In this document: positions 1 through 64,000 of the stretch, piece by piece
Layout: the number at the start of each line of letters is the position of its first letter
Position numbering within the stretch: position 1 is the stretch's first letter
From: Candidatus Thorarchaeota archaeon
GTDB lineage: Archaea; Asgardarchaeota; Thorarchaeia; Thorarchaeales; Thorarchaeaceae
NCBI GenBank assembly: GCA_019057475.1
Contig: DXJO01000010.1
Coordinates: forward strand, 43,460 to 107,459
Direction: 5' to 3'
Length of the DNA: 64,000 nt
Made by a program: the position numbers and the translations under genes
Notes under the pieces: generated by a model
Told to the model about the DNA's origin: nothing
What the model saw: only the letters and a program-made list of their open reading frames with translations
The model's database searches: none

Positions 1-499
1 CGCGATGTACTTCATGAGCCTTCTGAATAGCACCAACCCATACTGGATTATCGGGGCGCAAGCATTGGCTGCAGCTAACGTGAAACTCATCGGGATTGAA
101 GTAATTCCAATGGCATATCTCTTGGTAGCACCAGGGAAGACTGCTGCATGGGTTGGAGATGCCAAGGTGTTTCCGCGGGAGAAGCCAAAGATTGCCCTGA
201 TGTATGCACTGGCAGCTGAGCTTCTCGGCTTCAAGTTGGTCTATCTTGAAGCTGGCAGCGGCGCCGAGGGCAATGGAGTTCCCCCAGAGATGATCACTAC
301 TGTTTCTCAGTATGTTGACATTCCTCTGATTGTTGGTGGGGGGTTCAACGATGCCAAGTCTGTTACTAATGCCGTTGAGGCTGGTGCGTCAATTGTCGTT
401 CAGGGCACCTATCTCGAAAAGAACATCTTGGAAGACAAGGGTGCAGGTCTCAAGAATATCGTGAAGGCACTGAAAAAGGCTGGCGCGAAGCGGGTCTGA
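1..499 (+). CDS. Geranylgeranylglyceryl phosphate synthase (PcrB/GGGPS family). This is a C-terminal fragment that is truncated at the window edge.
   Basis: YLEAGSGA and IVGGGF motifs typical of the PcrB/GGGPS TIM barrel. The ORF runs off the 5' end of the window. Confidence 0.6.
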   Translation, partial: AMYFMSLLNSTNPYWIIGAQALAAANVKLIGIEVIPMAYLLVAPGKTAAWVGDAKVFPREKPKIALMYALAAELLGFKLVYLEAGSGAEGNGVPPEMITTVSQYVDIPLIVGGGFNDAKSVTNAVEAGASIVVQGTYLEKNILEDKGAGLKNIVKALKKAGAKRV

Positions 500-587
500 G
501 GTGCGGCGCGCGGCATTTGTGCTGGTCATGTTTAAATAGTTGTCATGGTTTCAGGAACCGAAGCACGTCCACGGAGGATGAATATCA

Positions 588-980
588 TTGTCCAGCAAGA
601 CTGAGTTGTTGAATGCAATGCTGCTAGACCTCAGTCGTGCTTCTCAAGACAACGTGCAAGCAAGCATCATAATTTCAAGGGCACAGGGTCTCACAATCTG
701 TTCTTACTTTCCTGAAAGCATAGACTCTGGTGTTGTTCCTGACGAGGATATCATTGCCGGGCGGTCCATGCAGATCCAGATGGGGACCAGGAAAGTCTTC
801 AAACAACTGAAGCGCGGTCCATTCGTCAGGATGCTCGTAGAAGGCGAGAGTGGGTACATAATCATCTGCGATGCCGGTGAGAATGCCATACTTGCGGTTC
901 TGACTAACAAGCGGGCCAATATAGGATACATGTTTTTCATGATGACCAGAATAGCCAGGCGCATCGAGCAAATCCTGTAG
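588..980 (+). CDS. Roadblock/LC7 (MglB-like) domain protein.
   Basis: It is 130 aa. The size and hydrophobic pattern match the Robl_LC7 fold. Called from residue pattern only. Confidence 0.45.
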   Translation: MSSKTELLNAMLLDLSRASQDNVQASIIISRAQGLTICSYFPESIDSGVVPDEDIIAGRSMQIQMGTRKVFKQLKRGPFVRMLVEGESGYIIICDAGENAILAVLTNKRANIGYMFFMMTRIARRIEQIL

Positions 981-1038
981 AATCGCTGTTCCAGCAATTT
1001 TTTATGGCTCTCGATTTTTCCTCAAACTGTAATCAAGC

Positions 1039-1983
1039 ATGGTGAATAAGGTGTCAGATGAAAAGTCAGATGCAACGAAGGATAGCGACCAGACTGAAGA
1101 TGAATGGGCGAAATGGCGACAGGCAGGTGTCATAGCCAAAGCGGCGCTCGATATTGCTCGTCCTATGGTGAAGCCAGGAACCAAAGTAATCGATATAGTT
1201 GAATCTGTCGAGAAACACATCCTTGAGAATGCATCCGGCATTGCCTTTCCGTGCAATGTATCACTCAACAGTATTGCTGCACACTACACGTCTCCCCTTA
1301 ATGACGAAACTGTGATTGAGGATGGTGACCTTGTGACAGTTGACTGTGGAGCCCACATAGACGGCTGCATTTCAGATACTGCATTCACCATCGCGTTGAA
1401 TCCCGCGCATGAGAGCTTGGTGAAGGCCTCGGTGGATGCCACGAATGTTGCCATCAGGATGATGCGGCCAGGGGCCAAACTGAACACTATCGGGGCCCTC
1501 ATCGAAGACACAATCAAAAGCGCTGGCTTTGAGCCCATTAAACAGCTCACCGGTCATCAGCTGCAGGAGTACGAGCTACATTCAGAGAAGCAGGTGCCAT
1601 GTGTTTCGGGCAAGTCTGAAGTGAAGGTGGAAGAAGGTGAGATCTACGCCGTTGAAACATTCGCTAGTACGGGTTCGGGTAATGTAACTGATCTCCCCAA
1701 CCCTCTGATCTATCAGCTATTGCCAATCAGAGTCCCTGTTCGATTTAAGGGGACGAAACAGTTTCTCTCAATTGCCAGAAGGGAGTACAAGGAGTTTCCA
1801 TTTGCCGAACGCTGGCTAGCTGAGAAGATGAAACATGCTACGCTCAAAATGGCCATTCGAGAGCTTACGCAGAAAAGCGCCCTTATTCCGCACCACATAC
1901 TTACTGAGGAGAAGGGCGAGCTAGTTTCCCAGCATGAACACACGGTGATAATCACAGAAAATGGACATGAGCGGACGACCTAG
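1039..1983 (+). CDS. map: Methionine aminopeptidase, type 2 (archaeal/eukaryal).
   Basis: AFPCNVSLNSIAAHYTSP and the pita-bread metal-ligand pattern are present. A roughly 20-aa D/E/K/S-rich N-terminal extension precedes the conserved core. Confidence 0.85.
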   Translation: MVNKVSDEKSDATKDSDQTEDEWAKWRQAGVIAKAALDIARPMVKPGTKVIDIVESVEKHILENASGIAFPCNVSLNSIAAHYTSPLNDETVIEDGDLVTVDCGAHIDGCISDTAFTIALNPAHESLVKASVDATNVAIRMMRPGAKLNTIGALIEDTIKSAGFEPIKQLTGHQLQEYELHSEKQVPCVSGKSEVKVEEGEIYAVETFASTGSGNVTDLPNPLIYQLLPIRVPVRFKGTKQFLSIARREYKEFPFAERWLAEKMKHATLKMAIRELTQKSALIPHHILTEEKGELVSQHEHTVIITENGHERTT

Positions 1984-2176
1984 TGTTTCTTGCGTCATGA
2001 TTCGCCTTCTAGGCGCTTCAGTGTCTACAATGTGTGAAATCCGTGCCGGGCTAAAACATTAAAAGACCCTTTGGCTATGTGTACTTTGGGTCAGGGAGAC
2101 TGTCGCGACAACATAAACATGTCCAGTGATATCTGGCACGTCTTTTCCCCCTCGCTAATTCAGTGGAGGCTTTGAA

Positions 2177-3145
2177 TTGGAGAACTCGCGTGGAGCTATC
2201 TCAGGCAATGGCAAATCAGCACGCAGTGATGGTGAGAGTCATGCATGTCCTGAGTGCGGGTTCAGCGCAGTCGTTGAGGATATCGCGCGAGGGGAACGCG
2301 TCTGTGGAGGATGCGGTCTTGTCCTCTCAGATCATCGTATCGATACCGGCGCTGAATGGAGAGCATTCAGCTCTGAGGAAGGTGATGCGCGTAGTCGTGT
2401 TGGTGCCCCTATGAGATATACCGTCCATGACAAAGGGCTATCTACAGTCATTGACTGGCGGGATAGAGACCTTTCTGGGCGCAAGCTTACCCCCTCACGA
2501 AGATCCGAGATATACCGCCTTAGGAAGTGGCAGATTCGGTCTCGTGTTCACAGTTCGATGGACCGCAATCTTGCGCAAGCTATGTCGGAGCTGGAACGGC
2601 TATCATCCCAGCTTGGGCTTCCTAAACCAATCAGAGAACTTGCAGCACTCCTTTATCGCAAGTCAATCTTGAAGAAATTGGTACGCGGTAGATCGATTGA
2701 GGCTATGGTAGCAGCTTGTCTTTATGCAGCATGCAGGATTCGGATTAAACCTCGTCCACTGGATGAAGTCGCGGATGCATCCCGTGTTAACAAAAAGAAG
2801 CTTGGTCAATGCTACAGGTTACTTCTTCGCAGTCTGAATCTAAGAATCCCACTGAGCAGTCCTGTACACTATATATCTCGCTTCGCTTCTGAGCTAAAGC
2901 TTTCAAGCCCTGTTCAATTGAGAACTGTCGAGATTCTGAATCAAAGCCGAGCCATAGGTCTCACGATTGGACGTGACCCGCTGGGTCTGGCGGCAGCTGC
3001 AATCTACGTTGCGTCAATAATGCTTGACGATCGTCGAACGCAGCGTGAGATCGCTGAGGTTGCTCGTGTCACAGAGGTTACGGTTCGCAATAGATACAAG
3101 GAGATTGTAGCGAAGCTCAAAATTGACACTCTCAACTCTGTGTGA
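2177..3145 (+). CDS. tfb: Transcription initiation factor IIB (TFB), paralog 1.
   Basis: N-terminal Zn ribbon CPECG...CGGCG, B-reader, two cyclin repeats, and a C-terminal EIAEVARVTEVTVRNRYKE. Confidence 0.9.
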   Translation: MENSRGAISGNGKSARSDGESHACPECGFSAVVEDIARGERVCGGCGLVLSDHRIDTGAEWRAFSSEEGDARSRVGAPMRYTVHDKGLSTVIDWRDRDLSGRKLTPSRRSEIYRLRKWQIRSRVHSSMDRNLAQAMSELERLSSQLGLPKPIRELAALLYRKSILKKLVRGRSIEAMVAACLYAACRIRIKPRPLDEVADASRVNKKKLGQCYRLLLRSLNLRIPLSSPVHYISRFASELKLSSPVQLRTVEILNQSRAIGLTIGRDPLGLAAAAIYVASIMLDDRRTQREIAEVARVTEVTVRNRYKEIVAKLKIDTLNSV

Positions 3146-3232
3146 TTGCGCTCATACAAGATGGGATGGTTCTCCCTGATTGAGATTACATCTGGCTATT
3201 AACCCGCAAGCAATCATTAGTCGCTGCTAGGC

Positions 3233-3574
3233 CTACCTCCGGCCTCTCCTCTGGTAAGTCCAATCGACAATAACCATCTCTTCGGGGAAGCCAAGCTTTC
3301 CCAATACTCCAGTTATAACCCCCCGATGATCACCCTGAAGTTCGACATGACCACGCTTGGCAGCTCCTCCGCACGCCAGTTTACTCTTCAGTTTGGTTGC
3401 CATGTCACCAACGTCAATGGTCTTATCAAAGCCAGATACTACGGTGGTAAGTCTTCCCCACTTGCGACGCTCGATGGTCACAGTGATTCTTGCTTCTTCC
3501 TGTGCTATCGTTTCACAAACGCACAAGTCGGTGGGAAGTCCACAGTTCGGACAAATGCCTCCTTCATCGCTCAC
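3233..3574 (-). CDS. Translation initiation factor aSUI1/eIF1.
   Basis: CPNCGLPTDLCVC N-terminus followed by a SUI1 domain (RKWGRLTTVVSGFD). Confidence 0.8.
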   Translation of the reverse strand: MSDEGGICPNCGLPTDLCVCETIAQEEARITVTIERRKWGRLTTVVSGFDKTIDVGDMATKLKSKLACGGAAKRGHVELQGDHRGVITGVLGKLGFPEEMVIVDWTYQRRGRR

Positions 3575-3724
3575 TAAATCAGTTACTCCTAATTCATTGC
3601 TGTAGCTTTATGCAGAGCTCCTTAGGTCAAGTCTGACATATAAGTGCTTTCGGATGTATGAATCATGAACCGCTTTCTCTAAGCGGAAAAGAGTAAAGAA
3701 CACAGTCACAATGCTTTCGTACTC

Positions 3725-5305
3725 ATGTCTGGGCAAGTCTTGATAGTTGATGCGTTGAGTGTTGGGTCCGGTCGTCGTGGAAGTTCGCGCGACTCAATTG
3801 GATGTGGCCCGCGCACAGTAGCTGGCGTAATGGAAACTCATGCGGTTCCCTGCAGAATCAAGAGAGCTGAGGCTGTTCTGTTTGCAAAAGGTCGAACTCG
3901 GGGGTTTGAGCATCTAGCTATTAGCGCGATGACGATGGACTTGCCAGCTACTCGGAGCATTGTCGCACAGTGGCGTTGGGCACACCCCCGTGGGAGAATC
4001 ATCGTCGGGGGACCAATTGCATCGAGGCCTCATGATGTTCTAAAGGAGGTCCGGCCTGATGTACTCGTGATAGGAGAGGGCGAGGCAACCCTTAATGAGC
4101 TGCTCCTTGCTGGTTTTCTTGAGGAACGCATTGACCTAGCTCCGATTGCCGGGATTGGTTACATGAATGGCTCTTATCCAGTCGTTACAGAACCCCGCAA
4201 TCTTCTTTCCGCCGCTGATATCTCCACACAGTATCAACCGTCTCGTGTTAGGATTGTAGACTACCCAGCCTACCAAGCCAGCAGGGTTTACGTAGAAGCA
4301 ATTCGCGGGTGTTCGAACTTCAGGAGGACATCTCTCACTCTGCCGGACGGTCGAAAGTGTTCCGACTGCAATAACTGTGACTCCGCTGACCCGCACGAAC
4401 GACTGGATTGTCCTGAGAACATTCCCCCTGGTTGTGGTTTCTGCAGCGTACCTGCAGTGTGGGGTTCTCCAAGAAGTCGGTTTCAGCAGTCCATTGTCAA
4501 CGAGGTAAGAGAGCTCCTAGACTTGGGAGTTCACAGAGTTGTACTGGAGGCTCCTGGCTTCCTAGATTACATGCGAGGGAGCGAACCACTCACTGATCCA
4601 TGTCACCCTCCCGCCAATCTCGAAGCATTAACCAAGCTGCTAAAGGAACTCAAATCACTTCCTCAACTTTCCGAGGGAACGGCTCATCTATCCATTGAGA
4701 ATCTAAAGGCGTGTTTGTTTACGGATGAAGTTGCAGACGTTTTCGCAAAGCACCTTGGTGACACAGCACCCAATATTGGCATTGAAACTGGCTCCGAACA
4801 ACATATGCGCCAAATCGGTAAGTGTGGTAGTCCTGAAGATGTTGTGAGAGCTGTTAGAATCGCAAAAGCACATGGAATGCTTCCCTACGTTTACTTCATC
4901 TACGGCCTTCCTGGGGAGAGCTTTGTCACTGTGGAAGAGTCGGTCAAACTAATGCGCCAACTAGACGAGGCAGGCGCCGCTCGAATCATAATGTATGGGT
5001 TCCGTGCCCTGCCGGGGTCAGCCTTTGAAGAGTTCCAAGAACCTGACATGCGTGACCCTGGAGGCGAGCGACTACGAAATGTAGCAAACCACATTAATCG
5101 TCGCAAGAAAGAAACCTATGTTGGTAGAGTGATACGGGGGATTGCTGCAGAACCGTCATGGAGCCGCCACGGTTACACCATGGTCTACCCTCTGGGCGAT
5201 GGACCACTCATGACAGTTCACGGTGGATATTCTGCCGGAGCCATTGTAGATGTCAAAGTGACAGAGGTGTTGAGTGCCGGTCTACTTGGCGGAGTAGCCG
5301 TTTAG
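3725..5305 (+). CDS. Radical SAM protein with an N-terminal B12-binding-like Rossmann domain and a C-terminal TRAM domain. It is MTTase-like, and its cluster motif is interrupted.
   Basis: RIIVGGPIAS...VLVIGEGE (B12-like domain). RGC...(CSDCNNC...C insert)...PPGCGFCSV (interrupted cluster motif). C-terminal TRAM-like beta-barrel (HGGYSAGAIVDVKVTEV). Confidence 0.55.
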   Translation: MSGQVLIVDALSVGSGRRGSSRDSIGCGPRTVAGVMETHAVPCRIKRAEAVLFAKGRTRGFEHLAISAMTMDLPATRSIVAQWRWAHPRGRIIVGGPIASRPHDVLKEVRPDVLVIGEGEATLNELLLAGFLEERIDLAPIAGIGYMNGSYPVVTEPRNLLSAADISTQYQPSRVRIVDYPAYQASRVYVEAIRGCSNFRRTSLTLPDGRKCSDCNNCDSADPHERLDCPENIPPGCGFCSVPAVWGSPRSRFQQSIVNEVRELLDLGVHRVVLEAPGFLDYMRGSEPLTDPCHPPANLEALTKLLKELKSLPQLSEGTAHLSIENLKACLFTDEVADVFAKHLGDTAPNIGIETGSEQHMRQIGKCGSPEDVVRAVRIAKAHGMLPYVYFIYGLPGESFVTVEESVKLMRQLDEAGAARIIMYGFRALPGSAFEEFQEPDMRDPGGERLRNVANHINRRKKETYVGRVIRGIAAEPSWSRHGYTMVYPLGDGPLMTVHGGYSAGAIVDVKVTEVLSAGLLGGVAV

Positions 5306-5379
5306 GGCTGCGACTTGCTCGTTGTCTAAGGCAAAACTTCTTATTGCTAACTTCAAGTGACTCCGGCTGGTGCTCTAGT

Positions 5380-5523
5380 ATGGTCTACACTTGCTTTTCC
5401 TGTAAGCATGAAGTTACGCCCGAAGGACTAAAGACCTTGCCCGGCGTAAAGTGCCCCTACTGTGGTGGACGAATTCTGTACAAGGTTCGCCCTCCTGTTG
5501 TTAAGCGAGTTAAGGGCGTCTAG
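5380..5523 (+). CDS. rpoP: DNA-directed RNA polymerase subunit P (Rpb12/RpoP), 47 aa.
   Basis: MVYTCFSCKHEV...VKCPYCGGRILYKVRPP Zn ribbon. It lies inside a longer spurious 121-aa ORF (5158..5523). The internal ATG at 5380 is in frame. Confidence 0.75.
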   Translation: MVYTCFSCKHEVTPEGLKTLPGVKCPYCGGRILYKVRPPVVKRVKGV

Positions 5524-5653
5524 TTTGTTCCCTTTTTTGTTTCACAATGTTCTATGGCTTGTATACTAGAAACGCAGCTACTACGATTGAAGCCAAGAAT
5601 AGCATCACAAAAAGGACAGACAAAATCTTTCTCTTTAGAGCGTATCTCAATAC

Positions 5654-6652
5654 CTACTCCTCCGTTTCACCTATGAGAATTTTCCCTAGCTTTTCTAGAC
5701 CCTCAATCCCTCTTATTTCCCCCTCAAAGAGCGGAACCACCGTCAGGCTCAGGTCAGAGTACAGGTCTCTGATATCCTTGAGGTTTGTCTGCTGCATTTG
5801 CCGTCGTGTAGCGCAAAACTTGCACGTTGGATTTGGTGGCACAAGATGATTCACCACAATACTACTGACAGGTATTTTCCATTTGTCCAAGCTATGCATA
5901 AGCCGTTGGGTTTCAAAGACGGCCATCGCTTCAGGTATTAGGACTACCACAAACTGCGTCAGCTCAGGGTCGGACAGCTGGATTCGTGCAGATCGTATCT
6001 TGTCCTTCATCATCTGCATCATCTGCCAAGAATTATCTTCTTGTTCAGCTCCTCCGAACATACCCTTGAGACCCGCAATCATTGAGCTCATTCTTTCTCG
6101 CATTGTAAGTAGCTTTCCCATCCAGCTGTCAAGAAGGTCTGGCAGCTCTAGCAGCTTCAGAGTATGCCCGGTGGGGGCAGTGTCGAATATGACCCGGTCG
6201 TAGGAACTGTCTTCCAGGTATTCTAGCATCTTCCCAAAAGCCATAGCTTCGTCAGAGCCAGGCGGAGACATTCCACCCATATCACCCATTAACTGTGCGG
6301 CCATGGCTCCTTCGGATCCCATCGCGCCTGATCCCATTGCATTCTGGAATTCAGCCATTCCCTTCTCGGTGTTGATCTCCAGTCCCCAGAGATTACCCAC
6401 ACCTTCTATTGACACTTCATTGCCGCCACTCAGGTTCTGATCAAAACTATCACTAAGACTGTGGGCTGGGTCGGTTGAGAGAACTAGAGTTCTGTAGCCG
6501 TGCTTGGCTGATAGAATCGCCATTGCACCGGCGCAGCTGGTCTTTCCAACGCCACCCTTCCCGCCAGAGAGTATGAACTTGATATTACCGTTGTAGACTA
6601 TATCCTTGATACCCATGGACTTCGACTCGTGATGTTTCGCACCACGATACAT
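5654..6652 (-). CDS. ArsA/Get3 (TRC40)-family anion-transporting/targeting ATPase.
   Basis: GGKGGVGKTSCAG P-loop plus the DTAPTGHTLKLLELP signature of ArsA/Get3. Confidence 0.8.
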   Translation of the reverse strand: MYRGAKHHESKSMGIKDIVYNGNIKFILSGGKGGVGKTSCAGAMAILSAKHGYRTLVLSTDPAHSLSDSFDQNLSGGNEVSIEGVGNLWGLEINTEKGMAEFQNAMGSGAMGSEGAMAAQLMGDMGGMSPPGSDEAMAFGKMLEYLEDSSYDRVIFDTAPTGHTLKLLELPDLLDSWMGKLLTMRERMSSMIAGLKGMFGGAEQEDNSWQMMQMMKDKIRSARIQLSDPELTQFVVVLIPEAMAVFETQRLMHSLDKWKIPVSSIVVNHLVPPNPTCKFCATRRQMQQTNLKDIRDLYSDLSLTVVPLFEGEIRGIEGLEKLGKILIGETEE

Positions 6653-6863
6653 AATGAGGCTTTTGGAATGAGCTCCGTATTAATGCAGTAACAGGTTTAA
6701 GCGGAAATATGTTGGCTCACTCACACTGATACGATAACTCTATCAATGATGTCACTGGAGCACACTGGAGGTTCTCACAATCTCGTTTCCACAAGTTCGA
6801 ACCACTGCTGAACAATTCCCATCCACGATTCTGCGGCTACTTCGTCTTGAGGTTCCTCCAGGC

Positions 6864-7514
6864 ATGCCCCCCGCTAATGAGGAGATTGTGAAACTATTCA
6901 ACCCGAAATCTATCGTCATGGTGATGATTGACAACTTCGGTCTGTTCGAGGCGGTTGTCTACAAACCCGAAGCACTAATCAAGAACTTGGAGGTACTCGC
7001 ACTTATTGAAACAGACGACCCCTATGCAGTATCACTAATCAACTCAATACTCCGTGGGCCCCTCGACCAGCAGTTCCACCTGATGCAATATGTGAAGAGT
7101 CATGGCAAGTTTACGCATGTTATCTGCCGCGAAGACGACATGAGCGCTTTTGGTTTTGATTCCGCTTACGCCGTGAACCCGCGTGACGACATGGCAACCT
7201 ATGTCGAGTCGACAAAAAAGGTCTTCCGCAGCGAATTACTATTCATGCACTTCTTGGACTTTGAGAGCCTCTATGCCCAGTATGGGCATCGAACGCCCCC
7301 GAAGACACTACTCGAGAAGATAGTTCGACGCACAGACAACTGGATCAAGGTCCTGTATCGTCAAGCAAGGGAGGACACGCTGTTCATGATAATAGGCAAT
7401 CACGGACGTAATCCGATTCCTCTGAACTATGAGGGCAAGCTTGCAGAATGGAGAAAGGCAAATTCTCCAATTGCAATCGTACTGCAGAAGCGTGCGAACA
7501 AACTAGCTGAATAG
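6864..7514 (+). CDS. Hypothetical protein, possibly of the alkaline-phosphatase-superfamily metalloenzyme fold.
   Basis: IIGNHGRNP motif is the only clue. The assignment is weak. Confidence 0.3.
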   Translation: MPPANEEIVKLFNPKSIVMVMIDNFGLFEAVVYKPEALIKNLEVLALIETDDPYAVSLINSILRGPLDQQFHLMQYVKSHGKFTHVICREDDMSAFGFDSAYAVNPRDDMATYVESTKKVFRSELLFMHFLDFESLYAQYGHRTPPKTLLEKIVRRTDNWIKVLYRQAREDTLFMIIGNHGRNPIPLNYEGKLAEWRKANSPIAIVLQKRANKLAE

Positions 7515-8294
7515 CGTTGGAATCCCGAATAGAATCGCGACTACGCCCAGAACCAAACAGAGCACCCAAAATCTGACTCGCCCCGCAAGGCGTAGAAGAA
7601 ACTCCATCGATAGAAGCCCGGTCACAAACACAATCACTTCAATCAGAAACAGGTCTATGATACTCACAGGCAATGACGATCCGCCTATCAATACGTCCAG
7701 TACGAAGATACCCACAACAGCAGGGACGCTCATAAGGAAACTGAACTTCATCGCTGCTTCCTTGTCAACACGCTGCATGAGCAGGGATGAAACAGTCACT
7801 CCTGACCTACTCAGTCCGGGCAGTACTGCAAGACCTTGGAGCAATCCCGAAATCAACGCTTCCTTGTCATCGATTTCGCGGCCTACTTCTTCCGATGCGC
7901 TATCTCTTCTGGTAGGCATGTACAGGACAATTGCTGTGACCACTAGAAGGACGCCAATCACAATATTCAGCATTTCACCATTGATTGTGGAGAAACTGCT
8001 CTTGAGCACAAAGTACAATGGAACCGCAGTCATCGCTGTGCCCACCGTGGCGATGAGAAGGCGTCTGAACATCAGCTTGTCTTTCATAGTCAGCAATCCC
8101 ACGATATCTCGCGGATAGCGAGCAATCACTGCCAAAGTAGTTCCGATGTGCAACCAAATCACAAGTGTGAGGAGGCTTTCGCTTGGTACCGCGCCCATGC
8201 TGTAGACAAAGAGCACTGCCTGCCCCTCGCTGCTGATTGGCAGCCACTCCACAAGACCTTGAATCAGAGCTACTACTACTTGCCACAGTTCCAT
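7503..8294 (-). CDS. uppP: Undecaprenyl-diphosphatase (UppP/BacA).
   Basis: EWLPISSEGQ motif and 7-8 TM helices. Confidence 0.8.
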   Translation of the reverse strand: MELWQVVVALIQGLVEWLPISSEGQAVLFVYSMGAVPSESLLTLVIWLHIGTTLAVIARYPRDIVGLLTMKDKLMFRRLLIATVGTAMTAVPLYFVLKSSFSTINGEMLNIVIGVLLVVTAIVLYMPTRRDSASEEVGREIDDKEALISGLLQGLAVLPGLSRSGVTVSSLLMQRVDKEAAMKFSFLMSVPAVVGIFVLDVLIGGSSLPVSIIDLFLIEVIVFVTGLLSMEFLLRLAGRVRFWVLCLVLGVVAILFGIPTLFS

Positions 8295-8379
8295 TTGATG
8301 GCCTTCTCACTGCCCCGGAAGTACCGAAGATTTAAAAGCTCGCCTCAATGGCACTGCTTCTTGGAGCGTAGTACACAAG

Positions 8380-9042
8380 ATGGTTCTCGATAATGGAAGG
8401 TTCCTGACACAAGAACTGGCAAACGTTACCCAGATGCTAGAGGAACACTTCCGTGTGGTATTATCAGCAAACAAGATAGCTGCAAACATACTCACTGATT
8501 GGCTTGATGAACACAAGACGGTGAGCAAAAAGGACTTGGCCAAGGTAACCTCTCTGGAAGAGAAGGGCGATGAACTCAAGCGTATCTTGATGAAGAAACT
8601 TGCTGATGCAAACTCTCTGATGCAGCGAGAGGACCTACTACGTCTCGTGCATTACAACGATAAGCTTGTGGACGGGGCTGAAATTGCCTGCTATCATCTC
8701 GCCGCCGTTATGGACAGCTGGGTTCCTAAAGGCGTACTGAAGAGGAAGTTGCACGAACTTGGCGGCCTAGTATTGTCGATAGTTACTGAGCAGAGGGAGG
8801 CAGTCAGATTCCTCTCGATCAACATGGAAACCTCCATGAAGAAAGCGGACGAGATTTGCAGGATTGAAAAACAGATTGACATCCTACAACGAGACATACT
8901 TCAACCACTCTACACGTCCGAAATCGGTCTGGCAAAGATTCTCCGACTGAGAGACTTTGTGAATGTGATGGAGGAGATTGCTAACCTCAGCGAAGATGCG
9001 GCAATCACAATCCGTTCGTTGTCACTAAATCTGCATACATAG
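8380..9042 (+). CDS. DUF47 / PhoU-like protein (putative phosphate-transport regulator family).
   Basis: Two PhoU-like helical repeats, similar to the TIGR00153 family. Confidence 0.6.
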   Translation: MVLDNGRFLTQELANVTQMLEEHFRVVLSANKIAANILTDWLDEHKTVSKKDLAKVTSLEEKGDELKRILMKKLADANSLMQREDLLRLVHYNDKLVDGAEIACYHLAAVMDSWVPKGVLKRKLHELGGLVLSIVTEQREAVRFLSINMETSMKKADEICRIEKQIDILQRDILQPLYTSEIGLAKILRLRDFVNVMEEIANLSEDAAITIRSLSLNLHT

Positions 9043-9050
9043 TCTGGCCG

Positions 9051-9626
9051 GTGCCTTGTTTGTCTAAGAAGATCGATGAGGTTGCTGTGGCTGACTTAGT
9101 CGGCGACAGGGCCATTGTTTGGGATTCCAAGCATGGAATGCAACTGTATGGTAATGGCTATTTCGGGCAACCAGTAGGAATAAGGAAGCCAAAGAGTGCG
9201 GAGTTTGAAACACCCCTCGAGCTGTCACTTCTAGAAGCGGCATACCTGACTAAAATCGGTATTCTTAGGGTCAATGTCGCAACCAAGAAGCGACCACTGA
9301 CGACGGATGAGATTGTTGAAATTGGCAGTACCTTTGCTAACGATTTTCTTGATCGTTTCTTGGTGTACTCTCACCTTCGTGAACAGGGCTATATCATACG
9401 CCCCGGTTTGAAGTTTGGTACTGATTTCGCTGTCTATAGGAAAGGTCCTGGGAAGGATCACGCCCCCTTCATGGTTCACGTAATTTCGAGCAGCAAAGGA
9501 TTGATCCCTCTTGATATTGTCAGAGCAGGACGTCTGGCGACAAGCGTCAAGAAGAAATTCATAATCGCAACAATCAAAGAGAATGCAACAATCGCCTACT
9601 ACTCCTTCGTTTGGCACCGTCCGTGA
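9051..9626 (+). CDS. endA: tRNA-splicing endonuclease catalytic subunit.
   Basis: YSHLREQGYIIRPGLKFGTDFAVYRKG...HAPFMVHV catalytic region. Confidence 0.8.
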   Translation: MPCLSKKIDEVAVADLVGDRAIVWDSKHGMQLYGNGYFGQPVGIRKPKSAEFETPLELSLLEAAYLTKIGILRVNVATKKRPLTTDEIVEIGSTFANDFLDRFLVYSHLREQGYIIRPGLKFGTDFAVYRKGPGKDHAPFMVHVISSSKGLIPLDIVRAGRLATSVKKKFIIATIKENATIAYYSFVWHRP

Positions 9627-9740
9627 GCAAGCTGGAGCACTCGTGCCCAACCCTCGCTCCTCATACCTTCCCGTCCAAATGAGGAACACAAATAAGCACT
9701 GTCTGACACAATCTCATCTGACCCGCGAGGGAGAATCCTG

Positions 9741-10058
9741 ATGGCAGACAAAGCTGAAAACGCGAAAGCCTTTGGCTTGCTTTTAGCTCAGGCGTGGGAG
9801 AATATACCCTCCTTCATCTGCAGCAACGATGATTACATGTATGTATTGTATCCCGTTGACGACACCATGGAGAAGTGGATTGAGGCGTCGATTACTTTTC
9901 CCGATGGCACTTTTGATCAACAAGAAATACCTCCAATTAGGGCTATCGCCCTTCTAGTCGAGGAGCTCAAGGTGTTGTCCAGCTACGGTGTTGAGTCATT
10001 GGTTTCATCAAAGGGCAAACTTGACGCGGCAGCAGGACGACTAGGAACCCTCACATGA
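9741..10058 (+). CDS. Hypothetical protein.
   Basis: ORF only. No recognisable motif. Confidence 0.3.
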   Translation: MADKAENAKAFGLLLAQAWENIPSFICSNDDYMYVLYPVDDTMEKWIEASITFPDGTFDQQEIPPIRAIALLVEELKVLSSYGVESLVSSKGKLDAAAGRLGTLT

Positions 10059-10089
10059 CATAGAGGTTTCTGCATCCGAACTGGGCTCT

Positions 10090-10920
10090 ATGCTCTTGGT
10101 CCCAATTTCTGAACAAGGACGGTCAAGTCAAATGTCAGACACACTTGTTGTATGTTCTTCTTGCGGGGAAGAAGTGCCTGAAGGCAGGTTCTGCAAATCA
10201 TGTGGCAGGCCACTTCATGAACATTCAGATTTGATTGATTTCGATGATGAAAAAGACGCTCCTCCTTTGATTGTTCCCATCTCCGATGAGCCTCTTAGGC
10301 TGCCTGAGTTTGGTGTTATAGTCAAGGGGATGGATGAGAAAGCATTGTGCAGTCTTCTGGCTCGGACTGAGATTTCCGTATTGGATATCGAGTTGGATAA
10401 CCTAATAGAGGAGGTTCAGGCGACAAGACAAGCGTTACGTCTGGAACATGCAGACAAGGGCGCCCTCGCAGCCAGAGCGGAACACTTGCGCGAAACCCTA
10501 GAGAGAGCGAAGAAGCGCAGGAATGCGTTATTGGAAGTCAGGTGGAATCTGAAGATTGAGCAGATCATTGAGGAACTAGACAGTCTAGAGTCCAAAATAT
10601 CAAAGCTCAAAGGGATGCGGTCTTCTGTGGACAAGGAAGTCTACCAAGAGCAGGGCGAACGCATCACCAAGAAGATCAAGGTTTTAAAGAAGGAGTTCGG
10701 TCCCGCAAAAAAAGAAGCACGTGGTTGGTTCAAGCGAATGACAAAGGCGCAGAAGGAACTCCTGCGTGAGGGCAATCGGCTGGATGCGAAGCATAAGATT
10801 GGGGACCTCTCTGATCGTATCTACAGAGAATCCAGGTCAAAGGTTGATAGATCCCTTGTGATTCTTGAGGGTGGTTTAGAGATACTGGACGGAATAATGA
10901 AAACTGCCGAGAAAATGTAA
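10090..10920 (+). CDS. Zn-ribbon protein with a long K/E-rich coiled coil.
   Basis: CSSCGEEVPEGRFCKSCGRPL followed by about 180 aa of heptad-like charged repeats. An alternative start is at MSDTLVV. Confidence 0.45.
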   Translation: MLLVPISEQGRSSQMSDTLVVCSSCGEEVPEGRFCKSCGRPLHEHSDLIDFDDEKDAPPLIVPISDEPLRLPEFGVIVKGMDEKALCSLLARTEISVLDIELDNLIEEVQATRQALRLEHADKGALAARAEHLRETLERAKKRRNALLEVRWNLKIEQIIEELDSLESKISKLKGMRSSVDKEVYQEQGERITKKIKVLKKEFGPAKKEARGWFKRMTKAQKELLREGNRLDAKHKIGDLSDRIYRESRSKVDRSLVILEGGLEILDGIMKTAEKM

Positions 10921-10924
10921 TTGG

Positions 10925-11260
10925 GTGATTCATATGACACAAGCAATTCTTCCGGATTGCACACCTTACTGCAAGAGTTTTAGATGCGGCCGGGACCCCC
11001 CAGCGATAGAGATATCGGTGAAGGAGGGCCGCAAGGTAGTGTGGTGTACATGGGTAAACGATGACTGTGATGGACCTTGGTGCAAGTTTGGCGCATGTGC
11101 AGAACGTAAGATGACGAGTAGTGGCAAGTGTAGCCGGGTGAAGAAGGAAGCCGCCAAAGCGAAGCCTGGCCATTTTGAAACGCCGGTGGATCCCGAGAGG
11201 GTACTAGACGAGAAATCTTACAAGCTCTTCAAGAAGACGCGCGGCACGGGTAATACATAA
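10925..11260 (+). CDS. Cys-rich small protein (putative metal-binding).
   Basis: About 10 Cys in the first 75 residues (CTPYCKSFRCG...CTWVNDDCDGPWCKFGAC). Confidence 0.35.
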   Translation: MIHMTQAILPDCTPYCKSFRCGRDPPAIEISVKEGRKVVWCTWVNDDCDGPWCKFGACAERKMTSSGKCSRVKKEAAKAKPGHFETPVDPERVLDEKSYKLFKKTRGTGNT

Positions 11261-11338
11261 CACCCATCCCATAGGTCTGCCCCACAATGTCTATAAGTGA
11301 CACGAGAAGGTCAGCACTGTCAGGCACGGTGTACAGAA

Positions 11339-11464
11339 ATGTTTGAAGAAATCAGACCCGAGATGAGAGCGCTGATCTACTTCATGATTGGGATGTCGCT
11401 CTTAGGAATCGGAATTCTTTTGGAACAAGCTGCTTTTGCACTAGGCTTCTTGGGTCCACCTTAG
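11339..11464 (+). CDS. Possible 41-aa single-TM micro-protein.
   Basis: MFEEIRPEMRALIYFMIGMSLLGIGILLEQAAFALGFLGPP in an otherwise empty 230-nt gap. It may equally be non-coding. Confidence 0.2.
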   Translation: MFEEIRPEMRALIYFMIGMSLLGIGILLEQAAFALGFLGPP

Positions 11465-11488
11465 TTACCACCCAGGCGACCAGTAGAG

Positions 11489-12481
11489 TTGTTTTCATTG
11501 ATGAATCTTGAAGAACTCGTTCGCTTCCTACTTAACTTCGAAGGGATATCACGGAAGTTCGTCCTCCCCAGTATCATTAACAAGCTCAGGCGGGACTCGT
11601 ATGGCGGCGACATCTCTCACTCTCTGGGCGAGGATTCCGCTGCCATTGGGACCGACTGCGATGACTTTATTCTTCTAACAACAGATGCAATCGTTGAGGA
11701 TCTCTGCATAAACAACCCTCATGCGGCTGGGTTCAACGTTGTGTTGGCAAATGTCATGGACATATACGCAGCAGGTGGGATCCCTAACTCCTTTGCTGTC
11801 GCACTCTCATACTCTGATTCTCACATTGGTGAAATGATGCTCCAAGGCTTGATAGATGCCTCACACTCATTCAGAGTCCCGATAGTAAGAGGGCATACGA
11901 ATCCTGCTTCAACGTCAACCTATGTGGTTGGGTCCTCTACTGGGAGCGTTCTGAAGGAGGAACTGCTCACGGCAGGAGGTGCACTTCCTGGCGATTCGCT
12001 TATCCTCCTCTTTGACAAGGTCGGCAATAGAGGGCGTGCATATGAATTGGGTTGGGACTCGGTTACCGGTTGTGAGTCTTCAGTTATTGTAGAGCGACTA
12101 TCTGTGATGAATGATTTAGCTCATAAACAGCTTCTCAACGCGTCGAAGGATGTTTCCGTCGCTGGGCTTGTCGGAACTGCCGGTATGCTTGTCGAATATT
12201 CCGGAATGGGTGGAGTGATTGACATTGATGCAGTAGAAACCTCGCGACCTAAGTCAATTCCGCTCACTGACTGGTTGCGGATGTACATCTCACTTGGCTT
12301 TCTTGTATCAGTTTCACATGCCAACATCAGTGCTGTGAGGAAAGTCGCAGAAGATCACGGGATGACGATGACTGAGGTTGGCGTGGTTGATAACTCAACA
12401 TCTTTGAGATTGAGAAGAGGTTCGGAGGAAGTGATTATGTTCGACTTCTCAAAGGGACCGATTCTTACGCCTCGTGGTTAG
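11489..12481 (+). CDS. AIR-synthase-related (PurM-superfamily) protein, ThiL/HypE-like.
   Basis: GEDSAAIG...LLTTDAIVED...VMDIYAAGG PurM-type motifs. Confidence 0.5.
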   Translation: MFSLMNLEELVRFLLNFEGISRKFVLPSIINKLRRDSYGGDISHSLGEDSAAIGTDCDDFILLTTDAIVEDLCINNPHAAGFNVVLANVMDIYAAGGIPNSFAVALSYSDSHIGEMMLQGLIDASHSFRVPIVRGHTNPASTSTYVVGSSTGSVLKEELLTAGGALPGDSLILLFDKVGNRGRAYELGWDSVTGCESSVIVERLSVMNDLAHKQLLNASKDVSVAGLVGTAGMLVEYSGMGGVIDIDAVETSRPKSIPLTDWLRMYISLGFLVSVSHANISAVRKVAEDHGMTMTEVGVVDNSTSLRLRRGSEEVIMFDFSKGPILTPRG

Positions 12482-12539
12482 CGTGTTGACTACGTTGCCG
12501 TCATAGTTATAATGGTGCCAGACTGGTTCATCAATTGAA

Positions 12540-12770
12540 GTGACAGCCTTGGATAAATCGGGTAAGAAGACCTGCAGCATAGTGGGATGCAATAAGGATT
12601 CAAAGAGGGCATTCGCTACTACTCGGATTGCTGAGAGCGTCGCGAGCACGGGTCTAAAAGTGAAAGACACGCGGTCCCGGAAGACTTACCTGTGTCAGGA
12701 CCACTGGAAGATAGTAAAGAAGGCTTTCAAGAAGGATACCAAGGCTGAACGCATGCGTTGGGGGCATTAA
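12540..12770 (+). CDS. Small basic Cys/His protein (putative Zn-binding).
   Basis: CSIVGCNKD...CQDHW. Short ORF between two genes. Confidence 0.3.
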   Translation: MTALDKSGKKTCSIVGCNKDSKRAFATTRIAESVASTGLKVKDTRSRKTYLCQDHWKIVKKAFKKDTKAERMRWGH

Positions 12771-12826
12771 AGCAAATAGACCCCTCTCGATTTCGCTACA
12801 CCCTTGGGAACTCTTGAGATGGGAGG

Positions 12827-13183
12827 ATGGGCCGGGTGGACAAAGATGCTGGCAGGGTTGAGAACCTAAAGCCAAATTACAAGCTGTGGCTTGAACAGGA
12901 TGGCCAGTATGTGTTTGGACTGGGCGCCTATAACATTTTGAAGAGCATCCACGAAGCGGGAACCATCACTGAGGGGGCCAAGGCTTTGAGTATGTCTTAT
13001 CGATATGCTTGGGGTGTGATCAAGAAAATCGAAATCACACTTGGTGTCAAATTGCTTGAAACTTACAAGGGGGGCAACGTTGGCGGTGGGGGCGCTAGAG
13101 TCACCGAACATGGGTTGAAGCTCATGAAGATGTTCGATGGTGCTAGGACTGCTGTAGACAAAGCATTCAGGAAAAGCCCCTAG
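12827..13183 (+). CDS. ModE-type N-terminal winged-HTH regulator (molybdate/tungstate-responsive family, no TOBE domains).
   Basis: AKALSMSYRYAW...KGGNVGGGGARVTEHG matches the ModE N-terminal signature. Confidence 0.55.
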   Translation: MGRVDKDAGRVENLKPNYKLWLEQDGQYVFGLGAYNILKSIHEAGTITEGAKALSMSYRYAWGVIKKIEITLGVKLLETYKGGNVGGGGARVTEHGLKLMKMFDGARTAVDKAFRKSP

Positions 13184-13189
13184 GAATAT

Positions 13190-14257
13190 CTACGCGAATC
13201 TGAACACGATGGCATTGTTCGGACAGTGGCTCTTGCACTCAAGACACATTATGCAGTCTGCAGAATGCATGTGCTGATATGGGAATTTCCGTATTCGGAT
13301 ATTCATCGGGCAAACAACTTCACACACATTGCAAGTGTCCGGTGTGCATAACGCAGGATTCCTACCGATTCCTATCAATGCGTCTCGCGAGAATATACCA
13401 TAGAACCAACCTGCCGGGCAGAGCCATCTGCAGAACCATCTTGGGAACCAGATTGCCACAATCGCGACAAGAACTGCGAATATGAGTTGCAACCAGAACA
13501 CAAGACCCCAAGTCTGTAGAATCCACAAGCTGTCAAATCCTGTAGGCCATATCTGCTCCGAAGCAAGTACAAAGATAATGTATGCGGGGTTAAAGGGATC
13601 AAAGGGCGCAATGGCAAGAGGACCCAGTAATTCAACGAGAGCATCTGCTGTGCCCAACGCACGACTTATGCCCACCCACAAAGCCAGAAACACCACAAAG
13701 AAGAAGACATACGCCTTCAACTTGCGCAGTTCGCTTTCTGTTCCAGGAGCGGGACGAATCTTGCTTCTGTTTGGAAGGGTAGCAAAATCTTGGATTGTAC
13801 CAATGGGACAAATCCATCCGCATGCAGACCTGCCCAGAATCACTAGGATAATGAGCATCGCACCCAGCGTGAAGAATGGAAATGATGCACTAGTGAACTC
13901 CCTTAGCATTGTGTCGAAGGATCCAGCCATCACAGCAAAAGGCGCCTCCAAGGGCGCGATGATTGGCAATGTTGGAAGGTACTCCGCCACGGAAGTCCAA
14001 AAGTCGGTAAGCCAGTCTAGACCCCACCAAGCGGCGAAGATGTAGCCATTGATGGCAACAAAGAACAGTATCTGAACTACTCGGCGTAGCATTCTCACAT
14101 TGAATATCAGTCCAAGCGGATTCGACAGAGTTGACCTTTTGAATCTCGAAGGCGCTTCGCTCTTCTCTTCTTTAGTAGCGATGTCTTCTGGTTCGGCCTC
14201 TTCTTCTACTTCATTTGCGTCTTCAGGCCTTTTGACATCCTCTGCCATAGAATTCAA
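13190..14257 (-). CDS. NapH/MauN-like membrane polyferredoxin.
   Basis: TM helices with CGWICPIGT and CRWLCPAGW half-sites. C-terminal 2x CxxCxxCxxxCP ferredoxin motifs. 40-aa acidic N-terminal tail. Confidence 0.6.
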   Translation of the reverse strand: MNSMAEDVKRPEDANEVEEEAEPEDIATKEEKSEAPSRFKRSTLSNPLGLIFNVRMLRRVVQILFFVAINGYIFAAWWGLDWLTDFWTSVAEYLPTLPIIAPLEAPFAVMAGSFDTMLREFTSASFPFFTLGAMLIILVILGRSACGWICPIGTIQDFATLPNRSKIRPAPGTESELRKLKAYVFFFVVFLALWVGISRALGTADALVELLGPLAIAPFDPFNPAYIIFVLASEQIWPTGFDSLWILQTWGLVFWLQLIFAVLVAIVAIWFPRWFCRWLCPAGWFYGIFSRDALIGIGRNPALCTPDTCNVCEVVCPMNIRIRKFPYQHMHSADCIMCLECKSHCPNNAIVFRFA

Positions 14258-14347
14258 TCCTTGCCCTTGGCGTCGTGGCCGCGAAGACCTTGACCAACAT
14301 TAAAAACGTTGCGTTGAGCCGGGGGCCTTCATTCGGTGAGGTGGCTC

Positions 14348-14752
14348 CTACAACTCGGTAAAAATCAACTCGATGATGCCTGCAACCATTGCAATGTGCA
14401 TCAGATGTGGTCCTGATCTACTGGGAGATTGCAAGGAGATTGGATGGCTGTAGCCCTCTTCCCACGTAGTAATCAGTCCCCCTGAGCTTTGAAATGATAC
14501 AGTGAGAGTTGACCCCTCTGCAGAAACAGTCACACCGGTGGGGATATTGATCTCAATGATAGTGTTGTTTGCTCCCGTGTCCACAAGCTGGGTCTCGTTA
14601 TGAACTCGTTCTGAGAAATTCTGTGCTAACTCGAGCTGGGTGGCGTTTCCCAACGTGTCGACTGCGAACAGCAGAATCGGGATTCCAACAAGCACAACTG
14701 TCGTGAGGCCGATGGCAATCAACATCAGCTTCTCTAGAGACCGTGACACCAT
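14348..14752 (-). CDS. Hypothetical membrane-anchored protein (pilin/class-III-signal-like N-terminus).
   Basis: Charged N-terminus, then a hydrophobic helix, then a T/S/N-rich beta-rich region. Confidence 0.3.
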   Translation of the reverse strand: MVSRSLEKLMLIAIGLTTVVLVGIPILLFAVDTLGNATQLELAQNFSERVHNETQLVDTGANNTIIEINIPTGVTVSAEGSTLTVSFQSSGGLITTWEEGYSHPISLQSPSRSGPHLMHIAMVAGIIELIFTEL

Positions 14753-14851
14753 AACTAGTTGTTATGCGGGCCTCCCAATAAACTGCTCTAAGCTGAATAG
14801 TCATGACCAAGGTTTTAACACCGCTCACGCACATTGCTTGGATGAATAGAA

Positions 14852-16249
14852 ATGGAGCAGCTGATTCCTGTCCATGTAGGCCTGCTTGGTCACATCGACC
14901 ATGGCAAGACTGAGCTAGCTAGAGCTTTGAGCGAAAAGGTCTCCACAGCTGGCTTGGACGGCCATCCGCAGGCCAAGAGCCGAGGCATTACGATAGATCT
15001 TGGCTTCTCAATGTTCGTGTTGGACAATTATCTTGTTACGCTCGTTGACGCTCCCGGTCATGCAGATCTCATTAGGAGCGTTGTATCCGGGACGAACATA
15101 ATTGACGCTGCAATCCTGACAGTCGCTGCCAACGAAGGACCCATGGTGCAAACAGGAGAGCACATTGTGGTTCTCCAGTCCATGGGAATTGACACTGTAA
15201 TTGTTGCGATAACCAAGGTCGACTTGGTCGATAGCGAAGTGCTCGCCAAGGTCATTGAGAGGACAAAAAGTGCATTGAGCGATTCAGGAGTGTCGACTGA
15301 CTATTTCATCCCGATTTCCGCTACTACTGGCTTAGGCATTGAACAGCTCAAGGATGCACTGGCTGCAATCCTAGAGCCTCGACAGCGTGACGTGAAAGGT
15401 TCCTTACTGATGCCGATAGACCATGCGTTTCCAATCAAGGGCCATGGCACAGTTCTTACTGGCACGATTCTACGTGGTCAGGTTTCAGTTGGAGACACTA
15501 TACAGGTGATGCCTCAAGGTTCAATGGCTAAAATCAGATCCCTGCAAACATACGGCGACGAGCGTAGAACTGCGAAGGCAGGCGACAGAGTGGGCGCCAA
15601 TATCCCCGACTTGGATGACAAGATGATTAGTCGCGGTGATTATGTGTGCACTCCAGGCTCCATGACAAAGACAACAGGGATCATTGCCCGTATTCGTATC
15701 AACCCGCTGTATCGTGGCAGAGTGACAAGCAGAATGGTGCTTAACGCCACGGTGGGTATGCCGAATGTGATATCAGAGATTATTCCATTTGAGACCGAGA
15801 ATGATATCCGCATCGCCGTTTCAGACATTGGAAATGATGAGTTTGACGCGGCCATTTTGTTCAAGAGGATAATTGGCACAGAACTTGGACTCCGGCTTCT
15901 TCTAATGCGCACTGATCTGCCTCCTACAGTCATGCGGATAATCGGCGCAGGCGAAGTCACGGATATTCCTACGGAAATTCGCTTGTTTAAGAAGAAGGTC
16001 CGGGTTGGCAGGGTGTCCCGAATTCGTGAGGCCGACGTGCTGGTCGAGGGGCTTGCCTCCAAGAAGGAGATTGCTGACTCACTCAAGGGTGTTTTTATCA
16101 AGACACGGAATGATGTGAAAGGAGTGATTGAACAGCCCTTTGGCACACGTGGAGTAGTGTCAGCTACATTTGATAACCCCGTGGAAGAAGGTGAAGATAT
16201 CATCTATGAGCGGCTGGGTAAAGAGGAGGTATATCGATTTGGACAATGA
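14852..16249 (+). CDS. selB: Selenocysteine-specific elongation factor (archaeal aSelB/eEFSec type).
   Basis: GHIDHGKT, DAPGH, ITKVD GTPase motifs and RGITIDLGF. About 465 aa with a short domain IV. Its 3' end overlaps SepSecS. Confidence 0.75.
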   Translation: MEQLIPVHVGLLGHIDHGKTELARALSEKVSTAGLDGHPQAKSRGITIDLGFSMFVLDNYLVTLVDAPGHADLIRSVVSGTNIIDAAILTVAANEGPMVQTGEHIVVLQSMGIDTVIVAITKVDLVDSEVLAKVIERTKSALSDSGVSTDYFIPISATTGLGIEQLKDALAAILEPRQRDVKGSLLMPIDHAFPIKGHGTVLTGTILRGQVSVGDTIQVMPQGSMAKIRSLQTYGDERRTAKAGDRVGANIPDLDDKMISRGDYVCTPGSMTKTTGIIARIRINPLYRGRVTSRMVLNATVGMPNVISEIIPFETENDIRIAVSDIGNDEFDAAILFKRIIGTELGLRLLLMRTDLPPTVMRIIGAGEVTDIPTEIRLFKKKVRVGRVSRIREADVLVEGLASKKEIADSLKGVFIKTRNDVKGVIEQPFGTRGVVSATFDNPVEEGEDIIYERLGKEEVYRFGQ

Positions 16250-17555
16250 TATCGAAAAACGGTTGACTGACCTTATACCTGAAAACATGGCCCGTCGCGG
16301 CCGCATCACGATTGACGCATTATTGGCTCCAGTGAAGGACATTCTAAACAGACAGAGATTCCCTGACAGGCCTCTCACGGAACGTCAGGTGGAGCTGATG
16401 TTTACACTCCTCTCTTCAATGGATACCGATAAGGATCCCGCAGCTGCCCGGGTTGGCGAAAGAGAAGGTCGAACTATCTCGCCTCTTCTTGATCGTCTAT
16501 CTGCTGGTTTCAACCACGGAATTGGCCGAAGCGGCCACCTCATGGCGCCGCAACCAAAGGCTGCAGGTGCCTCTCTGATGCAGCAGGTGACAAATCATGT
16601 TGCCCTTGATGCTATTCGACGGTTAGGCCTTGAGAACGTCCGGGCAGGATTAGTTACCCCCTTGTCAACTGGAATGAGCATTGCTCTGATACTTGGCGCA
16701 TTGCGTCGCACCTTGGGCATCAAAGAAGTTCTCTATCCGCGTATTGATCATGCATCTCCTCGTCGGGCGATTTCATTCGCTGGTCTTCAGGAAATTCGCG
16801 TTTCCACGATTCTTGAAGGAGATGCAGTGCGGGTTGATCTTGCAGAGCTTGAAAGCCGTCTGTCAAAGAGAAATGAAGCAGCTGTACTTGCCACAACCAC
16901 GTTCTTTCCCCCTCGCGAGTCGGACCCGGTGAAAGATATCGCCAAGCTGTGCGCTGAGAGTGGTGCTCCCTTAGTAATCAATAACGCCTATGGGGTTCAA
17001 TCGGAAGCCATCATGCATAGTATTCGATCTGCAATAGATGCGGGACGAGTTGATGCAGTGGTTCAGAGCAGCGACAAGAATTTTCTCACTCCTGTCGGAG
17101 GATCCATTATTGTTTCACCAGACAAGGAGATTATCGATAGTACTGCTGAAACATATGCAGGCAGAGCCACTGCAGCGCCGGTTGTTCAGACCCTTGCAGC
17201 ATTGTTACTGACTGGCCACGAGGAGTATACACGACTTCAAGCTGAGCAGATTGAAAACCTCACTTACTTGAGGGAACAACTGAGCTCCGTTGCTGACTCA
17301 ATAGGACAAAGACTGTTGGAGGTCGAGAACCACGTGGCATGTGCTATGACTCTGAATGGTCTGAATGCAAGAGAGATAGGTGCTCGGCTCTACAACTTGA
17401 GAGTGACAGGGCCGCGCGTTGTGGAAAAGGGAGAAGAGGGGTCTTCCGTTGATAACTATCCCCACGACTACATCGTGATGAACGCAGCGATAGGAGCGAA
17501 GAGAGAACATATAGAGCAAGCTGCAGTGAAGCTTCATAAGGCGGCCAGTAAGTAG
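16206..17555 (+). CDS. spcS: O-phosphoseryl-tRNA(Sec) selenium transferase (SepSecS).
   Basis: Colinear with SepSecS as I recall the M. jannaschii sequence: ARVGEREGR, GIGRSGHLMAPQPKAAGAS, TTFFPPRESD, VVQSSDKNFLTPVGG (PLP lysine region), YNLRVTGPR, HDYIVMNAAIG. Confidence 0.85.
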   Translation: MSGWVKRRYIDLDNDIEKRLTDLIPENMARRGRITIDALLAPVKDILNRQRFPDRPLTERQVELMFTLLSSMDTDKDPAAARVGEREGRTISPLLDRLSAGFNHGIGRSGHLMAPQPKAAGASLMQQVTNHVALDAIRRLGLENVRAGLVTPLSTGMSIALILGALRRTLGIKEVLYPRIDHASPRRAISFAGLQEIRVSTILEGDAVRVDLAELESRLSKRNEAAVLATTTFFPPRESDPVKDIAKLCAESGAPLVINNAYGVQSEAIMHSIRSAIDAGRVDAVVQSSDKNFLTPVGGSIIVSPDKEIIDSTAETYAGRATAAPVVQTLAALLLTGHEEYTRLQAEQIENLTYLREQLSSVADSIGQRLLEVENHVACAMTLNGLNAREIGARLYNLRVTGPRVVEKGEEGSSVDNYPHDYIVMNAAIGAKREHIEQAAVKLHKAASK

Positions 17556-17585
17556 TCCAGACAGCTTGAACGGAGGGCCAAAAGC

Positions 17586-18236
17586 TTGAATGAGCTTGAA
17601 GGCAATGTGAAGGTTTCACGCACACACGAATACGAGAAGACTGACCCGGTCACAGTTTTCAAACTTGCATGGTATGCAATAGCATCAAAGCCAGGTGTCT
17701 TGCTGGCTGATCACAGCGAGGCCGAGAGTCAATCATTCAAAGGTGAAGCAATGTTCACCGCGAAGATTGACCAGAAGCCCATCAAAATAAAGGTCGATGT
17801 CGACGAGGAACAAGGTTCTGTTGAGATGACTGGATGGGGCGAAGATGAAGTTGCCCTCGGCACCTATCTGGATGGTGCAATGGATGCCCTGAAAAAGTCC
17901 AGCGACAAGTATCTCAGTCTTGCAGATGAAGAAAAACAAAAGATCCGAAGAGCACTCATTGCAAAGACGTGCTGGGATCGGATTATCCACAAGATACTCA
18001 ACAAGGCTCCACTCAGCGACATCTATTTCCAGCTGGCACATGGCAGAGAGATGATGATCAAGGCGACTGAAGGTGATGAACTCAACCCAATCACACTCAC
18101 CACGAGTGGATGGTTATCACGGATAGAGCCACTGCCTAAGGACGAGGCACCTCCTGCGGGTCTTGCTACGGAACTGGCAAAGAAATGCATCGAGTGGAAG
18201 AGGGGCACACAGGAAGTCATTCAGAACTTTCTCTAA
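17586..18236 (+). CDS. Hypothetical protein embedded in the Sec locus.
   Basis: 216-aa ORF with normal composition and no known motif. Confidence 0.4.
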   Translation: MNELEGNVKVSRTHEYEKTDPVTVFKLAWYAIASKPGVLLADHSEAESQSFKGEAMFTAKIDQKPIKIKVDVDEEQGSVEMTGWGEDEVALGTYLDGAMDALKKSSDKYLSLADEEKQKIRRALIAKTCWDRIIHKILNKAPLSDIYFQLAHGREMMIKATEGDELNPITLTTSGWLSRIEPLPKDEAPPAGLATELAKKCIEWKRGTQEVIQNFL

Positions 18237-18403
18237 ATGCAGTGTCGATTACGTACGTCGGATTGATTTTAACATACACAATGCATTATCAACTGCAGTA
18301 ACAACATCCGCACTCTACGCAATCATTCGATGTAGACTCAAAGTGAAATTGGCATTAGTCCCGAAAGGTTTCAGTGATATGGGCCTTCGTGAAGAACGCG
18401 GGC

Positions 18404-18787
18404 CTAGCTGTGCTTCTTATGTAACGTGATAGATCCCCCTGCGTGGGGGAATGCTTCAACCTCAATAAGGAATGGGTTCCGCGATTCACCGACCTTTGTC
18501 CACATGACCTGATCGCGACGATAGTATCTGTAATCTGCGCCATTATGTCGAATCTCAATCATTGATGTGGGAGGAAGATCGCTAAGGGATGCAATCTCCA
18601 ACTTTTCTCCGGCTCTGGTCTGCTTGGGCTGAGAAAGGAAGACTGGAAAGATTTCATCATTGATAGGTACAAGCAATGCCACATGCGGACGGTCTACGCA
18701 GTCCCAGAGTTTCGGAACTGGGGGTGTCCTGCACGAGAATGCTCCATATGATGAGCTTAGAGCTTGGAAGATACCTGCATCAATCAC
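18404..18787 (-). CDS. Hypothetical protein.
   Basis: 127-aa ORF. An AT-rich putative promoter lies 5' of it at 18800-18900. Confidence 0.3.
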   Translation of the reverse strand: MIDAGIFQALSSSYGAFSCRTPPVPKLWDCVDRPHVALLVPINDEIFPVFLSQPKQTRAGEKLEIASLSDLPPTSMIEIRHNGADYRYYRRDQVMWTKVGESRNPFLIEVEAFPHAGGSITLHKKHS

Positions 18788-19044
18788 GTGACTCTGGTCT
18801 CCATCGAGTTCCTTGCATGACCCATTCCTAGAGTAAGGAATTACTGTGATATATTAATAATAGATAGCATATAACTATTTATAGTAATTGGTTTGTCATC
18901 TCCACGCAATGGCACACACCTTGGATGCCCATGAACTCCCTTTCCCCGCACGATATCTCTGAGAAATAAGAACCAGGCACATACAACTTCGCATCACAGT
19001 ATGCTACCCTCAGATTTAAGTCGCAATCACGATATTCTGCATTT

Positions 19045-19135
19045 GGCCCCCTACAGAGCTGGTGGTCTGGTTCCGTGGGCTTCAAACCCATGATCGTGCA
19101 AGCGATAAGAGTTCGATTCTCTTAGGAGGCCGCCA
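19045..19135 (+). tRNA. tRNA-Sec (anticodon UCA), folded by hand.
   Basis: Acceptor GGCCCCCTA pairs with TAGGAGGCC (19123-19131), with one C.A mismatch. G73 is at 19132 and CCA is encoded at 19133-19135. D arm is CAGAGC-TGGT-GGTCTG. Anticodon stem is 6 bp, CGTGGG/CCCATG. Anticodon loop is CTTCAAA, with TCA at 19082-19084. Variable hairpin is ATCG-TGCAAG-CGAT. T arm is AGAG-TTCGATT-CTCT. TTTAAG TATA-like box at 19015-19020. Confidence 0.7.
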
Positions 19136-19163
19136 TAGCCGTTTTCCACAAATCTCTCTCTTC

Positions 19164-19928
19164 TCATAGCAGAGCTTGCAGTTCCTTCAGAATAACATCT
19201 CTCGCCATCTTGGGACTAATCTTATCGTAGGCTGCACGTTTGAGAACTCTTAGTCGGATGATGGATACTTCTCGGTTTCCACGTAACTCGGGGTGATTCT
19301 GAAGAAATCCTGATACCGTGTTTCTAGTGGCAAGGTCCAGCTTTTCGAATTCATTATCACCTGCAAGAGTTGACTTCGGTTGCCTGATGACTTCGAGTGA
19401 GCGAATGGTATTCACAATTTCGCTGACAGTAGAATCAAGATCAGGAGTGGACATATCCACTTCAGCAAGGGGGCAATCCCACAGGTATCGAGCCCCGGGT
19501 CTGTCGAATCTTTCACTGATTCGTTGGATGACATGATCCGGAATCCTTGTGCCGGGTCTCTCTCTATTCCACTTGAGTGCCTCTTCAAGGGGCGTTGTCA
19601 CATGGATTATCCCAAATGCACACTTCGCGTCAATAGCGATCTCTAGAAGCTCATGCCGCATGCTATTGTAGTAATTTGTATCGTCGTGAATCACACTCTT
19701 TCCTTTGCTAACGAGCGTTTCCACTCTTGCTAATGCAGCCTGACGTACCTCACCCTCCTTCTCCGGCACGAAATCTGAGTAGTAGGTATCATCTCGCCAT
19801 TCATCAGTTCTGACAACCTCAACTTCAGGCCCTTTCGAATGAACTGCTAATCTAATTGCATCTGCCAGAGATGATTTTCCAGATGCTGGTAGCCCACAAA
19901 GGGCTAGTATGAACTGATTCATTGGCAA
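19164..19928 (-). CDS. pstk: L-seryl-tRNA(Sec) kinase (PSTK).
   Basis: ALCGLPASGKSS P-loop, VIHDDTNYYNSMR, RERPGTRIP and FDRPG are colinear with archaeal PSTK as I recall the MJ1538 sequence. Confidence 0.8.
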   Translation of the reverse strand: MPMNQFILALCGLPASGKSSLADAIRLAVHSKGPEVEVVRTDEWRDDTYYSDFVPEKEGEVRQAALARVETLVSKGKSVIHDDTNYYNSMRHELLEIAIDAKCAFGIIHVTTPLEEALKWNRERPGTRIPDHVIQRISERFDRPGARYLWDCPLAEVDMSTPDLDSTVSEIVNTIRSLEVIRQPKSTLAGDNEFEKLDLATRNTVSGFLQNHPELRGNREVSIIRLRVLKRAAYDKISPKMARDVILKELQALL

Positions 19929-20009
19929 TCTGCCACGTCAAGAAATCGCTTTCAAATGAACTTAGCGAAATACAAAGAAATGAAGAGTGATTGGGGAATT
20001 TCCCAACCA

Positions 20010-20951
20010 CTATGGTTTGATTGTGATTTGGAGGTTAATAGCGAGATCCTTGTAGCGGTTTCTCACCGTGACTTCTGTCACGTTGGATGCCTCTGCAATC
20101 TCACGCTGCGTGCGTCTGTCATTCTCGATGATACCAGCAATGTACAACGCTGCAGCCGCCAGACCACCCGGATCCTTGCCTGCGGTGAGGCCTCTAGCCC
20201 TCGCATTGTTGATTATACCTATTGCAGTCTGGACTGTCTTGCCCTCCAATGCTAGGTCTGAGGATATTCTAGGCATTAGGTCGTTTGCAGATGCTAGGGG
20301 AACCTTCAATTTGACGTTGCGTAGGATAAGCCTTACGCACTGGCCAAGCTCCTTCCTGTTGATTCTCGCCTCAGTCACTACCTCATCCAACTGGCGCGGA
20401 ATCTTGTGAATTCTGCACGAGAGGTAAATCGATGCCGCAACCATTCCCTCAATGCTCCTACCTCTGACCAACCGTGTGTTCAGGGCTTTCCGGTAAACGA
20501 GGGCCGCTGTTTCCTTGGTTTCATGAGGAACGCCCAGTTGGGATGTAAGGCGATCCATCTCACTCATTGCGATGCTGAGATTCCTGTGTTGAGAGCTGTG
20601 CACCATGGTCCGAATTTGCCACTTGCGCATTCGATAGATTGCTGCACGCTGGCTAGCTGCAATTGAGCGTCCGCTGGCATCTCTATCGCTCCAACCAATG
20701 GTCGTTGCAAGACCCTTGTCTGCCATCGTTAGTGTCATTGGTGAACCTGTTCTGGCTCGAGCATTTCTCTCTTCAGCAGTGAATGCTCTCCATTCGGGAC
20801 CAGTATCTACATGCCTATCACTGATCACACACCCGCACGACGTGCAGGTTTTCTCACCCCGGCTGCTGTCTTGGTAAAACTCGTTGCCACCACAGATGGT
20901 GCAAACTCTCATACCTGTTTTTCTATCTATAGCACGGACTGGTTTCGCCAT
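20010..20951 (-). CDS. tfb: Transcription initiation factor IIB (TFB), paralog 2.
   Basis: Zn ribbon CTICGG...CTSCGC plus cyclin repeats. About 55% identical to the TFB at 2177..3145. Confidence 0.9.
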   Translation of the reverse strand: MAKPVRAIDRKTGMRVCTICGGNEFYQDSSRGEKTCTSCGCVISDRHVDTGPEWRAFTAEERNARARTGSPMTLTMADKGLATTIGWSDRDASGRSIAASQRAAIYRMRKWQIRTMVHSSQHRNLSIAMSEMDRLTSQLGVPHETKETAALVYRKALNTRLVRGRSIEGMVAASIYLSCRIHKIPRQLDEVVTEARINRKELGQCVRLILRNVKLKVPLASANDLMPRISSDLALEGKTVQTAIGIINNARARGLTAGKDPGGLAAAALYIAGIIENDRRTQREIAEASNVTEVTVRNRYKDLAINLQITIKP

Positions 20952-21268
20952 GTATGTTCACCTATTCGTCTTCCTCTCTGGATGTGGTCCCACAAAAGGG
21001 CCTACAATCAGCGATTAAAACTGCACTCCGAGAAGAAGCGCCTCGCGAATCGCAGGACTTTCTGTATATAAGTGTAAGCATCGGTCCTCTGATGTACTAG
21101 CCTTGTCGCTTATTCTTTCAGAGAAAAACACTATATCCTCACTATATACAAGGATTTGACACAAAATGCACCTATGCTCCGGGATTAGAACACCAACGTG
21201 GGAGTCCTGAACACGACCCCGATGGACGGAACCGACCCGTTCTTATTCGGGTAGAGGTTTGTACTACC

Positions 21269-22153
21269 ATGCCAAAGGCGAAGGTCAATAACACAGAGAT
21301 TGAGTATGAAACAATCGGGGACCCCATCTCGAAACCGCTGCTATTGATAGCGGGACTGGGAAGTCAGATGCTTGCTTGGTCGGATGAGTTGTGCGAAAGT
21401 CTTGCAAATCGCGGTTTCTTTGTCATCAGATTCGACAACCGAGATGTGGGCTTGTCAACGAAATTTGAAGATGCAGGTTTGCCGGATTTTGTGAAGATTA
21501 ATGATGCCTATGCTCGTGGAGAAAAACCCGATGTACCATACACTTTAGAGGACATGGCCGGTGATGCCGTTGGTGTCTTGGATGCTCTGAATATAGATAA
21601 GGCACACGTCTGCGGTGCTTCCATGGGTGGAATGATCGCACAGGTTCTAGCATATAGACATCCATCTCGGGTGCAATCTCTCACGTTAATCATGAGCACG
21701 ACTGGAAATCCCGACCTACCACAAGGGAAGCCAGAAATCATGGCGCAATTCTTTGCACCCGTTCCTTCCGAACGCGAGGCATTTATTGAAGAAACGGTCC
21801 GGCGAGGTCGTCTCATACACGGCACTTTTGCTTATGATGAGGATCAATCAAAAGAGTATAGAGCAAAAGAGTACGACCGCAGTTATTATCCCGAAGGGAC
21901 AATACGCCAATTAGCAGCAATGGCTGTTCCCGGTAATCTGAAACCCGAACTTGCTGCAATACGAGCGCCTACGCTTGTTATCCATGGGAGGGAAGATCCA
22001 TTTTACCCTGTTGAAGCAGGTAACGACATCGCAACAGCGATACCCGGAGCGGAATTATTGATTTTGGATGGAATGGGACATAGTTTTCCTCATGAAGTCA
22101 TGCCACGTATTGTAACCGCACTAGTTGAGAATAGCAACAAGAATGGCAATTAG
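21269..22153 (+). CDS. Alpha/beta-hydrolase fold protein.
   Basis: GASMGG nucleophile elbow and an HG-type oxyanion region. A C-terminal His is present. Confidence 0.6.
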   Translation: MPKAKVNNTEIEYETIGDPISKPLLLIAGLGSQMLAWSDELCESLANRGFFVIRFDNRDVGLSTKFEDAGLPDFVKINDAYARGEKPDVPYTLEDMAGDAVGVLDALNIDKAHVCGASMGGMIAQVLAYRHPSRVQSLTLIMSTTGNPDLPQGKPEIMAQFFAPVPSEREAFIEETVRRGRLIHGTFAYDEDQSKEYRAKEYDRSYYPEGTIRQLAAMAVPGNLKPELAAIRAPTLVIHGREDPFYPVEAGNDIATAIPGAELLILDGMGHSFPHEVMPRIVTALVENSNKNGN

Positions 22154-22277
22154 AAAGTACACTAATCATATACAAAGAGTTAGTCAAACTATAACAAACC
22201 TACAGACTTTCAATCTGTAATCTGTGCTCATTTCAGGTGATAATAGCGTAGTTCAATAGATATTAAGTAAAACAGCC

Positions 22278-23219
22278 TTGCAAACCTACCCAAACCAACT
22301 GGGAGGTCTTTGGATGAATACACGCTCTGATTCCAGTCGATTCAGTATCATTACCAATCCGACCGATGATGAGGTGAAAGAATTCCAGAAAGGATTAGAC
22401 GCCTATAATATGGGACGGACTAATGGAGAGTTCAATAGTCCTAAAGACTGGATTAGTCTAGTTCTCAAAGACGATGAGGGTAATATCGTAGGAGGGATTA
22501 CGACTAGTACGATATTCTGGGCCCAGTATCTTGAGGTTCTCTGGGTAAATGATAAATATCGAGGACTTGGTTATGGAAGAGACCTCGTTCTTGAAGCAGA
22601 GAGATTAGCGAAGAAAAACGGATGCATAACCTCACACACGTATACGTTTTCGTGGCAAGCACCTGATTTCTATCAAGCAGTTGGGTACAAGCTCATAGCT
22701 ACCTATGAAGGATACATCGATGGCATTACAGAACTTATCCTTATGAAACGACTAGATACGATTGATAATGTATCAACCCAGAAGGTAGATTCCACTCGAT
22801 TTGCTATCTCTGAAGATTCGACTGAGGAATCACTGAGCATTGTCCGCAAAGGGCTCGGAAGTAATTTTGACCAGCACGTTAGTGATTCGCTTAAGGAACA
22901 TCCCCAAATCAGATACAAATTGGTCATTAAGAACGATGATGAGCAAGTGATTGGAGGACTGTGTGGTTATACTATCCTTGGGACCATGAATATAGAAGGA
23001 CTCTGGGTTGATGAGAGATATCGTGGTCAAGGTTATGGAACGGATCTCTTAATGCATGCAGAAAAACTTGCTAAAGAGAAAGGTTGTATTGCGGGCCAGA
23101 TAGCGTGCTTTTCATTTCAGGAACTTGATTTCTTGAAGAAACATGGATACAATACACACGGAGTTTCAGATGGGTATCCAGATGAAGTTAAGGAGTACTA
23201 TCTCATCAAGAAGTTTTAG
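22278..23219 (+). CDS. Tandem GNAT N-acetyltransferase.
   Basis: Two GNAT cores (RGLGYGRDLVLEAERLAKKNGC and RGQGYGTDLLMHAEKLAKEKGC). The gene is AT-richer than its neighbourhood. Confidence 0.6.
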   Translation: MQTYPNQLGGLWMNTRSDSSRFSIITNPTDDEVKEFQKGLDAYNMGRTNGEFNSPKDWISLVLKDDEGNIVGGITTSTIFWAQYLEVLWVNDKYRGLGYGRDLVLEAERLAKKNGCITSHTYTFSWQAPDFYQAVGYKLIATYEGYIDGITELILMKRLDTIDNVSTQKVDSTRFAISEDSTEESLSIVRKGLGSNFDQHVSDSLKEHPQIRYKLVIKNDDEQVIGGLCGYTILGTMNIEGLWVDERYRGQGYGTDLLMHAEKLAKEKGCIAGQIACFSFQELDFLKKHGYNTHGVSDGYPDEVKEYYLIKKF

Positions 23220-23290
23220 AGAAGGCTAGGTGGACATCCACAGAGAACTTCGCGAGTGCCCACCTGTTGTCAAATGTTTAGTTTGCTTGA

Positions 23291-23872
23291 CTAAGCTAGG
23301 CAAGCAATTTCAGTCACGACAGCTTCTGGTATGATGTGGATGTTTCCGTAGTATGTGTGGTTGGTTTCAGAAACCTCTGTCTTGGCACGTGCGATTTTAA
23401 TGAGGCCATTGCTCTTTCCTAGCAGGTAGCCAGCTATATACTGCAATGGCACTTGCTGCTTGTTGGCTTCTTCCTTGCTCATTGAGCAACACTCGACACC
23501 TGGACTCATGAAGGTCACCTCAACCATCTCATGCTCACCGCAGTTGTCCACGCGGTTGAGATGCTTGGTTCTCTCCTTGATCTGGTTCTTCCCTTGAATT
23601 CTGTGTACTTCATTCGCAGCGTAATGGAAAGGCTCACCCTTGAGTCTATGGATTGACGGCACAACATACATGGTTGTATCATTCAATGCTTCCACACTAT
23701 CATCACCACTATCCACGTAGGTCTTGTCCGAACTCTCGCCGACCAAGTACCGCACATGGTAGTGCTTGGCATCTACATTCTTGAACTCGTCAGCCTTGTC
23801 ATCCTTGATGCTAACGGATGTGTTTGCCCATAGTTCGACGGGCACAAATGGGTTTACTGTATTGTCTTTCAT
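23291..23872 (-). CDS. Hypothetical protein (possible cupin-like).
   Basis: ORF only. Confidence 0.3.
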   Translation of the reverse strand: MKDNTVNPFVPVELWANTSVSIKDDKADEFKNVDAKHYHVRYLVGESSDKTYVDSGDDSVEALNDTTMYVVPSIHRLKGEPFHYAANEVHRIQGKNQIKERTKHLNRVDNCGEHEMVEVTFMSPGVECCSMSKEEANKQQVPLQYIAGYLLGKSNGLIKIARAKTEVSETNHTYYGNIHIIPEAVVTEIACLA

Positions 23873-23905
23873 TGATAATCACCGCTTAACGATGGTTAAT
23901 ACTGC

Positions 23906-24565
23906 ATGTACTTAACGATGGTTATTTATAAGCTTTACGTTATAAACGCAACAGCACAAGTGGTGACGTCTATGTTCGAGCATCTAGCTATTGTTGCATC
24001 TGTCACAATCTTTGGCATTCAGCACAGCGGCATCTCGGCTCTCCGAGTGAAGCACTGGATCATTGACAGATGGGGGCAGAAAGGTTACTCTAGGATTTTC
24101 AATGTCACCTCCGTTCTAGCTCTAATCCCGGCTTCCTTGTCTCTCAACTACTGGGACTGGCTCTACTTTCTTCAATCTCCTGAACTAGTCAATCCTCTTC
24201 TCTTCCTTTCAGGAGTAATTCTTCTGGCGCTTGGCGTTGTGGTTGCCATATTGGCATCAAGGTCAATCTCAGTGAGCACAGTTGCAGATATGCGAACTGA
24301 CCGCAAGCCAGCTCTTGTGACCGGCGGACTCTATGCTCGAACGAGACATCCCCTCTACCTCGCGACTATCTTGTTCTTGTTGTCATTAGTCGCTTTCTAC
24401 CCGTTCTCCAACATACTAACGTTCTCATTGGCTTTCGTTGTCTATGTAGTCATAGGTGGATATCTCGAAGAGCGCAAGCTTGTTATTCAATATGGGACAG
24501 AGTATCTTACCTACCGTAAGACGACTGGTTTCCTATTGCCACGACTAAGTTCTCGGAATGACTGA
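23906..24565 (+). CDS. Isoprenylcysteine carboxyl methyltransferase (ICMT/PEMT) family membrane methyltransferase.
   Basis: ALVTGGLYARTRHPLYLA ... EE.L motif and multiple TM helices. Confidence 0.55.
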   Translation: MYLTMVIYKLYVINATAQVVTSMFEHLAIVASVTIFGIQHSGISALRVKHWIIDRWGQKGYSRIFNVTSVLALIPASLSLNYWDWLYFLQSPELVNPLLFLSGVILLALGVVVAILASRSISVSTVADMRTDRKPALVTGGLYARTRHPLYLATILFLLSLVAFYPFSNILTFSLAFVVYVVIGGYLEERKLVIQYGTEYLTYRKTTGFLLPRLSSRND

Positions 24566-24579
24566 ACCGGTAATCGTGG

Positions 24580-25026
24580 TCATTTGAGCATTGATTCCAG
24601 CTTAGAAAGATGTCTGGCTCTCTTAACTGCCTTGGGTGAAACTTGGTGCACCTTACCCTTTTCAACAACGAAATGGGCCGTTTCGATGTCCGGCGTAAAG
24701 TGACTCTTCAAGTCCTCTACGACGAAATGAAGCTGTACGCAATGTGGGCTGCCATCCACAGTCAAGACTGTGACCTTATTCATTTTTGAGTATCTGATGA
24801 TTGAGCCTATTTTGAAGCCCGCGTGGTTAACGTGCATCTCTTCCAAGCAAACGTGCAAGACTGCCTGACCCCCATCCTTCTCTCTGTACTCCTCAACTAT
24901 ACTTGGGAATCGACTATTCATGCAGCTGCCAACCAACAATAGCTGCCCTTTTTCTCTCAGCCTTCGATCGCCCACGTTTATGCTCATTAGGTTCTCATCG
25001 CAGTGGCATCCGCACAAGCCTACCAT
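24580..25026 (-). CDS. Hypothetical protein with an N-terminal CGCHC motif.
   Basis: MVGLCGCHCDE... GGAGG is immediately 5' of the ATG. Confidence 0.35.
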   Translation of the reverse strand: MVGLCGCHCDENLMSINVGDRRLREKGQLLLVGSCMNSRFPSIVEEYREKDGGQAVLHVCLEEMHVNHAGFKIGSIIRYSKMNKVTVLTVDGSPHCVQLHFVVEDLKSHFTPDIETAHFVVEKGKVHQVSPKAVKRARHLSKLESMLK

Positions 25027-25961
25027 TTCCTCCTGATGGGTTTAGGCCTGTCCTCTTCATGCTCTTTTTCTATCCATTGATCAACGAGTGGTGGCGCAAT
25101 TCGTGCAATGAGGTCTCCTTCGAAGACGTAGTTCATCTTGCTCACTGAGATGATGGTCCCCTCATGTGGTGACAGAACAGGATCCTTGTCCTGAACTTGA
25201 CCTATCGCCTCGTCACGTCTAACATCTTCGCCCGGATTAACAATGGGAACGAAGAAGCCCTCTGTGTCAACATTGATGTGCTGAACTCTTCCAGCAAGAG
25301 TGTTTGAAACATCTATGCTCTCTCCGGAGAGTATACCCTTGATTCGTAGGAAGTTGAGAATAGCTTCTCTCACCTGAACCGCAGCCTGCGGTTCGACTTG
25401 GCTCCTCTCCCCTCTCATCTCAATTGTCACGACAGGTATTCCCTCGTGTGCCACTTCGGTGGTAAGCGCGCCTCTCTGACCTGAGCTCTGAACAACTAGC
25501 GGCAGCCCGATTTGGGATGCAAGGTTTCGCACGTGGATGTACTTTCGGTGCATGGCCTCAATGTGACTTACGCAGGATTGATGCCCTGTCCGCAAGTGAA
25601 TGACATAATCTGCTTGTGAGGCTTTTCTCCATATTTCCCATGCTATTCTATCACTGACTGTTCCATGCTCGCTACCTGGGAACAGCGTATCAAGATCCTT
25701 TGAATCAAGTGGGGAGACCCTTGTGCCAAGCCTGAATGCAAGTGGATTCGCAACTGGGAGTAGTGTCACCGATCCGTTCACCCTGCCCAGACTCTCGAGA
25801 TGTTTCATCAGCAGGTAGCTCGAGTATACACAAGTAGCTGATAGGCCGTCCATTGCTGACACTATCAGTACGTTTGGTCGTTCTGTGCCGTATGTATAGA
25901 GCCCAAGGGCAGTGCCTGTCTTAGGGTCTATATCAACCGCATCAACTATTGCCTTCACCAT
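25020..25961 (-). CDS. Succinylglutamate desuccinylase/aspartoacylase (AstE/AspA) family protein.
   Basis: Zn-carboxypeptidase-like core with a C-terminal hybrid-barrel-like tail. Confidence 0.5.
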   Translation of the reverse strand: MVKAIVDAVDIDPKTGTALGLYTYGTERPNVLIVSAMDGLSATCVYSSYLLMKHLESLGRVNGSVTLLPVANPLAFRLGTRVSPLDSKDLDTLFPGSEHGTVSDRIAWEIWRKASQADYVIHLRTGHQSCVSHIEAMHRKYIHVRNLASQIGLPLVVQSSGQRGALTTEVAHEGIPVVTIEMRGERSQVEPQAAVQVREAILNFLRIKGILSGESIDVSNTLAGRVQHINVDTEGFFVPIVNPGEDVRRDEAIGQVQDKDPVLSPHEGTIISVSKMNYVFEGDLIARIAPPLVDQWIEKEHEEDRPKPIRRKW

Positions 25962-26041
25962 TGAGAGGCCTTCTACGGGCTTATGAAATCGACATCTCGC
26001 AGAAGGATAAGAAAACGAGTAACACAGATTCTCACGTGGTA

Positions 26042-26707
26042 TCAGTTCTCAAACCAAGATGTATCACAGTTGAACAAGAAGATATCAGTACGAAATTCTT
26101 TGGCGGCAAATCTGTCATGGCGACTTAGAGCGTAGCGAGTACGTCTTCTAAGGTGCGGGATGTCGAAGAGGTCTGGATGTCCGCATTTGTCCGGATTACC
26201 AATCCATACCACTGGCACTCCGCTCTCCACGATGTCGATGGCAGTCATAGACCACTGTGGCTCCCAACAGACTATCACAAGAGAGGGGTTATGGTGGCCG
26301 ATAGCCTTCAGAGCATCTATTTTCTCGATATGCTTTGGATATGCAATGTCGTAGCGATCTGATTTGGCATCTGTAACGATTATCTTTCTCTCAATCCATT
26401 GGGTCAAAAAGTAAGAGAGTCGACCATCTCCGCTCATTACCTCTAGTATGGGGCCCTTGTTGCCAGTTTCTTTCAGGACTATGTTCATCACGTGCACGAG
26501 CTCACGCACGAATTCCTCATTGAATATCTGGAATAGCCATCGTCCGCCAGCGTTTGAGCCGCTGCAGTATTCCCTCACGTTGAATTCCCTTTCAACAGTT
26601 TCAAGCAGCTCAAGGGCACGAGAGTAGGGGATCAGCTCACTATGAACATCCACGAACTCCCCGTTAGAGGCTCTTGTCCAATCATCTGTTGGGCGCATCT
26701 TGTGCAT
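26042..26707 (-). CDS. Putative class I SAM-dependent methyltransferase-like protein.
   Basis: ILEVMSGDGRLS glycine-rich motif I. Confidence 0.4.
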   Translation of the reverse strand: MHKMRPTDDWTRASNGEFVDVHSELIPYSRALELLETVEREFNVREYCSGSNAGGRWLFQIFNEEFVRELVHVMNIVLKETGNKGPILEVMSGDGRLSYFLTQWIERKIIVTDAKSDRYDIAYPKHIEKIDALKAIGHHNPSLVIVCWEPQWSMTAIDIVESGVPVVWIGNPDKCGHPDLFDIPHLRRRTRYALSRHDRFAAKEFRTDIFLFNCDTSWFEN

Positions 26708-26809
26708 CTGTCCCCTTTGTGCTGAATTTCTATTGGAGAACTAGACACGATTCAAAAGAGTATCTGTGTTACTGTGGACTTCGGCCCGTATTAGACAACA
26801 ATTCTTATC

Positions 26810-27794
26810 GGCCCTGTTGAAAAAGTCACCTCCCGGCACACTCCAAGAAGTTGAGGCGTTCGATGTTGTGCAACACCACCTTGATCAGCAGCTCTCTTCG
26901 CCGCTCCATCCAACCCCTCGAACTCAGACTTCCTCCGTATCTCAGCTTCATCATGCCGAACACGGTTTCCACAAGGCTCCTTCTCCCGTACTGATGAGCT
27001 CTCTTCCACTCCTCAGGGTCTGCTCGATACTCCCTCATCAACCTCCCATATGCCCAGTGACTCTTTGAGTTGATGCTCGAAGTGCTCTTTGGCTCGATGG
27101 CGGGATATGCACCGATATCAGCTATGAACTGGACATTCCTCCTTGAGATGTATGCCTTGTCACCATAGACGGTCTCAAGACTACTCTTTGAGACCCTCCT
27201 GACCAGTGGGACCATGAACATTGGATCACCTCCCGGCTTACCTCTGACCCGAGTCGCATGGATCAACAGGGTGTCAGTGTCCACTGCGTTGTGAAGTGCA
27301 TGGAAACGCCTTCTACGGCTCTTCCTCAACCTCACAGAGAACCACTCTCCCCCAGTGGAGTGTGAGAACCCGGAGGAGTCCACGGCAATGTTCTCTGGAG
27401 GAGGTCTCTTCCGGGCAAGAAGTTCGTACATTCGATGAAGGAGTCCTGTGTCGACACGGGTCAGTGCCTTCTGAAGCAGGGAGTAGCTGGGAGCTCTCTC
27501 AAGGCCAAGATGGCTCAACAAGTGGGGGTTGAAGTTGACATGGGCTACGAAGTCACGGTAGCTGAGTCCGAGGTCGAACTTGAGTCCGAGAAGAACAAAG
27601 AGAGTGGGGAGCGGGAACTCGACAGGTCGACCGTGTCTGGATCTGGTGTCGGGGATGGTATTGCAAAGGCTGATAAGTTCGTTGAGCAGAAAGTGATAAC
27701 GGCGAGCCTTGGCCGCATCATGTGATGCATGGTAGGACATGAATCATGTGACGTTGCTGACTCGCCTCTGAATTCTTGTATTATTCAACAGGGC
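26810..27794. mobile_element. IS4/IS5-like insertion sequence, about 985 bp.
   Basis: 12-bp terminal inverted repeats GGCCCTGTTGAA (26810-26821) and TTCAACAGGGCC (27783-27794). They are flanked by a 9-bp direct repeat ATTCTTATC (26801-26809 and 27795-27803). Confidence 0.75.
26826..27740 (-). CDS. DDE transposase (IS4/IS5 family).
   Basis: AVDSSGF ... GDKAYISRRN ... SLVETVFGMMK residues form a DDE triad. Confidence 0.8.
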   Translation of the reverse strand: MSYHASHDAAKARRYHFLLNELISLCNTIPDTRSRHGRPVEFPLPTLFVLLGLKFDLGLSYRDFVAHVNFNPHLLSHLGLERAPSYSLLQKALTRVDTGLLHRMYELLARKRPPPENIAVDSSGFSHSTGGEWFSVRLRKSRRRRFHALHNAVDTDTLLIHATRVRGKPGGDPMFMVPLVRRVSKSSLETVYGDKAYISRRNVQFIADIGAYPAIEPKSTSSINSKSHWAYGRLMREYRADPEEWKRAHQYGRRSLVETVFGMMKLRYGGSLSSRGWMERRRELLIKVVLHNIERLNFLECAGR

Positions 27795-27935
27795 CATTCT
27801 TATCCAAAAGTCTAATAGGGAGTTTCCTGAATCAGGAGTCTAGGTGAGCTAGAATGAGGTATTGTGTTCTCTAAACGTGAAAAATCCTTCACACACATAC
27901 CCAAACAGGCTCACAAGCATTGACTACTGAGGATA

Positions 27936-30851
27936 GTGAGTTCCATGGACTACGATTCCAGAAAAATCGAGAAGAAATGGCAGAAGCGTTGGACGAAAGA
28001 CGGGGTGTTTGAAGCAGACCCTGACCCTTCCCGACCTAAATTCTTCCTTACATGCCCCTATCCATACGTCAATGGTGCTCTGCACATTGGCCACGGTCGA
28101 ACCTACACAGTGGCTGACCTGATTGCCAGATACAACCGTATGCGCGGCTTCAACGTGCTGTTCCCAATGGCATCTCACATGACGGGCACGCCCATACAAG
28201 GGATGGTAGATAGAATCAAGTCTGGTGACCAAGTCGCAATGGAGCAATACAAGAGAGACCTTCGTTTGTATTTGGAAACAGAGGAGGAGGTCGAGGCGCA
28301 ACTGGCGAAGTTCATCGACCCATGGGTCACAGCCAGATTCTTTGCGAAGGCTATTCGCCAGGACTTTGATGCTTTGGGCTACAGCATCGACTGGCGAAGG
28401 AAATTCGCCACTGGTGATAAGACCTACAACCAGTTTGTCACCTGGCAATATCACAAGTTCATGGACAAAGGCTACATCAAGCAGGGTGACTATCCGCTAC
28501 TGTACTGCCCCAATGATGGTAACCCCGTTGGGGAGGATGACCTACTAGAGGGTGCGACAGCCAAGGTCAAGGAGTTCACTGCCATTAAGTTCGACTTCGA
28601 GGATGGATATCTGGTTGCTGCGACGCTCCGCCCGGAAACAATCTTCGGTGTCACAAACATGTGGATTCATCCAACTGAAGAGTACGTGTGGGCACTAGTC
28701 AACGGTGAGAAGTGGGTGGTTTCAAAGAAGGCTGTTAAGAAACTGAAGCTGCAGGCTAAGGAGGTGGAGGTTCTAGAAACCTTCCCCGGCTCGAAGATCA
28801 TTGGCAAGAGCTTCCAAGCGGTTCATGATGGCCATGATATTCCAATCTTTCCTGCTGAGTTCGTAGACCCGAATAACGCTACGGGCGTTGTGTATTCCGT
28901 GCCGGGACATGCTCCATTCGACTACATTGCATTGCGCGACCTGTGGGAAGATCCCTCTCCGTTGAAACCGTATGGCATATCAGCTGAAGAAGTTCGTGCG
29001 ATAGAAATCATCAGCATGATTGAAATGAAGGGCTACAGCGAGTTTCCTGCGAAGGATGCAGTCGAGTCCAGAAACATCAAGTCACAAGCTCAAGCGGAGG
29101 AACTGGAGGCCGCAACTCAGGAGATCTATAAAGCTGAGTTCTACGACGGGGTGATGAAGGACAACTGCATGCAGTTCTCCGGGCGAGAGATCAAAGATGT
29201 GAAGGAAGATGTGGTCAAATGGATGAAGTCGACGAACCACATTGATGTCTTCTACGAACCCGATGTTCGGCCTGTAGTCTGCAAGTGCGGAGCTGACGTA
29301 CAGATTGGAGTCTTTGCTGGACAGTGGTTCTTGGACTATGAGAGCACTGGGTGGAAGGACGAGGCATGGAAGGCTCTCAACTCGATGGACATTGTTCCAG
29401 AAACATTCAGAAACCTATTCGAGGCGACATTTGACTGGTTGGCACAGAGACCATGTGCAAGGAAACGGGGCATCGGTACAAAGCTGCCATTCGATGAGGA
29501 GTGGATAATCGAGTCGCTGTCAGATTCCACTATCTACATGGCGTTCTACACAATCTCTCACAAGATTACCGGGAATAAGCTGAAGCCAGAACAGCTGACA
29601 TTGAGTTTCTTTGACTATGTCTTCTTAGGAAAAGGCGGTATCAAGAAGACCGCGAAGGAAACCGGCATATCCGAAGATCTGTTGAAATCTATGCGTGACG
29701 AATTCGCTTACTGGTATCCCAATGATCAGAGACATACAGCTCCATCTCACATATCGAATCATCTGAGCTTTGCCATCTTCCATCATGTGGCCATATTCCC
29801 TGAGAAGCACTGGCTGAAGTGCATCAGCCTGAATGAGCACGTGAACCTGGAAGGCGCAAGGATGTCCAAGAGCAAGGGCAACGTCTTCCCTCTAGTGGAG
29901 ATCCCTCAGAAGTACGGTGCTGATGTCTACAGAACATACGCGGTTTCTGCGGCTGAGCCCGGCAGTCTGATGGACTGGCGCGAGCGTGATGTTCCAGCTG
30001 TGAGGAATCGGCTGCAAAGCTTCATGGAGATAATGCAGAAACACTCCACGAAAGAACCGAGAGTCTATCTGAAGAAGGACAAGCCAGCTGCAATCACTCG
30101 TTGGCTACTATCAAAGGTGAACTCGATTATTGAGTCATGCACTCAGAATCTGGATAACTTCAGGCTACGTGATTACGCAATAGCTGTTACATCTGAAATG
30201 ACACGAGCTGTAAACCACTACCTAAGACGGCCGGAGGTTCCCAAAGAGGAGCGTGAGGGAACATTGGCCTACGTATGTGATGTCTGGGTGCGGCTGGCGG
30301 CCCCTCTCATTCCTCACACCTGCGAGGAAGTCTGGTCCAAGATGGATCGAGATGGTTACATATCCTTAGCATCCTGGCCCAAACCAGACAAGAAACTGAT
30401 TGACCCGTCCATTGAAGTGGCTCATCAAGTCGTCTTGTCCACTATGCGTGACGTGAGGGAAATCATGAAACTCCTGAAGGACACCAAGGCGAAGAAGGTA
30501 CATGTCTATGTTGCGCCCGAATGGATGTTCCAAGCTCTGAATAGTGTCCGTGAGGCGGAGTTGCCAGTAATCGTGGGCACCATTATGAAACATCTAATGT
30601 CGAATCCCGACTTTAGGAAATATGGCAAGCAGGTGAAGAACATCGTTGATAGGGTTGCGAAGGAGAACGGCCTTTGGGACCACTCCTCAAGCGCTGCAGA
30701 TGAGATTGCGGTCCTGCTGGGCTCGGCAAACTACATGAGCGAAGAGCTGGGGCTTGAAGTAGTCATACAAAACTCGGAGAGTCCCGAATGCGACCCTCAG
30801 AATAAAGCACGGTTCGCACTGCCAGGACGGACATCGCTCTTCTTGGAGTAG
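27936..30851 (+). CDS. leuS: Leucyl-tRNA synthetase (archaeal/eukaryal type).
   Basis: HIGHGRTY and KMSKS motifs, CP1 editing domain, 971 aa. Confidence 0.9.
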   Translation: MSSMDYDSRKIEKKWQKRWTKDGVFEADPDPSRPKFFLTCPYPYVNGALHIGHGRTYTVADLIARYNRMRGFNVLFPMASHMTGTPIQGMVDRIKSGDQVAMEQYKRDLRLYLETEEEVEAQLAKFIDPWVTARFFAKAIRQDFDALGYSIDWRRKFATGDKTYNQFVTWQYHKFMDKGYIKQGDYPLLYCPNDGNPVGEDDLLEGATAKVKEFTAIKFDFEDGYLVAATLRPETIFGVTNMWIHPTEEYVWALVNGEKWVVSKKAVKKLKLQAKEVEVLETFPGSKIIGKSFQAVHDGHDIPIFPAEFVDPNNATGVVYSVPGHAPFDYIALRDLWEDPSPLKPYGISAEEVRAIEIISMIEMKGYSEFPAKDAVESRNIKSQAQAEELEAATQEIYKAEFYDGVMKDNCMQFSGREIKDVKEDVVKWMKSTNHIDVFYEPDVRPVVCKCGADVQIGVFAGQWFLDYESTGWKDEAWKALNSMDIVPETFRNLFEATFDWLAQRPCARKRGIGTKLPFDEEWIIESLSDSTIYMAFYTISHKITGNKLKPEQLTLSFFDYVFLGKGGIKKTAKETGISEDLLKSMRDEFAYWYPNDQRHTAPSHISNHLSFAIFHHVAIFPEKHWLKCISLNEHVNLEGARMSKSKGNVFPLVEIPQKYGADVYRTYAVSAAEPGSLMDWRERDVPAVRNRLQSFMEIMQKHSTKEPRVYLKKDKPAAITRWLLSKVNSIIESCTQNLDNFRLRDYAIAVTSEMTRAVNHYLRRPEVPKEEREGTLAYVCDVWVRLAAPLIPHTCEEVWSKMDRDGYISLASWPKPDKKLIDPSIEVAHQVVLSTMRDVREIMKLLKDTKAKKVHVYVAPEWMFQALNSVREAELPVIVGTIMKHLMSNPDFRKYGKQVKNIVDRVAKENGLWDHSSSAADEIAVLLGSANYMSEELGLEVVIQNSESPECDPQNKARFALPGRTSLFLE

Positions 30852-30859
30852 TCGATCTG

Positions 30860-31297
30860 TCAGGTCGTGTATCTTGCTACATTGTCCTTGAACCACTCTG
30901 GGACCTGGGCATCATCGACTCTATCAGATGAAGGCAAGTATGGTTTAATGTCAATAATGGGTGTTTTGTCAAAAGCGTCAATCTGGTCGATTCGGATTCG
31001 ATGGTTTGTATCATTAATACCCCTGACAGCTACTATTGAGATACCAATAGGGGTGGGCCGGGCAGGGGATCTAGTTGCGAATACGCCTGACAGTTCAGCA
31101 TTTGTCTTAGGAGGACGACCCCTCAGGTGAGAACGGTCTGCTGGATTGTCCCGTTCAGTAATCCACCAGAGCACGATGATGTGGGAGAACTTATCCAGCT
31201 GAAGTACAGCATCCCAATACTCCGGTTTGATTTCAAGATAGATTGAGTCGTCGTTCGTCTTCCTGACGGTTCCCACTACACTGGCACAGAGTTCCAT
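30860..31297 (-). CDS. tRNA methyltransferase TrmO/TsaA (YaeB family).
   Basis: GVFATRSPARPTPIG. Start placed at an internal Met (MELCASVVG) that fits the family N-terminus. The full ORF extends to 31408. Confidence 0.6.
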   Translation of the reverse strand: MELCASVVGTVRKTNDDSIYLEIKPEYWDAVLQLDKFSHIIVLWWITERDNPADRSHLRGRPPKTNAELSGVFATRSPARPTPIGISIVAVRGINDTNHRIRIDQIDAFDKTPIIDIKPYLPSSDRVDDAQVPEWFKDNVARYTT

Positions 31298-31418
31298 ATT
31301 GGACTTCACCTCGCTGCATGCAGGCGCACTCCCAGATGAATCAATTGGAATATCCCGGAATATTGATGATTCACAGATGCGAATCGGTGGGGTCCCAGTT
31401 CTTCTCAACGGAAACTAG

Positions 31419-31916
31419 CTAGACCAGCGGTCCTGCCTTCATCTTGAGTTTCTTGGCAGCTTCTTCCAAGGCATAGCCCTCAACAGACGGGGCGAGGCCT
31501 GTTTCTTCCAGTGGAATGACTAACCGCATTCCCCCTTTCTTTGAATAGGCACCAAGACCCACACTTGTGCCCACTTGGATAACCTTCTTCTTCCGGAAGA
31601 CCCGCTGGACTTTGAGAAAACCATCAGTGCAGGCAAGCACGATTATAGCTGTGGCGTCATTGTAGATTTCCTTTGTCGCCTTATGCTTCGTACGTTCACG
31701 AATCAGGGGGGGTTGGCAGCTAACGCCGACGAGTTCCTGACGGATGACGTTGAATCCATCCTTTTCAAGAGCTTCAGCAAGGGCCTTGAGATTCTTGCGT
31801 CCGCCAAGGTCGCAGTATTTCGTGCAGTCATTGCATGACCACACAACGATTTTGTCGTCCTTGTCAAGCTTCTCTTTCAGCTGTTCATAGTCGAGGCTAC
31901 GAAGCACTACAATCAA
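31419..31916 (-). CDS. CxxC-motif protein, paralog A (possibly MetV/zinc-finger-type redox partner).
   Basis: VVWSCNDCTKYC ... LACTDG. Paralogous to the next gene and overlaps it by 4 nt. Confidence 0.35.
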   Translation of the reverse strand: MIVVLRSLDYEQLKEKLDKDDKIVVWSCNDCTKYCDLGGRKNLKALAEALEKDGFNVIRQELVGVSCQPPLIRERTKHKATKEIYNDATAIIVLACTDGFLKVQRVFRKKKVIQVGTSVGLGAYSKKGGMRLVIPLEETGLAPSVEGYALEEAAKKLKMKAGPLV

Positions 31917-32311
31917 GATTCAACCCCCTCTGGTGTAACGACCTTCAACATTTCGTTCATGGCAGGCACTCCCAATGTTCTCACTCCTGCGACAACGGAG
32001 ATTTTGGGGAATTTCCGCTTGATTACGCTCCAACCCGCCCAACAGCCCAGACAGAGTATCTTATCGACATCGCTGGCCGGTTTCGCATAGTCGTAGTAGT
32101 CGAAATTGCAGCCAATGGTAAGCACAATCTCCTCCGCAACCTCAATTCCAACATCTTGCACAAGCTTCTGACTAATCTCTTCCATCAGCTTTGCTCCGCC
32201 AGCTTCTTGCGATCGTGTGCAAGTATTGCAGGTAACAATCGAAACTCGTTCTCCCTTCTTGAATTGAGCCTTGATCTTCTCATAGGGAACCGCTTCAACA
32301 GCACAGACCAA
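31913..32311 (-). CDS. CxxC-motif protein, paralog B.
   Basis: SIVTCNTCTRS ... LCLGCWAG. The layout is parallel to paralog A. Confidence 0.35.
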   Translation of the reverse strand: MVCAVEAVPYEKIKAQFKKGERVSIVTCNTCTRSQEAGGAKLMEEISQKLVQDVGIEVAEEIVLTIGCNFDYYDYAKPASDVDKILCLGCWAGWSVIKRKFPKISVVAGVRTLGVPAMNEMLKVVTPEGVES

Positions 32312-32313
32312 AT

Positions 32314-32805
32314 CTATCCCTCCTGGGGCAAGATGATTCTTCTTGCGTGCGTACCAGCGTTGTCAAGCCGCTTTGCAGTCGTTTCATGGTAGTCAGCTTC
32401 GAAGTCCGACAGCTCGCCAAAGACTAGCGCTTTTGAAGGGCAGACTTCCACACATGCGGGGTCTTTGCCAGCCTTCTGACGGTCGTAGCACATGTCGCAT
32501 TTCATGGTCTTCCGCGTCTTCTCATTGTAGATTGGAACCCCCCATGGACAAATCAATTCGCATGCACGACAACCGATGCACTTCTCATCGTCAATTAGCA
32601 CGATGCCATCTTCAATGTGGATTGCCTCAGTTGGACAGACCTTTTCGCAGGGAGCATCTTCACAATGTGCACAACGGAAAGGAACCGGAATTCCTTGGAA
32701 TTCATCCACATAGCACAATGATTCTCCATTCTCTCGGATACAGGCTTCGATGCATTCCTCACAGCCTAGGCAGCGATTCATGACTAGAAAGACATTTCGT
32801 GGCAT
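32314..32805 (-). CDS. 4x[4Fe-4S] ferredoxin-type protein (HycB/FwdF-like).
   Basis: Four CxxCxxCxxxCP-type motifs. Confidence 0.7.
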   Translation of the reverse strand: MPRNVFLVMNRCLGCEECIEACIRENGESLCYVDEFQGIPVPFRCAHCEDAPCEKVCPTEAIHIEDGIVLIDDEKCIGCRACELICPWGVPIYNEKTRKTMKCDMCYDRQKAGKDPACVEVCPSKALVFGELSDFEADYHETTAKRLDNAGTHARRIILPQEG

Positions 32806-32823
32806 TTTGGCACATCCAAGTTT

Positions 32824-33918
32824 CTAGGATTTTCTCCCCGTCGCCAGTGCGGGTTGAGCAACCTCCGCAATGGCCTGAGCAATCTTCTCGCGCTTGCACG
32901 TTGGACAGGTGGTGTACGGTTCGAAGGGAAGACTGAGTCCATCAATCGCCTTAACCGCCTCTTTCTCCGCAAGACGCTTTTTGAGATCCTCACCAAACGG
33001 AATTGGACTGAAGGGCTCTCCACAGACGGAGCATTTCTGCAATTCGACTTCCAAGTCCCAGAGAGGTTCCTCCTTCATGTACGATAACAATTCAAACCCT
33101 GGCACAATCTCAATGGCCTCTTGTGGACAGGCTTTTTCACATTCCTTGCACACAAGGCACTCAGTGTGAAGAGTTCCGTACTTGCGCTTGTCTTCTACGT
33201 CTTCAATGGAAATGACATCTTCAGGGCACACGCTATAGCACGCATAACATCCGATGCATTTGTCCGGGTCCCTCTTTGGAAAACCATAACCTTCCATGAC
33301 TTCTTCCGGTTCGAAAATCATGACCTTTTCTGGTTCATAGTCGACTCGTCTGGCGATTGAAACCAAGACCTCATGGATCTTGTGTTTCTTGGAAACTGTT
33401 TCATCCACATCCAGGTCAGTCAGGTCACTGACATCCTTCACTGGGGTGGGTCCAAGCTTCTCAATCTTATTTGTGAAATTCGCGATGACTTCTGCCCACT
33501 TCGCTCCTTCAGCTGCTGAAACATGTTCGAAGGTAATCCTATCTCCCAACCCCATCTCATCGAGTATCTTCTTGAAGAAGTCGAAGCGCTTCTTGGCGGC
33601 GATATTGCCCTCAACATAGTGACAGTCCCCAATGTGACAACCACTAATGAGAACACCATCTGCACCCATCTCAAGCGCTCGAAGCACAAACAATGGGTCA
33701 ATTCTGCCGGTGCAATTTACTCGTATAATCCGAACATTGGGGGGATGCTGTATCCTGCTTGTGCCTGCGAGGTCAGCTCCGGCGTAGGAGCACCAATTGC
33801 ACGTCAGAGCGAGAATCCTCGGAAAGAATTCCCCCTTCTTCTTTCCTTTCGATTTCGGGGCGGATGGAGTTTCTTTGCTCGTAACCGTCAAGATCAAAGG
33901 GGCCTCCGGATGCTTCAA
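32824..33918 (-). CDS. MvhD/FlpD-domain protein fused to ferredoxin domains.
   Basis: LTCNWCSYAGADLAG...CHIGDCHY MvhD signature, with all positions Cys. Two ferredoxin motifs and extra CxxC pairs follow. The start codon is TTG. Confidence 0.65.
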   Translation of the reverse strand: MKHPEAPLILTVTSKETPSAPKSKGKKKGEFFPRILALTCNWCSYAGADLAGTSRIQHPPNVRIIRVNCTGRIDPLFVLRALEMGADGVLISGCHIGDCHYVEGNIAAKKRFDFFKKILDEMGLGDRITFEHVSAAEGAKWAEVIANFTNKIEKLGPTPVKDVSDLTDLDVDETVSKKHKIHEVLVSIARRVDYEPEKVMIFEPEEVMEGYGFPKRDPDKCIGCYACYSVCPEDVISIEDVEDKRKYGTLHTECLVCKECEKACPQEAIEIVPGFELLSYMKEEPLWDLEVELQKCSVCGEPFSPIPFGEDLKKRLAEKEAVKAIDGLSLPFEPYTTCPTCKREKIAQAIAEVAQPALATGRKS

Positions 33919-34071
33919 GGCTCTTTTCGACTCTCCTATTAAGGTTCCTGATTACGGAGCGTTGCTCTCAAGTCGATTATTGGTTTCAACTTGTTAGCCG
34001 AGGAGAACAGTTTTATGCCCAGCCTAGGAATGCATCCATGAATACACGCTACTCGCACGGAGAGAAACGCT

Positions 34072-34308
34072 ATGATTATGGCATTCATAATGGCCAAGAT
34101 TGAATCTGCAAAAGCTCGAAGCATTCTGGAACATGTCAAAGAGATTGAGGAAGTAAAAGAAGCGTTTCTCATATATGGCGCATACGATCTCTTGCTCAAG
34201 GCAGTCTTCAAAACACCCGAGGCTCTTAGCTCCTTCGTAGTGGATACGTTGCGCAAGGTCGATGGGGTCAAGGACACCATAACCAACGTCTGCGCGACTT
34301 ACGACTAG
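34072..34308 (+). CDS. Stand-alone Lrp/AsnC C-terminal (RAM) domain protein.
   Basis: 78 aa with a beta-alpha-beta-beta-alpha-beta pattern typical of AsnC_trans_reg domains. Confidence 0.45.
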   Translation: MIMAFIMAKIESAKARSILEHVKEIEEVKEAFLIYGAYDLLLKAVFKTPEALSSFVVDTLRKVDGVKDTITNVCATYD

Positions 34309-34319
34309 AGGGATTTCCA

Positions 34320-34637
34320 GTGTCAGAAGTGCATAGTAGACGAGTCTACAAATTCAAGCCCCGTTGGGGGCATCAAGTTCATATGGGCGCAGCCGAGATA
34401 CGCGCTGCGGTTCTCAAGCTTGGCGAAGATGTGCTCGGCAGCCATTTCTCTGTGAGGATTGTATCTGAAGAGGAGAGCACGATAGAGGTACGATGCGAAG
34501 CGGCCACGGGTGCGATCGTGTACGAGATGGACTCGAAGATAATGTTCTCGATACTCAATTGGTGTGAGAAGGAGGACATTGACTTCAGCGTTGAAGAAAT
34601 GGACGCCATGACTCCTGACATGGATGATTACGTGTAG
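34320..34637 (+). CDS. Hypothetical protein.
   Basis: ORF only. Confidence 0.3.
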   Translation: MSEVHSRRVYKFKPRWGHQVHMGAAEIRAAVLKLGEDVLGSHFSVRIVSEEESTIEVRCEAATGAIVYEMDSKIMFSILNWCEKEDIDFSVEEMDAMTPDMDDYV

Positions 34638-34646
34638 ACTAGGGTC

Positions 34647-36539
34647 TCACTCGTCAGGAATCTCCATTCCACTGGCTTCTTCTACCAAACCAAGACGTTG
34701 CAGTGTAGATGCATACGGGATACCAGTTTCGTTGTCCCACCCACGCTTCAGATAGTACTCGTCCAACATCTGGTCCAGCTCAACTACTTCCCCCTTGGAT
34801 GGTCCAAGAGGCGCACCCTCTTTTGTCAGTCTGTCAGGAAGACAGTCATCAGCTCGTGTCACGCCACGTCTTGCATTGAATAGACGGTTCAGGTTTACGA
34901 TACGCTCCCCTATGGTCTGCAGGTCTGCTCTTGTGAACTCGAACCCATTGTGAACCTTCAGTGCAAGTGCTACATCCTCATAGTAGAACTCAGGAGGGAT
35001 TTGCGTTCCATACTTGCACAATCCTAGGCTCTCGACGACAACCATGAAGTCCTCACACTCTTTCACCATTATTCCCTTGTACTTAGGATTCAGACGTTCT
35101 GCCATCTCAGGGAGATACTCCTCTCCGAAGCGCTCCCTTATCTCATCATCAAAGCCGGCCTCATCTAGGACAGGGAATGCGTAGAGATGGTCCGCCCCCC
35201 TTGCCGCGGTGACTGCAGCAAGCCCCATGGACTTCTGAGCGCGCGGTTCTTGCCCTGCAATCTCTTGCTTTTTCACTGTCATCACAAACTTCTCGGTGCC
35301 TCGACCTATTTTCTCTGCGGCTCGTGCACTTCCTTCAGCAAGAACATCACCAAATCCCTCTCTGAAGGCAATCATCTTGATGAGCTTGACAATGGACTCA
35401 TGATTGCCCCACGAAAGGTCGATTCCATCTGTATCATCTGCCGTGAGTAGGCCCTCATCCCATGCCTCCATGGCCCAAGAGATGGTGCCACCCAAGGATA
35501 TCGTGTCCATTCCGTACTGATTGGCCAAATGATGACCAAAGAGGACTGACTCCAAGTTATCATTGCCACAACGGGAGCCCAGTGATGATTGAGTCTCAAA
35601 CTCTGGCGACCCGCCTACGTATTTGTACGGGCCTTCTTTGACGGAGGTATAGCGTGCACACCTTTGCAAGCAGCACCAGTCTGACCTTGGTTTCACAAGA
35701 TACTTCTCGGTGATTGTTTCGCCGCTTATCTTCTCATATCCCTCAAAGACCCCTTGACGCATGTTGTAGCTTGGCAGTCTCCCTATATGCTGCATCATCT
35801 CAACAAGATTAGTTGTTCCGTACTTCGCCCTTCCCGGAGTAAAGGGATTTGCCAGCATGCGACGATAGAATTCATCCATAGTATCCATGTACTTCTTGGG
35901 GTCTGCAACCTCAATCTTTCCCGCACCTCGCACACATATGGCCTTCAGCTTCTTTGAGCCCATCACCGCGCCAAGTCCAGAACGAGCGGAGGCACGGTCT
36001 CTATCATTCATCACTGCCGCAAAGCGGACAAGGTTCTCGCCTGCTTGCCCGATATAGATCAATCTGGCTCGCTTGCCGTGTCGCTTCCGCAGTATGTCAT
36101 CGGTCTCAAACACATCTCGGCCCCAGACATCATCAGCACTTAGGAGTTCCACAGTCGAGTCATTGATGTTCAAGTAGACTGGGTCTGGCGATGCTCCAGT
36201 GAAGAAAATGGCATCATAGCCTGCCAGCTTGAGTTCGGGTCCCCAGAACCCTGCCGCATGACTCTCTCCCCATACATCAGTGAGAGGCGAGAGAGCTGCA
36301 ACAACGTGTCGTGATGACTGCGGGAACATTGATGCTGTGAGCAATCCTGTGGCAAAGCCTAGGACATTCTCTGGTGAGAGTGGATCAATGTCAGTCGGAA
36401 TGGAGTCAAAGAGAACCTTTGAGAGATACCCCGCGCCAAGAAGGTACTTCTCTACAAGTTTCTTCTCAATAGGCCTCTTCTCAATCTCTCCTTTTGTTAG
36501 GTCCACCCAAATGACTTTACCACCTACTCCGTGAATCAT
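34647..36539 (-). CDS. aor: Tungsten-containing aldehyde:ferredoxin oxidoreductase (AOR family), copy 1.
   Basis: AOR_N and AOR C-terminal domains. Pterin-binding and EXXH/CxxxC cluster region present. 630 aa. Confidence 0.85.
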   Translation of the reverse strand: MIHGVGGKVIWVDLTKGEIEKRPIEKKLVEKYLLGAGYLSKVLFDSIPTDIDPLSPENVLGFATGLLTASMFPQSSRHVVAALSPLTDVWGESHAAGFWGPELKLAGYDAIFFTGASPDPVYLNINDSTVELLSADDVWGRDVFETDDILRKRHGKRARLIYIGQAGENLVRFAAVMNDRDRASARSGLGAVMGSKKLKAICVRGAGKIEVADPKKYMDTMDEFYRRMLANPFTPGRAKYGTTNLVEMMQHIGRLPSYNMRQGVFEGYEKISGETITEKYLVKPRSDWCCLQRCARYTSVKEGPYKYVGGSPEFETQSSLGSRCGNDNLESVLFGHHLANQYGMDTISLGGTISWAMEAWDEGLLTADDTDGIDLSWGNHESIVKLIKMIAFREGFGDVLAEGSARAAEKIGRGTEKFVMTVKKQEIAGQEPRAQKSMGLAAVTAARGADHLYAFPVLDEAGFDDEIRERFGEEYLPEMAERLNPKYKGIMVKECEDFMVVVESLGLCKYGTQIPPEFYYEDVALALKVHNGFEFTRADLQTIGERIVNLNRLFNARRGVTRADDCLPDRLTKEGAPLGPSKGEVVELDQMLDEYYLKRGWDNETGIPYASTLQRLGLVEEASGMEIPDE

Positions 36540-37027
36540 TGCAAATCCTCCTTTGAGTAGAGTTCCTCGCTATGTTCATCATGCAGTGCCCATATCTCGC
36601 CGTCGGGGTCTCTCTCTTCGAGTTCCCTCATTGTGGTCATCCATATGGCATCAACCGGACAGCGCTTGATGCACTCATCACACTGAATGCATTTGATAGC
36701 CTTCTCTGTGTCAGGATTAATCCGGATTGCATTGTACGGACATGCTTCGACACAGGAGCCGGAGCCAGTGCATTTCTTGTTGTTGACAATCACAATGCCC
36801 TTCGAGGTGCGCGATAGGGCTTCCTCCGGGCACGCATCAATGCAGGGAGCATCTTCGCAGTTTCTGCAGAAGAGGGTGAAATCTAAGCCTGGTTCAATGC
36901 GCACAGCTCTTACTCGAGACCGCTCTGGGCTTATCACCTTGAGGTAGCGCATGCTACACACATTGACACATATCATACAACCAGTGCATACTCGTGGATC
37001 TCCAATTACGAACTTCAAGTCGACCAT
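36536..37027 (-). CDS. Polyferredoxin (4x[4Fe-4S]), partner of AOR copy 1.
   Basis: Four Cys clusters. Overlaps AOR by 4 nt. Confidence 0.75.
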   Translation of the reverse strand: MVDLKFVIGDPRVCTGCMICVNVCSMRYLKVISPERSRVRAVRIEPGLDFTLFCRNCEDAPCIDACPEEALSRTSKGIVIVNNKKCTGSGSCVEACPYNAIRINPDTEKAIKCIQCDECIKRCPVDAIWMTTMRELEERDPDGEIWALHDEHSEELYSKEDLQ

Positions 37028-37030
37028 ATG

Positions 37031-38395
37031 CTACACCTCAAAGGGCTTGTTTCCTTCTCCCATCGCCAAGAACCGCCCGTGGCCTGGCTTCACTGTTGTT
37101 CGATCCTCATGAAATACTTGAGTCCCTCTCACGAAGGTCATGGTTGGCACTCCCTTCATTTCCATTCCCTCGTAGAGTGTCCAGCCACACTTTGAAAACA
37201 TCATGTCTGAGGTTATCTTCTCCTCTTTCGTGACATCTACGATGACGAAGTCTGCATCAGACCCGACCTGTAGTATCCCCTTCTTTGGATACAGGCCGAA
37301 TATCTTTGCAGGCTTTCGAGAGGTCACATCGAGCAGCCTTGAGAACGAGAGCCTGCCTCTATTGATTCCCTCTGAGAGGAGAATTCTGAGTATCATTTGG
37401 ATCCCATCCGCTCCTGCCCAGGCTTCCCTGATATCATCATTTCCTGCCTCCTTCTTCTCAATAGGACACGGGGCATGATCGCTGACCGTCATATCGATGA
37501 TTCCACGGAGAAGCGCCGACCAAAGCGCGGCTCGGTCAACTTTCGACCTCAGTGGCGGGTTCATCTTACTCTTGGGACCCAGTATATTCATCTCATCGCG
37601 CTGGAATACTAGGTGATGTGGACACACTTCGGTTGTGACCTTCACGCCTCCCAGCTTTCCACGTTCAACTTCACTTATGCCCTCTCGCGTGGTGATATGC
37701 GCAACGTGCAGATGGCCTCCTGTCTGGTGAGCAATCCCAACCACCTGGCGTACAGCAAGACTCTCTGCAATGTTAGGTCTGGACAATGCATGACTCACTG
37801 GGGCATCCCGGTCCCCTTCTAGGTCTCTACCAAACTCATCCAAGATCCCTTGGTCTTCAGAGTGCACTGTGATGTGACCGCCATGCTCAGAGACCTCACT
37901 GAGGAGACGGACAATCACTCCTGCATTGGTTTCATATGGTTCACACGTGAATGCCTTGAACCCAGCGATTCCCTTCCCAATCATCAGAGGGACGATTGGT
38001 ACATTTTCGGAGTTCATCATTCCAGCATAGAATGAGAAATCTATGATGGACATGGACTCGCCTTGACAGATTTTTTCCTCCACAGTTTTAACTAAATCGA
38101 CTTGGCTTGTGAGAGGCATGTCTATGACCGTAGTGACACCGCCAGCTGCAGCAGCTCTAGAGCCAGTGGTGAAGTCTTCATGGTCAAGCATCTTAGGGTC
38201 GTGCAGGTGGGCATGTCCATCTATCAGCCCAGGCATCAAGACTTTTCCTTCGGCATCTATGACTGTGTCAGCGTTTGGAAGATGCTCGTCGGTTGCTATG
38301 GCACAAATCTTGCCACCATTGACGCCAAGTCCCCCTCGTATGAGGCCTGACTCAAGAAGCAATCTTGCATTTTTGACAACAAGATCCACAGGCAC
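37031..38395 (-). CDS. Cyclic amidohydrolase (dihydropyrimidinase/allantoinase/dihydroorotase family).
   Basis: PGLIDGHAHLHDP metal site, carboxylated-Lys region, 454 aa. Confidence 0.7.
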   Translation of the reverse strand: MPVDLVVKNARLLLESGLIRGGLGVNGGKICAIATDEHLPNADTVIDAEGKVLMPGLIDGHAHLHDPKMLDHEDFTTGSRAAAAGGVTTVIDMPLTSQVDLVKTVEEKICQGESMSIIDFSFYAGMMNSENVPIVPLMIGKGIAGFKAFTCEPYETNAGVIVRLLSEVSEHGGHITVHSEDQGILDEFGRDLEGDRDAPVSHALSRPNIAESLAVRQVVGIAHQTGGHLHVAHITTREGISEVERGKLGGVKVTTEVCPHHLVFQRDEMNILGPKSKMNPPLRSKVDRAALWSALLRGIIDMTVSDHAPCPIEKKEAGNDDIREAWAGADGIQMILRILLSEGINRGRLSFSRLLDVTSRKPAKIFGLYPKKGILQVGSDADFVIVDVTKEEKITSDMMFSKCGWTLYEGMEMKGVPTMTFVRGTQVFHEDRTTVKPGHGRFLAMGEGNKPFEV

Positions 38396-38438
38396 TTCTT
38401 GTTCTCATCTCCAAATCTGATTGTGAAGCCGCGCCAAG

Positions 38439-38720
38439 TTAACCGCCACCCACAGGTGGGAACAGGGCGACAGCATCATTGTCGGCCAGCTCCGTTTCAT
38501 ATCTATCAAGCAGCTCGATTCGCTTGCCATTCACCATGCACGAGAAGAACTTTTTGAGCTCATCCGTCTTAGGGTCGATGACCACATCTATGAACGGTTT
38601 TCCAAACTGCTTCTTGAGTTTGTCCAGCAGCTCTCGTACATTCTTCGCATCCATCTCCATGCTCCTCATACCAGTAATCTCACGAACAGTGGCGAAGAAC
38701 TTCACAGTAACCGTTGCCAA
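38439..38720 (-). CDS. MoaD/ThiS/SAMP-type ubiquitin-like sulfur-carrier protein.
   Basis: 93-aa beta-grasp protein ending in ...PPVGGG (C-terminal Gly-Gly). Confidence 0.6.
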   Translation of the reverse strand: MATVTVKFFATVREITGMRSMEMDAKNVRELLDKLKKQFGKPFIDVVIDPKTDELKKFFSCMVNGKRIELLDRYETELADNDAVALFPPVGGG

Positions 38721-38814
38721 AGGTAGTCACCTAACACCGAACTCTGGAACCAAGAGATTAAAACACTTTCACTCTGACACTACGTCTCGCGATTCCAAAT
38801 GGAGTGTTGCACGA

Positions 38815-39699
38815 GTGGATATAGTCGTAGTTGGTCACCTCAGCAGAGACCTCTTAGTCACGCCGGAAACTACGAGAGAGATCTTGGGTGGGGGAACTGC
38901 ATACGCTATGCTGGCACCATCTCTTGGCATATCGAAGTGTGGGATAGTTAGCTGTATTGGCGATGACTTCGAACAGGCGTACATGAGGACTCTTGTGAAG
39001 TCAGGTCTTGACGTGACTGGTGTTGATCGAGGGGGACAGCATACAACACGATTCGTCAATCAATATGACTCCAACGGTGTTAGGACACAACGCGTCGAAG
39101 CAATCGCGGCACCAATCAGGAAGAACGCACTCTTGGAACACCATCTCCAGAGCCGGGCTATCCACTTCTGTCCTCTTATTGGAGAGATAGATATCTCGTG
39201 CATAAAGGCCGCGAAGGAGGCGGGTGTCTTAGTTTCACTGGACCCCCAAGGGTTTCTGCGCACCGTGCAGGGTGACCGGGTGGTTCCGAAGGAATGGACT
39301 GACCGCGCTGCTGTTCTAGAGCACGTTGATGTTCTGAAGCTCGACGAGGATGAGCTCCAGAGTGCCGTGGGCATTGCCACTGAACTCGATGCAGTAGGCA
39401 AGATTCTCAACGAAGGGCCTGAGATTGTGATTGTGACAAGGGATAGACGAGGATCGACAATCTACACTCAGGAGGACAAGATTGACATCCCGCTAATCTT
39501 GGCGGATCAGCTTGTTGACGCCACTGGTTCAGGTGACACCTATGCCGTCGGTTTCCTAATTGAGTATGCCAGGAATGAGAACCTGAGGCAAGCTGGAGTG
39601 TTCGGTGCCTCATGTGCCTCGTTCAATCTTGAAACCATGGGGCCCTATGAGATGCCTACTAGGGGACAGGTGGAATCTCGAATTAAGTCGTACGTATAG
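38815..39699 (+). CDS. PfkB/ribokinase-family sugar or nucleoside kinase.
   Basis: N-terminal GGG motif and DATGSGDTYAVGF anion hole. A GTG start at 38815 with GGAG 10 nt upstream is preferred, because the long ORF start at 38479 overlaps the MoaD gene. Confidence 0.6.
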   Translation: MDIVVVGHLSRDLLVTPETTREILGGGTAYAMLAPSLGISKCGIVSCIGDDFEQAYMRTLVKSGLDVTGVDRGGQHTTRFVNQYDSNGVRTQRVEAIAAPIRKNALLEHHLQSRAIHFCPLIGEIDISCIKAAKEAGVLVSLDPQGFLRTVQGDRVVPKEWTDRAAVLEHVDVLKLDEDELQSAVGIATELDAVGKILNEGPEIVIVTRDRRGSTIYTQEDKIDIPLILADQLVDATGSGDTYAVGFLIEYARNENLRQAGVFGASCASFNLETMGPYEMPTRGQVESRIKSYV

Positions 39700-39751
39700 C
39701 TGACGGAAGAAGGCTTTTCACATACCTAAATGGCATCTGAGCAAGACTGGA

Positions 39752-40945
39752 GTGACAACGGTGCTTGAAGATCTAGACGCTCTGATGGATGTAAATGAAA
39801 TTGATGCTCTCCTCGTTGTTGGCAATGTATTCGAGGTGCCAGATATCTACTGGCTCACAGGATTCAGGTCTCCGGATACTATCACCTACTTTCACAGTAA
39901 GGGCAACAAACCCGTTGGGATAGCTGGATTCAACACAATCAAACGAATTAAGACACAGAGTTTTCTAAAGAGAACGTACGACATCTCTGAACTCCTTCTG
40001 AAGTTCAGGAAGGCAGGAAAGAGGGCAGCCGATCGTCCTGACATCGTGTACGGGACAATCCTTCAGGAACACTTCACTGGCAAAATTCTGGGAGTTCCTA
40101 ATCATCTTCCAGCTCGGATACTTGTGGCTATCCAGAAGCTTGGATACACTGTCAAAGTGGTTCCAGACCTGCTCAAGGATGCACGTGCCACCAAGTCGAA
40201 GGCTGAGATCAAGACTATCAAGAAGGCAGGAGATGCTACAATCAGCGCGATTGAGCGAATTGCTAAGATGATTAAGAAGTCCAAGGTGGGACCAAAGAAG
40301 CAGCTCCTCTTGAAGAGTAATCCTCTGACCGTGCAGGACATTAAGCTCGCTCTTGAGCACTTCTTGCTGGACAGAGGGGCCGAGTCAGCAGAGGACGCGA
40401 TTGCCGCTGTGGGCAAGAAAGGCTTCGATTGGCACTATCTCGGAGCTCCAAAAGATGTGCTCAAGGCTGGAGTTCCCATAATCCTTGATGTCTTTCCTAG
40501 ACTGAAGCAGGAGAGGTATGTGGCAGACGTCACTCGCACTGTAGTCAAGGGGCAGCCGCATAAGAACGTGCACGCAATGTTCGAGGCGGTCATTGCCGCT
40601 TCAGATGCAGTCGTTGATGCGCTCACTGATGATGCGCCCATTGATGAAGTAAACATGGCTTGTTATCAAACATTGAAAAAGCACGGGTTTGATTCAACTA
40701 GGCTGAATCCTGAAGCTGTCGAGGGAATGACGCACGGTCTAGGTCATGGGATTGGCTTGGAAGTTCACGAGAATCCAAGCTTCTATGATCGGGAGGGGGG
40801 GTTCGTTGCGGGTCATGTTGTAGCGATTGAACCCGGTGTCTACCTGAAGGCTCATGGTGGCGTCAGAATCGAGAATGACTATGCAGTCACCACGCGAAAG
40901 CCTAAACGATTGACCATTGGACTCGACGACATCATGTACTTGTAG
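39752..40945 (+). CDS. M24-family Xaa-Pro aminopeptidase/prolidase.
   Basis: HGLGHGIGLEVHE plus pita-bread metal ligands. Confidence 0.7.
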   Translation: MTTVLEDLDALMDVNEIDALLVVGNVFEVPDIYWLTGFRSPDTITYFHSKGNKPVGIAGFNTIKRIKTQSFLKRTYDISELLLKFRKAGKRAADRPDIVYGTILQEHFTGKILGVPNHLPARILVAIQKLGYTVKVVPDLLKDARATKSKAEIKTIKKAGDATISAIERIAKMIKKSKVGPKKQLLLKSNPLTVQDIKLALEHFLLDRGAESAEDAIAAVGKKGFDWHYLGAPKDVLKAGVPIILDVFPRLKQERYVADVTRTVVKGQPHKNVHAMFEAVIAASDAVVDALTDDAPIDEVNMACYQTLKKHGFDSTRLNPEAVEGMTHGLGHGIGLEVHENPSFYDREGGFVAGHVVAIEPGVYLKAHGGVRIENDYAVTTRKPKRLTIGLDDIMYL

Positions 40946-40961
40946 CATATCGCCCATTCAG

Positions 40962-42074
40962 TCAGTTGTAGCTCAGGGCGTCATGCGGACAGACCGAGAT
41001 ACACATACCACAAGCTTGACATCTTGATTTGTCGAAGCGCAGTTCCTGTCCTTCCTTATCAGTTGATATTGCTTCATAGACACAGGACTTCTCACAGAGT
41101 CCACAGAGTGTGCATTTCTCCATGTCTACCTTTGGAGGTGGCGTGAAAACGATTTTCTTTGTGAGGTGCTTAAGCCCCAACCCTCGCACGTCTTCTACCG
41201 AGTCATAGCCATGAGCATCCAGCCACTTGTCCATCTCAGATGCAATGCGGCCATACACAGTCTGCCCCTCTAGGATTGCAGCTGTGCATACCTCGACAGC
41301 ATGAGCTCCGGCCATGATGAATTCTATCGCGTCTTCTCCGTCGCTAACTCCTCCCACACCGATCACAGGCTTTCGGATTGCCCGGGCGATGTCTGCCACA
41401 CACCGTATTGCTACTGGTTTTATTGATGCACCACTAAGCCAACCGTAGCCCGATTCACTCCCCAGCATGGGTTTACCGGTTTCTATGTCAATTCTGAGAC
41501 ATGGTCCCAGTGAGTTTATCGCGACCACTCCATCGACGTAAGGTTCCACTGACTTGGCTACTTCGACAACATCTACCTTCGGACTAAGCTTCGCAAAGAT
41601 GGGTATCTCAACAGCCTCACGCAACGCCTTTGCAATTTCGACATGCCCACCAACATAATGGGTACTGAATTCCAGTGCATGGACTCCCGCCTTCTCAATC
41701 TTCGGCGCGAGGCCAGCAACGTCTTCCGGAGTGTATCCTAGACTAGCAATCACAGGAAGACCAGTGTCCAATGCGATTTTGTATTCCTTGTCAAGCCACT
41801 GTTCAATCGGCAGCTCGCTCCATAGTTCTGCGTTGAGGATGCCCCGTCTTGAGCCTGCTCTTCCTTTGCGAACTGCAACAATGTTCGGGGTGGGCACTTT
41901 TGCAGCGCTCACGCTTACAGTCTTTGCAACGAGTCCGCCTGCGCCACCTTTTGCAGCCACGAGAAGAGTATCGCCGTCACGCGCTCCAGGGCCAGCAGCA
42001 GTAAGAACGGGATTCCTAAGAGTGAAACTTGTGACTTCGACACTGAGGTCAGCCATTTTATTTTCCTCTAGCAA
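40962..42074 (-). CDS. PreA-like dihydropyrimidine/dihydroorotate dehydrogenase catalytic subunit with a C-terminal 2x[4Fe-4S] domain.
   Basis: DHOD class-1 TIM barrel, then CTLCGLCEKSC and CQACGMCISVCP. Confidence 0.7.
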   Translation of the reverse strand: MLEENKMADLSVEVTSFTLRNPVLTAAGPGARDGDTLLVAAKGGAGGLVAKTVSVSAAKVPTPNIVAVRKGRAGSRRGILNAELWSELPIEQWLDKEYKIALDTGLPVIASLGYTPEDVAGLAPKIEKAGVHALEFSTHYVGGHVEIAKALREAVEIPIFAKLSPKVDVVEVAKSVEPYVDGVVAINSLGPCLRIDIETGKPMLGSESGYGWLSGASIKPVAIRCVADIARAIRKPVIGVGGVSDGEDAIEFIMAGAHAVEVCTAAILEGQTVYGRIASEMDKWLDAHGYDSVEDVRGLGLKHLTKKIVFTPPPKVDMEKCTLCGLCEKSCVYEAISTDKEGQELRFDKSRCQACGMCISVCPHDALSYN

Positions 42075-43995
42075 GCATCTTTCTCTTCGCTAGGTCGTCA
42101 GCAACATAATCGAGACCAAGCTCTTGAAGCTTCTCTCTCTTCGGAAATCCTGTTTCCCTGTCACAACCCCTGAAATCGTAGTACTCGTCCAGCATCTCGT
42201 CTAGGTCGGGAAGTCCACCCTTCGCTGGGCCTGTGGGCATGGGCTCCTTGAGCAGCCTTTGAGGTAAGTTCTCTTGCTTTCGCGTGATTCCTAGTCTGTG
42301 GTTATACGCGCGCCTCAGATGGCTAATCCTCTCAGCCGCCTGCTTTACGTATTTCGTGTCGGACCATTCAGTCATCCCCGTCAGCGGCGAGATAACATTC
42401 ACAAACGTATCATAGTAGTAAATTGGCGGCCACATCGTGGAATACTTGCAAATGACTGCAGAGTCAACTAACGCGTATAGGTCCTCAATGTCCTTGATAA
42501 TCTCACCCTTATGTTTTGGTGACATTATGTCCAGTATTTCATCGGCTTTCTCCGCACCGAATCTCTCACTCACAATATCCGGATAGCCCAGTTCTTCAAG
42601 ACTGGATAGACTCCTGAGATGGTCTGCTCCTCTCACATTAGTGGCGTAGGTGAGACCTACCGACTGGTGCGCTCTCGGATCTTGTCCTGAAGCCTCAAGC
42701 CCTTTCACATGCACCGCGTATTTCCAAGCGTCCCCGCCAATAATCTCAGCTGCTTTCCTCACGCCCTTGGAAAGCATGTCACCTATCCCCTCGCGTTTGC
42801 CAATCATCTCAACGAGCTTGACCATGGAGTCCACATTACCCCACGAGAGGTCGAGTCCATCGGTGTCCTTCTTTGTTAGAATGCCTTTCTCCCAAAGCTC
42901 CATTGCAAAGCCTATGGTCTTGCCGCATGAAATCGTATCCATCCCAATCAGGTCACACCTTGTACCCATATGGAATATGGACTCGACATCATTATTCAGA
43001 CAATTGGAACCAAATGCCATGAGTGTTTCGTATTCTGGCCCTCCTGCCGGCCCTCCTCCGAATGCGCCTTCCTTCACCTTGTATATGTATTTGCATCCAA
43101 TTGCGCATCCGTGACATGCCTCCTGAGTGGTTCGGTAATTCTCAGCAATTGTTTCAGGCCCGATATCATCAGCCTGCTCGTAGAACCCTGTCCAGTGATT
43201 TTTCGTAGGCAGTCTGCCTATCTCGTTGATGATGGCAACAAGGTCAGTTGTGCCGTACTTCCTCAAAGAAGCCAATGATGCAGTCCAGAGTGGGTCGTTT
43301 AGCTTGGCCATTTCCTCAGCATTGGCCTCTAGGTACTTGTCCATATCATGGACCTCAAGGCCAAGCGAACCCCTGCACGCAATGCCCTTCACATTCTTGG
43401 AACCCAAAACTGCTCCAATGCCACAACGGCCTGCGGCACGATAAACATCTACTATAACGCTGGCATACGATACCAACTTTTCTCCTGCTGTTCCAATTAC
43501 AGCGGTTTCGACAGCGGGGTCTTTGTGCTCCTCTCGAATCATCTGAGTGGTGATATCGGTTTCGCGTCCCCAAAGATCGGAAGCATCAAGAAGTTCAGCA
43601 TGTCCGTCACGGAGGAAGAGGTACACATGCTTCGGTGACCTGCCACGAATCACCACGAAGTCAAAACCTGCGTACTTCATCTCTGGTCCAAAGAATCCAC
43701 CTACATGGCTTTCAGCCCAGACGCCTGTGAGTGGCCCCTTTGCCGCGAACATCATTCGTCCTGACGGTGAGAACATAGAACCTGTGAGTGGCCCAGTACC
43801 TATGACAACCACGTTGTCCGGTGAGAGCGGATCTGTGTCTGGTCCGGTCGAGTCCCATAGTATCCTTGCTGCGACACCTGAGCCCCCCAAGTACAGTCGC
43901 GCCCATTCCTTCTCCATCTCGCGCTTGTGGATTTTACCCTTAGTAAGGTCGACATCCAGGTAGTGCCCTGCGTATCCCTTGTATGGAAACGTCAT
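42058..43995 (-). CDS. aor: Tungsten-containing aldehyde:ferredoxin oxidoreductase (AOR family), copy 2.
   Basis: Paralog of copy 1 with the same domain order. 645 aa. Confidence 0.85.
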   Translation of the reverse strand: MTFPYKGYAGHYLDVDLTKGKIHKREMEKEWARLYLGGSGVAARILWDSTGPDTDPLSPDNVVVIGTGPLTGSMFSPSGRMMFAAKGPLTGVWAESHVGGFFGPEMKYAGFDFVVIRGRSPKHVYLFLRDGHAELLDASDLWGRETDITTQMIREEHKDPAVETAVIGTAGEKLVSYASVIVDVYRAAGRCGIGAVLGSKNVKGIACRGSLGLEVHDMDKYLEANAEEMAKLNDPLWTASLASLRKYGTTDLVAIINEIGRLPTKNHWTGFYEQADDIGPETIAENYRTTQEACHGCAIGCKYIYKVKEGAFGGGPAGGPEYETLMAFGSNCLNNDVESIFHMGTRCDLIGMDTISCGKTIGFAMELWEKGILTKKDTDGLDLSWGNVDSMVKLVEMIGKREGIGDMLSKGVRKAAEIIGGDAWKYAVHVKGLEASGQDPRAHQSVGLTYATNVRGADHLRSLSSLEELGYPDIVSERFGAEKADEILDIMSPKHKGEIIKDIEDLYALVDSAVICKYSTMWPPIYYYDTFVNVISPLTGMTEWSDTKYVKQAAERISHLRRAYNHRLGITRKQENLPQRLLKEPMPTGPAKGGLPDLDEMLDEYYDFRGCDRETGFPKREKLQELGLDYVADDLAKRKMLARGK

Positions 43996-43997
43996 CT

Positions 43998-44510
43998 CTA
44001 CGCATCCACCTCCGAGAGGCCGTACGCTGTTCTTAGGTTCCGAACGCTATCACTTCGGCCCCGAAGTCCATGGCTGTCAGTTGATTGCAATGATATGGCC
44101 TGATACGTGCATGCGTCGATGCAGGCGGGTTCTCCTCCACAGAGGTCACACTTGATTGCCTTCCTAAGAAGAGGGTCTATCGCGATGCCCCCATAGATGC
44201 AGGCAGTTACACAGTTGGAGCATCCAATGCATAGGTCGTGATTAACCGTGAGAACACCAGCGCTGTTCTCAGAGATCGCACCTGTTGGGCAAGCCTCAGC
44301 ACAGAGCGGCGAATCGCACTGCAAACAGACCATCGGTATGACCATCGCCCGAAATTCCTCCTTGAGAATTTGGATTCTTGCACGAGCCGGGTTGAATGTA
44401 TTTGTGTGGTGTACTGAACAGGCCAGCTCACAGTTTCGGCAACCGGTACAGAGATTATTATCTATTGCAAGGGCTTTCCTCAAGTCACTCGAGCTCTCCT
44501 TGGTCACCAT
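43998..44510 (-). CDS. Polyferredoxin (4x[4Fe-4S]), partner of AOR copy 2.
   Basis: Four Cys clusters. The gap to AOR is 2 nt. Confidence 0.75.
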   Translation of the reverse strand: MVTKESSSDLRKALAIDNNLCTGCRNCELACSVHHTNTFNPARARIQILKEEFRAMVIPMVCLQCDSPLCAEACPTGAISENSAGVLTVNHDLCIGCSNCVTACIYGGIAIDPLLRKAIKCDLCGGEPACIDACTYQAISLQSTDSHGLRGRSDSVRNLRTAYGLSEVDA

Positions 44511-44699
44511 GTCAGGCTCTTCCCTCTTTCAACCGGTCCTTTAAGATGTTGCCATAGTCCCATGGAGTCTATCTATGCCGCCAGTGGCCCGTTGATATAT
44601 CACATTAAGATATATACAATGATGTGGGCCTGCAAATGTCGGACAGTTAGCTCTTCGATAGCTTTTCTGTTCTCTAGACTCCACTTGTTGGCCTGAATC

Positions 44700-46499
44700 A
44701 TGACTCCACAGACCAAGAAACCAACGACTGCATTTCGCTCAGCGAGAGCAAGAGATCAAGAGATGTTCGATAAGATATCTCTCGCAGTAGTGGAGTTTGA
44801 CCCTGAGCTAAACGTACTATATGCGAATCCGGCTGCACAGAATCTTCTAGGCATGAAACAGTCGGACATTGACACAGGATTGCACGTTTCTGATTTGGTT
44901 GTTTCCGAGCAGGTGAAACTTGTTCAGGAGGCTTTCAGACGCCTTCGGAATGGTGCTGAGCCTACTTCGCTCTCTCTAAGAGCAGTACGCAAAGATGGGA
45001 TTCAGATTCCCATTGAAGTGTTCGCCGACATGATTCATCACCGCGGCAAGCTCAAGGGCTATGTTGTGTACGCAACCGATATGACACGTCGCGCACAAAT
45101 CGTGGACAAGCTCAGAGAGAAAAGCGCGTTCTTCAAGACCGCCGTTGAATACTCGCATGTGGGCATATTCCAAGTAGGACACAACTTTAGATTCGAATAC
45201 ATGAATGACAGACTCTGCGATATGGTGGGCCGGACTCGGAGTGAGCTTCTGGGACACGATTTCCGCGAATTCCTTCACCCCGACAGTGTGGACCTTGTTG
45301 CAGACCGTTATGTGAGGCGACAACGTGGGGAAAAGGTACCATCGGTATATCAGTTCAAAATCGTCCGGAAGAACGGCACGCCAAGGGATGTAGAGATATC
45401 AAGCACCTCCATGATGGGTCGGGATGGTAGGATGAACACCATCGGCCAGATTCTGGACATCACAGAGGAAGTGGAGAGCAAACAAGCTCTTGGGGAGAGC
45501 GAACGTAGATACCGTGATCTTGTAGAAACCATGGATGACGGGTTGGCCACAGATGACGAGATCGGAGTGATTACCTACGTCAATGACGCTTTCTGCAAGA
45601 TGTTAGGTTATACTCGTGATGAGATAGTTGGCCTTTCAGGATACGAGATTTTTCACAGTATCACTCAGAACGGCTATGGCAACAAATCCATCGCCCGTGC
45701 GGAGGGGATCACCGAGCACTATGAGGCTGAATTGCTCGCCAAGAATGGTACAACAGTGCCGGTCATGGTTTCCGCTTGCCCACTCCCAACAGAGAGTGGG
45801 GATTACAAGGGAAGTTTCGCGTTATTCACTGACATTTCCGAACTCAAGAGTGTTGAGGCCGAAGCGCGCTTCCTACTTGATTTGATACTTCATGACATAG
45901 GCAACCAGTTGCAGTTGGTTCTTGCCGGTGCCGACCTTGCCAACAAGGAGTCGTCCCCCGAAGTCATTGAGACTGCCCAACAATACATCCTAGATGGTGC
46001 ACACCGTTGTATTGAGCTGATTCACAAGGTACGAAGTGCAGAGGAGTCAAAGGTTGAGCCTCTCAGGCCAATGGACTTGATTGAAGTGGTGGTTGGCGAG
46101 GCGCTTTTGCTTGCACGACAGCATGGCGTTACTCCTAAGATGAAGAATCTGCCAGAAACATTGATGGTTAATGCTGATAGTGCCCTGAGTCAGCTTGTAT
46201 GGAACCTCATGGAGAATGCAACAAAACATAACAGGAATCCTAAGAAGAGAATATGGATCAACGGACGGAGGGTGAGAGGGAACAAGTTCAAGATTACTAT
46301 TGCTGACAACGGGCCAGGTCTGAGTGATTCGAAGAAAATTCAGGTATTCAGCTCAGAACGGAGATTCGGTGGGGTGGGTCTTCATCTTGTGCGACGTCTG
46401 ATCAAGAAGTATGGCGCCATGCTTGAAATCAAGGACCGTGTGCGGGGCAGGCCAGGCAAAGGTCTCAAGGTTATAATCACGTTTGATATTCTCAAATAG
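44700..46499 (+). CDS. Multi-PAS sensor histidine kinase.
   Basis: 3-4 PAS repeats, H-box LHDIGNQLQ, N box ENATKHN, G1 DNGPGL, G2 GGVGL. Confidence 0.75.
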   Translation: MTPQTKKPTTAFRSARARDQEMFDKISLAVVEFDPELNVLYANPAAQNLLGMKQSDIDTGLHVSDLVVSEQVKLVQEAFRRLRNGAEPTSLSLRAVRKDGIQIPIEVFADMIHHRGKLKGYVVYATDMTRRAQIVDKLREKSAFFKTAVEYSHVGIFQVGHNFRFEYMNDRLCDMVGRTRSELLGHDFREFLHPDSVDLVADRYVRRQRGEKVPSVYQFKIVRKNGTPRDVEISSTSMMGRDGRMNTIGQILDITEEVESKQALGESERRYRDLVETMDDGLATDDEIGVITYVNDAFCKMLGYTRDEIVGLSGYEIFHSITQNGYGNKSIARAEGITEHYEAELLAKNGTTVPVMVSACPLPTESGDYKGSFALFTDISELKSVEAEARFLLDLILHDIGNQLQLVLAGADLANKESSPEVIETAQQYILDGAHRCIELIHKVRSAEESKVEPLRPMDLIEVVVGEALLLARQHGVTPKMKNLPETLMVNADSALSQLVWNLMENATKHNRNPKKRIWINGRRVRGNKFKITIADNGPGLSDSKKIQVFSSERRFGGVGLHLVRRLIKKYGAMLEIKDRVRGRPGKGLKVIITFDILK

Positions 46500-46591
46500 G
46501 CTCGTAATCTGAACTCTCTTCTAGCGCTCTTTGCACCGCAATCGTTATCTCTCACGCAGATGAGTTATCATGTTGCATCGGAGGTCATAGG

Positions 46592-47989
46592 ATGAAATCC
46601 GCTAAGTCACTCCTTGTCAAGAACGGCTACATTCTCACAATGAATCCCCGCAGGGAGATAATCCGAGATGGGACCGTGTACATCGAAGGTCAGAAGATTA
46701 TAGAAGTGGGCAAGAGTGAAGCACTGAAGAGTCGAAAGGCGGAGGTTGAGATAGACGCCCGGAATATGATCGTGATGCCTGGGCTCATTGACACCCATGT
46801 TCATCTCGCTCAAGCGCTGATTCGGGGGTGTGCCGATGATGTCGCATTGGTTGATTGGTTGAAGAACTACGTCTGGGTGTTGCAGGGGAATTTCACACAT
46901 GACGATGGCAGGGTGTCAGCAGAGCTCTGTATGGCCGAGATGATAAAGACGGGCACTACCGCTTTCGTTGAGTGCATGATTCATACTCGGTACGGTTTCG
47001 ATGGCATTGCGAAAGCGGTGGAACAGGCGGGAATGAGAGGTGCGCTTTCAAAGATAATCATGGACTCCACTGGATATGCCGATAGCCCCGACATCATGTA
47101 TCCTGGAATGGTCGAAGATGCTGATGCCTGCTTGAAGGAAACAGAAACTATGCTGGCGCGCTGGCATGGAAAAGCCGACGGACGGATTCAGGTGTGGTAC
47201 GGACTACGATCTCTTGGTGCTGTTAGCGAAGAGCTGTTCAAGGATGTGGGAAGACGTACTAGGTCCCACAAGACGCAAATGACAATGCATCTGGGTGAGG
47301 TGCCCGACGATGTCAGATACGTCCGGCAGAACCACGATATGAGCCTCACAGAGTTTGCTGAGACGCAGGGGCTTCTGGGACCAGAGATGATATTCGCTCA
47401 CGGGATTCATTTCGAGGAATCTGATCTCAAGCGGCTAGCTGAAACACGCTCCAACGTGAGTCACTGTCCTGCAAGCAACACGAAGCTGGCTTCAGGGTTT
47501 GCCAGGATTCCTCGCATGCTGGAACTTGGTGTACCTGTTTCACTAGGTTGTGACGGCGGACCAAGTAATAACACGTATGACATGATTCGTGAGATGCGCC
47601 TTGCAGCACTAATCCATAAGCCAATTGCTAACGACCCGTTGGTTGTCAGTGCTGAAGAAGTCATTGAGATGGCAACTCTCGGTGGTGCAGTTGCTATGGG
47701 TATCTCCGATACTGTCGGCTCTCTGGAACCCGGTAAACATGCAGATCTGATTCTTGTGGACATGAGCGATTTGGGGCTCACTCCAAACACCAATCCTGTT
47801 TCCAATCTCGTCTATGCAGGGTCTGGTCATGCGGTAGATACAGTAGTCGTGAATGGCAGACTGCTGATGAGAAACCGGGAACTACTGACCATGGATGAAA
47901 CCGAGGTGAAGAAGAAGGCTCTTAGACATAGCAAGGATCTCATAGAGCGAGCTGGCGTGGATATCAGTCCCAAGTGGCCTGTTCTCTAG
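46592..47989 (+). CDS. Amidohydrolase of the MtaD/SsnA/guanine-cytosine deaminase family.
   Basis: MPGLIDTHVHLAQ ... HCPASN ... D ligand pattern. Confidence 0.7.
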   Translation: MKSAKSLLVKNGYILTMNPRREIIRDGTVYIEGQKIIEVGKSEALKSRKAEVEIDARNMIVMPGLIDTHVHLAQALIRGCADDVALVDWLKNYVWVLQGNFTHDDGRVSAELCMAEMIKTGTTAFVECMIHTRYGFDGIAKAVEQAGMRGALSKIIMDSTGYADSPDIMYPGMVEDADACLKETETMLARWHGKADGRIQVWYGLRSLGAVSEELFKDVGRRTRSHKTQMTMHLGEVPDDVRYVRQNHDMSLTEFAETQGLLGPEMIFAHGIHFEESDLKRLAETRSNVSHCPASNTKLASGFARIPRMLELGVPVSLGCDGGPSNNTYDMIREMRLAALIHKPIANDPLVVSAEEVIEMATLGGAVAMGISDTVGSLEPGKHADLILVDMSDLGLTPNTNPVSNLVYAGSGHAVDTVVVNGRLLMRNRELLTMDETEVKKKALRHSKDLIERAGVDISPKWPVL

Positions 47990-48000
47990 TAGTGATGGGC

Positions 48001-49596
48001 TTAGCTGAAGCCAGTGAGTGCCCAGTTGATGTGGTATACGGACATAGCGTCCCTACCACAGATGATGTTATCATCGAGATCGACCCTATAGAGCGTGGTT
48101 AATGCGCCCCCGATATAACTCCCGAAGACCCAGAACCAGTCATCGAAGAACACGATGTAGTCGCATCCCCTGTCGTACATGTATTGCAATGTTTCCCGTG
48201 TTGTCATGTTTCCGTGAACAATGTCGGGTGTGACCAGACCTATTATGTCGATGACAGCCCTGTTCCCAAAGAACCTGACTGCTCCTGCATCGCAGATTGC
48301 CAAGACCGCATCCTCAGGAGTATTCTCCGCAATCCACTCGCCGATGGTCACCTGCATGTCATTGATGTTTTTCACAGCATTTCCAAAGGTCTGAGCCTGA
48401 TGCGCGTAGAGCGGCTGCATGGGGACAATTAGGACTCCTATGATGAAAATTACAGTCATAAACCTAGCACTCGTCTTGATGTCGGCATACTTCTTCAAAC
48501 TCAGTGCCCATTCCAACATGAATGCGGTGCTCGTGATTGCGACGACCAAGAATAGTGCGTGGGCGGGAATCAGATATCTAGTGTTGTTCACTAGGGACTG
48601 ATACGGCATTGTAAACCTATAGAGGAGGGTCAGTGACCATGCTACAAGCCAAGGAAACGGCTTCCCTTTGATGGCAAGTACCAGACCGCTCCCGAATGCC
48701 ACCCAGAGAAATGGCCATGAGCGCAGCCAATACCACCACCATATATTCCAAGCCTCTACCCCAGCTTCGGTAGGAAGATGCACCTTCACGTAGAAAGTGT
48801 CTGGAAGTGGATATCCGGTGGCATTCAGGCAGTACAGTATCCACGGGAGAACAACTGCCAGAGAGATTGCACCCATGAGAAGGAATGAGCCCAGTCTTCG
48901 CCAGGATAGTTCGCGATGCCAAACCACCATCAGAAATCGCACAGGAACGCAGATCAGCACAAGGATAACTCCCTCGGGTCTTGCCAGGTATGCCAGACCC
49001 AGAATGATACCAAGAATTGGATCGTACTTGATGTCCTTCTTATCAAGAACGAAGACAGCGAGAACTAGCAGGAAGACGAAGATGGGCGCCTCCATGCCCG
49101 ATAGCATAAGCCAAGTGTTGCCAGGTACTAGCACGAACCCTCCCATTGCCAAAAGGCTCCAAACCGGCTGGCCGGCGTAGTCTTGTGCAATCTTACCAAC
49201 AACAAACGTGGAGGTAGCGTACAAGACTATCGCAATTACGTACGTTCCCCAGATGATGTAGACTGGGTCATCTGTCAGAAAGAATAAGCTGGAGAGGATT
49301 ATCGACCACAAGGGGCTCGTGGAACCAGTACTTGGGACGCCAGGCGAGTACTGCCAAGGGATACCCTCGTAGATGGTCCTTGCGTATTGAATGTGAATCC
49401 ACGAGTCATCTAAAGGGAAACCGGGGTAGGTCCAGAGTTGCATTGTAGAGATGTAGTGAATGCAAGTTGCCAACGTGACGAGGATTGAGAACATCAAGAG
49501 TCCTAGGTCGAGCTTGTGGACAGCAACCCAGTCCATGAACGCAGCTCGAACTCTCAGGACGAGTGCATTCCCGTTGGAATCCGGACTCTCCTCCAC
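48001..49596 (-). CDS. Polytopic membrane protein, GT-C-fold (PMT/ArnT-like) glycosyltransferase candidate.
   Basis: At least 10 TM helices. DD/DE motif (PLDDSWIH) in the first loop. C-terminal soluble domain. Confidence 0.4.
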   Translation of the reverse strand: MEESPDSNGNALVLRVRAAFMDWVAVHKLDLGLLMFSILVTLATCIHYISTMQLWTYPGFPLDDSWIHIQYARTIYEGIPWQYSPGVPSTGSTSPLWSIILSSLFFLTDDPVYIIWGTYVIAIVLYATSTFVVGKIAQDYAGQPVWSLLAMGGFVLVPGNTWLMLSGMEAPIFVFLLVLAVFVLDKKDIKYDPILGIILGLAYLARPEGVILVLICVPVRFLMVVWHRELSWRRLGSFLLMGAISLAVVLPWILYCLNATGYPLPDTFYVKVHLPTEAGVEAWNIWWWYWLRSWPFLWVAFGSGLVLAIKGKPFPWLVAWSLTLLYRFTMPYQSLVNNTRYLIPAHALFLVVAITSTAFMLEWALSLKKYADIKTSARFMTVIFIIGVLIVPMQPLYAHQAQTFGNAVKNINDMQVTIGEWIAENTPEDAVLAICDAGAVRFFGNRAVIDIIGLVTPDIVHGNMTTRETLQYMYDRGCDYIVFFDDWFWVFGSYIGGALTTLYRVDLDDNIICGRDAMSVYHINWALTGFS

Positions 49597-49677
49597 GCTA
49601 CATCCTCCTAAGCTGATGCAGGCTCGGCAGTATCACCAAATTAGTCTTTTGAACCTCACAATGGACGGTCCACATGC

Positions 49678-50907
49678 CTACGCAATTATGGCTTCTCTTT
49701 CGAACAGCTTTGCTCCGATGATCATGAATACAATCGTGAATCCAAGAAGGTATGCGACATTCCCAAGCAGGCCGATGGGCGTGGCAGTACCTGACAGTAC
49801 ACCGTTAAGGAATATTATGGCATGGCTGAACGGAATCGCCAACACAATGAGCCCGAATATACCTCCGTACTGAAGTATGCTTCCAGTGAAGCCTAGGATG
49901 CCTATGACCATTGTGGGGACGAGGAGTATGAGGTTGTTCAAGGACTCCGCTGTGGCCTGGTCCTTGGCAAGGCATGAGATCACCACTCCAATCCCAATGG
50001 CACATAGCAATACCAAGAACTGGACGAAAACTATCAGCGGCACTGTATTCAGGTTGATTGAGTATAGATCGATGTATGCAGTTGCTTCTTGAGGCACAGT
50101 GCTCGTTGCACGAGTGATAACCAGCCAGTTGTACAGAACAATCCCTACAACAGTGAATGCGGAGTAGATAGACGAGAGGAGCATACCTGCAGCAAGCTTT
50201 GCACCTAAAATCTTCAGCCTGCTCATTGGTACCACTAGAAGGGCTTCAAGAGTATGCTTCTCTCTCTCGCCCGCGAAGGATTTGCTCACATATGGCGACG
50301 GTGCTAGAACAGATGTTAGCATGACTAAAAAAATGGCGAGCTGGTGTCCATAGGATGCCTCAGCAGTAGTCGGAACTTCCCACGCAATCCGAAGGTTTCT
50401 CACGATTTGAATAGCGTTTATTTTGATCCTCGAGAACTCAGCCAATCTGGCAGCTGCGGCGGATGCCCGGAAGTTACCAGTATTGACAGCAATCTGGATA
50501 GTGCTATGGTTCGTTGTTTCAAGTATCTGGGTGAAGTTTGATGGTATCCATAACCATACGGATGCTGTCCGGTTATCCCAGAGACTTTGACCAACAGACC
50601 TCTCCACGCGCACCAACTCCTCTATCAGGAGCAACTTGTCTGTCAGGTTGGCATTCTCAAGCGCAACCTGAGTGTCGATGGCGTCGTAGAGGATCTGTCC
50701 CCATCCTCCTCCATCATCAAGAGTGATGTACACGGTTTCAGGCTCTACGGCCTGCTCCACGATAAATCCGAGGAACATACCCTGAAACGTCCAAGCGAAG
50801 AGCGGACTGATGATGAAGCCAAGAAGCAGCCACCGCGAACGGAGAACAGACTTGATTTCCTTCCTTAGAATCCAGACAGTTTTCGAGTCGATTCTCATGC
50901 TCATCAT
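49678..50907 (-). CDS. ABC-2 type exporter permease.
   Basis: N-terminal TM helix, large extracytoplasmic loop, then 5 TM helices. Confidence 0.6.
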   Translation of the reverse strand: MMSMRIDSKTVWILRKEIKSVLRSRWLLLGFIISPLFAWTFQGMFLGFIVEQAVEPETVYITLDDGGGWGQILYDAIDTQVALENANLTDKLLLIEELVRVERSVGQSLWDNRTASVWLWIPSNFTQILETTNHSTIQIAVNTGNFRASAAAARLAEFSRIKINAIQIVRNLRIAWEVPTTAEASYGHQLAIFLVMLTSVLAPSPYVSKSFAGEREKHTLEALLVVPMSRLKILGAKLAAGMLLSSIYSAFTVVGIVLYNWLVITRATSTVPQEATAYIDLYSINLNTVPLIVFVQFLVLLCAIGIGVVISCLAKDQATAESLNNLILLVPTMVIGILGFTGSILQYGGIFGLIVLAIPFSHAIIFLNGVLSGTATPIGLLGNVAYLLGFTIVFMIIGAKLFEREAIIA

Positions 50908-51668
50908 CCCTCGAATACGCCTTCTCCAGTCACAAGCCCCGTAAAGACCTCCTCAAGATTGGCGGCCTTGTACTTCTCCTCAAGCTCATTCGGCTTGCCT
51001 GTGGCTACCAGCCGCCCGTCGTTAAGAATTCCCACCCTGTGACACAGTTCTGATACCTCGTTGAGGTCGTGTGTGGTCAACACAATCGTCCGCTTCTCTT
51101 CTGAGCTGAGCTTCTTCAGGAGGTTCCTGACGACTCGAGCCCCTATTGTGTCAATTCCGGTTGTAGGCTCGTCAAGGAATAATACCTCTGGCTCTATTAC
51201 AAGCGCCCTTGCAACCAGAACCTTCCTTTTCATACCGCCGCTGAACCCCTTGACTTGGTAGTCCTCTTTCTCGCGTAAGCCGACGATGTCCAGTAGTCTG
51301 TCTGCTCGGCGGTGGAGCTCGTCTTCGGGGATACCATATAGGCCACCATAGTAAACGATGTTCTCGCGTGCAGTCAATCGCTCGTAGATCCCCGCTTCTT
51401 GGGGTAGAAGAGCTACTCTTGGCCGGATGTAATCTATGTCCTCGACGACATCTTTTCCCAACACCCAAGCTTGCCCCTCTGTGGGAGTCAAGAGACCCAC
51501 CAGAACGCGGATGAGAGTTGTCTTCCCCGCTCCGTTCGGGCCAATCAGCCCAAAGACCTCCCCGCGGCCTATCTCAAGGTTGACATGGTCTAGTGCAGTG
51601 ACCTCCCTCTTCTTGCCCTTCTCGAAAACCTTGGAGAGGTTCTCGGTCCTAATGACTATGTCATCCAT
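50904..51668 (-). CDS. ABC transporter ATP-binding protein.
   Basis: Walker A GPNGAGKT, signature FSGGMKRK, Walker B LFLDEPT. ATGA overlap with the permease. Confidence 0.85.
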   Translation of the reverse strand: MDDIVIRTENLSKVFEKGKKREVTALDHVNLEIGRGEVFGLIGPNGAGKTTLIRVLVGLLTPTEGQAWVLGKDVVEDIDYIRPRVALLPQEAGIYERLTARENIVYYGGLYGIPEDELHRRADRLLDIVGLREKEDYQVKGFSGGMKRKVLVARALVIEPEVLFLDEPTTGIDTIGARVVRNLLKKLSSEEKRTIVLTTHDLNEVSELCHRVGILNDGRLVATGKPNELEEKYKAANLEEVFTGLVTGEGVFEG

Positions 51669-51693
51669 GATTTGCGCATTCCTGTTCTGGTTG

Positions 51694-52461
51694 TTATTTA
51701 ATGTGGTCTATCTTTGGAAAGGGCGGTTCCCCTTTCAGATCCAGCATGAACTTGTGGGCTCTATCGATGTTCTTGTCCTCTCCCTCTATGAAGAGAGTGA
51801 TGCTACCTTCCGCACCATTGACGCCTCCCGCAGCGAAGGGGATAGCTGAAACATCGAATAGCGCATCAATGGCCTCCATCTCGGTGAAGGCTATGCCCTC
51901 TGGCACTGCTATAACGCCAACTGGCGTTCCAATGGCGTAGTCCCAATCGTCTTTTCCGAATTGGCCAGCGAAATCATCATAGGCGACGGGGATGTTCTTC
52001 TCGAGACCTATCGGCATAATTATCGTGATATTCTTTGAAGCCGCAGTGCCGAGGAAGGAACCGACTGTTCCTCCGGTTGGACTTGCCAGGAGAACGACCG
52101 GAGTGTAGTCTGCATCTAAGGCATTTGCGCTCTTGATAATCACGTCGTCTGGTCCCAACTCCTCTAGGACATCAATGATCTTCTTGCCTTTGAGATGCTT
52201 CCCCTTGTGAAAGATTGCGTCGGAAGATCTGCTCTCAGCTTCGGTTACTGACAATCCCTGAGGCAAAACCACACCAGCTATGTGTCGTGTCTTGTCGTAT
52301 TCTCCTAGTATCTCTTCCACGAGATAGGAGGAGGTTGTACCCAGAGTCACGCAGAGGTAACCGTTCTTCAGGGCTTCCTTAACCGTATCTGTGGCAAGGA
52401 GGCCTCTCGCGATTAGCCTCTTACTCTCGGCCGGTGTCAGTGTCACAAGCAGCTTCTTCAT
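51694..52461 (-). CDS. Hypothetical protein immediately upstream of the ABC exporter.
   Basis: ORF. Start placed at the internal ATG (MKKLLVTL). The long ORF would start at a GTG at 52548. Confidence 0.3.
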   Translation of the reverse strand: MKKLLVTLTPAESKRLIARGLLATDTVKEALKNGYLCVTLGTTSSYLVEEILGEYDKTRHIAGVVLPQGLSVTEAESRSSDAIFHKGKHLKGKKIIDVLEELGPDDVIIKSANALDADYTPVVLLASPTGGTVGSFLGTAASKNITIIMPIGLEKNIPVAYDDFAGQFGKDDWDYAIGTPVGVIAVPEGIAFTEMEAIDALFDVSAIPFAAGGVNGAEGSITLFIEGEDKNIDRAHKFMLDLKGEPPFPKIDHIK

Positions 52462-52605
52462 CGTATCAATCTCCTCGTTATTCTCGTGATGCTGTCCATT
52501 TGAATTTGTAGGCTCCGATTTTCTCCAGATATGGTTATCTTTTTGCACACGGTTCTTGGCGCGCTTCCACGAAGCCTTTTACGAGGAAGCTACATTCCTA
52601 GCACG

Positions 52606-53598
52606 ATGCCCATGGCAGGAACAAGCCTCTTTGACTTGGGAGCTACAGGCGTGGAGAGAATCCTCGAGACCGCACAATCAGTTCTAGAAACCGGTTTCTC
52701 TACGATTGTGAAGCACATGCATACGCTCCGCGTAGTGGGGACCTTCCTGCACAATGCTCCGTCCTACGAACGGACAGTAGCCCAAGCAACCGCAGCTCGG
52801 CTTTATTCTTCTCATATCGACCTGAACATCCACAGAGAATACGCCCTGTCTGATTATGAGCTTCTGAGTGAGATTACCATGGCCAGCTCTGCCACGGATC
52901 TACTGCTGACATCCTATACGGACCCTCAGGCTTTCGGTGATGGACGGCGGCTCACTGAAAAACTCCCGAGTGTCATAGGCAAGCCCATGATAAGTCTGGC
53001 AGACGATATCTATGCCCATCAGTCTGCCCTTGCTGAGCTAGCCTCCGTCCGATATAATCTCGACCGAATTGAGGGTCGTCGCATCGTCATATGTTGGGGA
53101 TTTGGCTCAAGGTTCGTCTTGCCTCGGACACCCCATAGCTTGCTGATTCTGGGTGCTATGCTTGGCGCTGAGATGAGAGTTGCAGCTCCCCCTGGGTTTT
53201 CTCTTGTCAGAAGAGCAGTGCGTGAGGCCCGGAAGCGTTCAAGGACAACGAGCATAGTCATCGAAGAGGTTGACAGCTTCGAGGGCGCTTTCGAAGATGC
53301 GGATGCAGTGTTTGCTCTCAACTGGGGTCGACTGGACAACTTCAATCACCCTGAGCGCAATGCTGAGGACGCCAGTCCATTCAAGGATTGGTTCCTGACT
53401 GGAAACATGCTTCCCAAGAACTGTCTGTTTGCTACAGAACCTCCAGTACAGGATGACCTCATTGCTGGTGGAGAGCTGCTTCAGAGCAATAGGAATGTGA
53501 CCCCGACCTGGTTGAGCCGAAGAGTCGCAGTGTTGGCAGCATCGATTCTGCATGTCCTCCAGAACAGTAAGGCGGACGTTCCGGCCGCTCTCGTATGA
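52606..53598 (+). CDS. Aspartate/ornithine-carbamoyltransferase-fold protein with degenerate catalytic motifs.
   Basis: Colinear with the OTC/ATC fold, but STRTR is replaced by SYERT, HPxQ by AHQS and HCLP by NCLF. Start chosen at MPMAG. Confidence 0.45.
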   Translation: MPMAGTSLFDLGATGVERILETAQSVLETGFSTIVKHMHTLRVVGTFLHNAPSYERTVAQATAARLYSSHIDLNIHREYALSDYELLSEITMASSATDLLLTSYTDPQAFGDGRRLTEKLPSVIGKPMISLADDIYAHQSALAELASVRYNLDRIEGRRIVICWGFGSRFVLPRTPHSLLILGAMLGAEMRVAAPPGFSLVRRAVREARKRSRTTSIVIEEVDSFEGAFEDADAVFALNWGRLDNFNHPERNAEDASPFKDWFLTGNMLPKNCLFATEPPVQDDLIAGGELLQSNRNVTPTWLSRRVAVLAASILHVLQNSKADVPAALV

Positions 53599-53642
53599 CT
53601 CACAGACCTTTTATCATGTAGCCGCACATCCGTTCTACAATC

Positions 53643-54746
53643 ATGTGGCGCTTGCTACGTCCTGATGCAACCAGTGTCTGGAAGAATCCTGAAGCTTTGA
53701 AGAGGCTTCGCCGCTACCGAGGAATCATCGATATGGAGCGGTGGGCAAAGTATGTCCTCTCAAAGGATATTGAGTGTGATGTGGATTTCACTGAACCAAC
53801 TGAAAGCCTGTGGGAACGCCATGCTGCCCTATCAAAGCAGATGACGGAGTACTTGGAGCGGATTGATGGGGGCGGCAAGCGCGTGAGCACTGATGAAGCT
53901 CCTGAAGTCAGCTTCTTGGACCTCAAAGTGGAACTGACGAAACGGATTCTGCAGGAATGTCACTTCTGCGAGCGGAAGTGTGGAGCTGATAGGACGCGCG
54001 ACGAAAAGGGTTGGTGTAAGCTCGGGGCAGAATCAAGAGTTTCGTCGGTGTTCTTGCACACGGGTGAGGAAGCTCCCCTTGTTCCAAGCGGGACCATCTT
54101 CTTTGCATCCTGCTGCTTCGGTTGTGTGTTCTGTCAGAATAGCGATATCTCAACAGACCCAAACTCAGGCTCCGTCGTGACATCAGATCAGTTGGCAGCT
54201 CTTGCAGAGAGGCTATTCCGGGATGGCGCCCTGAACATCAACTATGTGGGTGGAGACCCCATCCCCAATACTCACACGATAATCGCTTCGCTGAAGAACC
54301 AAACATCGAACGTGACCCAGCTATGGAACTCCAATCTCTATTGCTCAGAGGACACAATGAAGCTGCTTGTTGACATCTTTGACGTGTGGCTTCCAGACTT
54401 CAAGTACGGGAATGATGAGTGTGCCTTGCGACTATCAGGCGTCAAGGACTACTTCCCAGTCGTGTCGCGGAATCATCTGATGGCGTACAATCACGGGGAG
54501 GTGATTATCAGACATCTGGTAATGCCTGGTCATCTGGAGTGTTGTACGTTTCCGATTCTGGAATGGATCTCAGAGAATATGCCAAACTGCATGGTCAACA
54601 TCATGGGTCAATACAGGCCCGAGCATCGTGTTCTCAAGGATCCAGAACGATACTCTGACATTGCTCGGGGGGTTTCAAGGGAGGAGATGCAAACCGCCTT
54701 CGATAAGGCCAAGCAATTAGGCATATGCTGGAAACCGGTCAGTTAG
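53643..54746 (+). CDS. Radical SAM enzyme, PflX/activase-like.
   Basis: CHFCERKCG...GWC N-terminal motif and CCFGCVFC (CxxxCxxC). Confidence 0.7.
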   Translation: MWRLLRPDATSVWKNPEALKRLRRYRGIIDMERWAKYVLSKDIECDVDFTEPTESLWERHAALSKQMTEYLERIDGGGKRVSTDEAPEVSFLDLKVELTKRILQECHFCERKCGADRTRDEKGWCKLGAESRVSSVFLHTGEEAPLVPSGTIFFASCCFGCVFCQNSDISTDPNSGSVVTSDQLAALAERLFRDGALNINYVGGDPIPNTHTIIASLKNQTSNVTQLWNSNLYCSEDTMKLLVDIFDVWLPDFKYGNDECALRLSGVKDYFPVVSRNHLMAYNHGEVIIRHLVMPGHLECCTFPILEWISENMPNCMVNIMGQYRPEHRVLKDPERYSDIARGVSREEMQTAFDKAKQLGICWKPVS

Positions 54747-54949
54747 GATATTGAGCAGCTGGTGCAAAGTTGGACACACCTGGACAATTCTATTGTAGTC
54801 TTCATATGGATTGGTGCGACATGCAGTAATGAGGAAATAGCCGGAATTAATGTCAGAAGATACTATCTGTTGCCCAGAACTCGCTCATTTAAAACAGCCA
54901 GAGTGGCATTTAAATCCGCTCGTGCACATACATATACGAGGACTGGACT

Positions 54950-55195
54950 ATGGGATATAAGACCATCTCACTTTCAGAGAAAGCCTATGAGATGCTCAGG
55001 AAGATGAAACGAGAGAATGAGAGCTTTAGTCAGGTGGTGATTAGATTGTCTAACAGGAAGACTCTGAATGACTTCATCCGCTGTATATCGGAGAACTCCT
55101 CAGAGAAGCTCGTAGATGCACTTAGGACGTTCCGTGATGAGAGAGGTAGAGTATGGTCCGAAAGCATGGAAGAGCTACTCGGTGAACAGAATTGA
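54950..55195 (+). CDS. vapB: VapB-type antitoxin.
   Basis: 81-aa ORF whose stop overlaps the VapC start (ATGA). Confidence 0.45.
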   Translation: MGYKTISLSEKAYEMLRKMKRENESFSQVVIRLSNRKTLNDFIRCISENSSEKLVDALRTFRDERGRVWSESMEELLGEQN

Positions 55196-55584
55196 TTGCA
55201 GATACAAGCTTCATCATTGACCTCATGAGGGGAGATAAGGCTGCCTTGGATAAGCTGAGCGAGATAGTTGACAGAGGGCTTGGCCACCACATTGCATCCC
55301 CGACAGTGATGGAGCTTGCAGTGGGTGTTTCAATGGCCGAACTGCCCAGGAAAGAGAGAGAGAAAATCGAGGAAATTATTGAGGGGTTCCAAATCCTTCC
55401 GCTCGACTCGATCAGTGCATGGCGTGCCGGAGTTGAGCTCGGGAAACTGAGGAAGGTGGGAATGCCTCTCGATCCCATAGACGCCCAGATTGCTGGTATT
55501 GCACTCCAAAACGATGATGTCATTGTGACACGAAATCCGAAGCATTTTGAGAGATTTAGAGGGCTGAAAGTAGAAACATACTAG
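55192..55584 (+). CDS. vapC: PIN-domain toxin VapC.
   Basis: MIADTSFIIDL... has an acidic PIN triad. Confidence 0.7.
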   Translation: MIADTSFIIDLMRGDKAALDKLSEIVDRGLGHHIASPTVMELAVGVSMAELPRKEREKIEEIIEGFQILPLDSISAWRAGVELGKLRKVGMPLDPIDAQIAGIALQNDDVIVTRNPKHFERFRGLKVETY

Positions 55585-55832
55585 CGTTCTGGGTTGCAAA
55601 CAGCTGCAGCAAAGTTAGATATATCTGGATGATTCCATTGTAGGCTTTATGTAGACCAATTCGACAGTGGTTTCTGAGGAACATGACACACCTGTGAAGG
55701 GTCCTCACGGAGTAGTCCAGTGACGTTTCCTAGACGTACTAGACTTCAGTGTCCATCTTTGTGCAACCTACAATGAACGGTCATGTCACAAGACTCTAAA
55801 ACCATGATACAGATGAACACCTGTTGGTAGCC

Positions 55833-56066
55833 ATGTGTCTTGCAGTTCCTGGACTTGTCGAGAGCATAGAAGACGACTATGCTGATGTTGACTTTGGTGG
55901 AGTCCGAAAGAAGGTGTGCGTGACCCTGCTTCCTGGTCTTGAGGTGGGCGAGTACGTTATCGTACACACAGGATATGCAATAGAGCGGATGAAACCCGAG
56001 GAAGCAAAGAAGACACTGGCTCTCTGGGATGAGATGGCAGAGATGGCTGCCAAGATGGAGAAGTAG
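55833..56066 (+). CDS. hypC: [NiFe]-hydrogenase maturation chaperone HypC/HupF.
   Basis: MCLAVPG N-terminus and DFGGV...VHTGYAIE core. The tool ORF starts 3 codons earlier. Confidence 0.75.
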   Translation: MCLAVPGLVESIEDDYADVDFGGVRKKVCVTLLPGLEVGEYVIVHTGYAIERMKPEEAKKTLALWDEMAEMAAKMEK

Positions 56067-56148
56067 ATTTCATCCGCGTTTTCTTGGCATCCGGAACTCA
56101 CGGAGTAAGCCTTTTCAATTAGCACGATTCCAGTCCGCCTGATGCCAA

Positions 56149-57003
56149 ATGCCGGATACGCTAGAATCAATCATGGCTGAGCTTCGCGCTCGAATCAATA
56201 CAGAGAACACAAAGACCAAGGTTTCTCCTAAAGAGATTGAGGAGATGAAGTCACACACCGTTGTGGTCCTACCTGCGGGAGGACGAGGATTGCGAATTCG
56301 AAATGAAGCGCAAAGCGGAGATATCAACAAGGCCATGATGAAGATTAATGGATTGAGCATGATTGAGAAAGCAATTCAGGACTATTCGAGCGCTGGCATC
56401 AAACGGTTCGTCGTTCTCACAGGTTTTCTTGCAGAGAAGGTAGAAGAACACTTGGGCGATGGGTCTAGATGGGGCGTTGAGATCAAATACTCGTGTGACC
56501 CAGATGGGCGGAAGGTGGGAAATGCAGGTGCTATCCTGCACGCCCTCAACAACGGATCACTGGACGACACCTCGACAAGCATTATCCATAACCCCGACGA
56601 TGTCATAGTAGGCATGAACCGTCCGTATGGGGATGTGTTCCTTGAGGGACAGGTGAAGGCAAAGAAGAACGGATGTGTGGCTACTTTCGTCGTTGTACCT
56701 GACACTCCATTCCAGTACTCTGGGATGATCATAGAGAACGGACGAGTCAAAGATGTTACCAAATACCCGCCAATTGCGATTCCTGCTCATACGGGAATCA
56801 CCATCTTCGATCCCGAGGTTTACTCCTATTTCCGACGACTTGTTTCGTTGGAGGCTGAATCCTCGTTTGAAAACGTTGTCTGCCCTGTACTGGCTCGGGA
56901 GAAACGACTCTTCGCAATCAACATTCCCTCTGAATGTTGGATTCCGGTCAATGATTTGAAAGGGCTTGAAAAGGTAAAGACTGCACTGAGTCATGCTGGC
57001 TAA
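56149..57003 (+). CDS. Sugar-phosphate nucleotidyltransferase (NDP-sugar pyrophosphorylase).
   Basis: VVVLPAGGRGLR G-rich loop of NTP_transferase. Confidence 0.7.
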   Translation: MPDTLESIMAELRARINTENTKTKVSPKEIEEMKSHTVVVLPAGGRGLRIRNEAQSGDINKAMMKINGLSMIEKAIQDYSSAGIKRFVVLTGFLAEKVEEHLGDGSRWGVEIKYSCDPDGRKVGNAGAILHALNNGSLDDTSTSIIHNPDDVIVGMNRPYGDVFLEGQVKAKKNGCVATFVVVPDTPFQYSGMIIENGRVKDVTKYPPIAIPAHTGITIFDPEVYSYFRRLVSLEAESSFENVVCPVLAREKRLFAINIPSECWIPVNDLKGLEKVKTALSHAG

Positions 57004-57322
57004 TGGAATCACGTTTCGAAATGCCCTCTGAAGCGATTCCATTCGGAATCGCAGATGTTTCAACATGTATCATTCTGATTTACTCCATGTCGCAGCAGTC
57101 GGAACCGTAAGCATCGGCCCTGTGAAGTAAGGGCTATCATGATTATGAGATGAGCGTCCTTGTGGATTGAATGACCGAAAATCATATAGCAGACACGAAT
57201 TGTACCAGCAACTTGGCAACGTCTGATAACCACATTGGCCTCTCTGCCATGCTGGTTGGACAACTGCATCTTCGTGATAACAAGAGATCAAGGTATCTTA
57301 TTCACAAGTAGGAGAAGGTAAA

Positions 57323-58237
57323 ATGAGCAGCGTATTAGTCACAGGGGCAAACGGATTCATAGGCTCACATATTGTTCAGCGACTCAAGGAAGAGAATAAA
57401 GTCATCAGTCTTGTATACAGCACTGTTCCTGGACGAGGGCTGGATACTGCCTTGGAAGGAACAACTGTAATTAATTGCGATATTCGCGATCATCACGCTC
57501 TTCGGCGCATACTGGCAAGATATGAAGTAAAACAGGTCTTTCACACGGCTGCGATTTCTATTGTAAAGACTGCATACTTGGATCCAATAGGCGTATTTGA
57601 CGTAAACGCGATGGGGACTGTCGCTCTTCTGGAAGCTTGCCGCCAAGTGGGCGTTGAGAAGATTCTGGTTCTTAATACAGACAAAGTATACGGCGAAGGT
57701 CTTGATGCCACTGAAGATAAATCCTATCAGCCTAGCGAACCATATGCTGCCTCAAAATGCTGTCAGGGGTTCATAGTTCATTCTTTCATTGATACATATG
57801 ATATGAACATTGTAATGAGTCATTCTTGCAATGTTTTTGGCTTTGATCCCAATTCCAACCGAATTGTTCCCAACGTCGTGAAGTCCTGTTTGAAGGGAAG
57901 AAAACCCAAGATATTCACTAACGATGACTCTGTGAGAGAGTACGTATATGTTGAAGATGTCGTCAGCGCGTTTAAACGATTAATGAATGAGGATGAACAC
58001 CGAGGTTCTCGCAACATATCAACAGGCTGGGTGTACAATCAGAAAGACATAGTCCTCAAGATACTGGAGCACTTCGAGAGCTTGGAGCCCCAGTACGTCG
58101 AGGGTAAAGTGCCATCCCAGATAGACACGCAATCGCTCAAATCGATTAGATGGGATTGGAAGCCAGATTGGAGCTTCGATAATGCCATCAAGGCAACAAT
58201 TGACAAGTTTGCGTTGTACTCCGGTGATTGGAAATAA
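57323..58237 (+). CDS. NAD-dependent epimerase/dehydratase (SDR extended family).
   Basis: VTGANGFIGSH and YAASK. Confidence 0.75.
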   Translation: MSSVLVTGANGFIGSHIVQRLKEENKVISLVYSTVPGRGLDTALEGTTVINCDIRDHHALRRILARYEVKQVFHTAAISIVKTAYLDPIGVFDVNAMGTVALLEACRQVGVEKILVLNTDKVYGEGLDATEDKSYQPSEPYAASKCCQGFIVHSFIDTYDMNIVMSHSCNVFGFDPNSNRIVPNVVKSCLKGRKPKIFTNDDSVREYVYVEDVVSAFKRLMNEDEHRGSRNISTGWVYNQKDIVLKILEHFESLEPQYVEGKVPSQIDTQSLKSIRWDWKPDWSFDNAIKATIDKFALYSGDWK

Positions 58238-58445
58238 TGAACCAATCTCCGAGAGCTGGATTCCAGTAAATGACCTCAAGGGCATCGAGAAGGCAAGACA
58301 GGCTCTTACGCAGGAATAGCAGCTCAAGAGTGAGGGTTCAGCTCTCGTCAACCATATATTTATCCAAGAGGCAATGCTCCAAATACCTTCAGCACAATCA
58401 CTCAACTCTTAGAACAGCATAATATTCTCGGGAGTTTGACTGACC

Positions 58446-59144
58446 ATGAGGACTGTCATAGTGCCAACCCTCAATGAAGAAGATAACATTGAACGCCTGG
58501 TTCGTTCGATCTTCAAAGTACTTGGCACTTGGAACACTCATGTCCTTATCGTCGACGACGACAGTACTGACCGTACACATGAGGTTGTATCAGATTTATG
58601 CAACGAGTTCCCTAGTCTACACATGATTGTACGAAAGGGAGAACGCGGTCTTGGCAGTGCGGTACGCTTGGGTGCATCTCACTATCGTCAGAGCCAAGTC
58701 GTAGTCATGGATGCTGACCTATCACACAATCCCAAGTATCTCCCATCAATGTTTGAGAAACTTGAACAGGGATTTGACGTGGTTGTTGGCTCAAGATATA
58801 TCCCGAAAGGTGACATTGTCGGGTGGCTGGGAAGCCGAATTGCAATCAGCAAAGTGGCGACCGCGATGGCCAGAGCGGTGTTCAGGGTTCCAGTGAGTGA
58901 CCCGATGAGTGGGTTCGTGGGATGCAGGTCTGGAAGGCTCTTGGAAGAAGGCTTTGACCATGCGGACTTCAAGTTCCTTCTTGAGATGCTTGTTAAAAAT
59001 AGGTCACTCAGAGTCACCGAGGTCCCGATTGTATTTCATGATCGGGCGAAGGGAACAAGCAAACTCGGTGCAATCACAATCGCGCTCTATATTGGTCTTG
59101 TTCTCCGGTTACTGTTCACCAAAGGCAGGAGGCCTCTTTCATGA
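58446..59144 (+). CDS. GT2 polyprenol-phosphate glycosyltransferase (Dpm1-like).
   Basis: VIVPTLNEEDNI ... IVDDDSTD ... DAD. A short C-terminal helix is present. Confidence 0.7.
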   Translation: MRTVIVPTLNEEDNIERLVRSIFKVLGTWNTHVLIVDDDSTDRTHEVVSDLCNEFPSLHMIVRKGERGLGSAVRLGASHYRQSQVVVMDADLSHNPKYLPSMFEKLEQGFDVVVGSRYIPKGDIVGWLGSRIAISKVATAMARAVFRVPVSDPMSGFVGCRSGRLLEEGFDHADFKFLLEMLVKNRSLRVTEVPIVFHDRAKGTSKLGAITIALYIGLVLRLLFTKGRRPLS

Positions 59145-61258
59145 TTGTTGAAGCCCTGCCCAGATTACGCGAAGTCAAAAAGGTAGACATTCTCCTTGCG
59201 GTCTCGGTCCTCCTGAATATCTTGATGGCCATAGCGATGAGAATAGTCGGGAGCTCGATGTATCCATTCTTCATCTTGATTTATACTTGGATTGCAGTCT
59301 ACGCGGTCTTCCTATCGCTTATCCTTCGTAGGAACAGAATAGTCGAAAACCCGCTTATCCGGAAGGGGGTTTCCTTGGCGTTGCTGGTCATGTTGACCAT
59401 CCTTGTCAGACTCGTTTTCATTGGACAAACCGAGCTGATTTCTCTCGATAGTGTCTGGTACCTGGATTTCGGCAAATTCATCCAGATGAACATGATGCCA
59501 TACGCCGACTTCTACTTCCCTTACCCTCCCGTCTTTGCCTACTTCATTGTGGTGATCTTCAACCTAGCTCCATCTATAGACAGCTTTAGGGTACTAGCGG
59601 CGCTGCTTGATGGAGCGGTCCTTATCGTGCTGTGGAAGATTGCTGATCGCCATGCGGGACCAAAGTGGGCTTCCTTTGTAGCGCTTGCCTATTCTCTGCT
59701 TCCAATCTCCATTATCGAGTCCGGTTGGAATGGGCACTTCGAACCGCTTGCCAATCTATTCATGCTGTTGTCGTTGTGGTTCATCTTTGATGGCCGCCAC
59801 CGATTGAGCAGCTTGGCACTGGGCTTGGCTGTCGCCACGAAAGTATATCCTCTTCTTCTGGCGCCTATCTTCTTCTTTTACATCAAGAGCTGGCGAAAAA
59901 GGATCGAGTTTGCTGTAGTAGGAACTTCGACCACTGCGTTGACATTTCTACCATTCATCATTCCTGTCTGGATGAGGGGTGGCACGGTTCCACCTAATGG
60001 TGCAACTCCTTCCAGCAGTTCCACTGATTTATTCAGTTCTCTCCTTGGCTTTCTGACCAGTCCACAATATCCCACTCAGGTCGTGTCAATCATTGTCTTC
60101 GCATTGGTCTTTCTGGGAAGCATCATGATAGTTCGACAGCTGGCTCAAGATAATCCCCAATCGAACCATCGTGTGTATCAATGGGCGGTGTTGTTTGCAG
60201 GCGCTGTCCTCGTAGTGATGGGTTTGGCTGCCGCTCTGTACCCCCTATCTCCTCTGTCGAGGTATGTCTATTGGCGCTATCCTCCCGATATAGGAATTGT
60301 GAGGGGCGCCTCAGCTGTCTTCATTGGCTCCCTAATCATGATGATGGGATATCGAGGTCTTCGGAAGAAAACAACGATTACTGTTTCCACGAACTCGATG
60401 GTCCTCCTTGTTTCGGGAGCACTGCTTCTCATCATGACAATGTCACGCGGCGTCTTCTATGGATGGTATCTTCTCTGGCCCTTGCCAATGTTCTTTTTAT
60501 TGAGGAACAAAAAGCTCGCTATCTTTACGCTGCTTTGTCTTCTACTGATTTATCCCAGCTATACGCATGACAACTTCGCGTCGCTGGGCTTCGAGGAGAA
60601 CAGGCTGTGGCAAGACGAGTTCACATCCATGGACGGATGGGTACCATATGTCAACATATCTGGAACCGGACTACAGCCCAACTTGGTGGAAGCTGGGGTC
60701 CGCTCCAATGGGGGCCTAGGAGAGTTCTGGTTCGACACTAGTGATGTATCAAACGCGTCGCGGCTAGAGAATGTGACAATCTCCTATACGAAATCGGTCC
60801 AAATCGATTTCAATATCGATATTGAATTCGTGACAAGGATGACCGCCAGCTGGGATCCCACCTTTGGACGATACGCAGACATTTCCCTGATGTACGAGGG
60901 TCACGATGAATATGGCCATCGCATCAACGGCACAATCATACCTATGATTAGTCTGATGACCAATCTAACCTTCGTCCTGTGGCGGTATTCCTTCTCGATT
61001 GCCGAAGTCCCTGTGAATGCGGGGACTATTGACAACCTCACTCTTGTCGTTTATCCTGTGCGGTCGGGGTACGCGTTTTATGGAGTCGACTTCTTCTACA
61101 CAACCTACTATGGGCTCTTGAATCCCTCATTCTTCCTGTTCATGCCCATCCACATGGCCTTGGCACTTACCGCATACGCTGTCCTTCATTTTGAGCTGAA
61201 GAGATTGGATCAATACGTCACAAGGAAGAAGGAGTTAGATCCAGAGTCTGCAAAATGA
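59141..61258 (+). CDS. Large polytopic membrane protein (GT-C-like / DUF2029-like).
   Basis: About 13 TM helices over 450 aa, then a roughly 250-aa N-glycosylation-sequon-rich soluble domain. ATGA overlap with the GT2 gene. Confidence 0.45.
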   Translation: MIVEALPRLREVKKVDILLAVSVLLNILMAIAMRIVGSSMYPFFILIYTWIAVYAVFLSLILRRNRIVENPLIRKGVSLALLVMLTILVRLVFIGQTELISLDSVWYLDFGKFIQMNMMPYADFYFPYPPVFAYFIVVIFNLAPSIDSFRVLAALLDGAVLIVLWKIADRHAGPKWASFVALAYSLLPISIIESGWNGHFEPLANLFMLLSLWFIFDGRHRLSSLALGLAVATKVYPLLLAPIFFFYIKSWRKRIEFAVVGTSTTALTFLPFIIPVWMRGGTVPPNGATPSSSSTDLFSSLLGFLTSPQYPTQVVSIIVFALVFLGSIMIVRQLAQDNPQSNHRVYQWAVLFAGAVLVVMGLAAALYPLSPLSRYVYWRYPPDIGIVRGASAVFIGSLIMMMGYRGLRKKTTITVSTNSMVLLVSGALLLIMTMSRGVFYGWYLLWPLPMFFLLRNKKLAIFTLLCLLLIYPSYTHDNFASLGFEENRLWQDEFTSMDGWVPYVNISGTGLQPNLVEAGVRSNGGLGEFWFDTSDVSNASRLENVTISYTKSVQIDFNIDIEFVTRMTASWDPTFGRYADISLMYEGHDEYGHRINGTIIPMISLMTNLTFVLWRYSFSIAEVPVNAGTIDNLTLVVYPVRSGYAFYGVDFFYTTYYGLLNPSFFLFMPIHMALALTAYAVLHFELKRLDQYVTRKKELDPESAK

Positions 61259-61371
61259 CAATCGGGTGTAGTGCCAGAGCCTCCTAGATTCCAAGAATGC
61301 TCAGGCGCTGGACATGTTCCAGCAACATTTAAAGCAGCACACGAATTGCTGCGCAGCAGGTGTGAAACGGG

Positions 61372-62322
61372 ATGGAACGCGTTCTTGTGACAGGAGGAGC
61401 TGGCTTCATTGGAAGCCACCTAGTCGACCGATTGATTCGTGACAACGAGGTTGTTGTTCTTGATGACCTATCAGCAGGTTCTGAAGAAAACCTGCAACAA
61501 CATATGGACAATGAACGGTTTAGATTCATCAAAGGTTCAATCACAAGGGAAAAAGATGTCAATATGGCCCTAGATGGAGTCACTATAGTGTTTCATTTTG
61601 CCGCACAGCCAGACGTTCGCCTCAGCGTTGAGCGTCCGAAATGGGACTTCGAGATCAACGTTGGAGGAAGCTTGGAACTCCTAGAGGCCATGAGAAAGAA
61701 CGATGTGAAGCGGATGGTATTCGCTTCATCCGGCGGGACTGTCTATGGAGAAACAGATGTCTTTCCAACCCCTGAGGTCACTGCCTTCCGTCCAATAAGC
61801 AACTATGGCGCTGCGAAGGGTGCATTTGAGATGTACCTGAACTCATACGCCGAGCTATACGGGATTGACTCAGTTAGTATGAGGTTAGCAAACGTAATCG
61901 GGCCACGGTCAGCTCATGGAGTAATGCATGACTTCTACATGAAGCTAAAGAGGAATCCAAAACATCTCGAGGTCCTTGGGGACGGAACACAGGAGAAGGC
62001 ATACATGTACATTTCCGACACCGTCGAGGCTGCGTTGGTCCTTGCTGAGAATATTGGGAGGGGTCACCTCCCGGTGAATGTGAGTTCCGGGGAGCGACTG
62101 ACCGTTACTCGCATCGCTGAGCTTGTGTGCAAGGAACTCGGCGTTCCCAACGCACACTTAGCCTACACCGGTGGCAAACGTGGGTGGACTGGAGACGTCG
62201 TTAGGACCGATATTGACATCACCAAGCTAGCGTCATTTGGATGGCAGCCTCGTGTTCCGCTCGAAGAAGGAGTCAGGCTCTACCTGCGTTGGCTAATCAA
62301 GAAGTTCGGCCCTGTGAAGTAG
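61372..62322 (+). CDS. NAD-dependent sugar epimerase/dehydratase.
   Basis: VTGGAGFIGSH and YGAAK. Confidence 0.8.
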   Translation: MERVLVTGGAGFIGSHLVDRLIRDNEVVVLDDLSAGSEENLQQHMDNERFRFIKGSITREKDVNMALDGVTIVFHFAAQPDVRLSVERPKWDFEINVGGSLELLEAMRKNDVKRMVFASSGGTVYGETDVFPTPEVTAFRPISNYGAAKGAFEMYLNSYAELYGIDSVSMRLANVIGPRSAHGVMHDFYMKLKRNPKHLEVLGDGTQEKAYMYISDTVEAALVLAENIGRGHLPVNVSSGERLTVTRIAELVCKELGVPNAHLAYTGGKRGWTGDVVRTDIDITKLASFGWQPRVPLEEGVRLYLRWLIKKFGPVK

Positions 62323-62441
62323 CATCGCTGTCGAAGAGGAATCTCATTGAAAAGGCAGCTCCAACGGACTGTTCTGGTGTTCGGATTTCTCTCCAATCCA
62401 CTTATATCATAACTGTGGCGATTCGATTTCCCAGTTATTAG

Positions 62442-63728
62442 ATGGTTGCTACCTTGAAACCGCCGAGTTCCCCAAAGCGCATTGCCGTCTTTGTTGAGCA
62501 TTTTCCTCCATATCTTGGTTCAGACAGGTCCATCTTCGAGTTGTCCAAGAGGGCAGCCGCAAGGGGTGTGAAGATCCATTTCGTGGTTACACAGCCACTT
62601 CGGTATCTCTATGGTCAGCGTCCGAAAACTTGGAAGTACAAGGAAAACTGGAAGGGTCCACCTCCAAAGGTTCACAGCAATATCAGCGCGAGATACTTGC
62701 TCTTGGGGAAGTGGATAGAGGCACTATGGCTTCGCTTTCTGCCCTTGGCTTATCTGATAACACTAGTACTCTTCACCGCATCCTCGCTGAAGGAACTACT
62801 CCGCTTCAGGCCGGATATGGTCGTTTGTGCACATGCATCTCCTATCCTTGGCGTAGTGGCGTATCTCTCTGCAAAGCTCTCCTTCAAGCCAATACTGATG
62901 GCCGTTCCTGATTGGATGTCCGCATATGCGGCTGGTTTAATGCAGGAAAGTATGGCTAGCCTTGGCCCTTCTCTGCTGCAGATGGTCGAGCTCAGGCTCT
63001 ACAAGTTGGCGAACCGAATCATCACTGCAACAGAGTTCTTGAAGAGTCTCTTGACTGATTATGGGGTTCGACCGGAAATTATGACCGTGATTCCAAACGG
63101 TGTAGACCCCGATCAATTCTCTCCTTCAATCGACTGTTCTGATATCGTTCAGAAGTATCGGCTCAAGAACCGCTGTGTCGTCCTATTCTCAGGCCATCTG
63201 GAGGAGTGGGCTGGACTGTCACTCATCTATGACCTAGCGAAACGGCTTGATAGTGATGTTCCTCAGTCGCACATTCTCCTCGTTGGATCCGGGAGAACGG
63301 TAGGGCTGCTCCTTGGGAAGCTCGTTACCAGTGGTTTGGGCCACATGGTGACACATGCCGGATTCCATCCATTCAAGGAGATGCCCAAGTTCATTGCTAC
63401 TTCAGATGTTGCGCTATGCCTCTTTCCTGACACCCCTGTGTCCCACGCAGCATCCCCATTGAAGCTATTCGAGTACATGGGATCTGGAAGAGCTATAGTT
63501 GCTACATCGGTAGCGGGCACATCTGAGATTCTTGACGATACTATGGGTGTCTTGATTCCGCCCGGCAATGTTGATGAAATATGTGATGCAGTCGTGAAAC
63601 TCTGTCAGCATCCCGATCTACGGAAGGAACTAGGCGAGAAGGCTCGTAGAGTTGTCACTCAGAAGTATACTTGGGAATTCCTTGCGGGACGATTCCTAAA
63701 TGAATGCAGGACCACTCTCAAATCTTAA
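62442..63728 (+). CDS. GT4/GT1-family glycosyltransferase.
   Basis: C-terminal GT-B domain with the E...E motif region (FEYMGSGRAIVAT). Confidence 0.7.
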   Translation: MVATLKPPSSPKRIAVFVEHFPPYLGSDRSIFELSKRAAARGVKIHFVVTQPLRYLYGQRPKTWKYKENWKGPPPKVHSNISARYLLLGKWIEALWLRFLPLAYLITLVLFTASSLKELLRFRPDMVVCAHASPILGVVAYLSAKLSFKPILMAVPDWMSAYAAGLMQESMASLGPSLLQMVELRLYKLANRIITATEFLKSLLTDYGVRPEIMTVIPNGVDPDQFSPSIDCSDIVQKYRLKNRCVVLFSGHLEEWAGLSLIYDLAKRLDSDVPQSHILLVGSGRTVGLLLGKLVTSGLGHMVTHAGFHPFKEMPKFIATSDVALCLFPDTPVSHAASPLKLFEYMGSGRAIVATSVAGTSEILDDTMGVLIPPGNVDEICDAVVKLCQHPDLRKELGEKARRVVTQKYTWEFLAGRFLNECRTTLKS

Positions 63729-64000
63729 GGACCCTCTCGTAGTACTCTACTGTTCTGTTAGCTGCGCGGCGCCAAGTTTCTCTCTGAGCATAGGACACCT
63801 GACTCTGGCCGAGCCTTGTCGCAAGGTTATCATCCGAAAGGATATTCTCTAGCCTCTTCGCGAGGCTCTTTGAATCACCTGCCTTGAAGAGGAGCACATT
63901 CCCACCGATGGACTCTCTCATGTGATAGCCAACATCTGCGGCTACAATCGGAATCCCATATCCTGCGTAATTGTGAATCGGACCACTCGCCCCCACGCTC
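63718..64000 (-). CDS. Glycosyltransferase group 1, C-terminal fragment that continues past the window edge.
   Basis: GYGIPIVAADVG ... GDSKSLAKRL GT-B C-terminal motifs. Confidence 0.5.
   Translation of the reverse strand, partial: SVGASGPIHNYAGYGIPIVAADVGYHMRESIGGNVLLFKAGDSKSLAKRLENILSDDNLATRLGQSQVSYAQRETWRRAANRTVEYYERVLKI

Follow-up and report, generated by a model that had tools for sequence, protein, structure and literature searches.

A central question raised by this locus is whether two pairs of polyferredoxin and tungsten aldehyde oxidoreductase (AOR) genes are functionally tied to the putative ring-processing enzymes beside them and, if so, which class of substrate the combined system acts on. 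The locus lies in a 64-kb stretch of DNA from a Thorarchaeotal member of the Asgard archaea, referred to here as the window. The open reading frames of the initial annotation were all found where it had placed them, and profile searches confirmed its PfkB kinase, M24 peptidase and MtaD-like amidohydrolase as parts of the island. The island and its flanking gene pair comprise:

~34072–34308, plus strand: small AsnC-type regulatory-domain protein (gene call and Pfam on the window's contig, L004)
34320/34383–34637, plus strand: conserved hypothetical protein, 84–105 aa (gene call on the same contig)
34647–36539, minus strand: AOR1, 630 aa (Pfam AFOR_N and AFOR_C)
36536–37027, minus strand: polyferredoxin Fd1, 15 Cys (Fer4 families in Pfam and NCBIfam)
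37031–38395, minus strand: cyclic amidohydrolase, 454 aa (Amidohydro_1)
38439–38720, minus strand: MoaD/SAMP-like small sulfur-carrier protein (ThiS/MoaD_arch), C-terminal GGG
38815–39699, plus strand: PfkB-family kinase (Pfam PfkB), called gene of 294 aa
39752–40945, plus strand: M24B metallohydrolase, prolidase/aminopeptidase-P-like (Pfam Peptidase_M24, 136 bits)
40962–42074, minus strand: Cys-less DPD/PreA-like protein (PF01180 DHO_dh plus Fer4; two CxxCxxCxxxC motifs)
42058–43995, minus strand: AOR2, 645 aa (Pfam AFOR_N and AFOR_C)
43998–44510, minus strand: polyferredoxin Fd2, 16 Cys (Fer4 families in Pfam)
44700–46499, plus strand: PAS-domain sensor histidine kinase (Pfam PAS_9/PAS/PAS_4, three times, plus HATPase_c)
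46592–47989, plus strand: COG0402 amidohydrolase, 'MtaD/DadD-like', 465 aa

Contiguity with junctions of 0–4 nt, as first described, holds for AOR1 and Fd1 (a 4-nt overlap), Fd1 and the cyclic amidohydrolase (a 3-nt gap) and Fd2 and AOR2 (a 2-nt gap), but 43 nt separate the amidohydrolase from the MoaD-like gene. AOR2 and the DPD-like gene overlap by 17 nt if an upstream TTG start is used; the true start is probably the ATG at 42056, which follows the AOR2 TAA after 1 nt (MADLSV...) and is the start that homologues use. At one related locus (L005), the AOR2 stop and the start of the DPD-like gene overlap. The mechanical open reading frame of the PfkB kinase begins at 38479; judging from how it is called on the window's contig, the gene probably starts at about 38815, and hence is clear of the MoaD-like gene.

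Among loci with sufficient upstream sequence, a polyferredoxin–AOR pair lies upstream of the DHOD-like gene in all 43 from Thorarchaeota and in 20 of 21 from elsewhere (among them Hermod-, Baldr-, Odin-, Bathy-, Kor- and Geothermarchaeota, Nitrososphaeria/Thermoproteota and one Bacillota), and the adjacency is seen in at least eight lineages besides Thorarchaeota. The gap between AOR and the DPD-like gene is at most 150 nt in 19 of the non-Thorarchaeotal loci; in 25 of the 43 Thorarchaeotal loci, the two stand 0.25–4 kb apart, with other genes, such as one for a CLC channel, in between. Amidohydrolases are interleaved within the AOR operons, in the order MoaD–cyclic amidohydrolase–Fd1–AOR1 in Thorarchaeota and AOR3–cyclic amidohydrolase/MtaD-like–AOR1 outside them, across phyla and in one Bacillota; Hermodarchaeotal loci have no cyclic amidohydrolase within 10 kb. 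Because the gene order of the island is repeated in dozens of Thorarchaeotal MAGs, and the step from Fd–AOR to the DHOD-like gene in other lineages, the linkage is not due to chance; AOR and polyferredoxin are truly coupled to a DHOD-fold protein and an amidohydrolase, as initially proposed, and evolution has conserved the coupling. Across lineages, the clusters hold two to three AOR paralogue groups, a cyclic amidohydrolase and one to three COG0402 amidohydrolases. Both Fd–AOR pairs described as paralogous are present, but they are ancient, separately conserved orthologous groups rather than products of recent duplication: the AOR2 group covers at least eight archaeal lineages, and AOR1 forms a distinct group across phyla and one Bacillota, with Fd1 kept upstream of it in Thorarchaeotal and other loci. 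The region is the Thorarchaeotal version of a conserved, mainly archaeal and apparently undescribed gene cluster.

Judged by sequence, the Fd–AOR pairs are AorAB/WOR5-type protomers. The best PDB matches of Fd2 are Aromatoleum aromaticum AorA (8c0z_C, 111.6 bits), 9mqx_E and the WOR5 beta subunit (6x6u_B), and its 16 Cys would suffice for four [4Fe-4S] clusters; the third motif of Fd1 (35% identical to Fd2) holds only 3 Cys. AOR2 best matches 9mqx_D, AorB (8c0z_A) and Pyrococcus furiosus (Pf) AOR (1aor), and AorB, Pf AOR and 9mqx are the nearest PDB relatives of the two island AORs. In Pf numbering, AOR2 retains T243, E313, H448 and the CxxCxxxC...C motif, with Y427 replaced by Gln and C447 by Asp; AOR1, 44% identical, has the same two replacements and an Asp as first FeS ligand (DxxCxxxC). 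The change of second-shell Tyr427 to Gln occurs in about 120 cluster AORs and is unseen in characterised broad-range AORs.

The island shares with AorABC(DE) of A. aromaticum (and with the Moorella thermoacetica AOR) the order polyferredoxin, W-AOR, flavin subunit and the presence of MoaD-like maturation genes, and AorA and AorB are among the best solved relatives of Fd2 and AOR2. AorAB protomers build an Fe-S nanowire with the flavin subunit as cap (PMC10413684). The differences are that the third subunit of the island is a DPD-like FMN TIM-barrel/2×[4Fe-4S] protein, whereas AorC binds FAD/NAD; that the island AORs have Gln at the second-shell Tyr (Pf 427, Aa 443) and Asp at Cys447; and that amidohydrolases are embedded in the operons of these archaeal clusters with their two to three AOR paralogues. 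WOR5/ASOR of P. furiosus, a heterodimer of AOR and polyferredoxin, is likewise an archaeal AOR with a dedicated four-cluster polyferredoxin, and has the Asp-for-Cys first [4Fe-4S] ligand in common with AOR1, but it has lost the second-shell Thr that the island enzymes keep, has His rather than Gln for Tyr, and has no described flavoprotein or amidohydrolase partners. The MoaD-like protein, initially placed in one operon with the amidohydrolase, scores 72.5 against TIGR01687 moaD_arch (NCBIfam cutoff, 49.5), and such genes repeatedly occur inside non-Thorarchaeotal clusters. Its presence is explained by the known pattern of tungsten-cofactor maturation genes in the aorABCDE operon, in which AorD and AorE are MoaD-like (PMC6365974); by this analogy it is probably a metallopterin maturation factor, and it does not count as a sign that the amidohydrolase is functionally linked to it.

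The description of the flavoprotein as a DHOD fold with a 2×[4Fe-4S] tail was borne out by a DHO_dh domain and two CxxCxxCxxxC motifs. It falls below every NCBIfam cutoff (pyrD_sub1 models, ~176 bits); its family profile best matches domains IV–V of pig DPD (147 bits; PyrDB, 125), and DPD is also the top Foldseek match. The protein has the same FMN TIM-barrel and following 2×[4Fe-4S] domain as pig DPD domains IV–V, Escherichia coli PreA and PydAc, and retains the FMN Lys, the GGV motifs, 8 Cys and the LNxELxSE and INT motifs with the equivalents of N609 and N736; the Asn residues that face the substrate in DPD do not vary within the family. However, in each of the 82 members examined an invariant (F/Y)STHY (EFSTHY), with a shorter lid loop, stands where the catalytic Cys loop NxSCP (ELNxSCP) would be, and Asn668 and the catalytic Cys671 (DPD numbering) are missing throughout. 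The island protein, only 26% identical to PreA, also differs from these DPD-type enzymes in having neither a PreT partner nor an N-terminal ferredoxin domain, and the gene has no PyrK neighbour. Since all 82 members are without the catalytic Cys loop, the protein is, by its sequence, neither PyrD nor the canonical PreA or DHOD that the label PreA-like dehydrogenase had suggested. Without the Cys and Asn668, ring reduction at its FMN can only be assumed, and it may be a pure electron-transfer subunit. Like PydAc of Clostridium chromiireducens, it has no FAD/NADPH domain, which implies a low-potential Fe-S donor. PydAc is a ferredoxin-dependent DPD, and thus a bacterial precedent for the Fd-dependent pyrimidine ring redox initially put forward as not described in archaea; as described, it lacks only the FAD/NADPH domains and hence keeps the N-terminal ferredoxin domain.

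The cyclic amidohydrolase reaches 344 and 341 bits against NCBIfam allantoinase models, slightly below their cutoffs, 316 bits against D-hydantoinase/dihydropyrimidinase models and 302.5 against TIGR00857 pyrC_multi, over a permissive cutoff of 279, and it is below the cutoff of every DHOase equivalog. PDB scores are highest for L-hydantoinase (1GKR, 264), followed by allantoinases (228) and DHOases (at most 188); identity is 33% to AllB and 30% to HyuA. Its metal ligands are complete, its SDHAPCP and AWxG motifs are as in AllB, and the Arg of the DHOase HxHxR position is missing. These rankings and motifs place it with allantoinases and L-hydantoinases, not with dihydropyrimidinase or PyrC, and make it a candidate ring-opening hydrolase. 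The COG0402 amidohydrolase, kept in position in Thorarchaeotal loci and with homologues in 12 of 15 long loci elsewhere, best matches 5'-deoxyadenosine deaminase (415 bits; cutoff, 522), with 8-oxoguanine deaminase (307) and SsnA (217/199) also below cutoff; its identity is 27% with E. coli GuaD and 22% with SsnA, and it may be a deaminase of nucleobases or nucleosides, or else a ring hydrolase like SsnA. The M24 protein, a Thorarchaeota-specific island member (24 of 25 long loci), has the five metal-ligand motifs by inspection, matches Pyrococcus Xaa-Pro dipeptidases best in PDB (~85 bits) and may act as an amidase on a ring-opened intermediate. NCBIfam matches of the PfkB kinase are all weak; its best PDB match is MJ0406 (2c49, 79 bits), the Methanocaldococcus jannaschii nucleoside kinase. 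No island enzyme attains a curated NCBIfam cutoff for a specific equivalog of purine or pyrimidine catabolism.

Related loci add two knotted-type carbamoyltransferases, a carbamate kinase (45% identity with YqeA), a YgeY-like M20 peptidase (34% with YgeY), PnrA-type nucleoside ABC transporters and extra COG0402 amidohydrolases, a context that points to catabolism of nucleobase/ureide-type N-heterocycles. Some loci have a PALP gene that scores as threonine synthase, not diaminopropionate ammonia-lyase. In the 64-kb window, YgeX, M20 peptidase, carbamate kinase and carbamoyltransferase all lack a clear representative, the sole carbamoyltransferase trace being an OTCace-like open reading frame (52531–53598, 32 bits); nor was a nitrilase/M20 ureidopropionase found there, the presence of a beta-ureidopropionase or carbamoylase having been proposed as a check.

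We give about an even chance to the island being a tungsten/ferredoxin-wired nucleobase catabolic module, with a purine-type substrate likelier than a pyrimidine. The initial proposal of reductive pyrimidine or nucleoside catabolism is upheld in its nucleobase-type context, but the enzyme inventory fits a bicyclic purine better, as two ring-opening hydrolases and, in sister clusters, two carbamoyltransferases would match two rings and two ureido groups. The bacterial reductive uric acid/2,8-dioxopurine cluster (XdhD, YgfK or UacX, SsnA, HyuA, YgeW, YqeA, YgeY, YgeX) similarly combines a PF01180-type reductase without NAD(P)H module (UacX), COG0402 and cyclic amidohydrolases and a peptidase-type amidase, and sister clusters share its knotted carbamoyltransferases, carbamate kinase, YgeY-like M20 and purine/nucleoside-type transport. 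The island differs in having tungsten AORs and polyferredoxins in the redox positions and no xanthine-dehydrogenase-family Mo enzyme, a COG0402 enzyme that is not SsnA by curated cutoff, and M24 but no YgeW, YqeA or YgeX. Published work on this pathway concerns bacteria only.

From the domain identities, motif changes and conserved linkage observed directly, and by analogy with AorABC, we infer complex formation, the direction of electron flow and the substrate class as follows. Fd2, AOR2 and the DPD-like protein would form a three-subunit enzyme, with a tungsten-pterin/[4Fe-4S] catalytic subunit, a 4×[4Fe-4S] polyferredoxin 'wire' and an FMN/2×[4Fe-4S] subunit standing where AorABC has its FAD subunit AorC; Fd1–AOR1 would be a second protomer, perhaps docking on the same wire. 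Electrons from oxidation at tungsten, or from the ferredoxin pool, would pass along the Fe-S chain to FMN, where an N-heterocycle would be reduced at a C=C/C=N bond, a His-Tyr pair serving as proton donor instead of the usual Cys. The allantoinase/hydantoinase-like and COG0402 amidohydrolases would open the reduced ring or rings, and the M24 hydrolase would handle ureido/amide products, a role taken outside Thorarchaeota by the two carbamoyltransferases, carbamate kinase and M20 peptidase. The nucleoside/ribose part would fall to the PfkB kinase, and the MoaD-like protein would serve tungsten-cofactor synthesis. Reduction by YgfK alone is reported to be unfavourable, which, together with the existence of PydAc and UacX, gives a thermodynamic rationale for a wired module. 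The arrangement recurs in many archaeal phyla and, if this reading is right, would be an undescribed form of anaerobic nucleobase-type ring breakdown. We know of no aldehyde intermediate in the reductive purine pathway, so the purine reading leaves the AOR chemistry without a role; known substrates of AOR-family enzymes are, to our knowledge, aldehydes, sulfonates and benzoyl-CoA, not purines.

Such a role would exist in a ferredoxin-linked, Pyd-type pyrimidine pathway, which we regard as doubtful: the DPD-like protein would act as PydAc does and reduce uracil or thymine, the cyclic amidohydrolase would be a dihydropyrimidinase, M24 or carbamoyltransferases would split the ureido acid, and the AORs would feed electrons back to the reductase by oxidising the downstream (methyl)malonic semialdehydes, a real aldehyde substrate in a redox-neutral loop. 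The DPD-like fold with its two pyrimidine-binding Asn, the precedent of ferredoxin-dependent uracil reduction and the dihydropyrimidinase-model score close below that for allantoinase agree with this; the loss of Cys671 and Asn668 in all members, the lack of the ferredoxin domain found in PydAc, the AllB-like motifs and closer L-hydantoinase/allantoinase kinship of the amidohydrolase, and a window without beta-alanine aminotransferase or nitrilase/M20 ureidopropionase do not, and a monocyclic substrate needs fewer than two amidohydrolase types and two carbamoyltransferases. It is unlikely that the AORs are ordinary AorABC-like enzymes of peptide/organic-acid fermentation, with the DPD-like protein as an alternative flavin electron-exit/entry subunit (for example, to a soluble acceptor) and the amidohydrolases, M24 and PfkB as unrelated neighbours. 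Thr243, Glu313, His448 and the FeS ligands are intact, the lost Cys loop would suit an FMN with no catalytic role, and Asgard papers regard such unclassified, highly expressed AORs as generic aldehyde/acid converters; yet the amidohydrolases lie inside AOR operons across phyla and in one Bacillota, not just nearby, genes for carbamoyltransferases, carbamate kinase and nucleoside-type transport turn up repeatedly, and the invariant DPD Asn residues and the Gln at Tyr427 also speak against this reading.

Catabolism of another cyclic amide or ureide (hydantoins/N-carbamoyl amino acids, allantoin-type compounds to glyoxylate, creatinine or pterins), in which the AORs would oxidise a released aldehyde such as glyoxylate, seems improbable. 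L-hydantoinase and then allantoinases are the best solved relatives of the amidohydrolase, its motifs are AllB-like, amino-acid permeases adjoin some loci, and carbamoyltransferase with carbamate kinase is also typical of anaerobic allantoin/oxalurate catabolism (PMC11326118). Against this, the DPD-like reductase would be superfluous, and nucleosides or bases are indicated by the PnrA transporters, by the deaminase-like COG0402 enzymes and by the likeness of PfkB to a nucleoside kinase. Allantoin formation also normally requires oxidative steps, which are unlikely in anaerobes like these. That the amidohydrolase and DHOD-fold protein are biosynthetic PyrC and PyrD, beside AORs by chance, is highly improbable, despite the pyrC_multi and pyrD_sub1 scores and the JGI auto-annotation of homologues as 'dihydroorotate dehydrogenase'. 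PyrD is effectively excluded for the flavoprotein by its lost catalytic Cys/Ser loop, scores below PyrD cutoffs, 2×[4Fe-4S] tail and missing PyrK; PyrC is unlikely for the amidohydrolase, given the DHOase equivalog cutoffs and absent HxHxR arginine, and strict cross-phylum AOR linkage is unexpected of housekeeping pyr genes.

The PAS histidine kinase gene, divergent from the Fd2 operon and starting at 44763 according to the gene caller, was found in 21 of the 25 long Thorarchaeotal loci and in none of the non-Thorarchaeotal loci examined; it likely encodes a Thorarchaeota-specific regulator of the island. The AsnC-type and hypothetical gene pair that flanks AOR1 is also present at three other loci (L001, L003 and L006).

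ORF and domain scans recovered every open reading frame that the initial annotation had placed in the island, with the domain content described for it. The genes are arranged around two pairs, Fd1–AOR1 and Fd2–AOR2, each consisting of a polyferredoxin and a tungsten AOR-family subunit.

Genes of the island, in window coordinates
34647–36539, minus strand: AOR1, AFOR_N and AFOR_C domains
36536–37027, minus strand: Fd1 polyferredoxin, 15 Cys
37031–38395, minus strand: cyclic amidohydrolase
38439–38720, minus strand: MoaD_arch/SAMP-like protein, C-terminus GGG
Between the two operons, plus strand: PfkB kinase and M24 hydrolase
40962–42074, minus strand: DHOD-fold (DPD-like) protein, DHO_dh barrel and two CxxCxxCxxxC motifs
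42058–43995, minus strand: AOR2, AFOR_N and AFOR_C domains
43998–44510, minus strand: Fd2 polyferredoxin, 16 Cys
44700–47989, beyond Fd2: PAS histidine kinase and COG0402 amidohydrolase

Both operons had been described as contiguous, with junctions of 0–4 nt; this holds for Fd2 and AOR2 (gap of 2 nt), but the MoaD-like and amidohydrolase genes are separated by 43 nt. The TAA stop codon of AOR2 is followed, after 1 base, by the ATG of ‘MADLSV’, a start of the DHOD-fold protein that is common to its homologues, and the gene call on the same contig places the likeliest start of the PfkB gene near 38815. Rfam and consensus scans returned nothing that bears on the island; the sigma-70 consensus is unsuited to archaea. 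Beside the COG0402 amidohydrolase, a 531-amino-acid protein (48001–49596, minus strand) is without a Pfam or NCBIfam match, and its counterpart in a related locus from another genome (L006) has only faint HTH matches.

To place the island in context, we scanned GTDB species representatives, which yielded 80 loci, and then searched these loci by tblastn with the island proteins. Homologues of the DHOD-fold protein with 62–72% identity occur in dozens of Thorarchaeota MAGs, in which the gene order is COG0402 amidohydrolase and PAS histidine kinase; Fd2, AOR2 and DHOD-like protein; M24 and PfkB; MoaD, cyclic amidohydrolase, Fd1 and AOR1; and a small ORF and AsnC. All 43 Thorarchaeota loci with at least 2.5 kb of upstream sequence have an Fd–AOR pair ahead of the DHOD-like gene. 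The gap from AOR2 to the DHOD-like gene is at most 150 nt in 18 of the 43 and holds inserts of 0.25–4 kb in the other 25, so the tight junction found in the window is not universal in Thorarchaeota. In one related locus (L001) the insert (8118–9956) encodes a CBS-domain CLC chloride channel. Synteny of this kind could arise merely from close kinship of the Thorarchaeota MAGs, but the core linkage persists at 51–57% identity in other phyla, where the Fd–AOR pair precedes the DHOD-like gene in 20 of 21 loci, 19 of them with a gap of at most 150 nt. These loci come from Hermod-, Baldr-, Odin-, Bathy-, Kor- and Geothermarchaeota, Nitrososphaeria/Thermoproteota and one Bacillota genome. In the sole exception, a Baldrarchaeota locus, the DHOD-like gene is followed immediately by AORs and also has AORs in divergent orientation on its upstream side; at locus L005 the stop codon of the AOR overlaps the start of the DHOD-like gene. 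AOR1 and AOR2 are 44% identical and belong to separate orthologous groups, both of which extend across phyla; the two operons described as paralogous are thus ancient, co-inherited modules. A third orthologous group, AOR3, was found in several lineages.

The DHOD-fold protein, initially annotated as PreA-like, consists of a DHO_dh TIM-barrel followed by a 2×[4Fe-4S] ferredoxin domain, as in PreA and PydA. Its family profile matches domains IV–V of pig DPD best (147 bits, compared with 125 bits for PyrDB), and DPD also ranks first in a Foldseek search with the AlphaFold model (pLDDT of 80.5). The FMN lysine, the GGV motifs, the eight ferredoxin cysteines and the DPD-type motifs LNxELxSE (Asn609) and INT (Asn736) are all kept. 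In the catalytic loop, however, ELNLSCPH of DPD, CNFSCPQ of Escherichia coli PreA and ELNISCPN of PyrDB correspond to EFSTHY; Cys671 and Asn668 are lost, and an invariant (F/Y)STHY with a shortened lid is found in 82 of the 82 members examined. The protein scores below every NCBIfam cutoff, including those of PreA (NF006183, 175.6 bits versus 335) and PyrD (PRK07259, 176.5 versus 269). We found no neighbouring PyrK on the window contig, and no PreT-type (FAD/NAD, GltD-like) partner within 10 kb on either side in the window contig or the related loci. PydAc, a known ferredoxin-dependent DPD, has an N-terminal Fdx1 domain, whereas the DPD-like protein begins directly with the barrel. A BLASTP comparison with the bacterial flavin reductase YgfK gave no significant match. 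Because the catalytic Cys loop is replaced and the scores fall short of the NCBIfam cutoffs, the protein is neither a PyrD nor a canonical PreA/PydA.

AOR1 and AOR2 score 240–245 bits against PF02730 and 415–425 bits against PF01314 (Pfam), and their closest relatives in the PDB are 9mqx_D, AorB and the Pyrococcus furiosus (Pf) AOR; both are thus predicted tungsten bis-metallopterin enzymes of the AOR/WOR family. At the proximal [4Fe-4S] site (Pf C288, C291, C295 and C494), AOR2 has CxxCxxxC...C, whereas the motif of AOR1 is DxxCxxxC...C, its first ligand being Asp, a feature also reported for WOR5. Across approximately 120 AORs from the clusters, Thr243, Glu311/313, His448 and the FeS ligands are kept, but Tyr427 is replaced by Gln in the window AORs and nearly all of the others, and Cys447 by Asp, a combination that sets them apart from broad-range AORs sensu stricto. 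According to a recent review, most aldehyde-oxidizing AORs conserve this second-shell Tyr; AOR-Cf and WOR5, which have His, and the inactive WOR4, which has Trp, are the exceptions. We also considered C332 of AOR2 (Pf Leu322) as a tungsten ligand of the BamB/YdhV type; the position varies among the cluster AORs (C, V, A, L, I or T), which argues against this role.

The polyferredoxins are closest to AorA of the Aromatoleum aromaticum AOR and to the WOR5 beta subunit, the top PDB match of Fd2 being AorA (8c0z_C). In the aorABCDE operon, AorA is the four-cluster subunit, AorB the W subunit, AorC the FAD subunit and AorD/AorE are MoaD-like maturation factors (PMC6365974); AorAB protomers polymerize on the AorA wire, with AorC as a cap (PMC10413684). 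The island shares with this system an AorA-like 4×[4Fe-4S] polyferredoxin directly upstream of the catalytic subunit and a MoaD-like (AorD/E) maturation gene, the latter scoring 72.5 against the moaD_arch cutoff of 49.5 and ending in GGG. Given this precedent, the Fd–AOR pairs and the MoaD-like gene follow a known pattern, and the MoaD link, initially singled out, is ordinary. The difference lies in the third gene: AorC binds FAD/NAD, whereas the island has a PF01180 (FMN) protein with a Fer4 domain in its place, and domain scans and gene calls detected no FAD/NAD-binding protein encoded in the island. The third cluster motif of Fd1 (C86-x5-C92-x3-C96) is short of one Cys, giving 15 rather than 16 in total, a hint that one site in the wire of the AOR1 protomer binds a [3Fe-4S] cluster or is ligated by a residue other than Cys.

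The cyclic amidohydrolase has the complete set of binuclear metal ligands (HxH, carboxylated Lys, His, His and Asp), with DGHAH, FKAF, VHSE, AH and SDHAP aligning with AllB and HyuA. Among its solved relatives an l-hydantoinase scores highest (264 bits), ahead of allantoinases (228), d-hydantoinases (222) and DHOases (188). Its identity is 33% to E. coli AllB, with AllB-like SDHAPCP and AWxG motifs, and 30% to HyuA, and it stays below the allantoinase cutoffs (TIGR03178, 341.3 versus 357.85; NF004839, 344.5 versus 631). In the DHOases of E. coli, CAD and Bacillus, the Arg of HxHxR binds the substrate carboxylate. This Arg is absent from the window protein (HAHLH), and its place is taken by H, N, Y or F in the orthologues. 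Every DHOase equivalog is below its cutoff, and only the broad TIGR00857 passes (302.5 versus 279). Taken with the curated cutoffs and the strict linkage to AORs, the replaced catalytic loop and the missing HxHxR arginine led us to reject biosynthetic PyrC and PyrD. Among the other neighbours, the M24 protein is prolidase-like and metal-competent, judging by motifs and PDB relatives, and the closest solved relative of the PfkB kinase is MJ0406. The COG0402 enzyme scores highest with DadD/MtaD-type and 8-oxoguanine deaminase models; we rejected its assignment as SsnA, since it scores 217 bits (cutoff 444) and 199 bits (cutoff 455) with the SsnA models and is 22% identical to EcSsnA.

Outside Thorarchaeota the typical order is Fd, AOR, DPD-like protein, Fd, AOR3, a cyclic or COG0402 amidohydrolase and AOR1, with MoaD-like genes inside the clusters and a MoeA-like gene also adjoining them. 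Two paralogous knotted-type carbamoyltransferases lie beside the clusters in all Hermodarchaeota loci, in the Nitrososphaeria loci and in the Bacillota locus. PnrA/Bmp-type nucleoside ABC transporters accompany five clusters (L064, L078, L080, L085 and L086), and M20/YgeY-like peptidases three (L078, L080 and L086), of which those of L078 and L080 are 34% identical to YgeY; the PLP (PALP) enzyme of related loci is ThrC-like. The bacterial copy of the cluster (L086, Bacillota MAG JACIYH010000021.1, 1–18844) reads carbamoyltransferase fragment, carbamate kinase (45% identical to E. coli YqeA), carbamoyltransferase, Fd–AOR, Fd–AOR, DPD-like protein of the STHY type, third AOR, PnrA-type ABC transporter and M20 peptidase. 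Its presence suggests horizontal transfer, and it may provide a more tractable experimental system. In the window, the nearest equivalent of a carbamoyltransferase is a divergent OTCace-like ORF (52531–53598, plus strand; Pfam, 32 bits), 26% identical to the cluster carbamoyltransferase of locus L065. Only the Asp/Orn-binding half of the ORF is recognizable; it lies on the far side of an ABC transporter, approximately 4.5 kb from the island, and a similarly weak OTCace-like match occurs in one Thorarchaeota locus (L021).

A close parallel is the reductive uric acid/2,8-dioxopurine pathway, which was worked out only in 2025, exclusively in bacteria, with NADH, ferredoxin and F420 variants. It comprises XdhD; YgfK; SsnA and HyuA, which open the six-membered and the hydantoin ring, respectively; YgeW and YqeA, which together gain ATP from a ureido group; YgeY; and YgeX. 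Reduction by YgfK alone is reported to be thermodynamically unfavourable; in Clostridioides difficile YgfK is replaced by the PF01180 protein UacX, which is without the FAD domain and thought to use ferredoxin. Nearly every hydrolytic and ATP-yielding step has an analogue in the archaeal clusters, which also encode a PF01180 reductase; tungsten AORs with polyferredoxins stand in the place of the bacterial Mo enzymes and NAD(P)H or ferredoxin inputs. YgeW, YqeA, YgeY and YgeX are absent from the window save for the 32-bit OTCace-like ORF, no YgeX was found in the sister clusters examined, and no Mo enzyme of the xanthine-dehydrogenase family (XdhD/DOPDH) was found among the scanned genes of the island or the related loci examined. 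The published bacterial pathway papers make no mention of archaea or tungsten. Our literature search found nothing tying AORs to such clusters, to dihydroorotate dehydrogenase or to sets of purine, amidohydrolase and carbamoyltransferase genes, and nothing relevant on dihydroorotate in Thorarchaeota; Asgard papers treat these AORs as unclassified.

We have moderate confidence that the island is a tungsten/ferredoxin-wired module for catabolism of a nucleobase-type ring. From the domain identities, motif changes and gene linkage we infer a complex, an electron path and a chemistry as follows. By analogy with AorABC, Fd2, AOR2 and the DPD-like protein would form a complex in which the latter replaces AorC. 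The Fe-S chain would carry electrons between the W site and FMN, and the FMN would reduce a heterocycle, with His139 and Tyr140 as candidate proton donors. The amidohydrolases would then open the ring or rings, and the ureido products might be processed by the M24 enzyme or, elsewhere, by carbamoyltransferases with carbamate kinase and an M20 peptidase; the MoaD-like protein would serve cofactor synthesis. The initial proposal of ferredoxin-linked pyrimidine catabolism thus survives in its coupling of the genes and in a catabolic, ferredoxin-linked ring pathway, but not in the canonical PreA/PyrC-type identities and probably not in its substrate class, as a purine-type substrate accounts better than a pyrimidine for the presence of two ring hydrolases and two carbamoyltransferases.

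This mechanism is weakest on the chemical role of the AORs. Either they oxidize an aldehyde, such as malonic semialdehyde in a rival Pyd-type scheme, or they perform chemistry like that of xanthine dehydrogenase, which would be unprecedented for the AOR family. A bolder and, in our judgement, unlikely version of the latter holds that the cluster AORs, with Tyr427→Gln, Cys447→Asp and three ancient paralogue groups, are tungsten (de)hydroxylases of purine-type heterocycles rather than aldehyde oxidoreductases and functionally replace the Mo/Se xanthine-dehydrogenase family. The polyferredoxins would be a shared wire feeding a Cys-less, DPD-like dearomatizing reductase, making the system an archaeal tungsten counterpart of the 2,8-dioxopurine pathway that gains ATP through carbamoyl phosphate.

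Known multi-subunit AOR ‘nanowire’ enzymes have an FAD/NAD cap; a conserved DPD-like FMN/Fe-S cap interleaved with ring-opening amidohydrolases would widen the uses of the AOR scaffold, and non-aldehyde chemistry may come to light in this family. ‘Unclassified’ AORs without assigned substrates are abundant and highly expressed in these Asgard archaea, and linking a subset of them to nucleobase/ureide catabolism gives a testable role in recycling nucleic-acid N and C in anoxic sediments. For purine catabolism, a tungsten version in archaea would add another solution with a mechanism of its own. The (F/Y)STHY motif and the AOR Gln427/Asp447 signature provide simple markers with which to find and test these enzymes.

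Several other loci in the window merit mention. Adjoining AOR1 is an MvhD/FlpD–ferredoxin fusion (32824–33918, minus strand); at the same AOR1-side position (approximately 18–21 kb), the related loci L001, L003 and L006 have FlpD with small and large [NiFe] hydrogenase (Mvh-like) subunits, genes that seem to have been replaced or lost on the window contig. A compact selenocysteine-decoding locus (14852–19928) holds archaeal SelB (14852–16249), SepSecS (16170–17555), tRNA-Sec (19045–19131; Rfam, 52 bits) and a KTI12/PSTK-like kinase (19164–19928, minus strand), and this Thorarchaeota archaeon therefore encodes selenoproteins. An AstE/AspA-family (succinylglutamate desuccinylase/aspartoacylase-like) deacylase outside the island (25020–25961, minus strand) has weak similarity to DoeB of the ectoine pathway. 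An IS5-family transposase (26826–27740, minus strand; NCBIfam, 162 bits, above cutoff) adjoins a leucyl-tRNA synthetase (27936–30851). Finally, a run of cell-surface glycan genes unrelated to the island (56149–63728, plus strand) encodes a nucleotidyltransferase, two NAD-dependent epimerase/dehydratases and GT2, GT87 and GT4 glycosyltransferases.

Follow-up and report, generated by a model that had tools for sequence, protein, structure and literature searches.

What does a transcarbamylase fold do once its catalytic motifs are gone, and does it work with the gene next to it? Both questions are raised by a locus of a Candidatus Thorarchaeota archaeon, which we analyzed within a window of 64,000 nucleotides (contig DXJO01000010.1, positions 43,460 to 107,459). 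The transcarbamylase fold is that of an enzyme family known from textbooks, whose hallmark is a set of three carbamoyl-phosphate motifs. In the initial annotation of the window, these motifs were described as degenerate in one protein, taken to be either a pseudo-enzyme or a transcarbamylase fold with new chemistry, and its gene (gene A) was paired with a co-oriented radical SAM gene (gene B) 44 nt downstream. Spacing and orientation are exactly as described, with a spacer of 44 nt between two genes of the same strand:

52606..53598, + strand: gene A, a 330-aa transcarbamylase-fold protein (330 codons plus stop)
53643..54746, + strand: gene B, a radical SAM protein of 367 aa whose PflA-like core is accompanied by about 100 aa of N-terminal helical domain and by additional cysteine motifs

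A longer open reading frame for gene A, starting at 52531, exists; the starts of its relatives match 52606.

The family of gene A is small, comprising about 30 clusters at 50% identity. A search with its profile against 1.84 billion representatives gave 39 matches at E <= 1e-30, followed by a gap, below which canonical enzymes appear at 111 bits or less. Each of the 29 genomes with matches is a Thorarchaeota-type MAG. The family is distinct from the canonical transcarbamylases and has so far been found only in Thorarchaeota-type genomes. Its members evolve about 2.7 times as fast as the neighboring genes. Gene A is the fastest-evolving gene of the neighborhood, and the median identity to the window protein across loci is 41% for gene A versus 69% for gene B.

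Loss of the catalytic motifs and this high rate might point to a decaying pseudogene or to an assembly or annotation artefact. Yet the frame is intact, at 310 to 335 aa, in 29 independent genomes (about 60 protein clusters), the fold prediction is confident, dN/dS values of 0.107 and 0.088 indicate purifying selection, and 28 columns of the family alignment are invariant. Since dN/dS lies at 0.09 to 0.11 and these columns are fixed, gene A is not a decaying gene, and we assign a negligible probability to the pseudogene reading, which the family alignment, the intact frames, and dN/dS effectively refute. Sequencing error is rejected as well: motif loss is family-wide, with dN/dS of about 0.1, and realignment restores none of the motifs, which are absent from 30/30 representatives.

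We then located the equivalents of the canonical motifs, and of the loops that surround the putative cleft, by alignment:

52759..52773, + strand: P52-S-Y-E-R56, equivalent of the STRTR phosphate-binding loop, with position 55 always acidic
53002..53025, + strand: D133-D-I-Y-A-H-Q-S140, equivalent of the HPxQ loop, with D133, D134, and Q139 invariant in the family
53095..53139, + strand: W164-G-F-G-S-R-F-V-L-P-R-T-P-H-S178, conserved loop located where knotted transcarbamylases have their proline-rich loop
53296..53361, + strand: D231-ADAVFALNW-GRLDNFNHPERN252, strand together with the equivalent of the 240's loop; no stretch of the family is more conserved
53434..53445, + strand: T277-E-P-P280, equivalent of HCLP by alignment

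The mapping differs in part from the one initially given. The equivalent of STRTR is P52-S-Y-E-R56 rather than SYERT, a shift of one residue; HCLP had been placed at N272-C-L-F275, five residues from the aligned T277-E-P-P280, and is degenerate under either mapping. The assignment of HPxQ to A137-H-Q-S140 agrees with our alignment, and the residues aligned at this position are A-[H/W]-Q-S.

None of SxRT, HPxQ, and HxLP was found in any of the 33 aligned members of the gene A family. SxRT occurs in 0/30 family representatives versus 58/72 of the nearest canonical relatives; the corresponding counts are 0/30 versus 64/72 for HPxQ at the correct position and 0/30 versus 44/72 for HxLP. The position equivalent to T59 is occupied by E or D in all members (33/33), and the equivalent of R106 is deleted. 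Given the family-wide absence of the three motifs, this deletion, and the acidic T59 equivalent, gene A cannot, judged from its sequence, be a canonical carbamoyl-phosphate-dependent transcarbamylase.

As read from the alignment, conservation in the family has left the phosphate loop and now peaks in the loops for the second substrate: the WGFGxxFxxPxxAHS loop and the 240's loop LDxFNHPERN, which is nearly invariant. With a majority fraction of 0.45, the STRTR-equivalent segment ranks among the family's least conserved, and residues 231 to 250 reach majority fractions of 0.93 and 0.82. The 240's-loop equivalent is predicted to be flexible, with pLDDT below 50 at residues 244 to 251. The candidate for the proline-rich loop, WGFGSRFVLPRTPHS, has the right length and position; P173 is its only invariant proline, and the others vary. 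R306, which corresponds to the Arg of the ENR motif that contacts carbamoyl phosphate, is retained. Together with D133, D134, Q139, H177, N239, H248, E250, R251, and N252, it forms a set of invariant polar residues that putatively line the cleft and that would be compatible both with an active enzyme and with a binding protein.

The gene A protein keeps the two-domain transcarbamylase fold according to a confident fold prediction. Pfam detects the C-terminal domain (PF00185, 32.4 bits versus a cut-off of 29.4) and gives no match to the N-terminal carbamoyl-phosphate-binding domain (PF02729). Among transcarbamylases, the knotted AOTCase/YgeW branch lies nearest to the family, and gene A is a divergent paralogue of these knotted transcarbamylases. 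Its scores against the families for AOTCase (NF003384, 48.1 bits versus a cut-off of 288) and YgeW (NF005538, 35.5 bits versus 453) stay far short of the cut-offs, and the sole match in a PDB sequence search is the C-domain of YgeW. In a profile alignment, its 120's loop is extended, about 7 residues longer than in Escherichia coli ArgI and 3 shorter than in the knotted consensus.

The knotted enzymes that we compared are N-acetylornithine transcarbamylase (AOTCase, PDB 3kzc), N-succinylornithine transcarbamylase (SOTCase, 2fg6), and the YgeW type (3q98 and 2yfk). Unlike these, gene A lacks SxRT, HPxQ, HxLP, and an R106 equivalent; the second-substrate motif K-S-W is replaced by L-N-W, and the C-terminal ENRLHxQKA by WLxRRV. 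Its identity to OTCase (1a1s), ATCase, and E. coli ArgI and PyrB is only 12 to 19%, and it keeps none of the carbamoyl-phosphate-binding residues of OTCase and ATCase. The specificity motifs DxxxSMG of OTCase and RxQxER of ATCase (as defined in PMC4581275) are absent too. Neither arginine-biosynthesis nor carbamate-kinase genes were found near gene A.

Loss of the three motifs is not confined to this family. Other transcarbamylase-like proteins (P0215, P0311, and P0312, from KSB1-type bacteria; P0238 and P0249) likewise lack SxRT, HPxQ, and HxLP. They represent independent lineages nested in a bacterial clade with STRTR, HPLQ, and HALP motifs and, unlike gene A, keep ENRLH and still match the Pfam OTCace_N domain. 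The carbamoyl-phosphate site has therefore been lost repeatedly in the transcarbamylase fold. Genes next to these bacterial proteins encode PALP and a PLP-decarboxylase, and no radical SAM gene is among them.

Gene B is a radical SAM protein by several lines of evidence. It matches PF04055 with 41 bits, above the cut-off of 29.5; its best structural match by Foldseek is PflA (3c8f; E 1e-9, TM 0.69), which is also its sole match in a PDB sequence search. Both cysteine motifs that had been reported for it, CxxC...C and CxxxCxxC, hold across the orthologues:

53958..54017, + strand: C106-x2-C109-x3-C113-x11-C125, four-cysteine motif, invariant in 27 orthologues
54111..54134, + strand: C157-C-F-G-C161-V-F-C164, radical SAM CxxxCxxC motif, with C157, C161, and C164 invariant in 27 orthologues

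The first of these may bind an auxiliary metal or cluster; a CxxCxxxC...C motif preceding the radical SAM motif is, we presume, typical of PflX/COG1313-type proteins. C260, C300, C301, and C316 are also invariant among the orthologues, which are 65 to 95% identical (at least 64% identity among the matches listed) and are annotated at the source as "putative pyruvate formate lyase activating enzyme." PflA and gene B share the cluster motif F-x-x-C-x3-C-x2-C-x-N; unlike PflA, gene B has the conserved extra helical domain at its N terminus (about 100 aa) and the further invariant cysteines.

The scores of gene B against specific families fall far below the cut-offs: 27.9 bits versus a cut-off of 231.75 for the activase TIGR02493, 17.8 versus 174.35 for TIGR02494, and 23 versus 126 for NrdG. 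Neither the flanks in the window nor 10 related loci contain a gene for a glycyl-radical enzyme (PFL-like or with a Gly_radical domain). Assignment as an AmmeMemoRadiSam enzyme was rejected (TIGR04337, 15.8 bits versus 220), and no AMMECR1 or Memo genes occur in the flanks. Among curated families (Pfam, NCBIfam, and PADLOC), gene A, gene B, and the 255-aa gene upstream gave only generic or sub-cut-off matches, and our literature search on PflX/COG1313 or on a Thorarchaeota carbamoyltransferase-radical SAM pairing returned nothing relevant.

The two genes lie between a divergent block and, usually, hypC:

49678..50907, - strand: ABC-2 permease, divergent block 5' of gene A
50904..51668, - strand: ABC ATPase, divergent block 5' of gene A
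51694..52461, - strand: 255-aa gene without a family match (extended to 52548 by the ORF lister)
54950..55584, + strand: VapB/VapC toxin-antitoxin pair (Pfam VAPB_antitox and PIN), which separates gene B from hypC only in this genome
55833..56066, + strand: hypC (Pfam HupF_HypC, 4.6e-26), whose protein starts MCLAVPG, the usual 3' neighbor of gene B

An ABC-2 exporter and an unmatched 5' gene had been noted beside the pair, and both are present in the divergent block (49678..52461), whose three genes are contiguous in 20 to 26 relatives; the 255-aa gene has no match among families or in the PDB. On the other side, hypC follows gene B immediately in 13/20 loci and lies one gene away in most others; in one locus, the stop of gene B overlaps the called start of hypC. 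At the position of VapB/VapC, relatives have either nothing or an NYN-domain gene. Genes 3' of hypC are glycosylation genes, and no hypD, hypE, hypF, or hydrogenase large subunit was called in the flanks examined.

Do genes A and B form a system? They are adjacent in 25/30 loci, 42 to 80 nt apart in most, so the proposed neighborhood does recur in relatives, although every locus compared comes from a Thorarchaeota-type MAG, that is, from one lineage with conserved gene order. One locus counted as adjacent (L019) has gene B inverted, and in five loci, which come from about four sub-lineages, the two genes are separated. Unrelated neighbor pairs are adjacent just as often: I-F in 10/12, F-E in 14/17, E-D in 20/23, and D-C in 26/28 loci (82 to 96%). 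The adjacency of A and B matches this background gene order, with no excess over unrelated pairs. Mirror-tree correlations were 0.80 for A-B, 0.80 for A-C, and 0.88 for B-C, with partial correlations of 0.31, 0.32, and 0.59, respectively, and the analysis detected no excess co-evolution of A and B.

Adjacency survives local rearrangement on both flanks: insertions are seen between the 255-aa gene and gene A and between gene B and hypC, and rarely between A and B. Gene A was found within 13 kb on all 6/6 contigs examined around a gene B orthologue. We did not find the pairing in an unrelated lineage; the other motif-less lineage has no radical SAM neighbor. From these comparisons, the link between A and B looks like ordinary conserved gene order and not like a proven two-gene system. 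Of the initial proposal, the neighborhood thus stands and the system lacks support in the form proposed, since the background rate accounts for the adjacency, gene B has a box of its own, and excess co-evolution is lacking.

The boxes upstream of the individual genes bear on how they are transcribed:

52575..52582, + strand: CCTTTTAC, TATA-like box 23 nt 5' of the gene A ATG, kept in the closest relatives only
53608..53615, + strand: CTTTTATC, TATA-like box in the A-B spacer, 27 nt 5' of the gene B ATG, recognized by conservation and spacing
55790..55801: AAGACTCTAAAA, the conserved upstream box of hypC

In other lineages, gene A is preceded at a comparable distance by an ATTATCA-type box. Exact CTTTTATC precedes the start of gene B by 24 to 27 nt in 22/26 loci, and only 32 copies occur in 430 kb. 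In one locus where gene B lies 12.5 kb from gene A, CTTTTATC is still found 5' of gene B, which argues for the independence of gene B. This box is probably gene B's own promoter, and its spacing would imply a leaderless or near-leaderless gene B mRNA. The exact sequence CCTTTTAT was found once only in the window; the box is therefore gene-specific in its exact form, and a generic promoter motif was rejected on the same count. Looser CTTTTA-type boxes stand 5' of several other genes. Likewise, AAGACTCTAAAA moves with hypC in 19 loci. Co-oriented neighbors in this lineage each have a promoter-like box of their own, and adjacency alone is therefore no proof of an operon. The A-B spacer has no strong T-run terminator, so read-through from gene A into gene B is possible. 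Rfam and tRNA scans of the A-B region returned nothing.

Our preferred reading, which we hold tentatively, is that the protein of gene A either binds a ligand as a pseudo-transcarbamylase or is an enzyme working without carbamoyl phosphate, and that gene A is transcribed independently of gene B; what had been proposed for the protein itself, a pseudo-enzyme or new chemistry, is a fair description given that the motifs are gone throughout the family at a dN/dS of 0.09 to 0.11. The protein would not perform carbamoyl transfer from carbamoyl phosphate. Probably a trimer, it would bind a specific non-phosphorylated ligand in the remodelled cleft, either as a non-catalytic pseudo-enzyme (a sensor or regulatory subunit) or as an enzyme with different chemistry. 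Gene B would encode a separate radical SAM enzyme of PflA fold and PflX type with its own promoter, and A-B-hypC would reflect lineage-conserved gene order in which every gene is transcribed as a unit of its own, not a system encoded by an operon. It is rather unlikely that A and B are instead functional partners in a lineage-specific two-step pathway, in which gene B acts on a small molecule or peptide that A binds, presents, or converts, or in which A is the substrate or adaptor of B. Such a partnership would be consistent with the co-orientation and short spacing of the pair, with its persistence where the flanking genes differ and on the contigs centered on gene B, and with the fold of gene B, since among radical SAM folds that of PflA is the most open and typically accommodates proteins as substrates. 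Against it stand an adjacency no higher than that of unrelated neighbors, the promoter-like box of gene B, the splits in five loci from about four sub-lineages, the absence of excess co-evolution, and the 2.7-fold difference in evolutionary rate. Moreover, gene A appears from the alignment to have no glycyl-radical-type motif, and the independent motif-less lineage neighbors PLP enzymes rather than radical SAM enzymes.

We also regard it as unlikely that gene A is a transcarbamylase-type enzyme with another donor or acceptor, that is, an enzyme that transfers acyl or carbamoyl groups or acts as a hydrolase and whose substrate is non-phosphorylated and possibly cationic, with DD-Y--Q, WGFG, LNW, and FNHPERN as catalytic or binding elements. 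The concentration of invariant polar residues in loops lining the inter-domain cleft, the strong purifying selection, and the retained R306 all agree with such an enzyme, and, according to a 2015 review, many of the transcarbamylase-like sequences in which the known motifs are missing may represent novel enzymes (PMC4581275). Yet no member of the fold is known to work without SxRT, HPxQ, and HxLP (PMC4581275). In addition, gene A evolves much faster than the neighboring housekeeping enzymes, which is more typical of release from catalytic constraint, and its gene context yields no candidate substrate. A wider scheme, quite improbable in our judgment, would make A and B, possibly with HypC, a Thorarchaeota-specific module in which the radical enzyme modifies a ligand or loop held by the remodelled cleft; this could yield, anaerobically, a carbamoyl or diatomic-ligand precursor for the maturation of [NiFe]-hydrogenase, or it could be the first instance in which a radical SAM enzyme has a transcarbamylase-fold protein as its substrate or adaptor. 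Highly improbable, finally, is the proposition that A-B-hypC is a [NiFe]-hydrogenase cofactor maturation module that, for example, supplies a diatomic ligand precursor to HypC. There are general precedents: carbamoyl phosphate is the starting point of HypF-dependent CN synthesis, and the CO and CN of [FeFe]-hydrogenases are made by HydG, a radical SAM enzyme. In addition, hypC adjoins gene B in many loci, with a stop/start overlap in one. However, hypC has its own box, toxin-antitoxin or NYN genes intervene between B and hypC, the flanks contain glycosylation genes after hypC and none of hypD, hypE, hypF, or the large subunit, and gene A has no carbamoyl-phosphate site.

All three motifs have been lost, yet purifying selection and a near-invariant 240's loop persist; gene A therefore seems to be an enzyme scaffold that Asgard archaea have put to a new use. 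Its ligand, once identified, would reveal what the fold is capable of without carbamoyl phosphate and would correct arginine-pathway calls in metabolic reconstructions of Thorarchaeota. In current databases, members of the family are labeled "ornithine carbamoyltransferase" or "hypothetical."

The transcarbamylase-like gene (gene A) and the radical SAM gene that follows it (gene B) lie where the initial annotation had placed them, with 44 nt between the stop of A and the start of B:

52606-53598, +, gene A, transcarbamylase-fold protein of 330 aa
53643-54746, +, gene B, radical SAM protein of 367 aa

Homologues of gene A begin at the position of 52606; the mechanical ORF reaches an ATG at 52531, a start that would overlap the upstream gene on the opposite strand, for which homologues place the start at 52461.

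Pfam detects the C-terminal Asp/Orn-binding domain in gene A (PF00185, 32.4 bits) and does not detect PF02729, and the NCBIfam matches, to N-acetylornithine carbamoyltransferase and YgeW, are weak and far under their cut-offs. AlphaFold, given 33 family members, models the protein with confidence (pLDDT 86.8, pTM 0.90). Foldseek comparison, suggested in the initial annotation for both proteins, returned transcarbamylases as the only high-scoring matches of A (E 2e-18, TM about 0.8, 12-18% identity) and PflA as the best match of B (3c8f, E 1e-9, TM 0.69). Profile-profile alignment of the gene A family with canonical enzymes spans 312 columns at 14% identity (99.96% probability, E 3e-39). It equates STRTR with P52-S-Y-E-R56 and, as had been proposed, HPxQ with A137-H-Q-S140; the R106 position is deleted, and the C-terminal ENR motif keeps its Arg alone (R306). 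The equivalent of HCLP is T277-E-P-P280, and NCLF, previously assigned to it, lies five residues upstream. SxRT, HPxQ, and HxLP mark all known transcarbamylases according to a 2015 family review (PMC4581275); gene A fails all three. These comparisons establish that gene A has the fold and ancestry of a transcarbamylase and has lost the carbamoyl-phosphate site.

This loss is family-wide. With a word-indexed search, 43 homologues came up (35-93% identity), and a gene A profile retrieved 39 proteins at E <= 1e-30 from 1.84 billion representatives (about 30 full-length clusters at 50% identity). Exhaustive profile search leaves a clear score gap below the family, with canonical AOTCase/OTCase-like proteins at 111 bits or less. 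Each of the three motifs occurs in 0 of 30 family representatives; the nearest canonical relatives retain SxRT in 58, HPxQ in 64, and HxLP in 44 of 72. At the equivalent of T59 in STRTR, all 33 aligned members carry Glu or Asp, which would repel phosphate. Few segments of the family are as poorly conserved as the STRTR equivalent (majority fraction, 0.45); conservation peaks in D231-ADAVFALNW-GRLDNFNHPE (0.93 and 0.82), followed by DDIYAHQ and WGFG (0.76 each). In real transcarbamylases, the loops equivalent to these stretches bind the second substrate. The 240's-loop equivalent is near-invariant, yet it is predicted to be flexible (pLDDT < 50, residues 244-251). Gene A has a dN/dS of 0.107 and 0.088 against two close relatives (0.046 for gene B), and 28 columns of the family are invariant. 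Gene A is therefore under purifying selection, with the constraint moved to the second-substrate loops, which makes it a protein maintained by selection whose cleft has been re-targeted. Given the family-wide motif loss and these dN/dS values, we regard a pseudogene or an artefact as extremely improbable; the suggestion of a pseudo-enzyme or new chemistry was a reasonable one.

Scanning 185,579 species, each represented by a single genome, recovered 29 gene A loci, all in Thorarchaeota-type MAGs, some labelled 'Promethearchaeota' and some without a lineage label. Two more MAGs, with the submitter labels Loki- and Hodarchaeota, share the gene order. Gene A represents a new and uncharacterised version of a familiar fold, confined so far to one Asgard lineage. 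Other motif-less transcarbamylase-like proteins (P0215, P0311, and P0312 from KSB1-type bacteria; P0238 and P0249) are independent offshoots that, unlike gene A, keep an ENRLH motif and adjoin PLP enzymes. The KSB1-type lineage (bacterial loci L043, 2549-3562, and L044, 392-1402) is small and independent, lacks SxRT, HPxQ, and HxLP, and neighbours a gene of the PALP family and one for a PLP-dependent decarboxylase, an arrangement that may be likened to the YgeW-YgeX pairing of E. coli.

Gene B matches Radical_SAM in Pfam and, weakly, glycyl-radical activases in NCBIfam, where it falls below the cut-offs of PflA, NrdG, and the AmmeMemoRadiSam enzyme. Its orthologues, 64-95% identical among the matches listed, are annotated at source as 'putative pyruvate formate lyase activating enzyme'. 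The gene B model (pLDDT 82.8) begins with a confidently predicted helical domain, about 100 residues long, that has no counterpart in PflA, and no glycyl-radical enzyme gene was found near gene B. C106-x2-C109-x3-C113-x11-C125 and C157-x3-C161-x2-C164 are invariant, as are cysteines 260, 300, 301, and 316 in the C-terminal half (window about 54420-54592). Judging from the N-terminal four-cysteine motif, the radical SAM motif, and the C-terminal cysteines, gene B may hold up to three metal clusters.

Do A and B form a system, as the initial annotation implied? The order across 40 related loci is PAS kinase, amidohydrolase, ABC-2 permease, ABC ATPase, 255-aa gene, variable insert, A, B, variable insert, hypC, NTP-transferase, and then glycosyltransferases. 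In 25 loci A directly adjoins B, and in 5 the two are apart (L014, L015, L028, L030/L039, and L031); in one genome, six unrelated genes separate them and B lies 12.5 kb downstream. Neighbouring pairs of unrelated genes keep together equally often: kinase-amidohydrolase in 10/12 loci, the convergent amidohydrolase-permease in 14/17, permease-ATPase in 20/23, and ATPase-255-aa gene in 26/28. Thus, A-B adjacency shows nothing beyond lineage-wide synteny, and the pairing is unsupported beyond conserved gene order. The distance-matrix correlation of A with B (r = 0.80) is no better than that of A with the 255-aa gene (0.80; B with the 255-aa gene, 0.88). The evolutionary rate of A is about 2.7-fold that of B (mean distance, 1.06 versus 0.39); measured against the window, relatives of A show a median identity of 41%, and those of its neighbours 69-82%.

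The A-B spacer is variable apart from one element, CTTTTATC, located 24-27 nt 5' of the B start in 22/26 loci, with one-base variants in three more and just 32 copies in 430 kb. It is also present at the 12.5-kb locus, where B is distant from A. Read against established archaeal promoter geometry, this spacing would fit a TATA box and a leaderless or near-leaderless B mRNA. The longer form, ctCA[CT]AG[AC]CCTTTTATC (window 53599-53642 and equivalent L002-L042 spacers, 22/26 loci), exceeds a plain TATA box, so a BRE or a binding site for a regulator may form part of it. A conserved box, cacaAGATTCTAAAGA, lies about 30 nt upstream of hypC and moves with that gene when others are inserted. Its fuller, strongly conserved form, gtcaCAAGA[TC]TCTAAAGA, about 30 nt 5' of the MC start (window 55780-55832; equivalents in 19 loci), stays with hypC across VapBC or NYN insertions; the true hypC start is ATG 55833 (MCLAVPG), not TTG 55824. 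A TATA-like box also precedes gene A. Sequence comparison thus shows that A, B, and hypC each have their own conserved promoter-like element, and the three co-oriented genes look like three separate transcription units.

The reading we favour, tentatively and at slightly less than even odds, is that gene A would bind a specific non-phosphorylated ligand, would not perform carbamoyl-phosphate-dependent transfer, and would be functionally independent of B. A partnership of A and B is unlikely, given the frequency of unrelated adjacent pairs, the undistinguished correlation, and the box that B retains away from A. Somewhat less probable still is an active enzyme using a different donor or acceptor, and a hydrogenase-maturation module with hypC seems very improbable.

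Several neighbouring features vary among relatives. The slot between the 255-aa gene and A is occupied at L001-L004, L007, L014, L015, L028, L030, and L041; many relatives have a divergent adenylosuccinate-lyase-type gene there (Lyase_1 + ADSL_C, about 452 aa), others a UDP-glucose dehydrogenase, and the window genome has neither. Between B and hypC, the window genome carries a VapB/VapC (PIN) toxin-antitoxin pair (54950-55584) where, in several relatives, the opposite strand carries an NYN-domain gene; the site may thus be a hot-spot for insertion. The 255-aa protein (51694-52461, -) has no match in Pfam, NCBIfam, PADLOC, or PDB; it is about 70% identical among relatives, and its gene immediately precedes those of the ABC ATPase and ABC-2 permease in nearly every locus (26/28), so that it probably serves this exporter as an uncharacterised accessory component. 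The amidohydrolase (46592-47989), syntenic among relatives and 5.6 kb from gene B, is closest to 5'-deoxyadenosine deaminase (NF005557, 415 bits, under the 522 cut-off), an enzyme that recycles the by-product of radical SAM enzymes. The amidohydrolase gene adjoins the permease directly in most relatives; here a 531-aa multi-pass membrane protein intervenes (48001-49596, -), with no Pfam family and a faint LA_3751-type glycosyltransferase match. Elsewhere in the window are a selenocysteine tRNA gene (19045-19131, +; Rfam tRNA-Sec, 52.1 bits; ARAGORN anticodon TCA) and, at 32824-33669, 34647-36539, and 42058-43995, genes for a ferredoxin-domain protein of MvhD/FlpD type and for two aldehyde:ferredoxin oxidoreductases. 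These last three genes indicate an anaerobic, ferredoxin-based metabolism of the source organism.
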